Origin: Anthoceros angustus
Lineage: Eukaryota; Plantae; Anthocerotophyta
Length of the DNA stretch: 64,000 nucleotides
Reading direction: 5' to 3'
Assembly (NCBI GenBank): GCA_010909165.1
Contig: VJWM01000179.1
Coordinates: forward strand, 404,311 to 468,310
Shown: positions 1-64,000 of the stretch, one piece after another
Layout of the letters: each line of letters starts with the position of its first letter
Position numbering within the stretch: the first letter of the stretch is position 1
Made by a program: the position numbers and the translations under genes
The notes under the pieces: model-generated
What the model saw: the letters and a program-made list of their open reading frames with translations, nothing else
What the model was told of the DNA's origin: nothing
Databases searched by the model: none

Positions 1-98
1 GCAGAGGATAGAAGTACAAGCTGTGGTCATCACATAGTGATGATCCCGGGCTTGAAACAAGTTAAAGGGTTAGTGGCGTGTTCAATTGCAAGAATAGA

Positions 99-808
99 CT
101 AGCTTGCAGGCAAGGAGACGCTCACCACTGGGCGTGCGCACCGCCGGGGAAGAAAGAGAAATTGTGAATGAATCACCGAGAGGTATCTAGGAAATGGATG
201 ATGTGCGTGAAGACAAGAGGAGCCACCAGCCGCATCCTTGGAGTTGGAGGAAGGCCTTGACGACTCCCAAAATTGCAAAATTTCCTTAACCCCTTGGGGC
301 AAACAATCGAACGAGCCTTCCCCACCCACACCAGCCCTCTGGTGCACTTTGCAAATCGCGGGTTTGAAGATGGCGTGCCACAACTCTTGACCCCAAGGAC
401 TCGGCCCAAGGCGCTCATTGCTTGCCTCACGTCGTTAGTTAGCACAATATTCATAAAGGTTTGTCTTGCCTTCAAGTGATCGACGCTTGTACACTCCGCA
501 TTTTTCATGGCCTGATGTTTGAGCGAGGATGTGGCTTCGAGCCTTCACCCTACAAGAACGGGGGAAGAATTCCTTGAGGCCACGAAGCTGGAAAAAGCAT
601 CTAACACCTTAGCCTTGCTATCGAATGAAGTGGGCAGTTCTACAACCGAAAACGTGGCCAAGTTCTCGAGCAATACGCCCACATTGTGCATCATCACGGC
701 CCCATCACGACTGGGTGAGATCCCGCCCCTTTGCCGTGCACGGAATCGCCTTGACCGCCTGTGGATGAAAGAGGACGTGTTGTTCAGACTAGTTCCCTCC
801 TCACTCAT
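99..808 (-). pseudogene. Degenerate fragments resembling CACTA TnpA / Ptta-En/Spm (Transposase_24) protein
   Basis: Fragments MMHNVGVLLENL...SKAKVLDAF and LPQGVKEILQFWESSRPSSNSK loosely fit TnpA patterns, and the position and strand fit the CACTA end at 4791. The match is weak. Confidence 0.3.
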
Positions 809-1236
809 TGAGGGTTCTTGATCCGGAGAAGCGCCTCACACCCACCCTCCGCCGTATGATTATCACCGTGACAATCCTCCTCCATGCGAAGGAGCTCCCG
901 CCTCTTGCCTAACATCCGCCACGCACAAAGATGCTCCATCTTCCACACGCAAAGATGCAACTCAATTTGCTTTTCCCTCCACCGGCCCAGCGTGTTTTGC
1001 TTTTCCTAAGTGCACCCGAGAGGGAGGCGCTGCTGAGCCATTCAATTCCCTTGCTCGCGGACGGGCTCCCTTCCCGCCTCCTCCCTCTCGCAGCTCAAGA
1101 TCTGGGCACATGGTTCACACACGGGCACCGAGCGCCTGCGCAGCTGGTGAAAGGTCTCGCAGCGTGAAGATGGCGGTTATGCTCTCATTGGTGACAAGTG
1201 CACCAACATGGGTACTTACCATCTTTTGAAAATCCG

Positions 1237-1451
1237 CTTAGACAAAACTTTGAAATACAAACAAGTTTACACTTGTTTGTGACCATGCTTCACTTTCGGT
1301 GTTCCATGTTCACTTGACACGCTCTTGAAATTCGCAGTGGTACAACTTTGAAATTCGCTTATTCCAAACTTTGAAATTTGAACAAGTTCCAACTTTGTGA
1401 CAAAGACTCACTTTTAGTGTTCTGTGTTCACTTGACGTTGCGTTGAAATTC
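1237..1451 (+). repeat. Imperfect direct repeat, two copies of ~95 bp, ~120 bp apart
   Basis: gctta..aaactttgaaat..aacaagtt..tttgtgac..ctcacttt..gtgtt..tgttcacttgac..ttgaaattc occurs at ~1237-1332 and ~1358-1451. Confidence 0.8.
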
Positions 1452-4400
1452 AAATGAGCTTGGGTTGTGTGTCTTGTGCTCACTTTTTGTATCCAAAGCT
1501 CACTTGTCCATCCATGATCAAGTAATTAAATACCAAATGCAAAATCATATCCTTAAGATCCGAGCATTTTCTGTGGACTTGTTGCCATGCTCTTAGTTTT
1601 GGGAAAAAACTTGAATCACTTGATCATTATTCTAGCGAGGAGAGTTTTTGAAGGTAAATATGTCCACATGTGGACATATTTCCACGCTGCCGCCCCCACA
1701 TAATGTGGTCTACCTAACTGCAGATGCTTGCACCCGTGGTTTACACGGTGTCCAAGACTATGTACCTTCTCGCCACCATTCAACTCACTTGGTTTGGCCG
1801 CTTCGTCCACGCCACGCGAGGTGAGAACATTGAAGGTCAGCCACACGATAGAACCTGCATTGTGATGCACGACCTGTCCTATGGGGCGGTCAAGCGATCG
1901 AATAGGAGCTCACGCCCGGTAGAGGGCGTGGCGACAGTGGAAGGACGGGCCACAAGGAGGCGGCTCGTGAATCGCGTGGGGAGGCCATTGGAAGATTAGG
2001 TGCATGGTACCACCGTGCTGTGAGCACAATGTTGTGGACATTTAGTACGCGGATATATGCTTAATGGCATTCAAATTTTGAACACTTGGCAGTGGTGGTA
2101 GGAGATCACAGGCGTGAACATGGATATGCAAGCGCGGGACTGAGCACTGACAACATCGCACACCGGTCAAGCTTGGAAGAGGTGGAGTGGCGAATGGCTT
2201 GGATGAAGGAAACCACTGCGAAGGTGGTGTCCGCGGCGGCCGCGATGGAGGCGGCGAGGGAACACGGACTCACCATCGGCAGGAGCGGCTGGGCGACGGC
2301 GAGAGCACAGAGGCCAGCTAGATTGCCGCAAATTGCTTGTGACGTAATGGCGCCGCTGGCTGAGGCGTGACCACGCCATTGGCGGACGAGGATCGCCCGT
2401 AGCGGATGGCGGGCTTGCAGACGAAGAAGGGCATATGGACGGCTGGTGCCTAGCGGAAAGTCATCGAGTCTCAACTCGGGGCAAGGTGTGATGATGAAGT
2501 CGCCCTGCTCGGCGAGATCTTATGTGGCGGGAAGCATGGGCGGAGGCGGGAGGTAGCCGGTGGGGAAGAAGAGCAGGAGGAGAGGAGGCGAGTTGGAGCC
2601 CTCAGTGAGCCGAGAGGGCTCCTTTGTCGAGGAGGTAGAAGGCCCATTTCAGCGAATTTTGACATCAGGTGGGGTGAGAGGGTTGGTACTTGAGGCGTTC
2701 TCGGAAGAACACACATGGCGAGGGTGCTTGGATGCACCTCCAGTGAGAGTTGAGTTAGAGCGTTCTCGCCGAGGAGGGCTCACCCACTTTGAGTGGCGCG
2801 GGGTGTTGAACATGGTGCACCAACTAGTGCAAGCGGACATGGACATTGCGATCTTTGGAGGCTGTGGAGGACAAGAAAGAAGAGCTGCGGCGGAAAAATG
2901 CATTGCAGCTTATCAAGTGGGAGGTGAACAAGCAATTGGTCGATTAGATCTCGGATCTGCCGGTGTGGGAAAAATGCAAGAGCACTTGTGATCAACAAAA
3001 GGCAGCAGCGGAGGCGGAGAAGCAAGCGCATGCCTCCCAACATTACAAAGGATGTATGGGTGAAGTGCGTACAAGAGGAAGAGGCAAGGTATGCATGAGT
3101 GGGCGGTGGTCTTAGGGCAGCGCCGACAAGCCATAGGCTGCCGCCTTTGTCGAGCGGGAAGGGGGGAACCAATGGACCCAACCCATCTGGCGAGACAAGG
3201 CGAGAGGATCTTGTGCCAAGTTTGGAAGTGCTGGGAAGACATCAACATGGGCGGAAAGTGGGGTTCCGGGCAGCGTAGAAAACATGCAGGAGCTTTGGGC
3301 AAGTACTTTTGGAATTGGGTAAGGTGGTTTGCGTGTTATCCGCGAAATATGGGCCAGTGGTTGGGCGGTGGAAAATGGCGCCGAGGCGGCTTCGTGCACA
3401 TGGATTGCACATAGATTGAGAATAGTATTGCCTTTGCAATTGCCTTTGCCATGTGTAGAATCTAACCGGGATGATGTTATACGAGCCTGATGGAGGAAGG
3501 AGGTATGGAGAAGTGGGAAGGAGGGTGGAGAGGACGTGCGGAAGCCCCAAATCGAAGCGGGTGGACATGGCTGGAAAGTCCGTCTTTGCTTGAGAGGATG
3601 GAGATGGCTCGACCCAGCATATCTCGCTACTGAGGAGGGCGCTCAGTTATGAGGATGGCGGGGAGGCAAACATAGGGCATGGGCGTGTGCGGAGAGGTGA
3701 TGCACTAAAGCCACTATCAGCGGTGTGGGAAGCAAAGCCGAGAGGATGAGGTGAGGGCGGCCGGGATATGCCGCATCACATGTTTTTCTGACTTTGAAAT
3801 TGATTCTTGCGGTGCGAAATTGCAGGAGACTTGAGAAACATCGCATCATCGAAGAAGAGCAATGGTCTCGGTCTTGTGGAAGTCAATTCTTGAGGAATCT
3901 GCGGAAAGGCGGCGGAAGCATCGGAAGGCTGCCGATGGGGCGGAGAAAAGGCGGTGCCACGAAGAGCGAAGAACAAAGGAAAGGGAAGCACTACAGCCAA
4001 GGCACACACCCGTTCATGGAATTATTGGTGCTGCGATTTCAATGTCGTGGTATGGAGTGTACATTTGAATAGGGGCGTAGATGGGGGCGAAAAGTAGGCC
4101 CAGTCCGGCGCATAGGCGCATATCCCGCCACACCTCATGGCGCACCTCGGGCCCTTGCGTGGAGCGACAATGCCTCGGTTACATTATATATCGGAGAGGA
4201 CAATGGACCAAACATGTGTGTGGCCGAAATGGAAGGGTATATCTAGTAATAACATATTACTAATCGGAATGACGAACAATTGAAAACTACCTTATTAATG
4301 AAGTGTTTTAAATATAGATCGAAATTAATGAAGGAAAGCATCATTATGGCATCCGTCGGAGGCATGTCTGATCATGACAGTACACCCGACATGTGGCGCT

Positions 4401-4614
4401 CTTCGAACAGGACTATAAACCCATGGGGGAAAAGCAGGTGGATACCAAGTGGGCGCTGCATGCAGGAAATATGCGTGCAGGAGATATGGACATGTGAGTA
4501 TGGGGATGAAAAATGAGGCGCAGCGGCGTGATGGGGCGTGGCTGCTCGGGCGGGGAGAGGAAGCCAAGTGGCGGCCACAGAGCTCACGGGAAGGGGCCAG
4601 TTAAGCTCTAACCA

Positions 4615-4791
4615 AAGGTTACATCCGTTACAAAATCGCTCGGTGCGATAATGTAGCAGCGTGGGTAACATTCTACTCTCAAACCCGCTCACGGTTTATT
4701 GCCGACAATAACGTTACAAGCAAAGCATTGTTACAAAGCGGGGAATATCGTTACTACAAAGCGTTACAACATCGCCTACTATGGTGTAGTG
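4615..4791 (-). repeat. CACTA terminus with subterminal GTTACA repeats
   Basis: TAGTG at 4787-4791; GTTAC(A) motifs at about 4618, 4627, 4713, 4729, 4749 and 4762. Confidence 0.6.
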
Positions 4792-6438
4792 TCAGTCTAA
4801 ACCGAACAGTACCTCCGGATACTCAAACATAAATAGCTTACCTGGAGGCATGGGAGGCGGGTGTGATAGCGGTGGTCTTGATGATCGGGCCATGGCCTTC
4901 CTTCCTCGTTGCCTGTTGTTTTTGTCCAAAGATTTACGGATTTCGGAAGTTTCGAACTCTTCGTTGCCATCTCTGTCTTGCGACTACGAATGGAGTCAAT
5001 AGCGATGGCATAACGATGCGGCCCGAAAGATTTGCGTCAAATGCATAGTCCGATGACCTCAGATTCATCGTTCTTTGTGGGTGTGTAACATCTTTCCCCA
5101 GCGTGCTTGGAAGAGCACAAGAACCATGACACAAGAGCTTGTTTTCCAAGACTAGGACCAAGGCTATAGCCACACTTGTATCACTTAAAGCCACAAGGTC
5201 CAAGTGACATTGGCGTGATATGATCGGCAAGGCTTAAGCAGCATACATGATTGAGCACACAAACTTTGGACATCGGAAGGCACACATCACAATGTTCATA
5301 AAGGGTGTAGTTTCCTCGGTCCTCGGTGTGTGTTATATTGGGGACTTTAAATTGGATTATTTCCTTGGATATGCCATAATGCACACCAATTTAGGGTAAG
5401 CCTTGTTGGAACATCTATCGCACCCCTCATGTTACGGTGTGGCGTAATTGAGGCGTTCAGGCGGGTTTCCTCGTCTTCAAGCTTGAGGATTTTTGGTAGC
5501 GAGGAGTTCGGTCTTTGTCAGTGTCGTCGCGAGGCAAGGAGGGCCCGTATGCGTCTGGGCGCTAGCACCTCCCAAATTAGAAATCTTGTATGCGCCGAGG
5601 TTGGTGTTCTATCTTGTGTTGTGGTTCTTATTGGTTGCTCTTGCTCTTGCTCTTATGATCTTGTGTTATGGCTGCTCTTATCACCAGCAACATGGGCCAG
5701 ACGTATGACAAGAAGACTTGCCAAAAGGGCCCTTGTAGCTCGAGATCATGGGAAGCCGAAGAAGCAAAAGAAAAGAAAACCCAAGAAGATTCAACAAGCG
5801 GCGGTGAGGTGCGCGACAAGATACCGACCCGCGTCTGCGGAGGCAATCCCTCCGCAACCTTGTTCTACCGGTGGCGCGGGATCCGGGGAAAGCAGCGTCG
5901 ATTGGAGTGCAGCGAGCTCGGCAAGGCCCTTGTTGCTGGCGGGAGAAAGCGGGTGTTCCCTAAACCCCCTAGGTCGAAGGCGGTGGGAACCCAATCCCTC
6001 GTCTTATTCATATGAGTGCCATGATGATTGCGCCACACTCATCGAGGTTGAAGAAAGCGATTACATTGGAGAAAGAATGGTTCTTCACCAGGCTAAAAAC
6101 GGTGAGAATGTTGTGTGGACTCAATGCCTAAAAGTTGTGGATATATGGCCATATGCGGGCTACACTCTGCCAAACCAAAGTGAGAAATTGGATGGGTGGT
6201 GTGACAGCTGCTGACTGATGAAGCGAGGACCCGAGTTATTTTGCTTCATTTGAGCATGACACTCGTCCATGAGATGAAAATGGGTGTTTGCATTGAGTGC
6301 TAGTCATGAATGCCGGAAGTCAAAACCCGGTCACTAAGAAATTTGTTTTGGAAGTTCACCCAATTAGTATGTAGTCACATGTATAGTATATATTTGGCCT
6401 TACCAAATGTAGTCTCGCCTTATTGAATCAAAGGGCTA

Positions 6439-9400
6439 CGTAGCGCGACTTTACGTGCGGCCGAGCGCACAATCCGGAAATGTCGTTGTAGGAAGAGTCC
6501 GTTCCCAAGGAATGATAGGCTCCGTTTGCAGCGTTGGTGATTCTTACCTCACTGCGTCGACTCTCAGCGACATTCATCGTTCTAACTACCATAGCGTTCG
6601 CAGGCCCGGTGTGGCCAAAGCGTTTAGGGACCCGTTCGCGTCCGTCGTTCACGTTAATCGCACTTTCTCTGGTCCTCTCTCCTCACTACACTCCGGTCTT
6701 AGGAAGCGGGCTACGGTCCGGACCTCCTCGTCGTTCTGGGCCTCTCCGTCCGGGCTCTACGCCCTCCGGGTTCCTCGGCTCCACGTTCGGTCCGTTCGTG
6801 CTGGGCGGCTCGGGCGAACCGGGTCCCGATCACCCTTCCTGCACACACCACAACACGTTAGGTCCGTCACGACCAGTCAATCTCCGGGGTTCGTGCACCT
6901 TTCGGTGACTCGGGACTCACGTTAGAAGACACACAAAGCAGAGCAGCGGCATCAACACCAAGAGAAGATGATTTGGCGACCTCGGCCCTCTTATACTCGC
7001 CAGTCGGCGCCTTTATTACACCCTATTACGGCGTGGCCATTTCGGCCCTAATCGGCGCCTACCATCCTATTCCCTCCTATCTCCTTGTCGGTGGTGGGAA
7101 GGTCCGGGTTCGCCTCGGGATTGGTGGTCAATCTCCCGACGGCATTGCGGGCGCGCAATCGGATGATCCGAGGACCCCTTCCTCTTCCGGAATCACATCG
7201 GGTTGGGCTCGGCGGTCGGCGAGGTCGTTTTCAGTTCCCCATGGGTCCCCTCGGTGGGGCCGCATTGTCTGCTCCCCAGCGTAAGTCGAGGGACTCCTCC
7301 TTCAGTCCGGACCTCGGGGTCCGGTCCTCTCAGTCGGAACCTCGAGTCCTCCTTACAGTCGGTCTGAGTCGGTCTCATCTCTGAGGTTCGGACCTCGGTC
7401 CGAACTTGTCTGGGAGTCCAGGTCGGGACCTGGACCTCTTCGCTGGGTCCTCATCCCTTCCACCCTTGTCTTGGGTCTTGGCTCCTCCTTCCACTCCCCT
7501 TCGGGCCCCCTCTATCTCCGGCGGGTTGCGGGGACTTACCACAGTGGTCGTTGTCGCGTCTGCTCCTCTGATGCTCTTCTCCCTCCGTCGTCTCCAAGCA
7601 GGCCACTAGAGTCCCCGTCTTGTCCCATGCCCCTTCATCCCAGGCCTTCCGAGTCCGTCTAGCGGTGGGCGGGGCTTGATGAGCTCGGTGTGGTAATAGG
7701 CAAAGTCGAATCAACTTGATTGCCTCTTCCACGTGTGCGGGCACCGATACTCCCTTCGCCATAGGTGCTCGGGTGGCGTCTTTGCCCGGCTTGTTGGACC
7801 ACCTCCTCCGAGTTTGGCGGTGGGCGGGCCGCTTGAGGCTGAGGCGGCCTCGGTCTGCAACCTTGCTGTTGCTCACTGCTCCTCCGTCGTTTCGCTCCGG
7901 CTGCTTACCGCCATAGCGCGGCGTTCCCTTCGCCTTTCTCCTGGACCAGCGGCTTCTTTTGCGTCCGGTGCCCTCGCTCCTCGTTCATACGGCGTCTCCG
8001 CCATCTCCCTCTCGGGGCGGTGGCACTCTGCCCGTGAGCCGAGTCCTTCTCCATTTGGCGGCGTCCTGCTCCTGTTCCGCCGCCCGTCCTCCGTCCGCCA
8101 GCAGGCTGGGCGCTCTATTTCGTTGTTCGCGATCACGCCTGCGAACTACCATTCCTCTCAATGGTAGTTTGGGCTGACTCAAGGTCTCCTTGCGGTCTTC
8201 CATCTCCACCGCCGCTCCACCTCCTTGTGGCCGGAGATCCTCCATCTCCTTGCGCGTGCTTCCTCCTCCTCGGCATGGTGGCGCACTCTGCTTGCCTCAC
8301 CTCCTTCTTGAGTTGGCTTGTCCCCGTCTCCCTCCACCGGTTCGATCACCGATAGTGATCGTCGATCTTGCGTGACTTCCGCCTCCCTTCGCCTTCACAG
8401 GCTTGCCCATTTGGCGGTCGGTCGGGGCCGCCTCCGCCGCCCACGAGCCTTCTCCTTCGGGGCCTCCTGCCTCTGCTGCGCTTCCCCCTCCGCTGCGAGG
8501 TCCTTCAGCTTGGGCCTCCCTGCACTGCTGCTCACCGGTGAAGGAATTTAGTCGGTCCTGCGGATGGACGGACTTCCCTCTCGGCCTCCGGCGTTTCCCT
8601 TCCTCAATCGGCGAGCTTGCCTTCCTCCTTGCCTCCACAGGCCCCCTCAGCTGCTCACGGAGGAGTACCATCGCCTCGGGTGGCTTCTACCTCACAGGTC
8701 TTCTCGGCCATCCCGAGACCCCAAAGCATCGTCCATGGCGGTAGCAGGACCCGTGTTTCTTCCACGGCCGCAGTGAGGCTCCCACAAAGTCCGTAGTGGA
8801 GGCGGGCATTTCGATCCAGGACCTCCATACCATGATCAGTAAGTCGGTGGGTTCTCGGACCTAATCGGGACCCTTAGGTCTGAGTCTTGGCTCGGAGCTT
8901 CACCCTCCTTGGCCCTCTTGGCGCGAGCTCCTTCTCGCCTCTTTTCTCACAGGGCTCGGAGGAGGTGAGGGGTCAGGAGCAAGCCCTTTGCCCCTTCACA
9001 GCCGGGGCAGGGGCCGGCTCGAGTGGCTGCCGGTGACCTCCTGCTCCTGGCGTCCCTTCTGCCCTCCTTCGCCTCTTGCTTCCCACTCGTGGGCGGGGGG
9101 TAAGAATCTTGGAGTCTGCGTTGGTGGCTGGTCTTGCGCTCTTGGTTCCCTTGGTCGTGAGGCTCTGGGTGTTGGTGGGGGCTGCAGTGCTCGTTCCCTC
9201 TGTGGTTGCTTGGGGGGCACCGGAGGAGGAGGCGGGGTTCTTCCCATACTTCCACAGGTGGTGAGGGGTCCGTTCGACGTATGGAGTCAGGAATCCTCGA
9301 TCGTCCTCCTCCGGTCCGTTTGGCCTTGTGCCTCCCACCTCGGCGCCCACGCTCCACTTCGCGGGGCCTCCGGTCCCGGGCGCCGCTCAGCTCTCCCTCC

Positions 9401-10528
9401 TTGAGGAGCTCGAAATGTCCCCATACATGGATCGGTATGGGGCGGCCAGATAAGGCTTCTCGCTCCTGCTTGCGGCCTCTGGCCCAGGCGAAGATAATCC
9501 AGTCCGCCCTCTTCCCCAGCGCATGCGGGAATACCAGATTATCACCAAGGTGATCCACCTTGGTGGTGAGTTCAATGGACAATGATCCGGGCTACTCGCC
9601 TTATCCGGGTCGGATATCAACCCGTTGGTGGTCCTGCGTCGAGCCCTCGCGCTTGCGGCCCTATCTTCCTTCGCCTTGAGGGGCTCGCTCCCCTTCTTCC
9701 TCCTTTGGGCGGTTGTAGGCGCCCTCGGGACCTCAAGGTCCATCGCCTGGGTCCTCCGGAGGTTCTTGGACCGCACCTCCCTGAGCCAGCATCTTCGCGA
9801 ACTCCGGACGGTGTGGTCAAGCGTCGAACCATGGAACACATCCAAATGCCACTCCTCACCAATTCCCGCTTCCTCGGCGGGCCCAAAGTCCGGATAGCGC
9901 GGGTCACAATGTTGCGCTCCACAGGTTCCATGGCTCCCAAACTTCCAGGCTTTTGGGTGCCATCGCCTTCTTCTCCCTTGTCTTGTGGCTTGGCCGGGCG
10001 GCACGTCGCCTCTTCGCGCGTTGCTCCAACTCAGCGGTGAGCCACGCTCGAAGGTGTCCCGAGATAGCGCCCGAGCGGGTTGCGGCGCAAGGCGAAATTG
10101 TCTCGGTGCGCGTGACCTTCCCCTTGACGCGCCGGGAGTAACGGCGGGCGGGCGCCTCTTCCTGTCATGGCGCAGTGCACGCGGCTTACTCGACCTTCGC
10201 CTCCGCTTACTCGGCCTTCGCGCGCGACTGCGCGCCTCGCGCGGCGGGCGTGAATACCTGCGGGCTCGGTCCTGCATGCCGTCCTCCACTCGGGGCGTCC
10301 CGTGGCGTCGCCTAATCCGTCCTCAGCTCAACTTCTAAGTTACTTTCCTGGCGTACTTATCTGTTTGACCGGAGTGGGTCGGACTTATCCGTTACCCGTG
10401 GCGTACGCATAGTGTGCGTTCCTCTCCGGTATACTCGAGTCGTCCGGTGCTATCCATTCCTCCTTTTCCGCCTTTATCCTTCTCCTAAAAAACAAACCCT
10501 ACCTAACCCCCGAAGTCCGTAGTCCACA
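6439..10528 (-). repeat. 3' LTR (~4.09 kb) of the Athila-type element
   Basis: Colinear with 16723-~20907. Minus-strand start TGTGGACTAC at 10528 directly follows the PPT. The left end cgtagcgcgact matches tgtggcgcgact at 16723. Confidence 0.88.
6991..6996 (-). promoter_or_regulatory. Candidate LTR TATA box (GTATAA); also present at 17279-17284
   Basis: Minus-strand GAGTATAAGAGG is conserved in both LTRs, ~550 bp from the LTR 3' end. Confidence 0.4.
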
Positions 10529-10530
10529 TA

Positions 10531-10540
10531 CTCCCCTTCT
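10531..10540 (-). other. Polypurine tract
   Basis: Minus-strand AGAAGGGGAG-TA-TG abuts the 3' LTR and follows the end of integrase. Confidence 0.8.
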
Positions 10541-10544
10541 CACA

Positions 10545-11900
10545 TTGGCGTCTCGCCAACACAGTACTTTTCACCCGCCACCCGTTCACCCAGTGGGCGG
10601 TTCACCATCCAAGCGCGGTGAGCGGACCCATTGGGTATACCTTGCCACTTGGTAAGGTCCCATCCATCGTAGGTGGAGTTTACAGGAAGTGCATATGGCG
10701 GTCATCGTAAAGGGCCAAATCTCCCTCCTTCACATACTCACGATTCCGGCGCTGTCATGCCACGGCTTGCGTTGATTACATGCGATTGCATTGTTGCGCC
10801 TCTTCCGACCCTCAGTATCTTTGAACAAACCCTAGCAAGCGCTCGGTTGGCTCTCTTCATCCGTTAAGCGCCTTTCCATCATGACTCGGTGTTGGCACCT
10901 CAAACTCTACCGGCATAACGGGTGAGTGCCCATAGACCGAATGTCTCGGAGTTCGTTGCGTGGTTACCTTCTCTGCGTCGAGCGCCCGCGGATGGCGGCT
11001 TTGTATCGATCGTGCGCATAGTTAAAAGCTTATTGAGGATGCGGCGGATAAGTCCTCTGGTCTTCAATCCGTTGGCCTTGGTTGTAGGGGGCGTTTCGAT
11101 GTGTGATGCGAAAAGTCCGTCATTGCGGTTATCACATCATTGAGGAAATGGGTTCCCCTAAACACCAGGACACCCATACCTTGTGATGATGTTTCGTGAG
11201 GAATTTGGCCACCGTGCTTGAGTCCGTTCGGTAGCGAGCTTCACCCACAGTGCGATGTCGTTGCCACCAAGATGTACCGCTTTTGTGTGTGCCTGGGTTG
11301 GGCGTATAGGTCCAGCAGTCGATGCCCACTTCTCAAAAGGCGCTAGTGCTAGTATGGGCACTAACGGCCATTGTGTTGTGGTCGGCTTCCGATCCGACAA
11401 GCATCACACTTCTTCACAATTGGTGTGTTTCCCCATACATGGTGGGCCACGGTACCTCAAGATTTTCTTGGTGGTGACTGTATTGCATAATGTCCACCTA
11501 GTCCTTCGTGCATCCCTTTATTACCACCTCCGTCTCACTTTGTTGGAGTACCTTCGTTCCACGTCGGCCACCTTAAAGATGCAATTATACTAAAAGGCGG
11601 CGTAGTGCACAAAGGCACCCTGGACCGGTTCGATTCGTTTGGTAGCTCCATCTCCCATAGGTACCGTTCCAACTCCATGAGGCCGCCCCTGCGTCGCTCC
11701 CTTCTCCCGCGTGGGTCCGCTGTTCCACTTAGGGTTTGTCCATTTGCTCCTCTACCTCCTCCTCTATCGCGCCACCAATTCCTCATCCGGGAAGGCGTCC
11801 TATCTGCGGGGGCTCCGTCTTTAATGGACAAGTCGGCGTTTTGGTGTTGCCGCCCTTGCCTAGTCTCCACCTCAAATGTGAACTCACTGTAGCAGAATCC
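10545..11900 (-). pseudogene. Gypsy integrase (frameshifted)
   Basis: Fragments APFEKW..GPI, VAKFL, NIITRYGCP, and C-terminal KVYPNGSA...VNGWRVKKY-like sequence. Confidence 0.8.
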
Positions 11901-11926
11901 ACCTCGTTAAAGGACAAGTGCCTTGT

Positions 11927-12900
11927 TCACCAAAGTGCTTGGTAGTGATCAACATAGAACACAAACTCATTGGGCGAAGGTAGTGTGAATTTCTTAGCCG
12001 TATACCATTCCAATGCCTCTCGCTCCGTAGTAGTGTACCTCCGTTCCGTCGTGGTCATCTTCGTAGTAGATTGGGTGATCCCTCCGTTTATCATCTTTTG
12101 GTGAGCACTACTCGATGGCGGTGACACATCCACATACACATGGAATCGCTTTCCCGGTCCGGTCCTTTGTCTTGGGGCCAGACAGTGGTGCAGGTCTCGA
12201 ATGCCGCCTCCCTTTACGGCGTCCGGTCCATTCTTCCTCCTTCTGAGTAGCTCGTTAGCGGCCCTTTGCAAAATCTTGGATGAAAGTAACCCACCATGCC
12301 GGGAATCCCGTAACTCCTTCAAGTTCGTTGGCGGGTGAGGGATGGATGACTTTCACCTTGTCTTGGTCCACCTCTATCCCTCCCGACACCCGGTGTCCCA
12401 ACAAGATTCCCTCTGTCATGCAGTAGCATTTCTCGGATGCGAGCACGTTGAGTCTCCTACAGTTCCAAACACTTCATGTCCAGCGTGTTTGTCCTCTCTC
12501 CGTGCACAGTCGTCCAGAACACCTCCATGAAGTCCCTCGGAATTCCGGAAGGCGTTGGTCACCATCCGCATAAATGATCCGGGTGCTCTGTCATCCGAAG
12601 GCACCGTTTGTAGGCAAGCGTCCCCACTCCGTGGTGAATGTTGTCTTATCGTCAGAACTCCCTTAGGTGCGGTGGTTGTGGAGTAGCCATCAAGAAGGAG
12701 TAGGTACTCGTCGCCACCTTGTCGATTATATGTCCACAAAGGGCATGGGAAATGGTCCTTCTCGTGGCGGCGTTAAGCTTTCTCCGATCTGGCAGACGAA
12801 TACATCTGCTTCTTGACGACAACAATGGCGCCACCCACTCCTTGTTCACGATTGGGAAGATGATGTCGCCTTCGGATACTTATCCGGGACTTCCTTGACC
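11927..12900 (-). pseudogene. Gypsy reverse transcriptase-RNase H (frameshifted)
   Basis: Fragments EWVAP..RRKLNAAT, LDGYS, EKCY-MTEGILLGHRVS-GIEVDQDKV, FHVYVD, ERRYTTTEREAL, FVFYVDH-QAL. Confidence 0.9.
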
Positions 12901-13499
12901 TTGGCGAGTGCTTGGGATTGATTTATCTTGCCTAATCCGAGCAGGCACGCTCACGGCAGATCTATCGGTGTTACTTTGTTTGAATGCCCTTCATATCGTG
13001 ACCTTGAAAGCGAACACCTCGCTGAATTCCCCAACAATTGTGAGGTCTTGTTTAACTCATGGCATACCCTTGCGGAATTTAGGAATTTCCAGGCGAACCT
13101 CCACGTCTTCCACATCGTCGGGTTGGCCGTCTCTCTTTCCCTCGCTTCGCTCAAAGCCATCATCCTCCATCGGTTCATCTTCACGCATTCCCCACTCTCG
13201 GAAGAGTTCGTCGAGGTGAAGGGTTACTTCTTGAGGTCCTCCTCATCCGTGGGTTCCCCTTTTTTCTCCCAGCGCGACTTCCACTTGGAAACAAGCTGAT
13301 CACCTCGCTCCAAAGTGTCCCTCCGGTAATCCATCTCCTTCTTGGACCACGAGATTTTGGGAAAGGGTAGTCCTCATTCGTATCCTCGCGCTCATCGTCC
13401 CCACTTGTCTTGACGGAGGTGTACCCTGTGGTGCTTGGTTTCACCACAGTGTGTCCTTACTCAGTGTAATACCGTCCTTCCCTCACCTTGGATCCCGTC

Positions 13500-15660
13500 C
13501 AGCGGCAGTGTATTTCCTTCCTTCAGTGTAGTTTTGTCAGCGAGTCGGCCAGCTAGCGACCTCGTACCCCGAGGTCGCGGGTCGATGACGAAATCTAATG
13601 TATAGGGGCTCCGCTATGGTGGCTTGGACTCGGGACAACTCCCTGTGGCGCATGTCGCCATCACGAGGGTTTTGGTGGATGGCTCGAAGGTGAACCCGGC
13701 CGTCTTGCGGTGGCCTCGGTGATGAGGTTCACTCGACCCGTGTCGAGCACGTTTTAATACACACCCGCAATTTCACGAACCACTGGCGCCCGAGTCGTGA
13801 GATACTACCCTTACCTCCACGTTCTTGCCCTTAGGGCCAAGGGTTTATTGGTGTCTCCAATGGCCTCGGACTTCTGCCGATGCCGGGTTGTCTTTCGCCT
13901 AAGGGACACCAAGTGTTGTTGGTCCATCATCAAGTCGGCCACCTTGAAAGGCGTGGTGGCTCCTTTGCGTCAGCGTCGCCTTGACCTTCGGTGCTCGCCA
14001 CACTCTGGTGGTCGGACCACTCAGGTCTGTCGGGTTCTTCTTGAAGCATCTCGGTCACTTCTCGGACCACATCCGGTGGGGCGGGTGTTGCCTTGGGTGA
14101 GTCCGCTTCTCGCGGGGTTTTTTCTTCTTGGCGGCTGCCGGTTAACTCGTCCTCTTTGGCGGGGCCTCCTTCAGTGTTCCGTCCTCCGTATCCGTGGGAC
14201 TATCCCATTTTCTTCCTCTTAAATGTCTCCTTCCTTCGCTCCTTTCGGCGACTCGGGTTGACACTTCTTCCGGTCTTCTCCTCCTTGTCTTGCCCGTACC
14301 CTCGTTCCAAGCTCCTCGGTGCCTCCTCCCACTCCATTGTGCGTCTTCAATTGTGGCGCCTTAGGGAGGGCGTGGTGTCGCGGCTCCCGGGGTGGCGCGT
14401 CCTCGGCGAGATTCGGACACAAGCTGCCATGTGCCCGCCTTACAATCTCCACAGGCGTTCAAAGTCCCGTTACCTTGCGGTGGGGTATGGGCAGCGTTGG
14501 AGTAGTGCGGGGTTCCCACAGTTCCAGACCACCGCCACGAGAATTCTGGAGGGGCTCCCATGCGTCTTGCGCCAGTCGATGCAGCGGATGGACCAGCCGT
14601 GGGGTACGTCAGGATCTGGTCCGGTGGTGCTTCTTGCACTTGGTATGCATCCTCCTTTGTTCCTCGGACTCTTCCCGTAGTCATACTCCACGGTTCCGCA
14701 GTGCGGAGGCGTTGGCCTTGAATGCCCATGTTGGTGACACACGCACACCACAGATGAGTCCGGACCGTGGTGGCGCCTTCGCCGTTCTTTATCCTTCACG
14801 GTTGATCGTCAACTCCTCCACCCTCTTCATTACCGTTCTAGATCTTCCCTCGGCCCGCTACTTCCTTCAAAGGAGGTGGGTCGAGGACCTCTTGCGGGCA
14901 TCATGACCTCCTTCTTTTCCACCCTCACGACTCGGGCTTCTTCTTATTCTTGAGGTTCTTCTTCTTCCATGACATCCTCAGTTCTTCTTGAGTCCTCTTC
15001 CTCCTCCTCCGTGCTACCTCGGTCTCATCATCCTCCTCTTGGGGTTCTTCATCTTGATCCGACCCCGTTTCTTCTTCTTCTTCTTTCCTCCTGGAGGCGT
15101 CCTCGGCCGTCGTTGGTGCATCGATTCTTCATAGTTCTCCGCCGGACCGCCTTGCTCACATCCTTCTCTGCCAACAGCAGCACGTGCTTAGCCATTGGCT
15201 TGGATAAGCCAGCTGCGAACCAACGTCACTTTGCATGGTGTGTGTGGGTGTCGGTCCGGCGTAGAACCGTTCGATGTACGATCCCAACTTCTCCGTCTTG
15301 CCTCGCTTCAGGTTCTCGAGTTTGGACAAGACGTAGCCTTCTTGATCGATTCACGGAATCTTTCTAGAAGGCATCCTTCAATCTTGAAGGTTGCGGGGGC
15401 GTTACGGTGGCGGTACCCTCCCAGGTACCGTTGTCCCCGGGACCCCTTGGAGCAATTTGGATGGTGCGCATCGAACCTTCTCCGTTGAAGTTGCGCGACA
15501 CGAAATCCTCCACGAAGGTTTGGCGTCTCTCTCCTTCTTACCTCCAAAGAGAATCGCTTGGTCGGCGTTGTTGCCATCTCGCGATCGGCAAGGGGTTGAG
15601 GAACCGCTCCCCGCGACTTGGTCTTCCTCCTCACGATCGACAACTCCACCACTTACCCGT
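13500..15660 (-). pseudogene. Gag and aspartic protease region (frameshifted)
   Basis: Gag-like LKxxFLERF pattern near 15360. A protease-like VLDTGSSVNLIT..PSTKTLVMAD..LDFV pattern is recoverable across frameshifts at ~13560-13760. The position between PBS and RT fits. Confidence 0.65.
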
Positions 15661-15794
15661 TGGTGGTGTCCTCGCCTCGAGCTCGTCGTCTCTCACGTTA
15701 CTGCGCTCGGGCGCTCGGCGATCTGGCGTCCGACTCTCTAATTCTCCTTAACTACCTCCGTCCTCACGCATCCACGCTTTTACGGGCGATTTCA

Positions 15795-15808
15795 TTCCCG
15801 CAGCGCCA
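15795..15808 (-). other. Second (duplicated) primer binding site, degenerate tRNA-Asp type
   Basis: Plus ttcccgcagcgcca is followed by aaatgt and a partial LTR copy (15812-16284). Confidence 0.65.
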
Positions 15809-16701
15809 AAATGTGCGCGACTTTCGTGAGCGGTAGCGCACAATCCGTGTCGTTGTAGGAAGAGTCCGTTCCCAAAGGAATGATAGGCTCCGTTTGCGTT
15901 TGATTCTTCTCACTTGCTCGTTCGGTCACGCACACATTCATATTCGCTAACTACTAGCGTTCGCACGGGCCGGTATGGCCAAGCGTTTGAGACCCGTTCG
16001 CGTCCGTTCGTTCGTTCGTCCTCGCACCTCGTCATCCTCTCTCCACTCCCCACACTCTCTCGGAAAAGCTACCGCGGTCCGGACCTCCTCGTCGTTCGGG
16101 CCTCTCCGTCCGGGCTCTACGCCCTCCGAGTCCTCCGGCTCACCGCGTTCCGGTCCGTTCGGCCCGGCTGACTCGGGCGACCAGTCCCGATCACCCTTCA
16201 CCGCACACCACAACACGTTAGGTCGTCACGGGACCTGATCTCTCCGGGTCGTGCACCTTGACTCGGGACTCACGTTAGCAAGAAGGCATCCTTCAATCTT
16301 GAAGGTTGCGGCGTGCAGGGTGGTATTTCCTCCGATACCAGCAGGCAGCGTCCCGGGACCCCTTGGAGCAATTTGGATGAGCTGCGCATCCGAACCTTCT
16401 CCGTTGAAGTTTGCGCGACAAAATCCTCCACGAAGGTTTGATCTCTCTCCTTCTTACCTCCAAAGAGAATCGCTTGTCGGCGTTGTTGCCATCGCGATCG
16501 GCAAGGGTGAGGAACCGCCCTTACCACCGCGACTTGGTGCTTCCTCCTCACGATCCAACTCCACCACGCTTACATTGGTGGTGTGTCGCCTCGAGCTCGT
16601 CGTCTCTCACGTGCTGCGCGGGCGCTCGGCGCCAACGTCCGACTCTCTCGATTCGTAACTACCTCCGTCCTCACGCATCCACGCTTTTACGGGCGATTTC
16701 A

Positions 16702-16719
16702 TTCCCGGCAGCGGCGCCA
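16702..16719 (-). other. Primer binding site complementary to the tRNA-Asp 3' end
   Basis: Minus TGGCGCCGCTGCCGGGAA lies 3 nt from the LTR end and resembles the Athila-type PBS TGGCGCCGTTGCCGGGGA. Confidence 0.8.
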
Positions 16720-16722
16720 AAA

Positions 16723-19700
16723 TGTGGCGCGACTTTCGAGCCGGTAGGTAGCGCACAATCCGTGTCGTTGTAGGAAGAGTCCGTTCCCAAAGGAATGATA
16801 GGCTCCGTTTGCGGCGTTTGATTCTTACCTCACTTGCGTCGTTCGGTCTCACGCACACATTCTCGCTAACTACTACAACGTTCACGGGCCGGTATGGCCA
16901 AGCGTTTAAGGACCCGTTCGTCCGTTCGTTCACGTTCGTCACTCGCACCTCTTCGTTCCTCTCTCCACTCACACACTATCGGTCTTAGAAGCAGCGGGTT
17001 ACGATCGGACCTCCTCGTCGTTCGGGCCTCTCCGTCCGGGCTCTGCGCCCTCCGAGTCCCTCGGCTCACCTGCGTTCCGGTCCGTTCGGCGGCGCGGCTC
17101 AGGCGAGCACGGGTCCCGATCACCCTTCCTGCACACACACACCACGTTAGGTCGTCACGGGACCAGTCAATCTCCGGGTCGTGCGCTTTCGGTGACTCGG
17201 GACTCACGTTAGCAAGAAGACACACAGTGCAGAGCGGCATCAACACCAAGAAGATGATTTATTGCGACCTCGGCCCTCTTATACTCGCCCAGTCGGCGTC
17301 TTTATTACACCCTATTACGGGCGGTGGCCATTTCGGTCCTAATCGGCCGCCTACCATCCTATTCCTCCTCCTATCTCCTTCGTCGGCGGTGGGTGGGAAG
17401 GTCCGGGTTCCGCCTCGGGATTGGTGGTCAATCTCCGGCATTGCGGCGCGCAATCGGATGATCGCGGGACCCCTTCCTCTTCCGGAATCACAGCCGGGTT
17501 GGGCTCTGGCGGCGTCGGCGACCGCCGTTACCACGTCATCCTCCCTGGCCCCGTGGGTCCCCTCCGGTGGGGCCCATTGTCTGCTCCCCAGCGTAAGTCG
17601 AGGGGCTCCTCCTTCTGAGTCCGGACCTCGGGGTCGGTCTCGACTCGGTCGGAACCGAGTCTGCCTCTTGAGTCAGGTCTGCTGGGTCGGTCTCATCTCT
17701 GGGGTTCGGACCTCGGGGTCGAACTTATTCAGTCGGTCTCCCAACTCCGGACCCCTTACTGCGGACCTCTTCGCTGGGTCCTCATCCCTTCCCAGACCCT
17801 TGTCTTGGGTCGGTTGGTTCCTTCCCCCCAGGCCCCCTCTATCTTCCGGCGGTTCTGCGGACTTACAGGATTCGTTGTATGGCGCGTCTGCTCCTCTTGA
17901 TGCTCTCTCCCCCTCGTCTCTAAGCAGGGCCACTAGGGTCCCGTCTTGTCCCCGTGCCCTTCATCCCCCGGGCCTTCCAGGGGTCGTGCAGTGGCGGGGG
18001 CTTGAGGAGCTCGGTGTGGTAATAGGCAAAGTCCAGATCAACTTGGTGCCTCTTCCATGTGCGGGCACCGATACTCCCCGCCATTGGTGCTCGGTGGGCG
18101 TCTTTGCCCGGCTTGTTGGACCACCTCCCCTGAGTTTTGGTGGGCCGGGCTCTCACGCGAGGCTCGTGCCTCGGTCACCTCCTGCGGCCTTGTTGCTCCA
18201 CTCGCTGCTCCTCCGTCGTTTCGCTCGCGCTTACCGCCATAGCGCGGCGTTCCCCGCCTTCTCAAGCGGACCAGCGGCTTCTTTTCCGTCCGGTGCTCTC
18301 GCTCCTCCGTTCATTACGGCGTTAACTCCGCCATCTCCCTCTCCCGGTGAACGCTCTGCCCGTGCGGGCTCGCCAGTCCTTCTCCATTTGGCGTCTGCTC
18401 CTGTTCCGCCCGTCTCCTCCGTCCAGCAGTGGGCCGCTCTATTTCTGTTCGTGATCGCGATCACGCCCTGACTACCATTCCTCTCGGTGGTAGTTTGGGT
18501 TGACTCAAGGTCTCCTTGCGGTCTTCCATCTCACTGGCTCCACCTCCGCGGTGAGGCGGAGATCCTCCATCTCCTTGCGCGCCCTCCTCGGCATGGGCGC
18601 CCTTTTGCTCCGCCTCCATCTTGAGTTAGTGGCTATCCTGTCTCCCTCCACGGTTCCGATCACGATAGTGATCCCGGTCGATCTTAGCCTCCCTCTTCCT
18701 GCTTCGCCCATTTGGCGGCTGGTCGGTCAGGCGCCTCCGGGATCCGAGCCTTCTGCTTGGGCCTCCTCGCCTCCTGCGCTCCCTCACTGCGGAGGTCTTG
18801 CCGTGCTTGGGCCTCCAGCTGCTTGTTGCTCACCCGGTGAAGGAATTTGTCGATCTGTCGGATGGACGGACTTCCCTCTCGGCCTCCTGCGTTTCCCTTC
18901 CTCGATCGGCGAGGCTTGGCCTTCCTCCTTGCCTCCTGGGCCCCCTCAGCTGCTCACGGAGGTACCATCGCCTCGGGTGGCTTCTACCTCAGGTCTTCTC
19001 GGCCATCCGAGACCCCAAAGCATCGTCCATGGCGGTAGCGGACCCAGTGTTTCTTCCACGGCCGCCAGTGAGGCTCCCACAAAGTCCGTAGTGGGAGGCG
19101 GGCATTTCTGATCCGCAAGGACCTCCATACCATGATCCGGAGTAAGTCGGTGGGTTCTCGGACCTAATCGGGACCCTTAGGTCACGAGTCTTTGGTCAGC
19201 TTCACCCTCCTTGGCCCTCTTGGCATGAGTTCTTTGCCCTCTTTCACAGGGCTCGGAGGAGGTGAGAGTCAGGAGCAAGCCCTTTTGCCCCTTCACAGGG
19301 GCAGGCTCCGGTGCAGTGCTGCCCGGTGACCTCCCACTCCTTGCGTCCTTCGCCCTCCTTCGCCTCTTGACTTCTTGCCACTCAGGTGGCGGGGGTAGAA
19401 TCTTGCACCGTCGAGTCTTTGCGTTGGTGGCATCTTGCGCCTCTTGGTTCCCTGAGTCGGGGCTCTGGTGTTCTGGTGGGCCGGGCTGTGGGGCCGCTCC
19501 TGTTCTCCTCTGCTTGGTGCTCGGAGGCACCGAGGAAGGCGATTTCCTTCCCATACTTCCACAGGTGGTGAGGGGTCCGTTCACGTATGGAGTCGGAATC
19601 CTCGATCGTCCTCCTCCGGGTCAGTTTGGCCTTGAGGTGGCCTCCCCCTCGGCGCCCTTGCGCTCCACTTGGCGGGGCCTCGGCCCCGGGCGCCGCTCAC

Positions 19701-20907
19701 TCTCCCTCCTTGAGGCTCATGTCCCCATACATGGATCGGTATGGGGCGGCCAGTGGCGAGGCTTCGCTCCTGAGCTTGCGCCTCCCAGGCGCCGGGCGAA
19801 GATAATCCTTCCCGATCCGCCCTCTTCCCCTTGGCGCATGCGGGGAATACCAACAGTTATCACCAAGGTGATCCACCTTGGTGGCGAGTTCAATGGACAA
19901 TGATCGGGCTACGCCCCCTTACGGTATCCGGCGGTCGGATATCAACCACCGTTGGTGGTCGCTGCGTTCGAGCCTCGCATCGCGGTGCGGCCCTATCTTC
20001 CCCCGCCTTGAGGGGCTCGGCACCACGCCCCTTCTTCCTCCTTTGGGCGGTTGTAGGCCTCGGACCTCAAGGTCCATCGCCTCGGGTCCTCCGGAGGTTC
20101 TTGGACCGAACCTCCTTGTTGGCCGCCACATCTTTGGGCGAACTCCGGACGGTGTGTTGTCAGCGTCGACGACAGGAACACATCCGGTGCCACTCCTCGA
20201 CTAATTCCCGCTTCCTCCGGCCGGGCCCAAAGTCCGGATAGCGCGGGTCACAATGTTGCGCTCTAGGTTCCATGGCTCCCAAACCTTCGCGAGCTTTTGG
20301 GTGCCATCGTCTCCCTTGTAGGCTGGCAGCCGGGAGGCACGTCGCCCTCCTCGCGTTGTTTGCTCCAACCCCAGCGGTGAGCCACGCTCGAAGGTGCTTG
20401 GCGCTCAAAGAGATAGCGCCCGAGCGGGTTGCGGGCGCAAGGTGTGGTGTCTCGGTGCTGAAGCCTTCCCTTGACGCGCCTTTGAAATGCGGGAAGGCGC
20501 CTCTTCCACATTAGCGAGTGCATGGCTTTTACGACCGCGCTCGCTTACTGCGGCCTTGCGCCTACGCCCGCCGATCGCGGGCGTGAATACACCTGCTGCG
20601 GCCCTGGCAGGTACGGTCTGGCTGCATGCCGACCTCCACTCGGGGCCGTCCACGTGGCGCCGCCTGTCATCCTCACGACTCAACTTCTAAGTTACTTTCC
20701 TGGCGTACTTATCTGTTTGACCGGGTGGGGTCGGACTTATCCGTTAGCGTAGTCGGTGCACCGCCATAGTGGGTCGAGTCGTTGCCCTCAGTCCGGGGTA
20801 TACTCCGGTCGGTCAGTGCTATCCGCTTATTCCTCCTTTTTCATTGATCCTCCGATCCTCTGAAAAAACAAAACCCTACTTATTCCAAAGGGAAGTCAAG
20901 TAGCCCA
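16723..20907 (-). repeat. 5' LTR (~4.2 kb) of the Athila-type element
   Basis: Colinear with 6439-10528 through ...aaaacaaaaccctac at ~20880. The last ~30 bp are diverged. Confidence 0.85.
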
Positions 20908-21345
20908 GCGTGAATTTGTATGTTCGGGTTGGAAGATGCATATCTACGGTCTTGTTGAGCGCAATCTATCAAGATCCATAGGCGAAAATGTCTTACAAGA
21001 ACACTACTTGGGCTTGAAGCTTTTGCACAAGGAGAGGTGGCATTTGTGGAGGATGAAGATGATAATGCGTTTGGGCCATCAGATGAAGAAGATGGGCCGG
21101 TCCCAGATATTTTGAGCCATTCAGATGATGGGGCATCTGAGCAGGAAGATGGTGAAGGCATGGTGTGGAATGGGGTTTTTGCATCCAAAGACGCAAAGAG
21201 GCCACATTACCCTCTATGTCGTTATAGTCCTAGGATTCGATCCCAAGGGAATGGTTTTGTGTCAAGATGTTCTAAAACTATGGATTCTAGTCCTCCTACA
21301 ATGGTTCCTACCCTACAAATCAACTACCATCAACCCGTGGTAAGG

Positions 21346-21583
21346 CCACCACCGTGGTGGCTCCACCACCGTGGTGGCTCCACCACCGTGGTGGCTCCAC
21401 CACCGTGGTGGCTGCTTCCATGACGGTGGCGGCTCCACCACCGTGGTGGCTCCACCACCGTGGTGGCTCCACCACCGTGGTGGCTCCACCACCGTGGTGG
21501 CTCCACCACCGTGGTGGCTCCACCACCATGGTGGCTGCTTCCATGACGGTGGCGGCTCCACCACCGTGGTGGCTCCACCACCA
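21346..21583. repeat. 17-bp palindromic minisatellite (CCACCACCGTGGTGGCT)n with a higher-order variant unit
   Basis: Period 17 (GTGGTGGCT at 21354, 21371, 21388, 21405). The variant GCTGCTTCCATGACGGTGGCGG recurs at ~21411 and ~21531. Confidence 0.95.
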
Positions 21584-21584
21584 C

Positions 21585-21892
21585 AGACCCTCCTTGGGCC
21601 ACAGACCCCTCCTTGGGCCACAGACCCTCCTTGGGCCACAGACCCTCCTTGGGCCACAGACCCCTCCTTGGGCCACGGACCCCCACAGGCCACAGACCCC
21701 TCCTTGGGCCACAGACCCCTCCTTGGGCCACAGACCTCACACCACCTCACAAGATGTTCCACAGATCCTCCTCTCTCGGGCCACCAGACCTCTCTTGGGC
21801 CACAGACCCTCCTTGGGCCACCAGACCCCTCCTTGGGCCACCAGACCTCCTTGGGCCACACTCCTCCTTGGGCCACACAGACCCTCCTTGGG
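21585..21892. repeat. ~19-20 bp minisatellite (CCCTCCTTGGGCCACAGAC)n
   Basis: More than ten recognisable copies with small indels. Confidence 0.93.
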
Positions 21893-22739
21893 ATTAGACA
21901 CAATCTGGTTAGGCAGTGGGTTGGGAAAGGAAAAAACAGTGAGTCGGCTCACAGGCGATTCGCACCCAGCGATCTCACCCGGTCCCTGAATTTCCCTCTC
22001 CATGCATTGAGCACCCTTCACCACTAGTCACCCCAGACGGAGCTTGGTCACTCGGCTCTCGACCATCCAGGATCTCCCGGCCCTCTTGTGACGAGAAGAC
22101 ACAATCGGCCGTCATCGATCGGATGTCTCCAACCAACCACGCAAATTCGACACACGGAGCTCACACAAATTGTCTAAGAGAGAGGCGAAGGGTCTCTATA
22201 CATCCGTGCCGCGCCATAGCTCACTTTCCCGGTGTCTAAAGATGGCTAACCTACCTCCGGTGTCTAAGATGGCTAACCTACCACGCGCCTACCAATTCGG
22301 GTATCTACATTCACAAGCTTCCTAGCACCTTATCCTCTAATCCAAGTGAAAGCCTCGACCTATGATGCCACTCCCCTCTAAAAATCGGGCCTCCCTGGGC
22401 CGCCTAACCCGCGCCCATGGGTGTTCCCTCGCTCTCCTACCACGCCTCGATCGGAAGATCCTCCCTTAATATCTCCACCTCACTCCCGCTTATCCGAGGT
22501 CCCTTCACTCCTCCTAGGAGGCGCCGTCTGCTCATCGCCTCGCGACGCTTTCGCCTCCTCATCCTGGACAGCCAAGCGTCGTTCCTCCATCCACGCTCTA
22601 GCCTCCGCCTTGCTCATTTCCTCGAGCACAACTGTGAAGGTATGCCCGGCTCCTATGGACAATCCTGGCCGCTCGAACTGAGGGAGTTGCATCCCCTCTC
22701 TGACTCCGGTGGCTTCCCCACCTTGGGTCCTTCTTCCGC

Positions 22740-22832
22740 GACGGTGGCGGCTCCACCACCGTGGTGGCTCCACCACCGTGGTGGCTCCACCACCATGGTG
22801 GCTGCTTCCATGACGGTGGTGGCTCCACCACC
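22740..22832. repeat. Dispersed second copy of the 17-bp palindromic array
   Basis: Same orientation and same variant unit as 21346-21583. Confidence 0.9.
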
Positions 22833-23011
22833 GCAGCCCGCCTTCTTCGCCTCTCTTGACCACAGCCCTAGCCTCATCTCTCCGCTTATACCTCTCCGCT
22901 AGCTTGAACTTCTCCGGAGGTGCAGGCGTCTCCACTTGTTCACAGGCCCCTGTTCTTTGAATGAAGGATCCCCACCTTATATAGACAATTTTATTCCTAA
23001 AAATCCCAAGG

Positions 23012-26000
23012 TCCAAGGACCTTCTAGCCCCGACATTCCTGTGTTCGAGGCCCAAGGACTAATTATTTGTAAAAGTAATATTGCCATGGGCCAAGGACCA
23101 CTTTTAGTATAAAGGCCTTGCCTCGGACATTTCCTAAGCACCCCATCACACAAAACATAAGAAAAACAAAAAAACATTCAAACCAACAGTCGAGGGAGGG
23201 TTAGTGTACATGTGGTCTTCCACATGGCGCGAGTTGCATAGGCCTTATTCTAGGAGGAAATGGAGCGCGGCATCGCGCCCTTCGCCCCATGAAGAAGGTG
23301 AAGAGGTGGGCGCGGCATGCATCCCAAAGCAGCGCCACCTAGCACGATGGTGCTATGCGTGAGTGAGGGGTTGGAATGCAAGAGGGGAAGGGTAGGCAGG
23401 CGGTGGGGCGCGCATCGCCGCCCGCAACAGGCGGCCGGCATGCAGCGCCCCGCCGGACTGGCCGAGGGCAAAGGCGGGCGCCGGCATGCAGTGCCCCGGG
23501 GAGGCGAAGCGGATGGGGCGGCCTGCTGCGCCTATCAAAGGCGAGGGGCGCCCAGCAGTGGCGCCCTCCACGTGATGTCGTTGAATTTGAAGATGATGGG
23601 CGCCATGGCCTAAATCACTCACCCGGACTGGCGAGAATGAATCGCCCAACCCCAAAAACGGAGGGCAACCACAAAGGAAGGCGAAAGGAAGACCAAAGCA
23701 CCAAGGGTGGAAACGGGTGATACACAGTCTCATGAAGGAAGCACGCAATCGGACTTCGGCGACAAAGACATCCAAACTCTTCACGTGGCCACGGATAGCG
23801 GCGGTTGAGGCGTCGCATATGGACGAAGACTACCTCACAAATGTACGATGCCTTACTCGAAAAAAGGTGGTGCCGTGTTGGTGAAACTTGAAAATTTGAG
23901 GCTGCATTATTCTTGACCCCGATGCCCGGATCCGGAAAGTTGATGAGGCTGGGCAAACTATCTTGCGTGTCAAAAGGGAAGGATTGAAGAAGGAGTGCTT
24001 CCCTATTATGATGATTGACCTGCAGTGCACAGATGTTGAACAACTTGATTGAACACGATAATTTTTGAAGGGGTGAATAATCTCGAAGGGGTTTTCATAA
24101 ATAATCTACGAAGGGGTTTTGATGGGCCCTAAAGCAGTTTGAAGGCATTCGGAAAAACACTCGAAAAAAGGTGTCACCGGAAAGTTACTACTTTCCATGC
24201 AATGTTTGTGTCGAATGGTGGTGCATAAACTCGAACCTAGGGAATGATGCAAAGTAGGAGCGGTGAGGAAGGCCGTTCTGCCGGGCGAGACATTGTAAAC
24301 TTCGATTTTGGGATGGAAATGTGGTTTTGTTATGACACCACAAAAGCCACCGAGGTATTTCCTAACACGAAACATCGGCAGGACTTACAACATTAACTGG
24401 GACCCGGGAAAAAGCAGATTTGATTTCACTCATCCCGAGTTCAATCCATCGTCATCACTTGGTCCGACTTCTCCTCCATTGTCATCACTATCTTGATGAC
24501 ACTTTCACTCGCGGGTATGAACCACGCAACTCATGAGCTTATCCCTTATCGCTTTTTGTCCATACGGATGTTTAGTCGTTCAACACAAACCCATGTCTGA
24601 GGATATTGTTTCATTCACAAATACCTCTGTATGTTTTTAGGTAATGGATCTTATTCCCTTTTTCCTCGGCATTGGACGGATGGGTTACCACTCTGGCGGA
24701 CTATGTTCTGCACATATCTCCTTCATACGCATCTATGTGCTCGGTCCGATACTAGTGGATAAGAAAGTGAGGTCGTGGTGCGTTTAGCTTCACGTCAATG
24801 ACCTCCCAATCCGAGAATGGCTTATGCGTGTCCGTATTGCAGCCTTTGCCGAAACATCCCTCTCGGTTCCGTTATGTCCCCATTCATCGTGCCATTTCCA
24901 TGATTGCCTTCCGCATTTTGATATGCCCCAAATACATATCACGCATGGGAGGTCCCTCAATAATGCCTCATCTAGCAAAGCTTCATCCGGCACTTGAAGT
25001 GGTGTGTATGATCCATACGTGAAAACCACTTCCAAGGACCTTCTAGCTGACATTCCAGGTTCGAGGCCCAAGGACTAATTATTTGTAAAAGTAATATTGC
25101 CATGGGCCAAGGACCACTTTTAGTATAAAGGCCTTGCCTCGGACATTTCCTAAGCACTCCATCACACAAAACATAAGAAAAACAAAAAAACATTCAAACC
25201 AACAGTCGAGGGAGGGTTAGTGTACATGTGGTCTTCCACATGGCGCAGTTAGCATAGGCCTTATTCCTAGGAGGAAATGCATCGCCGCCCCGCCCATGAA
25301 GAAGGTGAAGAGGTGGGCGCGGCATGCATCCCAAAGCAGCGCCACCCCTAGCACGATGGTGCTATGCGTGCAGTGAGGGGTTGGAATGCCCAGGGGAAGG
25401 GTAGACGAAGCGGTGGCTGCATCTGCCGGCCCGCGGCGGCGGCGGAGGGCGCCCCGCCTGGCCGAGGGCAAAGGCGGGCGCCGGCATGCAGTGCCCCGAG
25501 GGCGGCGAGATGGGGCGGCCGGCCTGCGCCCCATGTTCCAAAGCGGGCGCCGGCCGGCGCCCTCCACAGCAGACGTTGAAGTCGAAGATGATGGGCGCCC
25601 GGCATGCGCCCTATCACTCGGCTGGCGAGAATGAATCGCCCAACCCCAAAAACGGAGGGCAACCACAAAGGAAGGCGAAAGGAAGACCAAAGCACCAAGG
25701 GTGGAAACGGGTGATACACATGTTGGCTCATGAAGGAAGCACGCAATCGACTTCCGGCAAAGAATGACATCCAAACTCTTCACGTGGCCACAGATAGCGA
25801 GCGGTTGGAGGCGTCGCATATGGACGAAGACTACCTCACAAATGTACGTCAGTCTGCTTACTCGAAAAAGGTGGTGCCCGAAACTGTGTTGGTGAAACTT
25901 GAAAATTTGAGGCCTGCATTATTCTTGACCCCTGATGCCCAGATCCGGAAAGTTGATGAGGCCTGGGCAAACTATCTTGCCCGTGTCATTGCAAAGGGAA

Positions 26001-27070
26001 GGATTGAAGAAGGAGTGCTTCCCCTATTATGATGATTGACCCTGCAGAGTGCACAGATATTGAACAACTTGATTGAACACGATAATTTTTGAAGGGGGTG
26101 AATAATCTCGAAGGGGGTTTTCTGCAAATAATCTCTGAAGGGGGTTTTTGATGGGCCCTAAAGCAGCGTTTTGAAGGCATTCGGAAAAACGACTCGAAAA
26201 AAGGTGTCACCGGAAAGTTACTACTTTCCATCCGGCAATGTTTGTGTCGAATGGTGGTGCTCGAACCTAGGGAATGATGCAAAGTAGGAGCGGTGAGGAA
26301 GGCCGTTCTGCGGCGGGGCAGTATGGCTTCGATTTTGGGATGGAAATGTGGTTTTGTTATGACACCACAAAAGCCACGAGGTATTTCCCTAACACGAAAC
26401 ATCGACGGACTTACAACATTAACTGGGACCCGGGAAAAAGCAGATTTGATTTCACTCATCCCGAGTTCAATCCATCGTCATCACTTGGTCCGACTTCTCC
26501 TCCATTGTCATCACTATCTTGATGACACTTTCACTCATGAGTTGTATGAACCACGCAACTCATGAGCTTATCCCTTATTTTGTCCACGCATACGGATGTT
26601 TTATCGTTCAACACAAACCCATGTCTGAGGATGGTTGTTTCATTCACAAATACCTCTGTATGTTTTTAGGTAATGGATCTTATTCCCTTTTTCCTCGGCA
26701 TTGGACGGATGGGTTACCACTCTGGCGGACTATGTGTTCTGCACATATCTCCTTCATACGCATCTATGTGCTCGGTCCGATACTAGTGGATAAGAAAGTG
26801 AGGTCGTGGTGCGTTTAGCTTCACGTCAATGACCTCCCAATCCGAATGGCGTATGCGTGTCCGTATTGCAGCCTTTGCCGAAACATCCCCTCGGTTCCGT
26901 TATGTCCCCATTCATCGTGCCATTTCCGATTGCCTTCCGCATTTTGATATGCCCCAAATACATATCACTGTGGGAGGTCCCTCAATAATGCCTCATCTAG
27001 CAAAGCTTCATCCGGCACTTGAAGTGGTGGTGTGTATGATCCACTTACGCGTGAAAACCACTTCCAAGAC
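23012..27070. repeat. Tandem duplication of a ~2.02 kb block (23012-25030 and 25031-~27070)
   Basis: The copies are colinear and the junction lies at the shared TCCAAG(G)AC. Differences are mostly small indels. Confidence 0.92.
25730..26290 (+). pseudogene. Degenerate coding fragment, possibly ParB/Srx-like domain (second copy at ~23715-24260)
   Basis: PETVLVKLENLRPALFLTPDAQIRKVDEAWANYLARVIAKG..PLLMMID..WALK resembles a ParB N-terminal pattern, but the GxH motif is not cleanly recoverable. Confidence 0.35.
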
Positions 27071-28761
27071 AGCACTAGCCCAATGTTATTCTCCACAATG
27101 ATAGCAATCTCCTTCCGGTCCACCCAAAAGGCTTCCCACCACTTATACTCTTCAGTCACCTATGGGCGCAAATCTTTTAACCCTTCACACAAATGGGCCA
27201 CACCTTCCATCGGTGATAGGATACAGTTCCTTCTTGTCCCCCTAGCTTCACCGTATGCATAGGATGGTGCTAAGGGAGGCGCGGCCAACCGGCGCCCTCC
27301 CCAAAGATGCTCATGGGCCGGCCGGCCTCCCCTAACACACCCTACCCATGGCGGCCGTGGCCGCCACCCCGGCCTTAGTTCTCTCCACCAAGTAATGGCG
27401 CTCTTCTCCCGAGGTGGTGGGCCCCATCGCCCTTGCCTCGCGCCATGACCCATCCCATGTCCATAGCACCTGTCTAGGTGAATATACGTGTGATATACTA
27501 TACCATACACGGCAACCCGTGGCGGCTGCGTCGTTCATGGCTCCGGTTTGTGGAATGGCGGTTGGGGTTCATTTTAAGCGCGAACGTGCCCTAATCGGCC
27601 GCGAATCGGACACAATCCAGTTTGTCCAAAATCAAACGTGTTCCCAACATTGGGAACGTGTATCACGACACAAGCTTGGCCGCACGCATGCCGCGATCTC
27701 TTCGTGGTGTGAGCATGAATTGCATCGGACTTTCGCTGGCGGGCGGCGTGGAGATCAGGTGGAACCAATGTGTTCAATGGAAGGCTTGTCCATCTGCATT
27801 GCCAATGGAATTGTTTCGATTTCGAGAATGGTGAGGTGAAGAGCTTGAAGGCTGTAATTTCTACGATGCTCCACGCTCACGTCTGCGGAAGATGGTGAGA
27901 CACAGCAGCGGGCGCCATCCAACACTGGCTCAAGCATTCGCAAGGCTCCTTGAAGGATCTGTTTACCTCGTAACTTTGCATTCTTACGCATATTGCAATT
28001 TCATTCATCTGAAATGGCATGACCCTTTGTGAGCAAGGATCTAAGGCTGTTATGTCTACAATCGCCCCGGACTTTGTGAGTATGGATACATGCCCTCTGC
28101 GACTTCGATTGTTGGGCATTTGAGAAGAAGATTTGATGGTTGCCCTCGAAGCCTTTGTGAAGATGGTTACTGAATGTCAAAATAGCCTCGTTTCACAGGA
28201 TAGAGTGGACGATTTTCTTGCGAGAACTCTGTTCCCCACAACGCTTGTAAGGCGTAATGTCAACGGTCCACGGACCCGTGTCGTCTGCCTAATTCACCAA
28301 GCTCATATATTAAATATGAATGTGCTTACGGACCACAAGATTTTCTTACGGTGTGGAGCCTTTCATTGATGTGACAAACCGTCAAAAAGGGGAAAGGCGC
28401 GCCGTCACGCATGAAGCCGATAGGAAAAGGGGTGTAAATTCCAGTTCTTCATCGATTATTGCAATGGCGGGAATTGCAGAGAATCAATTCAATGGCACCA
28501 CATAGACATGAATGGTGATTTACGCCATGGTTTGTTAGCTCTTGATGCCCTAATGTTTCTCTTGCTCTGTTTTATCTATGGCAAAGCGGAATGGGTAAAG
28601 CACAAGCTCTTATGCCGGTGACCAATTACCAAATTATGTGTGATCATGAGGAGGATGTGTATCGCAGAAGAAGGACAACCCAAGATGCCACTTGGTCCGG
28701 ATGATTTCTTATTGCCCAAGGATATAAGAAACATACAGAGCTTGATTGCAGGACATGGAGA

Positions 28762-29373
28762 TTGCATCATCTTGATGAGGAAAGTGTGAGAATATGGATG
28801 GACTTACACAAGCATGAGATTTTCTTTTCTTCCTTCAGCTCTAAGTCTACTGACGGGTGTCACTTTGCACTGGGTATTCAGACACCATTTCAGCACTCAT
28901 GTATGTTGAGGTGGGGCCATAACTCGATTGTCTCTATGGATGCCACGTTCAGGACTAACAAATGGAAATTTCAGTTGTTTACAGTGTTGGTCTTCGATGA
29001 CCACATGAACGGGCTACCAGCGGCATGGATCATTTCTGACAACGGCACTGCTGACAATATTAGTGCATGGCTGGGGGCTTTAAAGCAGATGTTGGAGAAG
29101 TCGATCCAGTGGAAGCCCAATGCTTTCTTGGTGGGTGATTGCCAAGCCGAGATTAACGCTATCGACAAGTATTCGGCTCTAACATGTTGGTGTTTTTGTT
29201 TGTGGCATGTGCGCCGTGCTTGGTTGAGACAACTCATAAAGAAGGTGAAAAATAAAGTCGGAGGCGAGATGATGAGCACACTTGGTAAAATTATGTATAT
29301 GGAGGAGCAAGGCTGCGGTATGGAGAAAGTGCGGGCGGAGCTTGACGCATTCTACTCGACATACGCAATATGA
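28762..29373 (+). pseudogene. MULE transposase DDE domain (part of a frameshifted gene, ~27750-30325)
   Basis: SMDATFRTN..QLFTVLVFDD..GLPAAW; FLVGDCQAEINAI; FCLWHVRRAW. Confidence 0.9.
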
Positions 29374-29762
29374 GCCCAATTTGTGACTTATTTTAAGCGG
29401 CAATGGGCGATTATGACTATGTGGATCAAAGCTGGAAGTCCCACATGCTGGCCAAGAGGCGCATAGAAGCCTACCACCAGCACTTGAAATTCGGATGTCG
29501 CTAACGAAGAAGCGGCTTACGGTGAGCGTTTAGATTGGTTACTTCATATCCTTGTGGATGAAGTCAATCGGCATTTTGGTTCCAATCACAATGCAAGTTG
29601 CTGAATATTGTTCACAACACCAAGTTGAGAGACTTGTGCACCATGCAATTACTAAGGCACTGCAAATTCCAAATGTGGATGTCACACTCCCGACAACGGA
29701 TAATGCTTCAGCATACGTTAAAAGTCGAAGGCACTTAACGGGTCAGTGAGTCGAGGTGCTAA

Positions 29763-30080
29763 ATGGTGGAAGGCGGTGGGGCTTGCAACTGCAAACAAGG
29801 ATTGAATGGCTTTGTTTGCAAACATCAAGTGAAGGTTTTGCTGATGTTAAATCGAATGACAGCTACACAGATGCTTGTGCACAAACTGATGGATATGTCG
29901 AAGGAACATGGTACTGATAATTTCAATTTGGCAAGTCAGGTCATGCACACAACAAGTTATGAGGAGCCTGCAGTGAATGTTTGCCAGGATGGGCATGAAC
30001 TACGCTGCCCCAAACAGGATGTTGTCCAAGAAGGGCCCCAAGTACCTTGCCTGAACCAGGTGTCCAGTCCATGGACGTGA
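29763..30080 (+). pseudogene. SWIM zinc-finger segment of the MULE transposase
   Basis: CNCKQGLNGFVCKHQVKV fits CxCxnCxH. Confidence 0.85.
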
Positions 30081-30546
30081 GTTGGGCAGAGATTAGGGGA
30101 ATGGTGGAGAAGTGGCCACAGTTAGAAAATCATGTTGCTGCCATGATGGGACAATTAGTAAGGCAGGTCCAAGGGTTGGGCGCTGATCTTCATCTTCACC
30201 AGTTGCATGAAACACCAATTCTACACCACAATCCTGCTCATACAGACAATTCTCTTAAACGGAAAAGCCTTTTGGGAAACGGGAGGAGTCGGCAGAGGAA
30301 GAACGGCCCCAAGATCAGAAAGTGAAATTCCAGTAGGTCAAACATACAACTGCCTATAGTTCCTAGGCCTTAGCACATAGAACTGCCTATAGCTCCGAGG
30401 CTAAGCTTAGAAAGTTGTGCGAACATGGCAGCCTAAGTTACTGAGCCTTGGAATTTTGCTCTACAGTCTTGGATGTTCTCCTCTCAGTTGTATGTTTCAC
30501 CATTTTTGCCAGTCAGCGTGGAACATGAGCTATCAGAGTCACGCTC

Positions 30547-30686
30547 CGTCTGCCGATAAGAGTCCGATCCCATGCGCTCCAAGAGGTGGAGGCCCCGTCG
30601 CGTTGCCAAGCGGACGTCTGCCGATAAGAGTCCGATCCCATGCGCTCCAAGAAGAGGTGGAGGCCCCGTCGCGTTGCCAAGCGGAT
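30547..30686 (+). repeat. ~69 bp tandem duplication adjacent to the right TIR
   Basis: cgtctgccgataagagtccgatcccatgcgctccaag..gaggtggaggccccgtcgcgttgccaagcgga occurs twice. Confidence 0.92.
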
Positions 30687-31739
30687 TGTGTCGATTTGCG
30701 GCCGTTTAAAATGTGGCTGTTTGGCGAACTGATTAGGGCACGTTTCGCGCTTAAAATGAACCCCAACCGCCATTCCACAAACCGGAGCCATGAGCACGCA
30801 GGCCGCTACGGGTTGCCGTGTATGGTATAGTATGCGCTCATACGTGTATTCACCTAGACAGTGCTATGGACATGGGATGGGTCATGGCGAGGCAAGGCTA
30901 GGCGATGGGGCCCACCACCTCGGGAGAAGGCGCCATTACTTTGCGGGGAGAACTAGCCTCCGGTCCCAAACGCCGCCTGGGCGGCCCGGCAGCGCCCTCC
31001 CCTAACACACCACCACCCATGGGCGGCCGTGCGTCCTCCCCCCCTGCCGCATGGGCTGGCCGGCAGCGCCCTCCTCTTAGGCTGTTTTCTAGAAAATAAA
31101 TATTTAGCGCCTCAAGAGTATTACAACCATGGACAGTTGGTCTAGTGTTTGGGAAATAAGTGTTGTGACGAATAGGTTTCGTGTTCAAATCTCATGCCTC
31201 CTCAACAATTTAATTTTGTTGATTTTAAGGATGCTTGCATGGGCGCATGGGCAACTAACTTTGTTCATTTTAAGGACGCTGGCATTGCCTTAAAGCCCAA
31301 GTGGTTGCATTGAGTGCGGAAGGTTGAAGACCACGGTGGCGACCTTTTGGATGAGGGTCGGCGGACCCTAGATCTTTGTGGCGATCGACACGTGAGTGGG
31401 CCAAGAATGATACTATTGAAGGCGAGCAAGCAATGGAGAGAAACGACAAAGGCGGAGGATATGGACCGCCTCGAATATGGCGGTGGTACTTGACTCGATT
31501 TGGCGCAAGGCATGGATGAGTCGCCAGCCGCACTCTTGAATGACTATTGTCGATCGATGACCACTTCCTCCTTTTTGATTGTTTGTTGCAATGTTCTCAC
31601 GACCAAAATGAGACTCCGCTAGAATGCATTGTTTTCATTGTGTTCCACCACTTGAAAGTAAAAGTTTTCGGTTGTAATAAACATATGAAAATGGCAGCCC
31701 TCTATGCATTCTACTAAAAGCATAAGCGGGCCCACACCC

Positions 31740-33849
31740 TCATGCTCCAGGTTCGGGTGTAGACTTGAAGAGCATCTTTTATCAAAGGTATGACCTCGAG
31801 AAAGGGTGTGTGCATTATCAAAGTAGGGCACATATCTTTGTTCTAGGTAAGGTGTTCTTCGTGACAAGTCTTTTGTCTCGGCGAAGGGGTCGATATCCCC
31901 TTCAAAAATTATCGTGTTATTGGAAAAGGTTTAGAGTGAAGAAGTATGTGATGGGCGTACTGCGAGGGAATCATACCTGCGCCCATGCGATCCTGATCGA
32001 GAAGGCCCGTCGTGGATCGAAGCCCATGTGTATTGTGGCCTAACTGTCACTGAGATGAGGATTCTGGCCACCGATCACAACCAGATGGCGGACAAGCAGA
32101 AAAAGATAATTTTATTGAGCAGGTTCGGTATCTGAGGGATGAGTTGCAGATAGCTAAGCGAGATCACGTCAGCATGACCATGAACTGGAAATTCAATCTA
32201 TACAAGGTGCTAGGTTTGATTGAAGACGACGAAGGCCGAGAAGATGAGCAGTACAAGCAGAACAAGGTCGACAACAGAACCCACATACTCTGCATTTCAA
32301 AACTAGAGGGCAAGGTATGGGAAAATGTAGATAAAATTTTTTCCAAGTGGGAAACTGGTGAGCTACTGGAGCAGGCGAAGCATGTCGCAGCAGGAACAAG
32401 CAAAAAGAGCAAAGGCAAGAGGAAAGCAACCGACGACACAAAACAGGTTGATGGAGTTTTTGTGAACCCCAAAGAAATGCAGGGGAAGCCGTGGCGAAGC
32501 TTTCAAGGTGTCCCACATGGACAGCCAGGACAACAGATGCTGATAAGTTCAACAGAGAAAGTACTAACTGGCCTCCTGGATCTGAACGGAATGGCGAAGG
32601 AAGTTACCCTTCGGAAGAAATTTCATGTCATACAGGTGGCAATGGCTAAACATCTGGCTTGTGACTCCTTCGAAATGGTGAGACAAGAATACCCTCAACA
32701 CTCTTCACACGAAGTTATTGCCAGATTTCAAACCGCTTTTGAGGGCAATGTAAACATATTTCCTTCCATTATTTGCAAGATCCTCGAGGCGCGGCATGCG
32801 GCTTCCCTCTCATGCCATGGCCTTGCACTGTCACACGCTAACCCATTTCGTTTGACACCCATTCAGCAAATTAAAGATGTTGAGGACCTGAAGAAGCTAC
32901 CTGAAGATTTTCAAGCCTTTATTCTCGAGGTTCATACATGGAAGGGACTCGAAAATGAGCAAAGAGAGCTAGCTGATATGGACATGGAGGAGGGGCTTCA
33001 ATCCTTCACAGTGCCAAAAACAGAGGATATTGTGAAGTACCAGGTCATTGCAAGAGATGCAGCAGACATGAGGGGGTTCCTCAGGATCCGCAAGTACACT
33101 CTGATGATCATGGATGTGCCCCGAGGATTCAACAAAGGTAAACATGATGTCAAGTTAGATCTCTTTCAATTGGGAAAAATGTTTCACTCGTTCCACGACA
33201 TGACCAGCTGCCAGGAGATGAGAATGATAGTGATGCATGAGGTTGAAGAGCAGCATGTCGTCAGGGAGGCAATGCGAAAGTGCTGCAGAGGAGGGGGGCT
33301 GGTGTCTTTTGTATGGGACAAAGCGAATATACTGACTTTGGTGGCTACGACACTATGGAGTATGCGTCACAATAGGATGGGGTTAACATTTGTGACCAAA
33401 GGTCAAAAGTCTCCATGATCCCTACTGACATTCATGGGTCTTTCAATAATGGGCGAGCAGTCATTGCCCACCCTACAATGGTGAAAAAGTTGTTGTACAC
33501 ATCATTGGACAAGCTGGTGGTATGTGCTTATCAACGGCCTTTGTCTTTGATGATGAAGCTCATCAAAAGTTTCTCCAAGGAGGGGGACTGGATTTTGGAT
33601 GTTTGTGCTGGTAGTGGGTCAACAACATTGGCTGCTTTGCTTTGCGGGCGCAACTGCATTGCAATCGAGGTGGACAAAAGGTGCGCAGAGTTCATTCCCC
33701 AGAGAATCCATGGCTATGAAGTGCTCCCGGACGCAGAAGAGGAGTTGAATCACGAGCCACATCGGCGAGGACCGACCCAGTTCTGGGCAAAAGAGGTGAG
33801 TCTATCGAGAAGGATGGGTCGCGCGGGTTGTGCGTTTGGCCCCAAGTAA
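31740..33849 (+). CDS. ParB-like domain + beta-class amino-DNA methyltransferase (N4-cytosine/N6-adenine family), several frameshifts; true start uncertain
   Basis: ParB-like YVMGVLRGNH...AHVYCGLTVTEMRILATDHN (31940-32085). Motif IV-like YTLMIMDVPRG (DVPR at 33113). C-terminal YQRPLSLMMKLIKSFSKEGDWILDVCAGSGSTTLAALLCGRNCIAIEVD. Confidence 0.8.
33415..33849 (+). CDS. SAM-binding C-terminal part of an N6_N4_Mtase-family DNA methylase
   Basis: Close match to the family pattern (H/Y)Q(K/R)PxxLxxxLIxxxSxxGDxVLDxxxGSGTTxxAAxxxGRxxIxxExD. Confidence 0.9.
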   Translation: MIPTDIHGSFNNGRAVIAHPTMVKKLLYTSLDKLVVCAYQRPLSLMMKLIKSFSKEGDWILDVCAGSGSTTLAALLCGRNCIAIEVDKRCAEFIPQRIHGYEVLPDAEEELNHEPHRRGPTQFWAKEVSLSRRMGRAGCAFGPK

Positions 33850-35102
33850 GGAGAAGTCCGCGACCTCCTTGACGTTGGGCGGACCTTGGCCTGTGTGGCC
33901 CCAAACGACTCCATCGGGCCGGAGAAGACCATTCCATCAAGATAATGCCATGGAGGAAATTGACAACTTTGAAGACACGGAGCACGCTCGCCTGAAAGGA
34001 CTGGAAGTTGTTATGGATAGCGTGTCTGGACAATGTCCTCCAGATACTCAAACCGGCATGGATGACCATTGTCCTTAGGCTCGACAGTCCAGCTCTCTTA
34101 AGCCATAGACATGTGTGGAACATTATAATCGGAGAGTAGTCGCCGTCATGCCGGCGCCGTCCTCTGCTTTCCTTCTCGCAACATGCATTAAGAACATTGT
34201 TTTCGAGTTCGCCATATTAGTCATTTCGATAATTTACTGGATAAGGGCCCGGGCCCGTATCGGCCGGAAATATCCGTACTGCTGCTCGCGTCCTTCCAAC
34301 CACACACATAATCCGCTGTTTTGGTTACTGTAGAGAAATAACAGAAGCGGCTTCTTTTCTGTGGGAAGCGGCTTTGTATATTGAGCCCCTTCAAATATTA
34401 TCGTGTTACTTTTCTAGGCTTGGTACTGAACCTTCTTCCCATCTACCATTCTCTTTTTACTTTTGCCCTATGGAATATCAAGTTTTACATAGTCGTTACT
34501 ACTAATACGCCCATCAATACAACCACACATAAATACCCATATCAATACGTTCTTCGTACTATACGTGTATCATTTACGATGACATATACGGTATCACATT
34601 TTCAATGATATATGTTCATATTATATTTTGTATGTAATAAATATGTATGTCATATGAGTTACGTACGTATGCTGGTCTGTACATGTTTATTTTTCTCTAT
34701 CCACTGCCTCCTAAAAAGGCACATCTTGAATTTCATCGATTGCCTCCTCTTCTGCCTCCATGTTCTCCTCTGCATCACCGCCATTACGTGTCCCCCCCAC
34801 GGCCATGAACTGTCGACTTCCCCTCGCTTTTTTTCAACGCACCTAAATGTTCCCCCTCTAGTCCTCCCTCCTTCTCTCTCCCCCTAGACAACTGCCTCAT
34901 GTCTTCTGGCACCTTTTGCCCTGCCTCAACCATGGTCATTGTTGGTGATGTGCACAAGGCGAGGCTGGACTCTTAGAAGATAAGAGGCGATTTTTGGTTT
35001 TCTTTAGTGTGGGTGTGGAAAATAAGACGAAAAAAGGGAAATAAGGTTGAATAGGGGGAATTGCGATGGACAAGAGGATAGGAGAAGGCGACCGAAGCAG
35101 GC

Positions 35103-35200
35103 CACTCCGGACTAACTCCGGAGCAACACACTCCGGACTAACCCGGAGCATGACACTTCGGACTAACCCGGAGCATGACACTTCGGACTAAACTCCGGAG
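35103..35200. repeat. Four tandem 25-26 bp units, each a CTCCGG-n5/7-CCGGAG hairpin
   Basis: Units start at 35103, 35129, 35154 and 35179. Confidence 0.92.
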
Positions 35201-35399
35201 TAGGTCACGGTAAGTCCGCTGGGAAACGTAACTGCGAAAAAGGGGTGGAGCGTAATAAGCAAGAGGGGGCCACGTGTACGATGCTGAGAGGAGGACGGGG
35301 ATGCAGGGGACCACGACCGGAGAGTTGTCAGCGGCCGTTATAGGCAGGTAACCACGACCCAAGGACATGCTAGGAGCGCAGGAATCAGAGGGCCGCCCG

Positions 35400-36340
35400 A
35401 ATGCACTTTATTGTTTGGGATATGTTGGATGGTTTAATTTTTTTGCAGATGTAAAATGTTTTGAACTTGTAGAATTTGTTCAGAATGTTAATATGTGAAA
35501 TGATATTTGTTGAAATTGTGAGTCCATGGACTGATATTTGTTAGAACTGTGAGTTTACAGATTGGAACTTGTTGGATTTGTGAATTTGCAAACTGGAATT
35601 TGTTAGAATTGTGAGTCTGCGGATTAAAATTTGTTGGAATTTTGAATCTGCAAACTATAGTTTGTTGGAATTCTGAATCTATGGAATAGAATTCGTTGAG
35701 ATTGTAAGTCTCTGGATTGGAATTTGTTGAGATTATGAGTCTGCGAACTAGAATATGTTATAATTGCTAGTTTGCGGATTAAATTTTTTTGGAGTTGTTA
35801 GTCTACGAATTGGAATTTGTTAGAATTGTTAGCCTGCGGAATAGAATTTATTACATTTGTTTGCTTGCACATTGGAAGTTATTGGAATGGTTTGCTTGGG
35901 CATTGAAATTGTTTGTCTACACATTGATATTTATTAGAATTGTTTTTTTGCACATTGAAATTTGTTGGAATTGTTTTTCAGAACATTAGAATTGTTTCCT
36001 TGCATACTAAGATTTGCGGAAGTTGAATCCTTGCATACCTAAATTTGTTGCAACTGTTTGCTCGCACGATGGAAACTTATTCAAATTGTTTGTTCATGCA
36101 ATGGAATTTGTTGAAATTGATTTTTTGCATACGAGAATTTGTTAAAATTGATTGCACAATAGAATTTGTTGGAATTGATTGCATGCACTATTGAGTTTGT
36201 TGAAATTGATTGCATGCACACTTGAGTTCATGGGAATTGATTCAATGCACGCTTGAGTTCATTAGAATTGATTGCATGCATAATTGAATTGATTGCATGT
36301 ACAATGAAATTTATTTCAACTGTTTGGCCTCAAATTGGAA
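35400..36340. repeat. Degenerate AT-rich tandem repeat (GGAATTTGTT(A/G)GAATTG..., ~30-40 bp units)
   Basis: The motif atttgtt(g/a)(g/a)aatt recurs many times over ~900 bp. Confidence 0.75.
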
Positions 36341-36555
36341 TTTTTGAGAATTGCTTGCTTTTGTCACATCCAATACAATTTGAAAACCTTAAAAAAAGAA
36401 TCAATTGGAACTCTTATGATATGTATGGATGATACTCAAGATAATTCTACATTCTGACCTGACGAAGTACCTACGTTACCTTTTCCTCATAGCTAGAAAG
36501 GAGATAGAGGTTTGTTGATAGTAGGGACGCAAAACATTTCAGCAAGCTAGAGACT

Positions 36556-38864
36556 TCAGTCCAAAAATTTTGGTTTTATTAAAATGAGATGGGAAGAGAA
36601 ACCGATCCGTTCTTCCTCTTGGACAAGATTTGCAGATACTAAGTACATATGTAATGAAAATTTTAAAGACACAAACATTAAGTACATAAAAATCGCTTTT
36701 TGGAATTTTAAGGACATAGACATTGAATCCATAAGATAAGCAGATTTTTTCTGATGGAAAGACATGCTAATGTGATGCGCTATCTGCGTGGCCTCAAAAG
36801 ATGTTCCATTAAGTCCCCGTCTAGACATTCCAACGATATATAGACCTCGTTGTCCCTTCCATCCGTGCGGAAAAGAAACCTTTGGTAAACCGTTGTCTCC
36901 AAAAAATGTATTATCCTATACCACAACAACAGAATTTGGTAATTTGTAACCTCACAAGTTGTTTCCAAGCAATTTCCAGACTAATTATTTAGAAGCAATT
37001 TTTTAAGCTCTTGCAAAACCTTATTTGATAGTCAAGACCTTCTAAAAAACTCAAATGACTGTCGTGAAACCAACCAAAATGAGCACCTACTTTGCTCTCT
37101 CTTCTACATAGCCAAATCAAATGATTAATTCTCATGTTATTTAATTATATATAAATATATAGATAATTATTTTATTCGTCTAATATTTGATTTAAAGATT
37201 TATAGGTAAATAATTAACTATCAATTATCATTGATCAAAGATATAAAATGAATAGTTAAACTATCGTTCCCTTTTCACTAAAGATTTAGAACTAATAATT
37301 AATTATTATTTATCATTGATCAAATAAAATATTATTATCATTGGAAACTATTATTTATTATTAAAAAAAATTAAAAAATTAAATTAATAGTTAATTAACT
37401 AACTTAATATTTTCAATCAAAATAATAAATAAAAATTATTTACTATCTAAAAATAGTTAGATATCTAACTACTCTGTCAGAATATTTAACTTAGCTCTAT
37501 AAAATACTCTATAAAATACTTAAATAACTCTAGAGAGAAATAATTATATACTTACTTTAAGCCATGTGATGACGTTACTCATAAAGCCAGTGGCCCATAT
37601 AATAGAGTCAAATTCTTGATATGTGCCATCGACAAATTTTGCTCCACACGCGGAAAGACAGTGCACAGCAGCTGTAACCTGAAACTTGGAAGAACGAAAC
37701 TTCACAAAAATGTTCCTCCAAAGTCGTAGTCCTACTTGAAAATGGTGGTTCGTCCGAGTCCTCCTTCACAAAGGGTTTTGGAATTAGGGTTCCATGGGGT
37801 GCTAGCGAACACATACCTTGACATGCCCGCTCCGAATCTTAGCAAGAGTTCCGACATCCAAGACCGGTGTCTTGCCAAGGGTGTCCTTGAGCTCGATGGG
37901 ACCCTTGGCGGGGCGGCAGATCCCGTAGCGGGCTGTGTTGCCCATAAGCAGCCAAGTGTAGAACACCACGATGTAGTCTGTGAGCCACATGGGGAATACT
38001 CTCAACAGAGTCATGGCCACTTGTAATGTAGAGCGGCCGAGAACCTCCCTGGGCAGCACATGCACCTACAAGGCGGGTAGAATGTAAATGCATATCTCAA
38101 CGCACAACATGGAGGCAAAAACAAAACATCAGCTAGCTGCTGGCTTGCAGCAAGTGCATGACGGTGAGCAGTCATCTCACTGGACTGCGGACAGCGATGG
38201 TGGGCCGGGCACCATGGTTGGCCAGGTCAAGCGCGATCACCATGCCGGAGTTTCCGCAACCGACGACGAGCACCCTCTTGTTCCGAAAGTCGGAGCCGTT
38301 CCGGTAGAGGCTGGAGTGGAAGGCCGGGCCTGCGTAGAGGTCCATCCCTGGCAAGCGCGGCGTGACAGCCTCCGCATTCTCCCCCGTGGCCACGATGAGC
38401 CATCTGGTGACATACTCCTGGGCCTGGCTCAGCTGCGGGCCATGGCGGCACGTCCTGACGCGCCACAGGTTGATGGCGGAGTCGAAGGTGGCGGAGGTGA
38501 CGCTCTCGTTGAACTGCGGCTTGATCTGGAACTTCGCGGCATACTCTTCCAGGTAAGCGATGAAGTGCTGTCTGGTGGGATACGCCGGGCATTCCTCGGG
38601 GAACGGCATGAGCGGCAGCTCGCAGAGGTGCTTGGGAATGTGCAGATGCAAGCGGTCGTAGGTCTTGTATTTCCACAGCGACGCGATGCAGTCGGCCCGC
38701 TCGATGACGAGGCTGGGAATGGCCTTGGCCCGCAGCGAAGCCGCGGTGGCCAGCCCCGCCGGCCCCGCCCCAACGATGACAGGCCCCTCCACCAGACGCA
38801 CCAAGGGATCCGGATCGGCCTCCTCGGACTCAGGGCCCCAGCCGTGAGCGTAAAAGGAAGGCAT
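36556..38864 (-). CDS. YUC: YUCCA-family flavin monooxygenase (indole-3-pyruvate monooxygenase-like), 4 exons, 471 aa
   Basis: Exons 38864-38181, 38065-37817, 37678-37556 and 36915-36556, all GT-AG and in frame. Motifs [49 protein letters not shown]. Confidence 0.95.
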
Positions 38865-39774
38865 TGTCCAGGCGAGCTCCGGATGGGATGGATCCCGCTC
38901 CCGAGAAATCGATGGTTTTTTGGGAATGTTTTGGACTTGTCTTGAAACCGACCAGACTGAGAGTCGGAGACTACTGCAACTGCTTGAGGGTGTTGGGTTC
39001 CACGTGCTTCTATTCCCCGCAGGTTCATGTTCTTGAAACTTCCACACCCAAAACAGCAGCCTGGGAATCGGGGTGAGGATGCCATGAACGATGCATTTCC
39101 CACAGCCGCCCGTGACGCAAAAGGAAAGCGATCCTGCACGTGCGTTAACGGACCACAGCTGCATTTGGGCGAGAGATTCGAGGCGGTGCGCACCAGCCGC
39201 ATTGGCACACCACGCACCACGACCCGCCCGCCTGGGCAAGCACTCAATCTCTCATCATGCGCGTTCCTGGTAATGGTGTGGTGCCAGGCCAGGCCGGGGG
39301 GCTGGAGACGGGACCAGGTGACCAGGTTGCATAAACTGGGCCGCGGCAGAGACAGGCATAGATTTTGGGAGACCGGAAAAGAAATGGAAAGACTCCCAAC
39401 AGAATTTGTTTAAGGTGCTTGCCACGCTTACATAAAAAGAGAACCCACTGTTTCGGCCTTCTGGCCACCCCTCTGGTGATTGGTACCGACGTACTCCCTA
39501 AGCAATCATACTACACCTCTCGGTTATGTGTGCAGGGCTAGGTGATGTGGAGGTCGCTGATGCTTATCTTGGTCTCTTATTATGTGCAGCTGTAGCATAG
39601 CCCACGATGCTCTGAGAAACTGAACCATATCCACGATGATGTGAGAAACTGAACCAATGCTTGAGGGATTGATGATAGAATAGCCCATATGTATATGAGC
39701 ACATGTACTTTTGTATTGAGTCGTCATAGATGGACAGTACATTCATCAAGCCCTCATGTTTGAGATGCATATGT

Positions 39775-39960
39775 CACAGGCTATTTACCATACCTGAGTA
39801 AGAGCACAGGCTATTTACCATACCTGAGTAAGAGCATGTGCACATTCATATTCGAATATGAATGTCTCGAGGTAGACACTAACCATCGTGTATAGATACA
39901 ATGGAGGCTATTTACCATACCTGAGTAAGAGCATGTGCGTCGAATATGAATGTCTCGAGG
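39775..39960. repeat. 30-bp repeat, three copies, with a duplicated downstream segment
   Basis: aggctatttaccatacctgagtaagagca at ~39777, ~39807 and ~39905. Confidence 0.9.
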
Positions 39961-40060
39961 TAGAGCCTCTTTCAAAGCGGGCCCGCAGGTTGGAAACCTG
40001 TTTAGGCCTTGGAGAAGGTGATTATGAATCAATACTTTTCTTGATTCTCAAGATTACTTT

Positions 40061-40305
40061 CTTGTATGAAGAAAGTGTGTTGCATTCTTGTATGAAGAAA
40101 GTGTGTTGCATTCTTGTATGAAGAAAGTATGTTGCATTCTTGTATGAAGAAAGTGTGTTGCATTCTTGTATGAAGAAAGTGTGTTGCATTCTTGTATGAA
40201 GAAAGTGTGTTGCATTCTTGTATGAAGAAAGTGTGTAGCATCAAGATTGCTTTCTTATATGAAGAAAGTGTGTTGCATTCTTGTATAAAGAAAGTGTGTT
40301 GAATT
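40061..40305. repeat. 26-bp minisatellite, about 9 copies
   Basis: cttgtatgaagaaagtgtgttgcatt at 40061, 40087, 40113, 40139, 40165, 40191 and 40217, plus two variant copies. Confidence 0.95.
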
Positions 40306-40410
40306 GTCATGTAATGGACATTCCTTGAAGACGTGTGTTCACTTGTCATGTAATGGACATTCCTTGAAGACATGTGTTCACTTGTCATGTAATGGACATT
40401 CCTTGAAGAC
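40304..40410. repeat. 39-bp tandem repeat, ~2.7 copies
   Basis: ttgtcatgtaatggacattccttgaagac at 40304, 40343 and 40382. Confidence 0.93.
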
Positions 40411-40623
40411 GAGCATACTCTTAGAGTAGACCGACACCAGAAAACGTTCTTTTAGACACGAATGCGGCATCTCAAACACAACTAGGTGTACTGATACGAG
40501 CCAATTCATAATTTCCATGGACACAATTTTGACTACCTACATGTCTTTTCACGTCATGATTCTGAGGAGAACTTTACCGGCAGCCGGTGCATGACAAATG
40601 TAGCCTATCTCAAAATCAAACGA

Positions 40624-42093
<1,470 letters not shown>

Positions 42094-42789
42094 GTGAGTG
42101 TGGTTGTGTCGGTGTCCGTCTCAGGTTTCAACTTTGCAACTTCAGGTGTTTCTGCTGAAAGAAACCGGGATCTTTATAGGTGTTGCAGTGGCATTGCATT
42201 CTGACTCTGGGAAGCTTCTACTGTACGGGACAGCCAGCTTCCCACTAGCTTCGAGCGGTCCTCCAACTGGCCTTCGTCGAGAAAGATACGGTATTGGCTG
42301 CATTATGACTTATACTCATATTTTATGAGCGAATTTTTGGGCTCCATTTGTTGAGAGAGTGGAGGGGAGCCTGACGTTTCCTCGGCCGGGCGTCTGAAGT
42401 AGTGTTTACATGGAGTCAGGGTTTTTCCCTTCCAGCATATGGGTAAGCCCTGTGCCCGGTCCATCGCGGGGCCGACCCGGGCTACTCAATATACACTAGT
42501 TCTGGGAACCCGGCATCCCGGTTTCATTTCCTTGTGTGCCCATACTTGCGTCGTCGGGGTTGCTCGAGTTTTTGGCCATGGATGAAGTTAGGGTTTTCTT
42601 TGGCTCTTTGGGCTATGTTCAAGATATTTTCATAATAACTTTTTAATTCATTATCTTCACTTATATTATGATGATTCTTTCACAATTAATATGATAAGTT
42701 CTTTCGTAATGTTGGTTATGGCTGCAGTGTGTAGTTTAGCAGGTCAAGGGACAGGAGCTCATGTTTCTAGGGTTTGGTGGAAAGCACCT

Positions 42790-45750
42790 AGTCGGCAAGG
42801 TCTTTGGGAGAGGTTGCATATGCAAGCATGACAATTGCTATCACCTTCAATGACAAGGGGAGATGGCAATACTGTATGATATGTACATTATTCATATACC
42901 TTAGGATTGTCATTCATGAATGTATCCATGGCCTCTCAAAATACCCATTCATAAGCATACACCCCAATTGTGAGCTTCTTAGCCTCCGCTTTATATTGCC
43001 GCCTCAAAGTGTTCATCTTGTTCCTGAAGAAGTATACTTGTGTTTATCGACCATATAAGACATTAAATACGTTATCATTGGGATAGTTGATTATTTAATA
43101 GGTGTACCCTTCTGACTAACTAATGTTACATCCCTAGATGAATAGACATATCTTTTCATTTTAGTTTAAGTTGTCTTTTCATTCAGACATAATTTAACTT
43201 CTTTTCTTGATGAATACACAATGAATACACACTTTGTCACCTCTTATATTTTGAGAAACAAAAGTGAGTGTTTTGCCCATTTCAAGACTTACATCAAGTA
43301 TGTAGAGAAATGGACTGGAAAATAACTTAAGACTCTTTGATTTGACAATGGAGGCCAATTCACCTTGAAGGAATTCCAATCTTTTTGTGCCGAGGAAGGG
43401 ATAGGGAGACAACTTACAGTTGTTTATACTTCGTAACAGAACAAAGTTTCTAAGCGCTTGAATTTAACTTTGCAAGAGATGACCTCCTAGTATCTGCTTC
43501 ATCAAGCTCAGTTTTTCTTGCCTTATTGGTTTGAAGCCCTCATGACTTCCACTTATCTCAAGAATCAGTTACCTACCACCTCGGTTTGTAGGCATGACAC
43601 CCTATGAAGCTTTCACTAGCCACAAGCCTTCAATTTTTCATCTTTGGACTTTTGGATGCTTGGCTTCTGCTTTTATCCCTAAGGAACAGCGTAAGAAATT
43701 GTCAGACAAGACTAGAAAGCTCCTTATGTTAGGGTACACATAAGGCATCAAGGCTTATAAACCGTACGATGTTCCAAGTAACAAGGTGACATATGCTCGG
43801 AGTGTTACCTTTGACAAACATCGTCCTTGGGCTACAATGGGAGTGACTCCATTTTCTTGATCGGTGACTTTGAGGATAGTGCTTTTCTCCCTGATGTGTC
43901 CCATTTTGACTCTACTGGTCGTGGCACTCTAGCCCCCATTGAGGATATTGTAATTCCTATAGGTGGGGATGATGCAACCATTTTAGCTAATGATGCAATA
44001 CTTGTTGACCCTGAACTTGAACAGGCACAGCTTACTCCGCTTGCTATGTAGAACCAATATCCTCTAGTACCTGATGTTGATGCTACTGACTTTAATTTGC
44101 TGCTACTGCTGGTGTTGATATTGGCCAGAATGCTGATCTTCTTCCTGCTGCAGATCCTAAGCCCTAGCCTGTTCGTCGTAATCCCACTCATGATTGAAGA
44201 CCCCCAGATTACTACAGTGCTCCAGATTTCCTTGCATCTTCGTCTACTGTTCAGGCTGATGCCGCCACTGCCTTGGATCCCATTGACCCTTAATCCTATG
44301 AGGAGGCATTGCGTAGACCTGACCATAAAGAATAGGAGAAAGCTATTCAGTGAGAATATGACTCTCTCATTGAAAATGGTACTTGGGAGCTGGCCAAGTT
44401 ACCTCCAGGTCGGAAGATGGTGTCCTGTAAATGGGTCTTCAATTGGAAAGTCAAAGCTGATGGTACTTTTGATAGATACAAAGCCCGACTGGTGGCGAGA
44501 GGATTCTCCCAAGTTTCAGGTTTGGACTATCTAGAAACCTTCGCTCCCATCGTGAAGCTTGCCACCTTGTGACCATATATGCCGTATGAGCATATAAGGA
44601 CTGTAAACTACATATGTTCGATGTGAAGACAGCTTTCTTGTATGGAAAGCTTGATCCAGAAATCTATTTGCAACAGTCTCCTGGCTATGAGGTCAAAGGC
44701 AAAGAAGACTATGACTGCAAGCTCATCAAAACTCTCTATGGGTTGAAATAGTCAGCTATAGAATAGAACGTAGTGCTAGATGAGGAATTACTAGCCCTTG
44801 GTTTCGTGAAAAGCCAAGCTGATGGGACTTATACATCTACATTAAAGGGAAAGTAGTGTGTTTCTTGGCAGTCTACATTGACAATTTGATCCCGCTAGCA
44901 ACACCAAGAGTTCATTAACAACATCATAGACATGCTTGCTACTAAGTTCAAGATGTCAAATCTTGGACCACTTCAGAGCTGTCTCGGCATTCATATTCAG
45001 CGAAATTGACAGAAACGTGTTATAACTTTAACTCAAACTCGATATCTTCTGGACAGTGTTGAGCAGTCGGGAATGAAAGAAGCCAACCCAGCAGCAACGC
45101 CCCTGCCAAGTGGGCTCAAGCTTAGCAAGAGCATGTCTCCTAAAACACATTTTGAGAAAGAACACATGGTGAAGATCCTTCACCGATAGGCTGTTGGTAA
45201 ACTGATCTATGCAGCCAACACCACACATCCAAAGATACCTTAAGCTACAAGTGTCCTTTCACAGTATCTGGAAAATCCATGTCAAGAACACTGAACTTGT
45301 GTTAAAAGAGTGTTTAGATACCTCAAGGGCACACCAAATAGAGGGATCAAGTACTGTTACCAGAAGGAACAAGCCCTCGATCTCGATGTGTATCCAGACT
45401 TAGATATAGATACCATAAAGTTAGTGTTTGGCTATGTAGTTAGCATAACAGGAGGACCTATATGCTGGTCAAGCAAGAAGCAACCAACATGTACAGTCGC
45501 TTTATCTAGGCTGCACAGAGGCAAAATACAGAGTGCTTACCGCAGCTGTAAAGGAAGTTGTTTGGTGTGAATTGCTGTTTCAAGAACTTGGTTTGCTATT
45601 GCCAACTTGCACAACTATCAAGACAGATAATCATGGTTCCATGGCGTTAGCCAAGAGCCCTGTATTCCACACTCACACAAAGCATGATGGGGTTGAATAT
45701 CATTGTATTCAAGGCCTAGTAGCAGTTGGAACGGTGCAGTTGGAGTATAT
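42790..45750 (+). mobile_element. Degenerate Ty1/Copia pol (INT-RT-RNase H), host of the nested insertion; continues at 52502-~52590
   Basis: [63 protein letters not shown]. The RNase H end (LEY | ..EENPANILTKAL) resumes after 52501. No LTRs of this outer copy were found. Confidence 0.88.
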
Positions 45751-46010
45751 TGAAGATTTTATGGACTAATGTAGATCAATTAAACATTATAGAATAATTA
45801 CATTGTTGGATCAAGAAAGAAGTAAGTTGCTTATGCATGAAAAGACAACTAAAACTAAATTTAATGAAAGCGTTGTATCTATTCACTTAGAGACGTAACC
45901 CTAATGAAACGACACCATATCTAGTAAACCCTAGCTTATCATATCTTGGTAATATATGGATAACTTAAACCCCTAAACCCTAACTATGATATCAACATTG
46001 TATATCATTA
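45751..46010 (-). repeat. 3' LTR (260 bp)
   Basis: Differs from the 5' LTR by one substitution and one 1-bp indel (by eye). PPT-like CAAGTGGGAG abuts at 46011-46020. Confidence 0.95.
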
Positions 46011-47229
46011 CTCCCACTTGTTGTAAATAGTTAGGAGTGTCCCTCACCGTGAACTCGTGAGGCTGGAGTTGAGCTCGGGTTTTCAATCTTGGTTTTGCCA
46101 TATTGTGGTGGTAGAGCTTTACGCCCCATCTTCATGTCTTTTTACGGACACTATGGAATCTTTGTTGTACAGGTGTGAAGCCCGGTGACAGGTTGGCTCC
46201 CTTTATAATTCTCCTTTACGCTCTCTGCCTCATATGCATCGATCGCCTTGAGAGAAGGTTTCGTTCTGAGCCATATCGAGATGGCGTCACTGTCTTCAGA
46301 GTCTGAGGGTACTTTGCCCAAGAAACCGCAGCCCGATGCTCTAGGCCGGTTTTGCTAGAGCGTGCTGCGACCAAGAGGAGACTTCAACTTCTGCGGTTAA
46401 AGGCGTGAAGAGAGTGGGCGCCCAAAGGAACCACCAAGGAGTTTCGGCAGAGGCTGCAGCTAAACAAGAACATGGGCGGCCCTTGCGTGTCACTCTTCCA
46501 AGAGCGGCAAGAGTAAAAGCAAATCCTGCACATGTTCACCCGATTTTGGCTTTTAGAGAAGCTAACCCTTGTGAGGACCAAGCTTTCCCAAGCCCTGAGA
46601 CTGTTCAAGGAAACCCAAATTGTCTCCTACGGCACCATGAAGCACCCTCGCACCCCTATGTGGTATAGGGTTCATGTAAAACTAAAGCGTGTGATCGTAT
46701 CAAAGTTGAAGATTCTGGGCGTATCCTCACCATGTTGTTAGCACGTATAGTAAGTCCCAAATTCCATTCTGTTGCAGCATTTTCTGTTTTGTGTGTGTGT
46801 GTGAGCTAACCTAGCTCCCACTTTGTCGAGGATCTAACATACGATCGAAGAAGAGTCGACCTCGATCCGACAATCTCGTGCAAGGCAAGAAGGCGTGGAG
46901 AAGACCCACCGTTCCTTGAGCAGTCCGATCCTTGAGGAGGAAGATGAGAGTCAAAGCTGCGATGCGGTGAGTGAGTCGTGGGGACTCATACTCTCGTCTC
47001 GTGATGAGACTCTTTTAATGACTACACAGATGATGAACACTCTTCCTTGATGGCTGTAGTTAGAGTTCTGCGGCATGGATTTTACTTTGCATCGGCCAAG
47101 GAACTCGAGGAGTCTCAAGGCCAAGACTTTTAACATGTTTCTCGTGAAGCTCTTTTCCTAGAGCCTTAGTCAATATGTCTGCTGGATTGTCTTGCGTTGC
47201 CACATACTCGAGGTTGATTTTACCCTTGA

Positions 47230-50200
47230 TTAGGTCTCGATAAAATGATACTCAACCTCGATATGCTTTGTCCTTGCATGAAATACCGGGTTCTGAGCAA
47301 GTGACATGGAGCCCTGGCTGTCGGTCCTTATGAGCGTACATGTAGGTAATGGTATACCCATTTCGCTAAGGAGTAGTTTGCACCAAATGATCTCTTTGCA
47401 AGCTGTAAGGACTCTATATTCACCTCGGAGAGAGCAACAGCTGCTTTTCTTGCTCATCCAAGAATCGGTCCACACTATGCTCACAACGTAACGAAGCAGA
47501 TCTCCTGTTGTCCACGTTTCCGGCATAGTCGAATCGGTGAAGACCTCGAGTTCAAGTTGCTCGTGTGTGTGGCAATATTTTATCCCTCGATGTGGTGTCC
47601 CTTCAAGTATCTAAAGACTCTTTTAATGCTTGTCCGAGGCTCTTGGGGTTCTCCGAGAACTGTGAGAGAGCGCTAGTAGCAAAGGCAACTTCCATACGAG
47701 TAGTGTTTTTGCATATATGAGCTTTCCAAACTCTATAAGGTACGGCTAACATCCTTTCCTTCTCTCTGTTGTTTGTGGGGACATTTAAACTTAGCTTGAT
47801 TCCACTTGGTAGGGGTGTAGCGGTGGCTTTGCATCCTTCAAACCTAGGCTCGCACTTTCGGTATGTATCTTGGTTGTGAGAGTGTGATAACCTGCGTTTC
47901 GTGAACATGTATACCAAGACAACTCTGAAGATCACCAAGGCTGGACATCTTAAACTTAGTTGCAAGCGGTCGAATCTTTTGATAAAACTGCATCGTTACT
48001 TGACAAGATCGGTCATCTACATAGGCGCTAGGTAACGACGATGTCACCTTTCTTGTAGATGTACAGCTACCATCCTCGGCTTTTGGTGAAACCTAATACT
48101 AAAAGCTCAGATCAAGTTCTGCTTCCAAGCCATTGCAGCTTCAACCCGTCAAAGTCTTGATAAGTTTACATACATAATCCTCCTTTCCTTTGACTACATA
48201 ACGAGGTGCGCATGTATATTTCATGTCAAGCTTGCCATTCAAGAATCTTTGTTTGACATCAAACATTTGCAGTTCATAGTCCTTGTAGGCTGATATTGCA
48301 CATAATGCTCGTATGGTTGGCAGTTTCACAACTGGAGCGAATGTCTCCAAATAGTCCACGCCTGGAACTTGTGAAAATCCACGAGCCACTAGTCTTGCCT
48401 TGTACCTATCGAAGGTACCATCAGCCTTGACTTTCAATTTGAAGACCCACTTACAAGACACCATTTTTCTGCCAGGAGGTAATTTTGACAACTCCCATGT
48501 GCTGTTCTCAATCAATGAGTCATATTCTGATTTTATAGCTTTCTCCCACTCCTTGTGATCAGGTCTGCTCAAAGCCTCGGCATAAGACTGTGGTTCTACA
48601 GGGTCGAGGTTAGTAGCAGCATATGCTTTCACATGTGAAGAGGAAATACGATAATCAGGGGCACGATAATAATCAGGAGGTCGACGTTCTCGAGTAGGGT
48701 AACGTCGAGCAAGCTCGCTCGAGTTCTTGTTCAAGTTCGGTTCAAACATAATCTTCTTCCTCGGTTGCATTCGATCGGCTTCACATCGTCAGTTGCATCG
48801 GCTTGATCCGTTGAGGAATGTGATCCTGTACATCTGGCAGTGGCATGTCAAGTGGAATTTCAGGTTCAGGTTCTTCTTCAAACACTGCCTGATTTTCCCC
48901 TCCTGCAGGAACATTTTCATCAACAGGAGCCTGAGGACCATGATCAGTCAGATCATAATGAGAAAGCTCAAGACTATCCTCAGCGTCATCAGGAGCATGA
49001 ACATGTGCTCCCACTGAAGCCCAAGTCTTTGTTTCATCGAAGGTAACACTTCGAGCATAAATGACCTTGTTAGAAGGAACATCATATAGTTTATATGCTT
49101 TTATCCCTTCCGTGTATCCCAACATGAGCAGCCTGCGGGCCTTAGCTGAAAGCTTGGTTCGCTTCTGTCCAGGTATGAAGGCATATGCAAGGCAGCCAAA
49201 CGTCCTCAAGTGCTGGATGGATGGCTTTACCTGAAAGCTTCATAAGGAGTTTTGCCTTCTTGTGTGGTGGGTAACTGTTAGAAAGGTTGAGGTCATCAAA
49301 GCCTCGCCCAGAAGGTAAGGCTTGAGCATCATGCAGAATGAGGAGACCATCTCCTGCAGTGAGATTCAACTCGCCACTCCATTCTGGGAGTGTATACCGA
49401 GTTGACGTCCAATGCCTTCATCTTTACAGGCTGCTGGAATTCATTAGAGGTGAATTCCCGCCATTGTCGATCTTAGTGTCTTGAGTGCTTTCTCCAACGT
49501 TTGATGTATTCCTTGAAATAGGAGAAACATTCGCTCTTGTTCTTGGGATGTAGGTGGTGACAAATCTACTTTTGTCATCAGCGTTAAGAAATAACGCCCA
49601 CCACCTATGGACGCTTGAGATAAGGGTCCACACAAATCAGTATGTACAAGCTCAAGTACATCAGAAGCACGGTGAGGTGCTTTGTTCTTGAAGGCAGCTT
49701 GGTGTTTCTTCGACAAAACACAAGCCTCACATAAGGGTATAGGAGTCAAGGGGCCAATAGGTCCATCTTGATACAGGTCACTCATAGCCAATTTTTGTAG
49801 CTTTGCCATGTGAGGATGACCTAGGCGTGCATGCCACAACTGAGCCTTTGCTGTTTGTTGTGCAGATGCAAGGGAGACGTCTTGTGTCAGGTGGGACTCT
49901 GCTACTCACAAATGGAGAGACAGATCATGGTCCAAGACCCATGCGCAAGTACCTTTCTAGGGTCAAATGCATCTATGATTCGCAACTGTTCTTGTGAACA
50001 CGACATGGTATTATTGCGGCATTCAATCTTCTAACGAGATCGTGTTTCTAGTCATCTCGGGCACATGGTAGACATCTTCTAACTTGAGTGTGTTTCCGGT
50101 GGAACTATTAACTCAAGCGTGCCACGACCAGTGAGACTAGAGACCTATCGTCCCCAAGGTAAACATATTGATCGGCGATCAGCGTTTTAAATTCATTCCT

Positions 50201-51150
50201 ATCAAAGCATATGTGCGGTGCACCGATTCTAAGAACCATTCTGTTGGTTTGATTCACTTTGGAGGAAAGACAAGTGGGAAGCGACAATGGACTAGCAAAC
50301 TCCCTAGTCCCAACAGAGCGATGGGGTATTAACCTTTTACCACAACATTTGATTGAGCTGGTTCCTCCTTGCGAGGAACTCCACGCTTTTGCACTCTTTT
50401 TCCCAATGGCTGTGACTTGCAGTTGTTCACAGCTTCTTTATTTTCTTCCGGGTGAGGATCCGCCGAGCTACCTCCCACGAAGAGTTTCCACCACCTCCTT
50501 TGGAGAAGGGCTTCTTCCTCCTCGTCCTTGTTGTGAGGTGTCACAGGCTGTTGTTTCCACCTTTCTTATGGTTGGTCCTGCTGGCTTCTTCTTGCATGGA
50601 ACTCACGATGTGAGAAGCTCATTTCGGGCATCTCTATGCCTTGCTTTTAGCTAACAACGTAGCTTGTGTTTGAGCAATGTGTGAAGTCACGAAATGTGAC
50701 CATGACTGAAGCGAAAGAAGGAGCCTCATCACCATCTCATCATCTCCAATGGCAACTTTGGAGGCAAGCCGTGAGGCTAGGGTCCTAAGGTACTCACGTG
50801 TTTCTCCACCGAGTCACCGTCCTTCATCCTTAGGTTCGAAAATTCCTTAGAGTCATTGCGCTTACCATGTTCGCTGCGAGTTCCTTTAGGCGATTCATGA
50901 TTTCGGCCAAGTATTCACCTCATGCGCCTCAACATCTCGGTTGTCGAGCCTGCGTATGAGGTATTTGGCTCCGTTGTCCTTAGCTAACCATTCTTCCTCT
51001 CCAAGATCCTCGTCTGGTTTCACTACTTTTCCAAGAGCATGTTTGAGGAGGCCTCTCATTTCGAGAACGCTCCATTCTTATAAGCCGATGTCAAAGTCAT
51101 TTCATGAACTGTCCTTCTCCTTGAAGGACTCACGCTTCAAAATTATGTGT
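47230..51150 (-). pseudogene. Copia gag-pol (zinc knuckle, protease, integrase, RT, RNase H), frameshifted
   Basis: CNNCK..HWEKEC knuckle, [66 protein letters not shown]. Confidence 0.92.
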
Positions 51151-52225
51151 AGAGGATGTTTCACCCATTTTGGGTTTGAACTCCTAAGAGTTTGTCCTCT
51201 GATTGAAGCTTTCTAATGTGTCCATCCATTCCTTTTGTTGGTTTTGTGGTTTTGAGCTCTGCGTGCGGCTATGGTTTGTTCCCAAAGCGCTATGCGACTA
51301 TCTTAGAGTTTCTCATCTCAAACTTATTGAATGTAAGTGGAGCATGAAGGGCAAGAGTTAGGTGTATCAAACTTCCTTTCATGCTTAGTTTTACTTACGT
51401 GCTTGCATCTTCATGCCTCGAATCTTTGGGTTGGCCAACAACTGGTTTTGAACATTACAAGCTTGTAATCTAAGTGTGTTAACTCTTTCAAATCCTGAGA
51501 TCAATGCGCGACATGACCACGAAATCCGACATCTGCCAACATTGTTAGCCTCAAGACGCTGAACAATTGTGTTTACACCTCTGATTGTACAACGCTGTTG
51601 TGAGGAAGCGCGTTGGTGTATGTTCTCGGTGGCGATGTTGCACCGCTGTCAATTGAATGTCAAGCTCTGGGAGCACAATTAGTGTGTTGAAGGCTCCTGC
51701 AATGTGTCTCCTTGTGCTTGATTTGGGCAAGTTGCTCCACAGGATGCGCCCATGTAATTGATGTGCCAGGGTTTGTCTCTCGGCATTTCTGCGTCGATCC
51801 TGCCTTGGATTTGGATTGTTCCTCCTAGGATTCACCTGGGGATTATGGTAGATATAATTTTCCATGGCTATGTGCCACGATTGTATATACAATGCAGAAT
51901 TCCTGCATTTTCTGTTTTCTTTATATGATTTTTACATATAATTCTGCCCACCAGGCAGCTGCTCTAGTGTGCCTCCATTGAATTGCTAAAGTAGCAACTC
52001 AATCTGGAAGTGCGCTAGACTATCTGCCTGATCTTGCAGAATTTATATGAATTTATCAAAATAAAAATAGAAATAAAACAAGAATGCACCCATTCTTTTT
52101 CTATCTTATGTTTCTTGATTTTAACTTATTTATAAAACAAGAAAACAATCAAAGAAAGCATTGTGCATATTCTCTGATGCACAATTTCAATGTGCATTCA
52201 TTTGAATGCAACCTACACTAGGTTG

Positions 52226-52237
52226 GCTCTGATACCA
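52226..52237 (-). other. Primer binding site, tRNA-iMet
   Basis: Minus TGGTATCAGAGC directly abuts the 5' LTR. Confidence 0.93.
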
Positions 52238-52496
52238 TGAAGATTTTATGGACTAATGTAGATCAATTAAACATTATAGAATAATTACATTGTTGGATCA
52301 AGAAAGAAGTAAGTTGCTTATGCATGAAAAGACAACTAAAACTAAATTTAATGAAACGTTGTATCTATTCACTTAGAGACGTAACCCTAATGAAACGACA
52401 CCATATCTAGTAAACCCTAGCTTATCATATCTTGGTGATATATGGATAACTTAAACCCCTAAACCCTAACTATGATATCAACATTGTATATCATTA
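52238..52496 (-). repeat. 5' LTR (259 bp)
   Basis: Near-identical to 45751-46010. Confidence 0.95.
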
Positions 52497-55249
52497 TATA
52501 TGCCTCCAGAAGAGAATCCAGCAAATATATTAACGAAAGCCCTTTCAAAAGAGCTTTAAGCATGTCAAAGGTCTGGGGTTAGGAGAGTTTGGAACTTTCC
52601 TATCTAACCCCAACTAGCCTACATGCCCTGCTACCTAATCCCAGCTCAGATTTTGGCTATCAGTCTCTGAGGACTCTTCCTTCATATTCTCTGAGTTGTT
52701 GGGACTAGTGGAGGCCTTTGTAGCATTAGAGTCCTCATTGGACATGTAATCTTCAGGAGGAACAACATCCTCCTCAATTCTCTAGACAGACCCTACAACC
52801 AAGACAAATCAAAACAATTAGATAGCTTTAGAGCAAGTGGAAGTAGGAGCAGACACAAAGGAGAACTCAGGTCACTTATTATAGCGGTTGATGACGTGAC
52901 CAGGGAACTCTCCACCACAGCAATCTCAGCAATTATGTCCTCGCGCCTAGCCCTCAACACCTCCCGCATTGTGCTAGGAGAGCGTCCACGCTTCTTGGGC
53001 GGTTCTGAGCTTCTCGTAGTAGCATTCACAACCGATCCCTTGCAAGCAGAAGAGGCATAGCTGTCTCTCAACATAGGGATTTGTCTCCCAACCCCATTTT
53101 GGCTAACCATCTAGAAATCGCATGTTTCATTTCACTTTGTTTTCGTGGATTGCATCAAGCGAGGCTTTCATTACTCTAGGACAATCATCTATCTCTTTAT
53201 TTTCTTGCTTCTACATGCAAAACATTCCACAGTGAAACATTGTCGCTCTTCAAAAGGTTGTGCCATAGAAACCAACATTATACATGTCAAATTTTGGAAA
53301 ATGTAGCTCATCTAGAAACCAAGGCCCATGCATCTATACGTGCATCAAACTCAAATGAGCCGGACATTTGGCACACCAATCGAAAAGATCCAGCTGCAAG
53401 TCATCGGTAGGGGCACATAGAGTAAGGCCGAAAAGGTTTTACATGTTGTATACAAATCGAATGTGAGAACATAACGTCAACCAACAAATGATTTTCAAAA
53501 ATAATATTCATGACTTTACGCTTAGATACCGAGATGATTTACAAGTTTTTCAAACCACTAAAAATGAACACCTCATCCAGGTCTTGATGCTAAGCTTATG
53601 AGTTCTTACAAAGTTTTCAAAGCACCAAAAACAAGCAAACCAGAGTCCGCCAAGAGTGCTTAACCCTAGAGTTCTTATGCCACTTGGTCTATCTACACCT
53701 TTACCAAGCAAATGCTAGATAGAAACAAACACATACATTTACCTGCGGACGTCTTGGCATCCACTCCACCACTTCCATCGTGCTAGATGCCCCAAGATTG
53801 GGGTCTCGGAAAGGCACCGGATGTCGGCGAGCTTTAGCAGACTCGCGCCAATGTGCCAAACATCCGTGCGCATTGCCATTCTCCTCTGCTTTTTGACTCT
53901 AACAATGGATCCCGGTGTGTACTCACAATGCTCCGGAGGTCAGTGGTACTTTCTAGAGTCATAGTTTGTTCCTCGAGATGGCCATAATCGAGGTATCGTT
54001 ATTGTTCTCTCTCACAATTCGTTTGGACGTCCGTAGCGGTTGCTCTTTCATCTTGCGAGTTGCTTCTTTTGCGTGAAGGTGAAATCTACGAACCTTCTTC
54101 GGCTTAAACCCTATTAGCATAAGTGTTTGCGAGAAAATAACATGGTCAATGTCTTTCAGTACTTGTCTAAAGAGTGGTTTTCCTTAAGACGATGCATTTT
54201 GGTCCGTTTTCAGGGGTCATTTTCTGGTCTTTAAGGACCCCAACCTCTTTAATGGAGAATAACCCCTATCCAGAGAGACACTGTTTAGCCGCCTTCCTCA
54301 GAAGGTGGCCGAGGCTGTCTCGTGCTGGCTAGCGGGGGTTCGCATCCTCAGAGGAGGACGACATCTTGATCAGGTTATGCTCTACAAGCTCTCTTCCAAT
54401 TGCGCCGCGTGAGGGAAGAAGAGGAATATGGCGCTGCGTGATGGGGTGGTTTTTCAGCGCGCTTGAAAGGTCGATCCAACACGCAATGGCGTCCGTAGCC
54501 TAACCTAGAGGTCGCATGACTGGTATGGGCTCCAAGGCGAGCTGCGAGAGCTTCAAAAGCAGCGTGCGGAAGAGATGGGAAGATGGTGGCAAGGCAGAGG
54601 TCGAGGAGGAGGCCAAGGGAGCAGCATTCATCCCGTTTCGGTTTTGGGCAGTAGATGCATGCATGCAACATTGCGCCACAGCTGGAATGCAGTTATGGCT
54701 GCAGTTGTTGCTTTTGCTGCGGCTGCAACAAAGCATCCTAAGGTGCTAAAGGGACCCATTACAATACAAAAACCAAACTGCAAGAAGGGCAAAACAATGC
54801 TTTTTCTTTAGATTGTGTTTATGGAACAAGGCCCTTCGACAGAGTCTTTGTGTCTTTGGGTTTTCACCCAGTTTCTCACTCATGGATTTCGTTTCTTGCT
54901 TGCTACTCATGCTTCCATCGATCACTGCCATTTGCTGCTCATAATCGATCACACGCCGTTTTTTGCTGCTAAAGAGAGATTTACGTTGTCTAGGAAAAAC
55001 GGCTTATTCCGCTATTTTGGGCTTTTATGCAAAACAAACCAATTTTTCTTGTAAAAACAGGCCAAAACAGAGATACAACAAAATCATGGCCTACATGCTG
55101 GGATCCGACCGCCAACTCGATCCGATGGGAGCGATGGAAGTCAAGAAAACTACATTTTATTGTCATGATAAACTTGTATTACTTTACCTTGTCAAAGTGG
55201 AATCCATTTACCCGGTGGGGTGGTGTATGGTGTGACATGTACTCCAAAT

Positions 55250-56100
55250 AGAGGCGACTTGGACATGTTTTGTGGGATATTTAGCCGCACAAATTTCGTA
55301 CTTCCTCTTGTCCTTCCATCATGTTGAGCTCATGTGTGTCGTCAAGTGCATATATGCCGTTTGAATGTAATCCAAGGTTACGACCTCTTATTCAACACAC
55401 AAATCCTCACGTAAAAATAAAACCCTCAAGAAATTGTTTAGAGGGAGATCAAAGCATTCGTCCCTTGTCCATACCAACATAAGTATCTCTTGATAAACTG
55501 CCTTGCCCATCTTATTGTCACCTTGAAACCACCTTTCCTTCGCTTCTATCAACAACTGAACTCGAAGCTACAATCTCAGAGAATAGGCTGGACAATGGGA
55601 CTAGAAAGAGGTGCGCCACTTGTTCGAATTCCTTTCAATGCTGCCACAAACTCCTTTATCAACTCTAGTTTGCCAACTACGACATCAAGATATTCCATCC
55701 TACGATGTGCTGAGTACCCATCCTCAACAGCCCTAGCATCTTTTGGCAGTAACTCTCCTCGCTTTGTAAACCATGAGTACATAGTTCCCCTAGTCAAACG
55801 TTCATATGGACTAACACTCATTCTTGGTTTCTTATGGACTCTCTTCAAGTAGGATATGGCATTTATAAAGCTCTTGTGGGTCTTCATAGCGATGTAATAT
55901 GAAGCTTTAAAGCTTGAACAACCAAGTGTATTTTCCCTCTCCCTACTCTTGCTTTTTTGGAAGTGTTGTCCCCTTCTTGCTTGACCCTTCTCTTCAAGGC
56001 TCGTGTTGATGCATCCATACAAAAAGAAGCTTGCAATTGGTACTTCTTCGGCCTTCCAATAGCTTTTTTGAGTGGCTTGGGGGCAGAAATTGAAGCATTG
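55250..56100 (-). pseudogene. pogo/Tc5-like (CENP-B HTH + DDE_1) transposase remnant
   Basis: LTRGTMYSWF, EFVAALKGIRTSGAPLSSPIVQPIL, then GGFKVTIRWARQFIKRYL in another frame and QTA..DKR-like sequence downstream. Confidence 0.55.
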
Positions 56101-56548
56101 GCAATTGTTGGAAATGCTTTGGTTTCTTAGTCAATTGCTCTCGCTCTTTTTTACACACCTATTTCTGGACATAATCAATGGTTGCTTAGTGTTAGCCATC
56201 TTTGGTAAGCAAGTATGCCCAAGAATGACAATGTTTTGAAGAGACTTAGAAGTAGGTAGTCTTCTAGACCTAAACACTTTGTTGAGTTTTTTTGAATAGT
56301 TTATTAATTTAATTTATACAAATAAGATTTTAAAACTGTAAAATATAAACTAATAATATATAGGTCTTATCTATTGAAGAAAAATAAGGCCCATATAGGT
56401 ATTAAGCACTTAATTTTATCTAATTTAATAAAAATATTATATTTTTAATTAGAAAACTCTAAAATTATTTTGATACATGTTGAAATTTTACCTTCTGTTA
56501 AAAAACCTTTTCGTCGGAGGGGTGCCCAAAACCTTATCCCCCTTGGGG

Positions 56549-56666
56549 TATAGAGGCCTAGGGTTTTCTATGGACATCCATCTTGCTGGGCACCCATCTA
56601 TTCCCGCATATACAGGCCTAGGGTTTTCTTTGGGCATCCATCCTGCTGGTCGCACATCTATTCTCG
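56549..56666. repeat. 60-bp tandem duplication
   Basis: tata(g/c)aggcctagggttttct..catccatc.tgctgg..catctatt occurs twice. Confidence 0.88.
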
Positions 56667-58961
56667 TGTCAAGGATGCGCGGCTTCGATGCGTGACTCAA
56701 GGATAGAGCGGAGCTGGCATCCATGGCTGCAACGGGTGCTTGCATTATCTACTTGTAAGAACCCTGCACTTATTTGGAACACTTAATTGGTATGTATACA
56801 TGTCCAATGCGGAGTCCTCAATTGCCGTGTTGGAAAGTTCTGGTTCACGAATATCCAGTCTCTTGGCTCGCTGCTGTCAACAGCCAACTACAGAGATGAA
56901 GCTAGCCTAGGCTGTCTCAAAATTGGAAACATGGAGCCGCAGCCTGGCCCTGGAGTGGATCACAATCCATGGTCAGCAACCCCACTGATACCATTGTACC
57001 GTAGGGTACCCACCTACAAACACCTACCAACACTCTGGCGCCCTTCGGACTGTTTAATCAAAGCTGCTGCTGCATGAGCCGTGCACCCTGATGCTGCTGA
57101 TTGCCACTGGCCCAGAGCCAGCCAGGACTTACGGCGTCTTACGCCACTGGCTGCAAGAGCTGGGGAATGTCACTCGGCTACTACTGCCAATTGACCTCAC
57201 CTACAACTGCAGTACTGGGCGCCGCCCTGTGGGCGGTCTGAAGGCTAGGCCGGCCGATGAGCTGTTTCCGATGCCACTGCTCCCTGTGGGTCCACTGTTC
57301 ATGAATTCGTGCTGCCGCTTCAAAGGACACCAATCTGGCAGCCCCGCGGGGCCGGGCCGGCATCGCGTGCAGCGGCTTCCTTCTGATTGGCCACAATCGC
57401 AGAGGATTCAAGGTGGCCCGGGGGAATCCGGGTCCGGAACTGGTTCCAACTCGCTCGCAAACTTGATTGAATTGCGCCCTGGAGCCTGCAGAAGCATTAA
57501 GTGGGCGGGACCGGAGCCGCCGTGAGGTGGCAGTACCAGCATGCCAGTGACAGAATGTGCACATAAGTGCGAGCGTCGCAATCCGCCCATGCGACGGTGA
57601 AATGCCGTTACGCTTGCAGGTTGGCGTGTGGGACCTGCGAATAACGTCAACTCTCGGCTGCTCGCCAATTTGTGAGCGAGCGCACGCGGGCCATGGGCGA
57701 TAGCAACCTCGTGCTCATCCTGGCATGCCGTTGCCTGGCAGTCTCACTGCCCCGCTTCGCCGGAGTTTCCTCCTTTCAAGTTCTCGGTCGCTTGCGTCCA
57801 GCTAGCATACAAACTTCAGGAGTTGAGAGAATTATGGTAGGCCTGGCCTGGGCCGTGGAGCAGCAGGCCCTAGGTACTTGAAGGGGGCGGCGGGCGGGTG
57901 AGGTGCCGTCGCCTTCACCCAGGGCTTCAGCACACTCCCGGGCCCGGGCAGCTCACTGCAAAATCACAGCTCTCGTCTCAGCGCCTTTCTTTGCCCTCTG
58001 GTAGGACACTTGCGTTGTCGGCCAGCCCAGTGACAAACACCTGGGCTAGGTTTATAAGAATACGAAGTATCCGTGTGCCGAGTATACAGCAATATACTGG
58101 AAGTCGAAAGACTTCCCTCGTTGCTGCTCTCGTGTGCTACGCGCTGATCCAATTGTGGGCTTTGGGATAGCCCAGCCGCAGCGACAGAGCTGGAACCTTT
58201 TCCCCTGATCCTGTCCCTCCAGCACCGGGAAGAATGGTCCTCGTGCCATTCCAAACCGCAAACCACAATCCCCTGCGTATTGGATGTCATCTTAGCCAAA
58301 TCTTCCTGGACCCGATTCAGCACGGTTTGCGGTGGCACCGTAGCCTGCACCGCTCCGAAACACTATGAAAGAGCCGCTTCTTTGCACATTTGGATGGGTC
58401 ATCGGCGGTTGCAATGATCCGACCACTCCAAGCAAAACTTGCTCGATCTTAGTTTTAAATCAAATTCTCCTAAAATAATATTCACATCAGCAATATACAG
58501 TAATTAAAGCTATTTAAATTTTAGGTCTTTTCATATATATATTATATTCGATACATATACATATATAATAAACTTTATTCCTACATGCCAACATAAGAAA
58601 ACTATTTGGAACATATGTAATTTTAGGAACTCTTAGAATGTTGTGTATAATCTTCTCTCGAAAAGATACGTACAAATAGGAGTGTTTTCTTCAAAACCCT
58701 TTTGATTCCGGTCCGCCCATGCGTGAAGCGGCGGTGCACATATCAAAGTGTAGCATACTTGTACACAAGACTTGTACAACCAAACTTGAAAAGTGTCTAC
58801 ATACGACACGCTATTGTATATATTTCCGGTAGCAACTTGTCACGGTATATATGTACTTAGTACATATCATCACCGTAAATCCTTACATGTGAACAACTAA
58901 TATACCTATGTATAGTACTTACAATATGTACATATTTCATTCTCGTTCCCCGCCATCAAAG

Positions 58962-59071
58962 TGCCGCACTAACGAAAGTACATAGATCTGTCGCACTAGC
59001 GAAAGTACATAAATATGCCGCACTAGCGAAAGTACATAGATCTGCCGCACTAGCGACAGTACATAGATCTG
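58962..59071. repeat. 27-bp tandem repeat, 4 copies
   Basis: tgccgcactagcgaaagtacatagatc units. Confidence 0.93.
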
Positions 59072-59298
59072 TTTGAAAGTTAGATTGCCTGCGTCTTGTA
59101 CAATTGGATTCAAAAGTACATACATAGGTACAAGTTAGACTTTAGCACAATCATGTTGCCCAAAGGACCAAAGTGTGGCGGCAAGCAAAATTATATACGC
59201 TTAGATTTCACGATTAATTATAGGCCCTCGTGAGACCGGTTAAAAGTACCTACATTGTCTACATGATTGGATTTATGTTTCCGCACAATCCTTTGTCG

Positions 59299-59418
59299 GA
59301 AAGCCAAGGTTAAGTACATATGAGGCTTTTGCACTATTAGCATTGTTTTCATGATATCACCCGAAAGCCAAGGTTAAGTACATATGAGGCACACTATTAG
59401 CGTTGTTTTCATGATATC
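59299..59418. repeat. ~60-bp tandem duplication
   Basis: gaaagccaaggttaagtacatatgaggc..cactattagc.ttgttttcatgatatc at 59299 and 59363. Confidence 0.92.
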
Positions 59419-60415
59419 TGCAATTTTTTGTTTCCCCAAATATCGACCATGTAGTCGCTCCTAGTATCAACTTGTCAAGTCAAAAGTGTTAAATAAATTT
59501 GATAAATATATAATAAAAATAAAAGATAAAAACATGATGAAGGCTATATATGTAAGTGTGTAGCATTAGTTTTAATGGTTATGGGACAAGGATGAGCCGG
59601 GGTGTCCGGGGGTGTCCACTTGTCCGTTCTTACATATTTACATATTTCAGGTTAGCGGTACGAGGCGGGTTTCCTGACCTCAGCGCGGCCTCATTGCCAC
59701 GTTCTTAAGAGAGCCAGTTGGCTGCGCATTCGTCTCCTCTCCTCTCCTCTCCTCCCCTCGCCTCCCCTAGCTGGGGCTGCCTCGAGCCTCCTCATTGCCG
59801 TCTGCCCAGTTCCGATCTGGTGGTGCCACCATCTGGTGGTGAGCGTGGCAAAGTTCGTGCTTCGCACCTCTGCTCTGTAGCGCGACCTCGTCTCCTCCCT
59901 AGCTGCCCCACTGCCTCGTTGCCGTCTGCCCGGTTCCGCTGTTCCGCTCTGGTGGTGGGTCGCAAAGCTCATTCTTAGCACCTCTGCTCTCTAGAGGCGA
60001 CTTCGTAGACTGCGTAGGTGATCATCATCAAAAGCGACCCTACAACCTTTGATTTTCTGCTGTGCATGACGCTGTTGCGCCTCGGTTGAGGCAAGGAGTG
60101 ACCTGGAAACCTCTCTTCGGAAGAGAGGCTTCCAAAATCTCTCATCTTTCATCAGTAACGCGCGAAAGCTAGTGGTAGCATGTGCCTCCAACTTCCAAAC
60201 TTGACATTGCTGCTGTGTCTGATTGCTGTAGCTGTAGGTAGCTTCTGCTCCTAGCTGGAGCTAAGGATAGATCTGGGCAGCCGCTCTTCACACATTGGTG
60301 GAGAGCTGTTTCTCAGATCCCTGACTCCACAACGTGAATAGCTTGCGAGTGAGAGCTAGCTTGGTCGCCAAGTATGTTCTTACAGTGGGTCTTGCTTGTT
60401 GACAGGTTTGTGACA

Positions 60416-62362
60416 ATGGCTTCTTCTGCTGCCAGAGCTGATGGACCCTATGGCTTTGCTCCACGGGATTTCCAGCTTGAATCCGTGACGCGTGGGGCTA
60501 CCTTTGTGCGGGGTGCCGTCATTGTAGCTGGCCCTGCCGGACTGGCCACGGCTGCGTGCCTGACGCAGCGCGGAATACCCTATATGATCCTAGAGCGGGC
60601 TGACTGCGTCGGCTCGCTCTGGAAGAATAAGACGTACGACCGTCTTCACCTCCACATACCCAAGGACCACTCAGAGCTTCCGAAGTTCCTGCGGATTACC
60701 CCGCCTACCCATCGCGTAAGCAGTTCCAAGCTTACTTGGAACATTACGCTGAGGAATTTGCCATCCGCCCGCTGTTTAACCACAGCGTCGTTGACGCATC
60801 ATACCTGGAGAGTATCCAGATGTGGCGAGTTGTGACGTCCTCATGCGAAGTCGCCAACACCGGCATCCATCCAAAATGGAAAAGATCTGTTTATCTCACG
60901 AGATGGCTGGTGGTCGCAACAGGAGAGAATGCGGATCCAGTCACCCCATCAATTGCAGGCATACCTGTGTTTTGTGGGAGAGCGCTCCACAGCAGTCAGT
61001 ACCGCAACGGCCGGGAGTGGTCTGGCAAGAAGGTGCTAGTGGTGGGCAGTGGAAACTCCGGGTTCGAAGTGTCGCTGGACCTGGCGCAACATGGCGCCCG
61101 AACGAGCCTCGTTGTGCGGAGCCCGGTGAGCTACTCTGTATTTGATGCACTCCCAAATTGCTGCTTTGCAACACTTGCCTCTCTCTTCATTGTCTCTCTC
61201 TTCATCTCTTGTCACCTTTGAATTCCCTGACGATCATGACAAAGATCTCATTGGTAATATGTTGATCTTGTTCATGTGCTGCAGATGCACGTTCTCCCTC
61301 GGGAGATGTTTGGGATCTCAACTTTGTGGTGGCTACCACTCTTGCGTTACCTGTCCTATCGATACACCGACATGCTGCTGCTTCTGTATGCCCGTTTCGT
61401 GATGGAGACACAGCTAAGTGCATCCTGAGGCCCTCGCTGGGGCCTCTTGAGCGCAAGGACAAGGAGGGCATCACTCCTGTTCTGGATGTTGGCACACTCA
61501 AGATGATTCAAACCGGCCATATCACGGTAACTTTGATGTTCAAAGTGTACCTGGTGTATTGGCATTACTCTACGCATACAGGCCTGCCTGCTGATGCAGC
61601 CTTCTGCTCGAGATCGTGCCTGCCTGCAATTCTGTCTGTATCTTGGCAGGTTGAATTACAATAGGTGTATGATGCCGCCTCGAGACGAGGCATTTGCATT
61701 CAGCTTTTGTGTTGACTCCTTGACTACTTCCTGCAAGGTCGTGAAAGGTGTGAACGAAATCACTGCGACAGGAGCGATCTTTGATGATGGTTCTTTCCGA
61801 GAATTCGACTGTATCATCTTTGCTACCGGGTTTAGAAGCAACGTGCCCAATTGGCTTCGGGTAATTTTGCGCTAACTTGTTGGAGTAATATAGTTTGCTT
61901 GTGAGCTCAGGGCCTTGGATTTTTTTAACCTATGTGCTCGGGCCTGGGGTGTTTTAACTCCTTTGCTCAGGCCTGGGATGTCCTAACTTCTGTACTCAGG
62001 GTCTGGGATGTGAAATTTACGGAATGAGTTTTGTTGGCATTGTTGGTCTGCACATTCAAATTTTTTTATCTATTAGTGTGAAACCTGAACAAATAAATTT
62101 TGTTGCAATTGATATGTTTTATGTTTCATCAAATATTTCAAACGTGATCATTTGGTAACCTTATCTTGTTATATGCATGTATGATACTCAGGATGACTCA
62201 ACATTTGGATCCGATGGAATTCCAAATTTATCTTTCCCTCATAGCTGGAAAGGGGACAGAGGCCTATTCACTGCAGGTTTCACCAAGAGAGGTCTCAAGG
62301 GAGCAGGAATGGACGCACGGTGTATCGCAGAGCATCTGAGCAAGCTGGAGACTTCATTCTAG
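60416..62362 (+). pseudogene. YUC: Second YUCCA-family flavin monooxygenase, 4 exons, with small deletions (pseudogene or consensus errors)
   Basis: Exons 60416-61125, 61285-61526, 61738-61860 and 62192-62362, with the same intron positions as the first YUC. Motifs [43 protein letters not shown]. Frameshifts occur near 60690 and in exon 2. Confidence 0.9.
61905..62012. repeat. ~30-bp degenerate tandem repeat (4 copies) in YUC2 intron 3
   Basis: gctcaggg.cct.gg.at.t..taac units at 61905, 61936, 61965 and ~61994. Confidence 0.75.
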
Positions 62363-62387
62363 AAAGTCTCCATTTCATAGTTGAATT

Positions 62388-62490
62388 GGCCTATTCACTG
62401 CAGTGTTTCACCAAGAGAGGCCTGAAAGGAGGCGGAATGGAGGCACATGCTCCACAAGACATCTATGTTCTAAGCAAGGTGGAGACTTCA
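62388..62490 (+). repeat. Diverged duplicate of the 3' part of the YUC2 last exon
   Basis: ggcctattcactgcag..tttcaccaagagagg..agcaag.tggagacttca repeats 62261-62357 and translates to FTKRGLKGGGMEA. Confidence 0.9.
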
Positions 62491-63749
62491 ATTGCCTGTA
62501 GCTTGGTCCATTAGGCACCAGACTAGTGCCTAGGCACCCACATGACAAATAGAGGAGGTTACCCCTTTTCTCTCTTCATATAAGGTATTATTTTATAGTG
62601 ACACTTCTATGGTGAGTTAACAAGAATACAAAGATTAGTGAATCTAAATAAAGTGTAGCCAAGGATACACTCAGTGCCCTTTGATATCAGCTGTAAACAT
62701 CCTCCAGCAACCCTTGTCAAGCAACCTATGCCAATGCTGGCAGCACTAGCACCCCAAGCCAATACTTTAAGCACTAGCAACCCACTCCTCCTAACAGGCT
62801 GCGTTTGGGGCTACGAATTCCCTCCAAAGTTCTAAACAGCCCACTCTATCGCACACCAAGAAATTTTCTCCCATCCTCTAAATAATTGAAAAGACTAATC
62901 ACTAATCTTCCTTTCTAGGCGCTAAAGGTTTAAATCTATACTTATTAAGTTACATCTTGGGTGAACAAACGCGTCTTGTAAGTTTGCCCGGCCTTGTTTT
63001 CCCTCATGACGGTGGGGTCATGGTTGAGAGGCATGCTCTAAATATGGTACGTGCGCAGCAAGGGCGAAAACGGTACATGGGCATCCTACTTCCTTGAACG
63101 CGATATGCTGTGAGCCGCAAAGATAGAAAGCGATAGATGTCAAATGTGATTTGTGTGGAGGTGTCATGCCGTGTGATACTAATCTATGCACTTGGGTTTA
63201 GTGTTTGATTAGCATTAGTTAATCTAATTACTATCTTTAAGTAAGTAATTAGTGTTAATTAATCTTCACACTCTCACTGGCATCACTTCTTTAACCTCAA
63301 TGACCATAAGGTCTCTCCATGTAGGTGTGTTCGCGTCCTCCTCGTGGCCTTTATGCATTTTCTTTGCTAAGGCGCGGGGCGCATCCACACATTCGAGTAG
63401 CGCTTACATTCCACTTCTCAAATATCTAGTCCACATACCTCCGGACTTCTTCATCAACTTTTGCTACAGGTACTCCGGTGTTTTGTTGTCCACAAGCACA
63501 GTGATCACATGCCTTGAGACCATGCTTTGTTGCATCCCACTTTGGGATCACCGAGCACGCATACACATCCGGCTTCGAGTCGTCGCACTTCAAACCTTCG
63601 ATCTCCTAGATAGCAACTCACTTCTAATGTAACGTACTCGGTCCATGAAAGTAAATGTCTTTCTTGCATACTGCGATCGTGTTGTGGTCGTGGCTACAAT
63701 CCTCATCTCGTCCTCGTGAGTCGGCTAGGACACTATGCATACGTATGCT

Positions 63750-64000
63750 CGTGGCGAATCTTTCGGCTGACGGCCGAGGCAGCGCACAATCTCGTATGGG
63801 TCGCTAGTAGGAAGGTGAACTGCGTTCCAAAGTGAAATGATAGGCTCCGTTGGCTGCAGCATCTTTAGACGATTCTCACTTCACTTTGCGTCCATTAGAG
63901 TCTCAACGCACACATCTTCATCGCCGTGATCTAACTACTGCAAGCGTTCGCGCACGGGCGGTGTGGCTAAACGCGTTTAAGGACCCGCTCGGCGTCCGTG
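63750..64000 (-). mobile_element. Diverged LTR end related to the Athila-type family (runs off the window)
   Basis: gcgcacaatc..gtaggaag..aatgataggctccgtt..gcgttcg..ggtgtggc.aa.cgttt.aggacccg matches 6465-6640 and 16750-16920. Confidence 0.8.

Follow-up and report, generated by a model that had tools for sequence, protein, structure and literature searches.

A probable relic of a transposon-type gene joining a ParB-like domain to a beta-class DNA amino-methyltransferase

A broken gene with three coding parts

In the stretch of DNA analyzed here (64,000 nt, called the window), the plus strand at 31942-33849 codes for three successive parts: the last portion of a ParB-N-like domain, a helical middle domain and an amino-methyltransferase domain of the beta class. 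With a probability of about 0.8, the locus represents an accessory gene of transposon type that has been inactivated; its intact protein would combine a ParB-N-like domain and the helical middle part with a beta-class SAM-dependent DNA amino-methyltransferase. Its family is small and eukaryotic, with other members seen in a fern, in Ginkgo and in one further sample pair, and within this family the copy falls into a subfamily with the motif D-[LV]-P-R, not D-P-P-Y. It is dead as assembled, with three frameshifts and a ParB-like domain that is split by 5.8 kb of inserted DNA. The split lies after the 'IDP..C' strand, and a Mutator-like element (MULE), a high-copy repeat and a 2-kb tandem duplication are located between or around the halves. 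The domain fusion is not new, as it has been published as a transposon accessory gene in algae (PMC12477816).

A first-pass annotation had described, at 31740-33849 and in a mobile-DNA setting, a beta-class amino-methyltransferase preceded by an N-terminal ParB-like domain. Both the architecture and the setting are real. The interval holds for the 3' gene block but not as the full extent of the gene, the first half of the ParB-like domain being located at 25784-26100. All three motif groups it had named (YQRP...GRNCIAIEVD, DVPRG and the ParB-like segment) were found on the plus strand at the expected place. They are spread over three frames and, as had been suggested, can be joined over a few frameshifts, since homology to the relatives continues across every frame change.

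The frame changes were placed by comparison with these relatives. Near 31990, 6-7 codons are missing between the two ParB-N-like segments, one of which contains GNH (31969-31977) and the other WIEAHVYCGLT..E..ILATDHN (32010-32081, 49-54% identity to relatives). The other two changes are of 1 nt each, near 32105 within an A run and at 33414-33416, and could be assembly errors. An intron of 59 nt at 33402-33460, joining frames 2 and 1 in phase, was rejected on the alignment of the Ginkgo relative P0018. This sequence (GEQCPQMINFKD) aligns to GQKSP and MIPTD on both sides of 33415, which argues for a 1-nt frameshift there. A candidate for another exon, 'QSRAHIFVLG' (31819-31848, followed by a GTAAGG donor), is probably due to chance; it lies inside the high-copy repeat and a short repeated motif.

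Two stop-free stretches of 454 codons (32054-33415) and 157 codons were found. A chance origin is excluded, because a random stretch of 454 codons would be free of stops with a probability of ~(61/64)^454, roughly 3e-10. The same stretch has 23 significant homologues. Word-based homologue searches with either ORF returned no homologue, and with the 424-aa ORF the Atlas yielded nothing beyond noise. The C-terminal ORF 33415-33849 (YQRP...GDWILDVCAGSGSTT...GRNCIAIEVD) matches Pfam PF01555 N6_N4_Mtase, the family named by the first-pass annotation, with E 1e-12 and 48.9 bits (cut-off 26.7) over profile positions 164-217 of 221. It also matches the NCBIfam CcrM model (E 5e-9). Searched alone, the 424-aa piece, which contains the first half of the domain, has no PF01555 match; the family profile does cover it. 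The motif-IV-like D-V-P-R-G (33113-33127) precedes motif I, LDVCAGSGSTT (33595-33627). This is the beta-class order proposed before, and it agrees with the alignment to M.MboIIA and CcrM.

Table 1. Features of the gene and its surroundings in the window
Feature	Position	Strand	Description and evidence
Tandem array	21346..21582		17-nt unit with inverted repeat CCACCAC-c-GTGGTGG, 11 copies
Duplicate of 5' fragment, more degraded	23760..24070 (approximate)	+	translations, self-alignment, repeat families D5-D15
ParB-N-like domain, first half	25784..26100	+	VKLENLRP...IRKVDEAW...GVLP, frame slip, then IMMIDPAEC...
Nested Mutator-like element	27376..30955	+	own terminal inverted repeats of ~220 bp; parts the two gene halves
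High-copy repeat	31202..31956		adjoins start of 3' gene block
ParB-N-like 'GGNHS..AR' segment (KYVMGVLRGNHTCAHAIL here)	31942..32014	+	frame 1; aligns to YVLGGNHS of P0001, P0013, P0007 and P0018 (E 0.27, weak taken alone)
ParB-N-like domain, end (WIEAHVYCGLTVTEMRILATDHN)	31992..32104	+	frame 3; tblastn with P0001/L004, 49-54% identity, E 3e-10
Helical middle domain	32108..32749	+	frame 2; W.K.N.Y...VW..VD.IF..WE...PWR.FQG...L.L..M; 35% identity to P0001 over 218 aa
Conserved intron	32750..32866	+	117 nt, GT..AG, phase 0; spliced versus unspliced relatives
Methyltransferase domain, N-terminal half	32867..33415	+	frame 2; D-V-P-R-G, then ...IVMHE..., FVWDKANI; aligns to P0004, P0008, P0018 and P0023; family profile aligns it with the DPPY...W.K.N part of M.MboIIA and CcrM
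Methyltransferase domain, C-terminal half	33418..33849	+	frame 1; YQRP, LDVCAGSGSTT, NCIAIEVD; 51% identity to P0019 over 89 aa; stop 33847-33849

Relatives and a conserved intron

The 23 homologues were found among 1.8 billion representatives, and the named ones are from Adiantum nelumboides and Ginkgo. The relatives are gene models from Adiantum and Ginkgo together with contigs from one further sample pair, and family members reach about 650-760 aa. The closest relatives are plant gene models with 23-49% identity. In another sample, relatives are transcribed and spliced, and an intact methyltransferase ORF of 446 aa (P0004) with the Arg-containing motif IV (R-type) is present there.

The intron in Table 1 is hidden within the 424-aa ORF, because it is by chance stop-free and in frame. 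Spliced and unspliced forms at exactly this site were observed for P0001 and P0024, L003 and L006 (112 nt removed), L004 and L007, and P0007 and P0002. As the relatives have the intron position in common with the window copy, the family is an old eukaryotic one and not contamination. The neighbouring FMO gene clusters with Streptophyta YUCCA-like sequences. Together with the Adiantum and Ginkgo relatives, this makes a plant the likely host of the locus.

The methyltransferase domain and its target base

A canonical catalytic site is not supported. In place of the catalytic tetrapeptide (D/N/S)-P-P-(Y/F/W), the family has D-[IVLA]-P-[Y/F/H/R] and the window D-V-P-R, with neither the second proline nor the aromatic residue. 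The seven R-type rows form one branch of the tree (support 95/90), and the copies differ in the codon used for this Arg (AGG, AGA or CGA). Among the sequences compared, D-V-P-R-G marks a well-supported subfamily, D-[LV]-P-R-G, and is neither decay nor a private mutation.

The family profile matches M.MboIIA (9e-12), CcrM (8e-11) and RsrI over the full length of the domain; in the alignment, DiPyG falls on DPPY. The fold was compared on an AlphaFold model of the Ginkgo relative P0018 and not on the broken protein of the window. The methyltransferase part of this model has a pLDDT of 80-97, and the equivalent of the middle domain is helical (pLDDT 70-92). M.MboIIA was the best Foldseek match (1.6e-12), followed by CcrM (5e-12), BceJIV and RsrI (2e-11). 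By alignment and modelled fold, the family fits N6-adenine enzymes (M.MboIIA, CcrM, M.RsrI) better than N4-cytosine ones. Of the two marks proposed for the locus, 4mC is the less likely, because motif IV starts with D and not with the S of TSPPY-type N4C enzymes and because the N6A enzymes match better.

The Arg subfamily, with D-[LV]-P-R-G and an intact motif I, might be a retooled methyltransferase fold of land-plant transposons. It could act as a SAM-dependent enzyme with a new target, or as a base-flipping 'reader' tethered by the ParB-like part to the palindrome arrays of the element, where it would aid self-marking or escape from silencing. We regard this proposal as doubtful.

The ParB-like domain and a possible mechanism

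Tentative support for the ParB-like part comes from structural comparison. The Atlas groups residues 95-215 of P0007 with clusters of ParB_N and DUF6551 (feature scores 0.88-0.90, TM 0.60-0.69). Structure models of this part have low pLDDT (mean 47.7 for the ParB-like and middle parts together), and a Foldseek search with such a low-confidence model ranks ParB, Noc and KorB first at a non-significant E of 0.3-2. The ParB/Srx search suggested by the first-pass annotation gave no match to ParB_N (PF02195), either in the N-terminal parts of four relatives (E up to 10) or in the window pieces (E up to 1), and the Pfam search returned only weak DUF6551 matches (1.5e-3 and 0.03). A profile search of PDB sequences with the N-terminal part found no ParB. 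CTP-binding ParB proteins are marked by an arginine-rich G-x-R-R box. This box is absent from the family, which has G-G-(N/T/C)-H-S-x-x-A-R, and from the window, which has R-G-N-H-T-C-A-H-A.

The ParB-like and helical parts of intact relatives probably anchor the protein to short palindrome arrays of its own transposon. The methyltransferase fold would then bind SAM and act on, or at least grip, a base flipped out at that site. Where Tyr or Phe is retained, the target is more likely N6-adenine; in the Arg subfamily, catalysis may have been altered or lost. From the locus in the window, presumably nothing functional can come.

Insertions, damage and surroundings

The first half of the ParB-like domain lies upstream of the 3' block, and the gap between the halves is 5.8 kb. 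The 5' fragment was detected by tblastn with the upstream ORF of the relative L003 (E 1.4e-5 to 2e-6) and with L004 (39% over 46 aa, E 8e-6). In the protein, it stops where the 3' block starts. These abutting end points suggest that the two pieces were once one gene. A region at 25730-26075 had also been considered as a second, diverged ParB-like cargo gene; it is read instead as the first half of the same domain. The degraded duplicate of the fragment sits in the first unit of the 2-kb tandem duplication (23012-25036 / 25031-27068, 90% identical).

The Mutator element is bounded by an inverted repeat (27376-27596 / 30955-30731, 90%), with the methyltransferase outside. It contains a MULE domain (PF10551, E 3.5e-12) and a SWIM finger at 29763-30077. 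No clean 9-bp target duplication was found for it, only a possible one of 4 bp, GCCT. Over the high-copy repeat, the word depth in DNA run X1 is 1000-3900 versus 0-58 over the gene body.

The RNA run X2 has no contig on the gene, which is weak evidence because this run is small. The sequencing runs, found via neighbouring host genes, hold just paralogous gene pieces that are 85-95% alike. The intact frame and expression of a host-kept (domesticated) gene are not seen at the locus, and an enzyme writing 4mC or 6mA from it is not supported, given the three frameshifts, the 5.8 kb split and the missing RNA in run X2.

No transposase of the expected carrier, terminal inverted repeats or target duplication were found around the gene. 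Beyond the nested MULE, no transposase domain was detected in ORFs of at least 95 aa within 1-6400, 20883-27534, 33695-38023 and 52695-63629, a search that decayed or Pfam-invisible transposases would escape, and there is no inverted match of at least 10 nt between 20700-21400 and 34000-38100. A Sola1 transposase beside the gene, with shared terminal inverted repeats and a target duplication, as expected for a Sola1 accessory gene, was likewise not found in the window. The designation 'transposon-borne' therefore rests on the relatives and the literature. The tandem array at 21346..21582 is, speculatively, a candidate binding array of the carrier element. Three further copies occur at 22753-22801, giving 14 matches versus 0.02 expected.

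Alternative explanations

Could the gene be functional, its frame changes being introns or assembly errors, and encode a plant ParB-methyltransferase that writes 6mA or 4mC? The stop-free stretches of 454 and 157 codons, the one true intron hidden in frame and the location of the change near 32105 in an A run speak for it, as do the transcribed and spliced relatives and the intact R-type ORF of P0004 in the other sample. However, homology is unbroken beside the frame changes, with no extra sequence, and an intron does not explain the 6-7 missing codons. The ParB-like domain is interrupted, where the relatives are intronless, by 5.8 kb with a complete MULE; RNA over the gene is absent from run X2, and motif IV has no aromatic residue. 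Taken together, this makes a functional gene improbable. A role of the methyltransferase gene as cargo or accessory gene of the adjacent Mutator element is very improbable. The MULE transposase is located 2.5 kb upstream on the same strand, and the literature on the red alga Chondrus mentions giant Mutator elements that carry accessory genes of this kind, but the ~220 bp inverted repeats flank the transposase alone and leave the methyltransferase block outside. A MULE between the halves of the ParB-like domain has the look of a nested insertion.

A recent origin from bacterial or phage DNA, by contamination or fresh horizontal transfer, deserves hardly any credence. The combination of ParB with an N6_N4 methyltransferase is typical of phage ParB-terminase loci and the best named models are bacterial, but the spliceosomal intron site common to the fern and other plant copies effectively refutes this origin. 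Against it stand also the plant gene models as nearest relatives, the embedding among plant retrotransposons, the MULE and the YUCCA-like gene, and the paralogous contigs in the DNA run of the organism. The inactivated accessory gene remains the preferred reading.

Comparison with known systems

The accessory gene of the Ectocarpus transposon Sola1-1_Ec32 encodes ParB-like DNA-binding and N4C/N6A DNA methyltransferase domains, and similar algal cases are cited (PMC12477816, 2025). By its published description, not by alignment, its two domains match those of the window family in kind and order. Transcribed in a eukaryote as an accessory gene of a DNA transposon, it is proposed to bind and mark the transposon's own DNA (PMC12477816). 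Its protein has 1104 aa versus about 650-760 aa in the land-plant family. The window copy, in contrast, is broken and carries D-V-P-R as motif IV, and neither a Sola1 transposase nor element ends were found within reach. A transposon that encodes a DNA-modifying accessory protein could place epigenetic marks, or imitations of them, on its own DNA, which bears on the co-evolution of mobile DNA and host silencing and on the scattered reports of 6mA and 4mC in eukaryotes. To these cases, the locus adds a land-plant record of such a gene, the copy itself being a relic, together with an intron site conserved across distant copies and the D-x-P-R motif as a putatively selected subfamily trait.

With the bacterial enzymes M.MboIIA, CcrM, M.RsrI, M.BceJIV and M1.HpyAVI, the family has the IV-before-I order, the G-S-G motif I, W.K.N and QKP in common, and this group of enzymes matches its profile and its fold best. 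The bacterial N6-adenine enzymes have D-P-P-Y, whereas the window family has D-[IVLA]-P-[YFHR] and the window copy Arg at the aromatic position. They are also intronless and have no ParB-like or helical N-terminal extension.

Methyltransferases of phage and prophage ParB-terminase loci and a ParB-fused 'chlorophyte-type Dam' family were described by Iyer et al. (2016, PMC4738411). In these systems, as in the window family, an amino-methyltransferase is linked or fused to a ParB-type module, and genes of this kind have moved into eukaryotes. The ParB-fused chlorophyte and chytrid family belongs, however, to the Dam/DpnM group (group 2; PMC4738411), while the window family is of the MboIIA/CcrM-like beta class. 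Marchantia MpDN4MT1a/b and the bdelloid rotifer N4CMT are likewise eukaryotic enzymes with an amino-methyltransferase fold of prokaryote type, and the rotifer one matches the family more weakly (profile 7e-5, fold 3e-8). These N4C enzymes have a (T)SPPY motif, proven 4mC activity and no ParB-like domain, whereas motif IV of the window family starts with D.

In the red alga Bostrychia, the Plavaka genes PAG2 and PAG3 carry ParB-like N-terminal and N6A-methylase domains on giant DNA transposons. In that alga, the fusion partners are a 2OG oxygenase for the ParB-like domain and a SET domain for the methylase, and the transposon superfamily is a different one. Inverted-repeat arrays adjoin the ParB-type gene in Bostrychia, and palindrome arrays are also present in the window.

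Gene kind and reading frames

As assembled, the gene copy is a dead new member of a gene kind that has already been published, namely the ParB-like and N4C/N6A methyltransferase accessory gene of the Ectocarpus DNA transposon Sola1-1_Ec32 (PMC12477816). Similar green- and red-algal cases are pointed to in the same paper (PMC12477816). The additions made by the present copy are modest: a land-plant setting, a conserved intron and an arginine motif as the mark of a maintained subfamily.

The gene is laid out as four successive open pieces in differing frames. The 144-aa piece matches Pfam N6_N4_Mtase (E 1e-12, above the curated cut-off), and NCBIfam models for CcrM and related adenine methyltransferases match it as well. 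A motif-IV-like sequence lies upstream of motif I, which gives the beta-class order. The first-pass annotation had described motifs of a methyltransferase of this class together with a ParB-like segment; as an observation this is correct, and the Pfam match and the motif order bear out the methyltransferase.

Features of the gene and its surroundings
Feature	Position	Strand	Remarks
17-nt-unit tandem arrays	21346-21582 and 22753-22801		CCACCAC-c-GTGGTGG; 14 copies in total
19-nt array	21581-21892		CCACAGACCCCTCCTTGGG; next after 17-nt array
2-kb tandem duplication	23012-27068		two units, 90% identical, many indels
Duplicate of 5' ParB-like fragment	near 23.8 kb		more degraded; in 2-kb duplication
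First half of ParB-like domain	25784-26100	+	same strand as gene
Complete Mutator-like element (MULE)	27376-30955		~220-bp inverted repeats (90%), MULE domain, SWIM finger
Very high-copy repeat	31202-31956		word depth 1000-3900 in DNA run X1 vs 0-58 over gene
Open piece 1	31765-32043	+	frame 1; ends ...KKYVMGVLRGNHTCAHAILIEK...
Open piece 2	32028-32135	+	frame 3; VYCGLTVTEMRILATDHN...
Open piece 3	32144-33418	+	frame 2; 424 aa (454 codons stop to stop)
True intron	32750-32866	+	117 nt, GT..AG; stop-free and in frame by chance
Motif-IV-like D-V-P-R-G	33113-33127	+	5' of motif I
Open piece 4	33415-33849	+	frame 1; 144 aa
Motif I LDVCAGSGSTT	33595-33627	+	in 144-aa piece
25-nt-unit tandem array	35092-35200		with CCGGAG/CTCCGG
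31-nt-unit tandem arrays	35505-36315		with TTGCAA or TGCATGCA
Flavin monooxygenase (FMO), host-type gene	38172-39239	-	nearest Streptophyta YUCCA-like clusters
26-nt-unit tandem array	40059-40305		with TTCTT..AAGAA
Aldo-keto reductase, host-type gene	41488-42093	-	

Lesions and intron

Judged from the alignments, all frame changes in the gene are lesions and not introns, because homology runs on at both sides of each. Near 31990, GNHT... and ...SWIEAHVY have lost the 6-7 codons that should separate them. The change near 32105 is a 1-nt slip within an A run, across which the DHN-13 residues-VRY spacing has the same length as in the relative P0001. At 33414-33416, GQKSP/MIPTD is aligned to Ginkgo GEQCPQMINFKD.

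The site of the true intron occurs in spliced and unspliced forms in relatives, at exactly the same position. This shared intron excludes contamination or a recent bacterial transfer. In the contigs from SRR33208241/2 (two runs of one study), L006 corresponds to L003 without three introns (identity 99.7-100%) and L007 to L004 without one; precise removals of 90-266 nt are the only difference in both pairs. Two Adiantum models likewise differ by intron removal. L003 and L004 are genomic or unspliced forms and L006 and L007 spliced forms of family members, and the precise removals show that the family is transcribed in that other organism. The spliced contig still carries stops and frame breaks. 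Close to the end of the 144-aa ORF, a canonical GTGAGT donor follows directly after ...FWAKE (33798); the ancestral gene may have had its true C-terminus in another exon further downstream.

Probable separation of two gene halves

Both units of the tandem duplication carry the 5' ParB-like fragment. At the protein level this fragment ends (...IMMIDPAEC...FLKG) directly where the 3' block sets in (KKYVMGVLRGNH), and relatives have no intron at this junction. For these reasons the two parts were, more likely than not, a single gene that insertions have pulled apart. Between them lie the Mutator-like element and the high-copy repeat, which stops right where the ParB-like 'GNH' segment starts. No clean 9-bp target duplication was found at the Mutator-like element, and a possible 4-bp GCCT is present on both flanks. 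The methyltransferase is not cargo of this element, since the element's own ends leave it outside. Besides MULE, no transposase domain was found in the surrounding ORFs, nor were terminal inverted repeats found around the gene block.

A second, heavily decayed family fragment with several stops is located at 63263-63709 (minus strand). It runs from the last part of the ParB-like domain into the beginning of the middle domain, shows 31% identity to P0001 and is nearer to P0001 than to the 32-kb copy.

Relatives and enzyme class

When the 424-aa piece was searched exhaustively against 1.8 billion representative proteins, only 23 matches were obtained, the top one at 4e-29 and 36% identity. The named relatives come from Adiantum nelumboides (two proteins) and Ginkgo (gene models), and the rest are contigs from SRR33208241/2; a profile search added three further Ginkgo paralogues. 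All frames of the gene align, in their order, with the Ginkgo model P0018 (670 aa).

The family profile spans the whole domain of solved beta-class enzymes, with D-i-P-y-G-f opposite DPPY. It matches M.MboIIA (9e-12), CcrM (8e-11), M1.HpyAVI and M.RsrI, whereas N4C enzymes score far weaker (rotifer N4CMT 7e-5, M.PvuII 0.07). The methyltransferase part of the AlphaFold model of P0018 is confident (pLDDT 80-97), and the top Foldseek matches of this model are M.MboIIA, CcrM, M.BceJIV and M.RsrI. N6-adenine would be the likelier target of any active family member, because motif IV of the family begins with D and not with the S of TSPPY-type N4C enzymes.

Most members carry D-[IVLA]-P-[Y/F] in motif IV and Ginkgo carries D-I-P-H; D-[LV]-P-R is found in seven rows, including the present copy. 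The maximum-likelihood tree groups the R-type rows together on one side of a branch (support 95/90) and gives the present copy a long branch. The arginine codon varies by copy (AGG, AGA or CGA), and one R-type copy has kept an intact 446-aa methyltransferase ORF. Taken together, these three observations argue for an old, maintained trait and not for decay. Motif I is retained as well, as is the acidic residue that follows strand 2.

ParB-like part

Sequence models gave no ParB_N match to the ParB-like part of the family and only weak ones to DUF6551, and a profile search of PDB sequences with this part found no ParB. This part also lacks the arginine box characteristic of CTP-binding ParB proteins. 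In the Atlas, residues 95-215 of the fern (Adiantum) protein lie among ParB_N and DUF6551 clusters (feature scores 0.88-0.90; TM 0.60-0.69 for predicted structures). Foldseek with a low-confidence model placed ParB, Noc and KorB on top of an otherwise non-significant list. The motif succession of the family (strand, R..D..W, LPLLVVIDP, YVLGGNHS..AR, V.AGLT..E...LA.DHN) fits canonical ParB. The Ectocarpus accessory protein was published with a matching ParB-like description (PMC12477816). The ParB-like identity of the N-terminal part is probable but not proven.

Reads, repeat arrays and neighbouring genes

Sequencing runs were found via neighbouring host genes and compared with 30900-35400. The DNA run X1 yielded short contigs about 90-95% alike to the gene (depth 9-58), which are paralogous copies in the same organism; the copies of a second organism are more diverged. 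In the RNA run X2, no contig fell on the gene within the compared region.

The CCACCAC-c-GTGGTGG inverted repeat at 21.35-22.80 kb has an expected count of 0.02. On L002, the contig with an Adiantum family member, a 16-bp palindrome (TGTATTCCAGAATACA) is repeated at 8221-8494, 1.5 kb upstream of that member. In red-algal Plavaka elements, inverted-repeat arrays adjoin ParB-type accessory genes; the short inverted-repeat arrays near the present gene resemble these, a likeness that we regard only as a lead. A few kb downstream of the ParB-methyltransferase relative on L003, there are an Ulp1-type protease (Peptidase_C48) ORF (11918-12892, minus strand) and a RecQ-type helicase fragment (15394-15961, plus strand); both may belong to the cargo of the carrier element. 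Further FMO-like ORFs are located elsewhere in the window.
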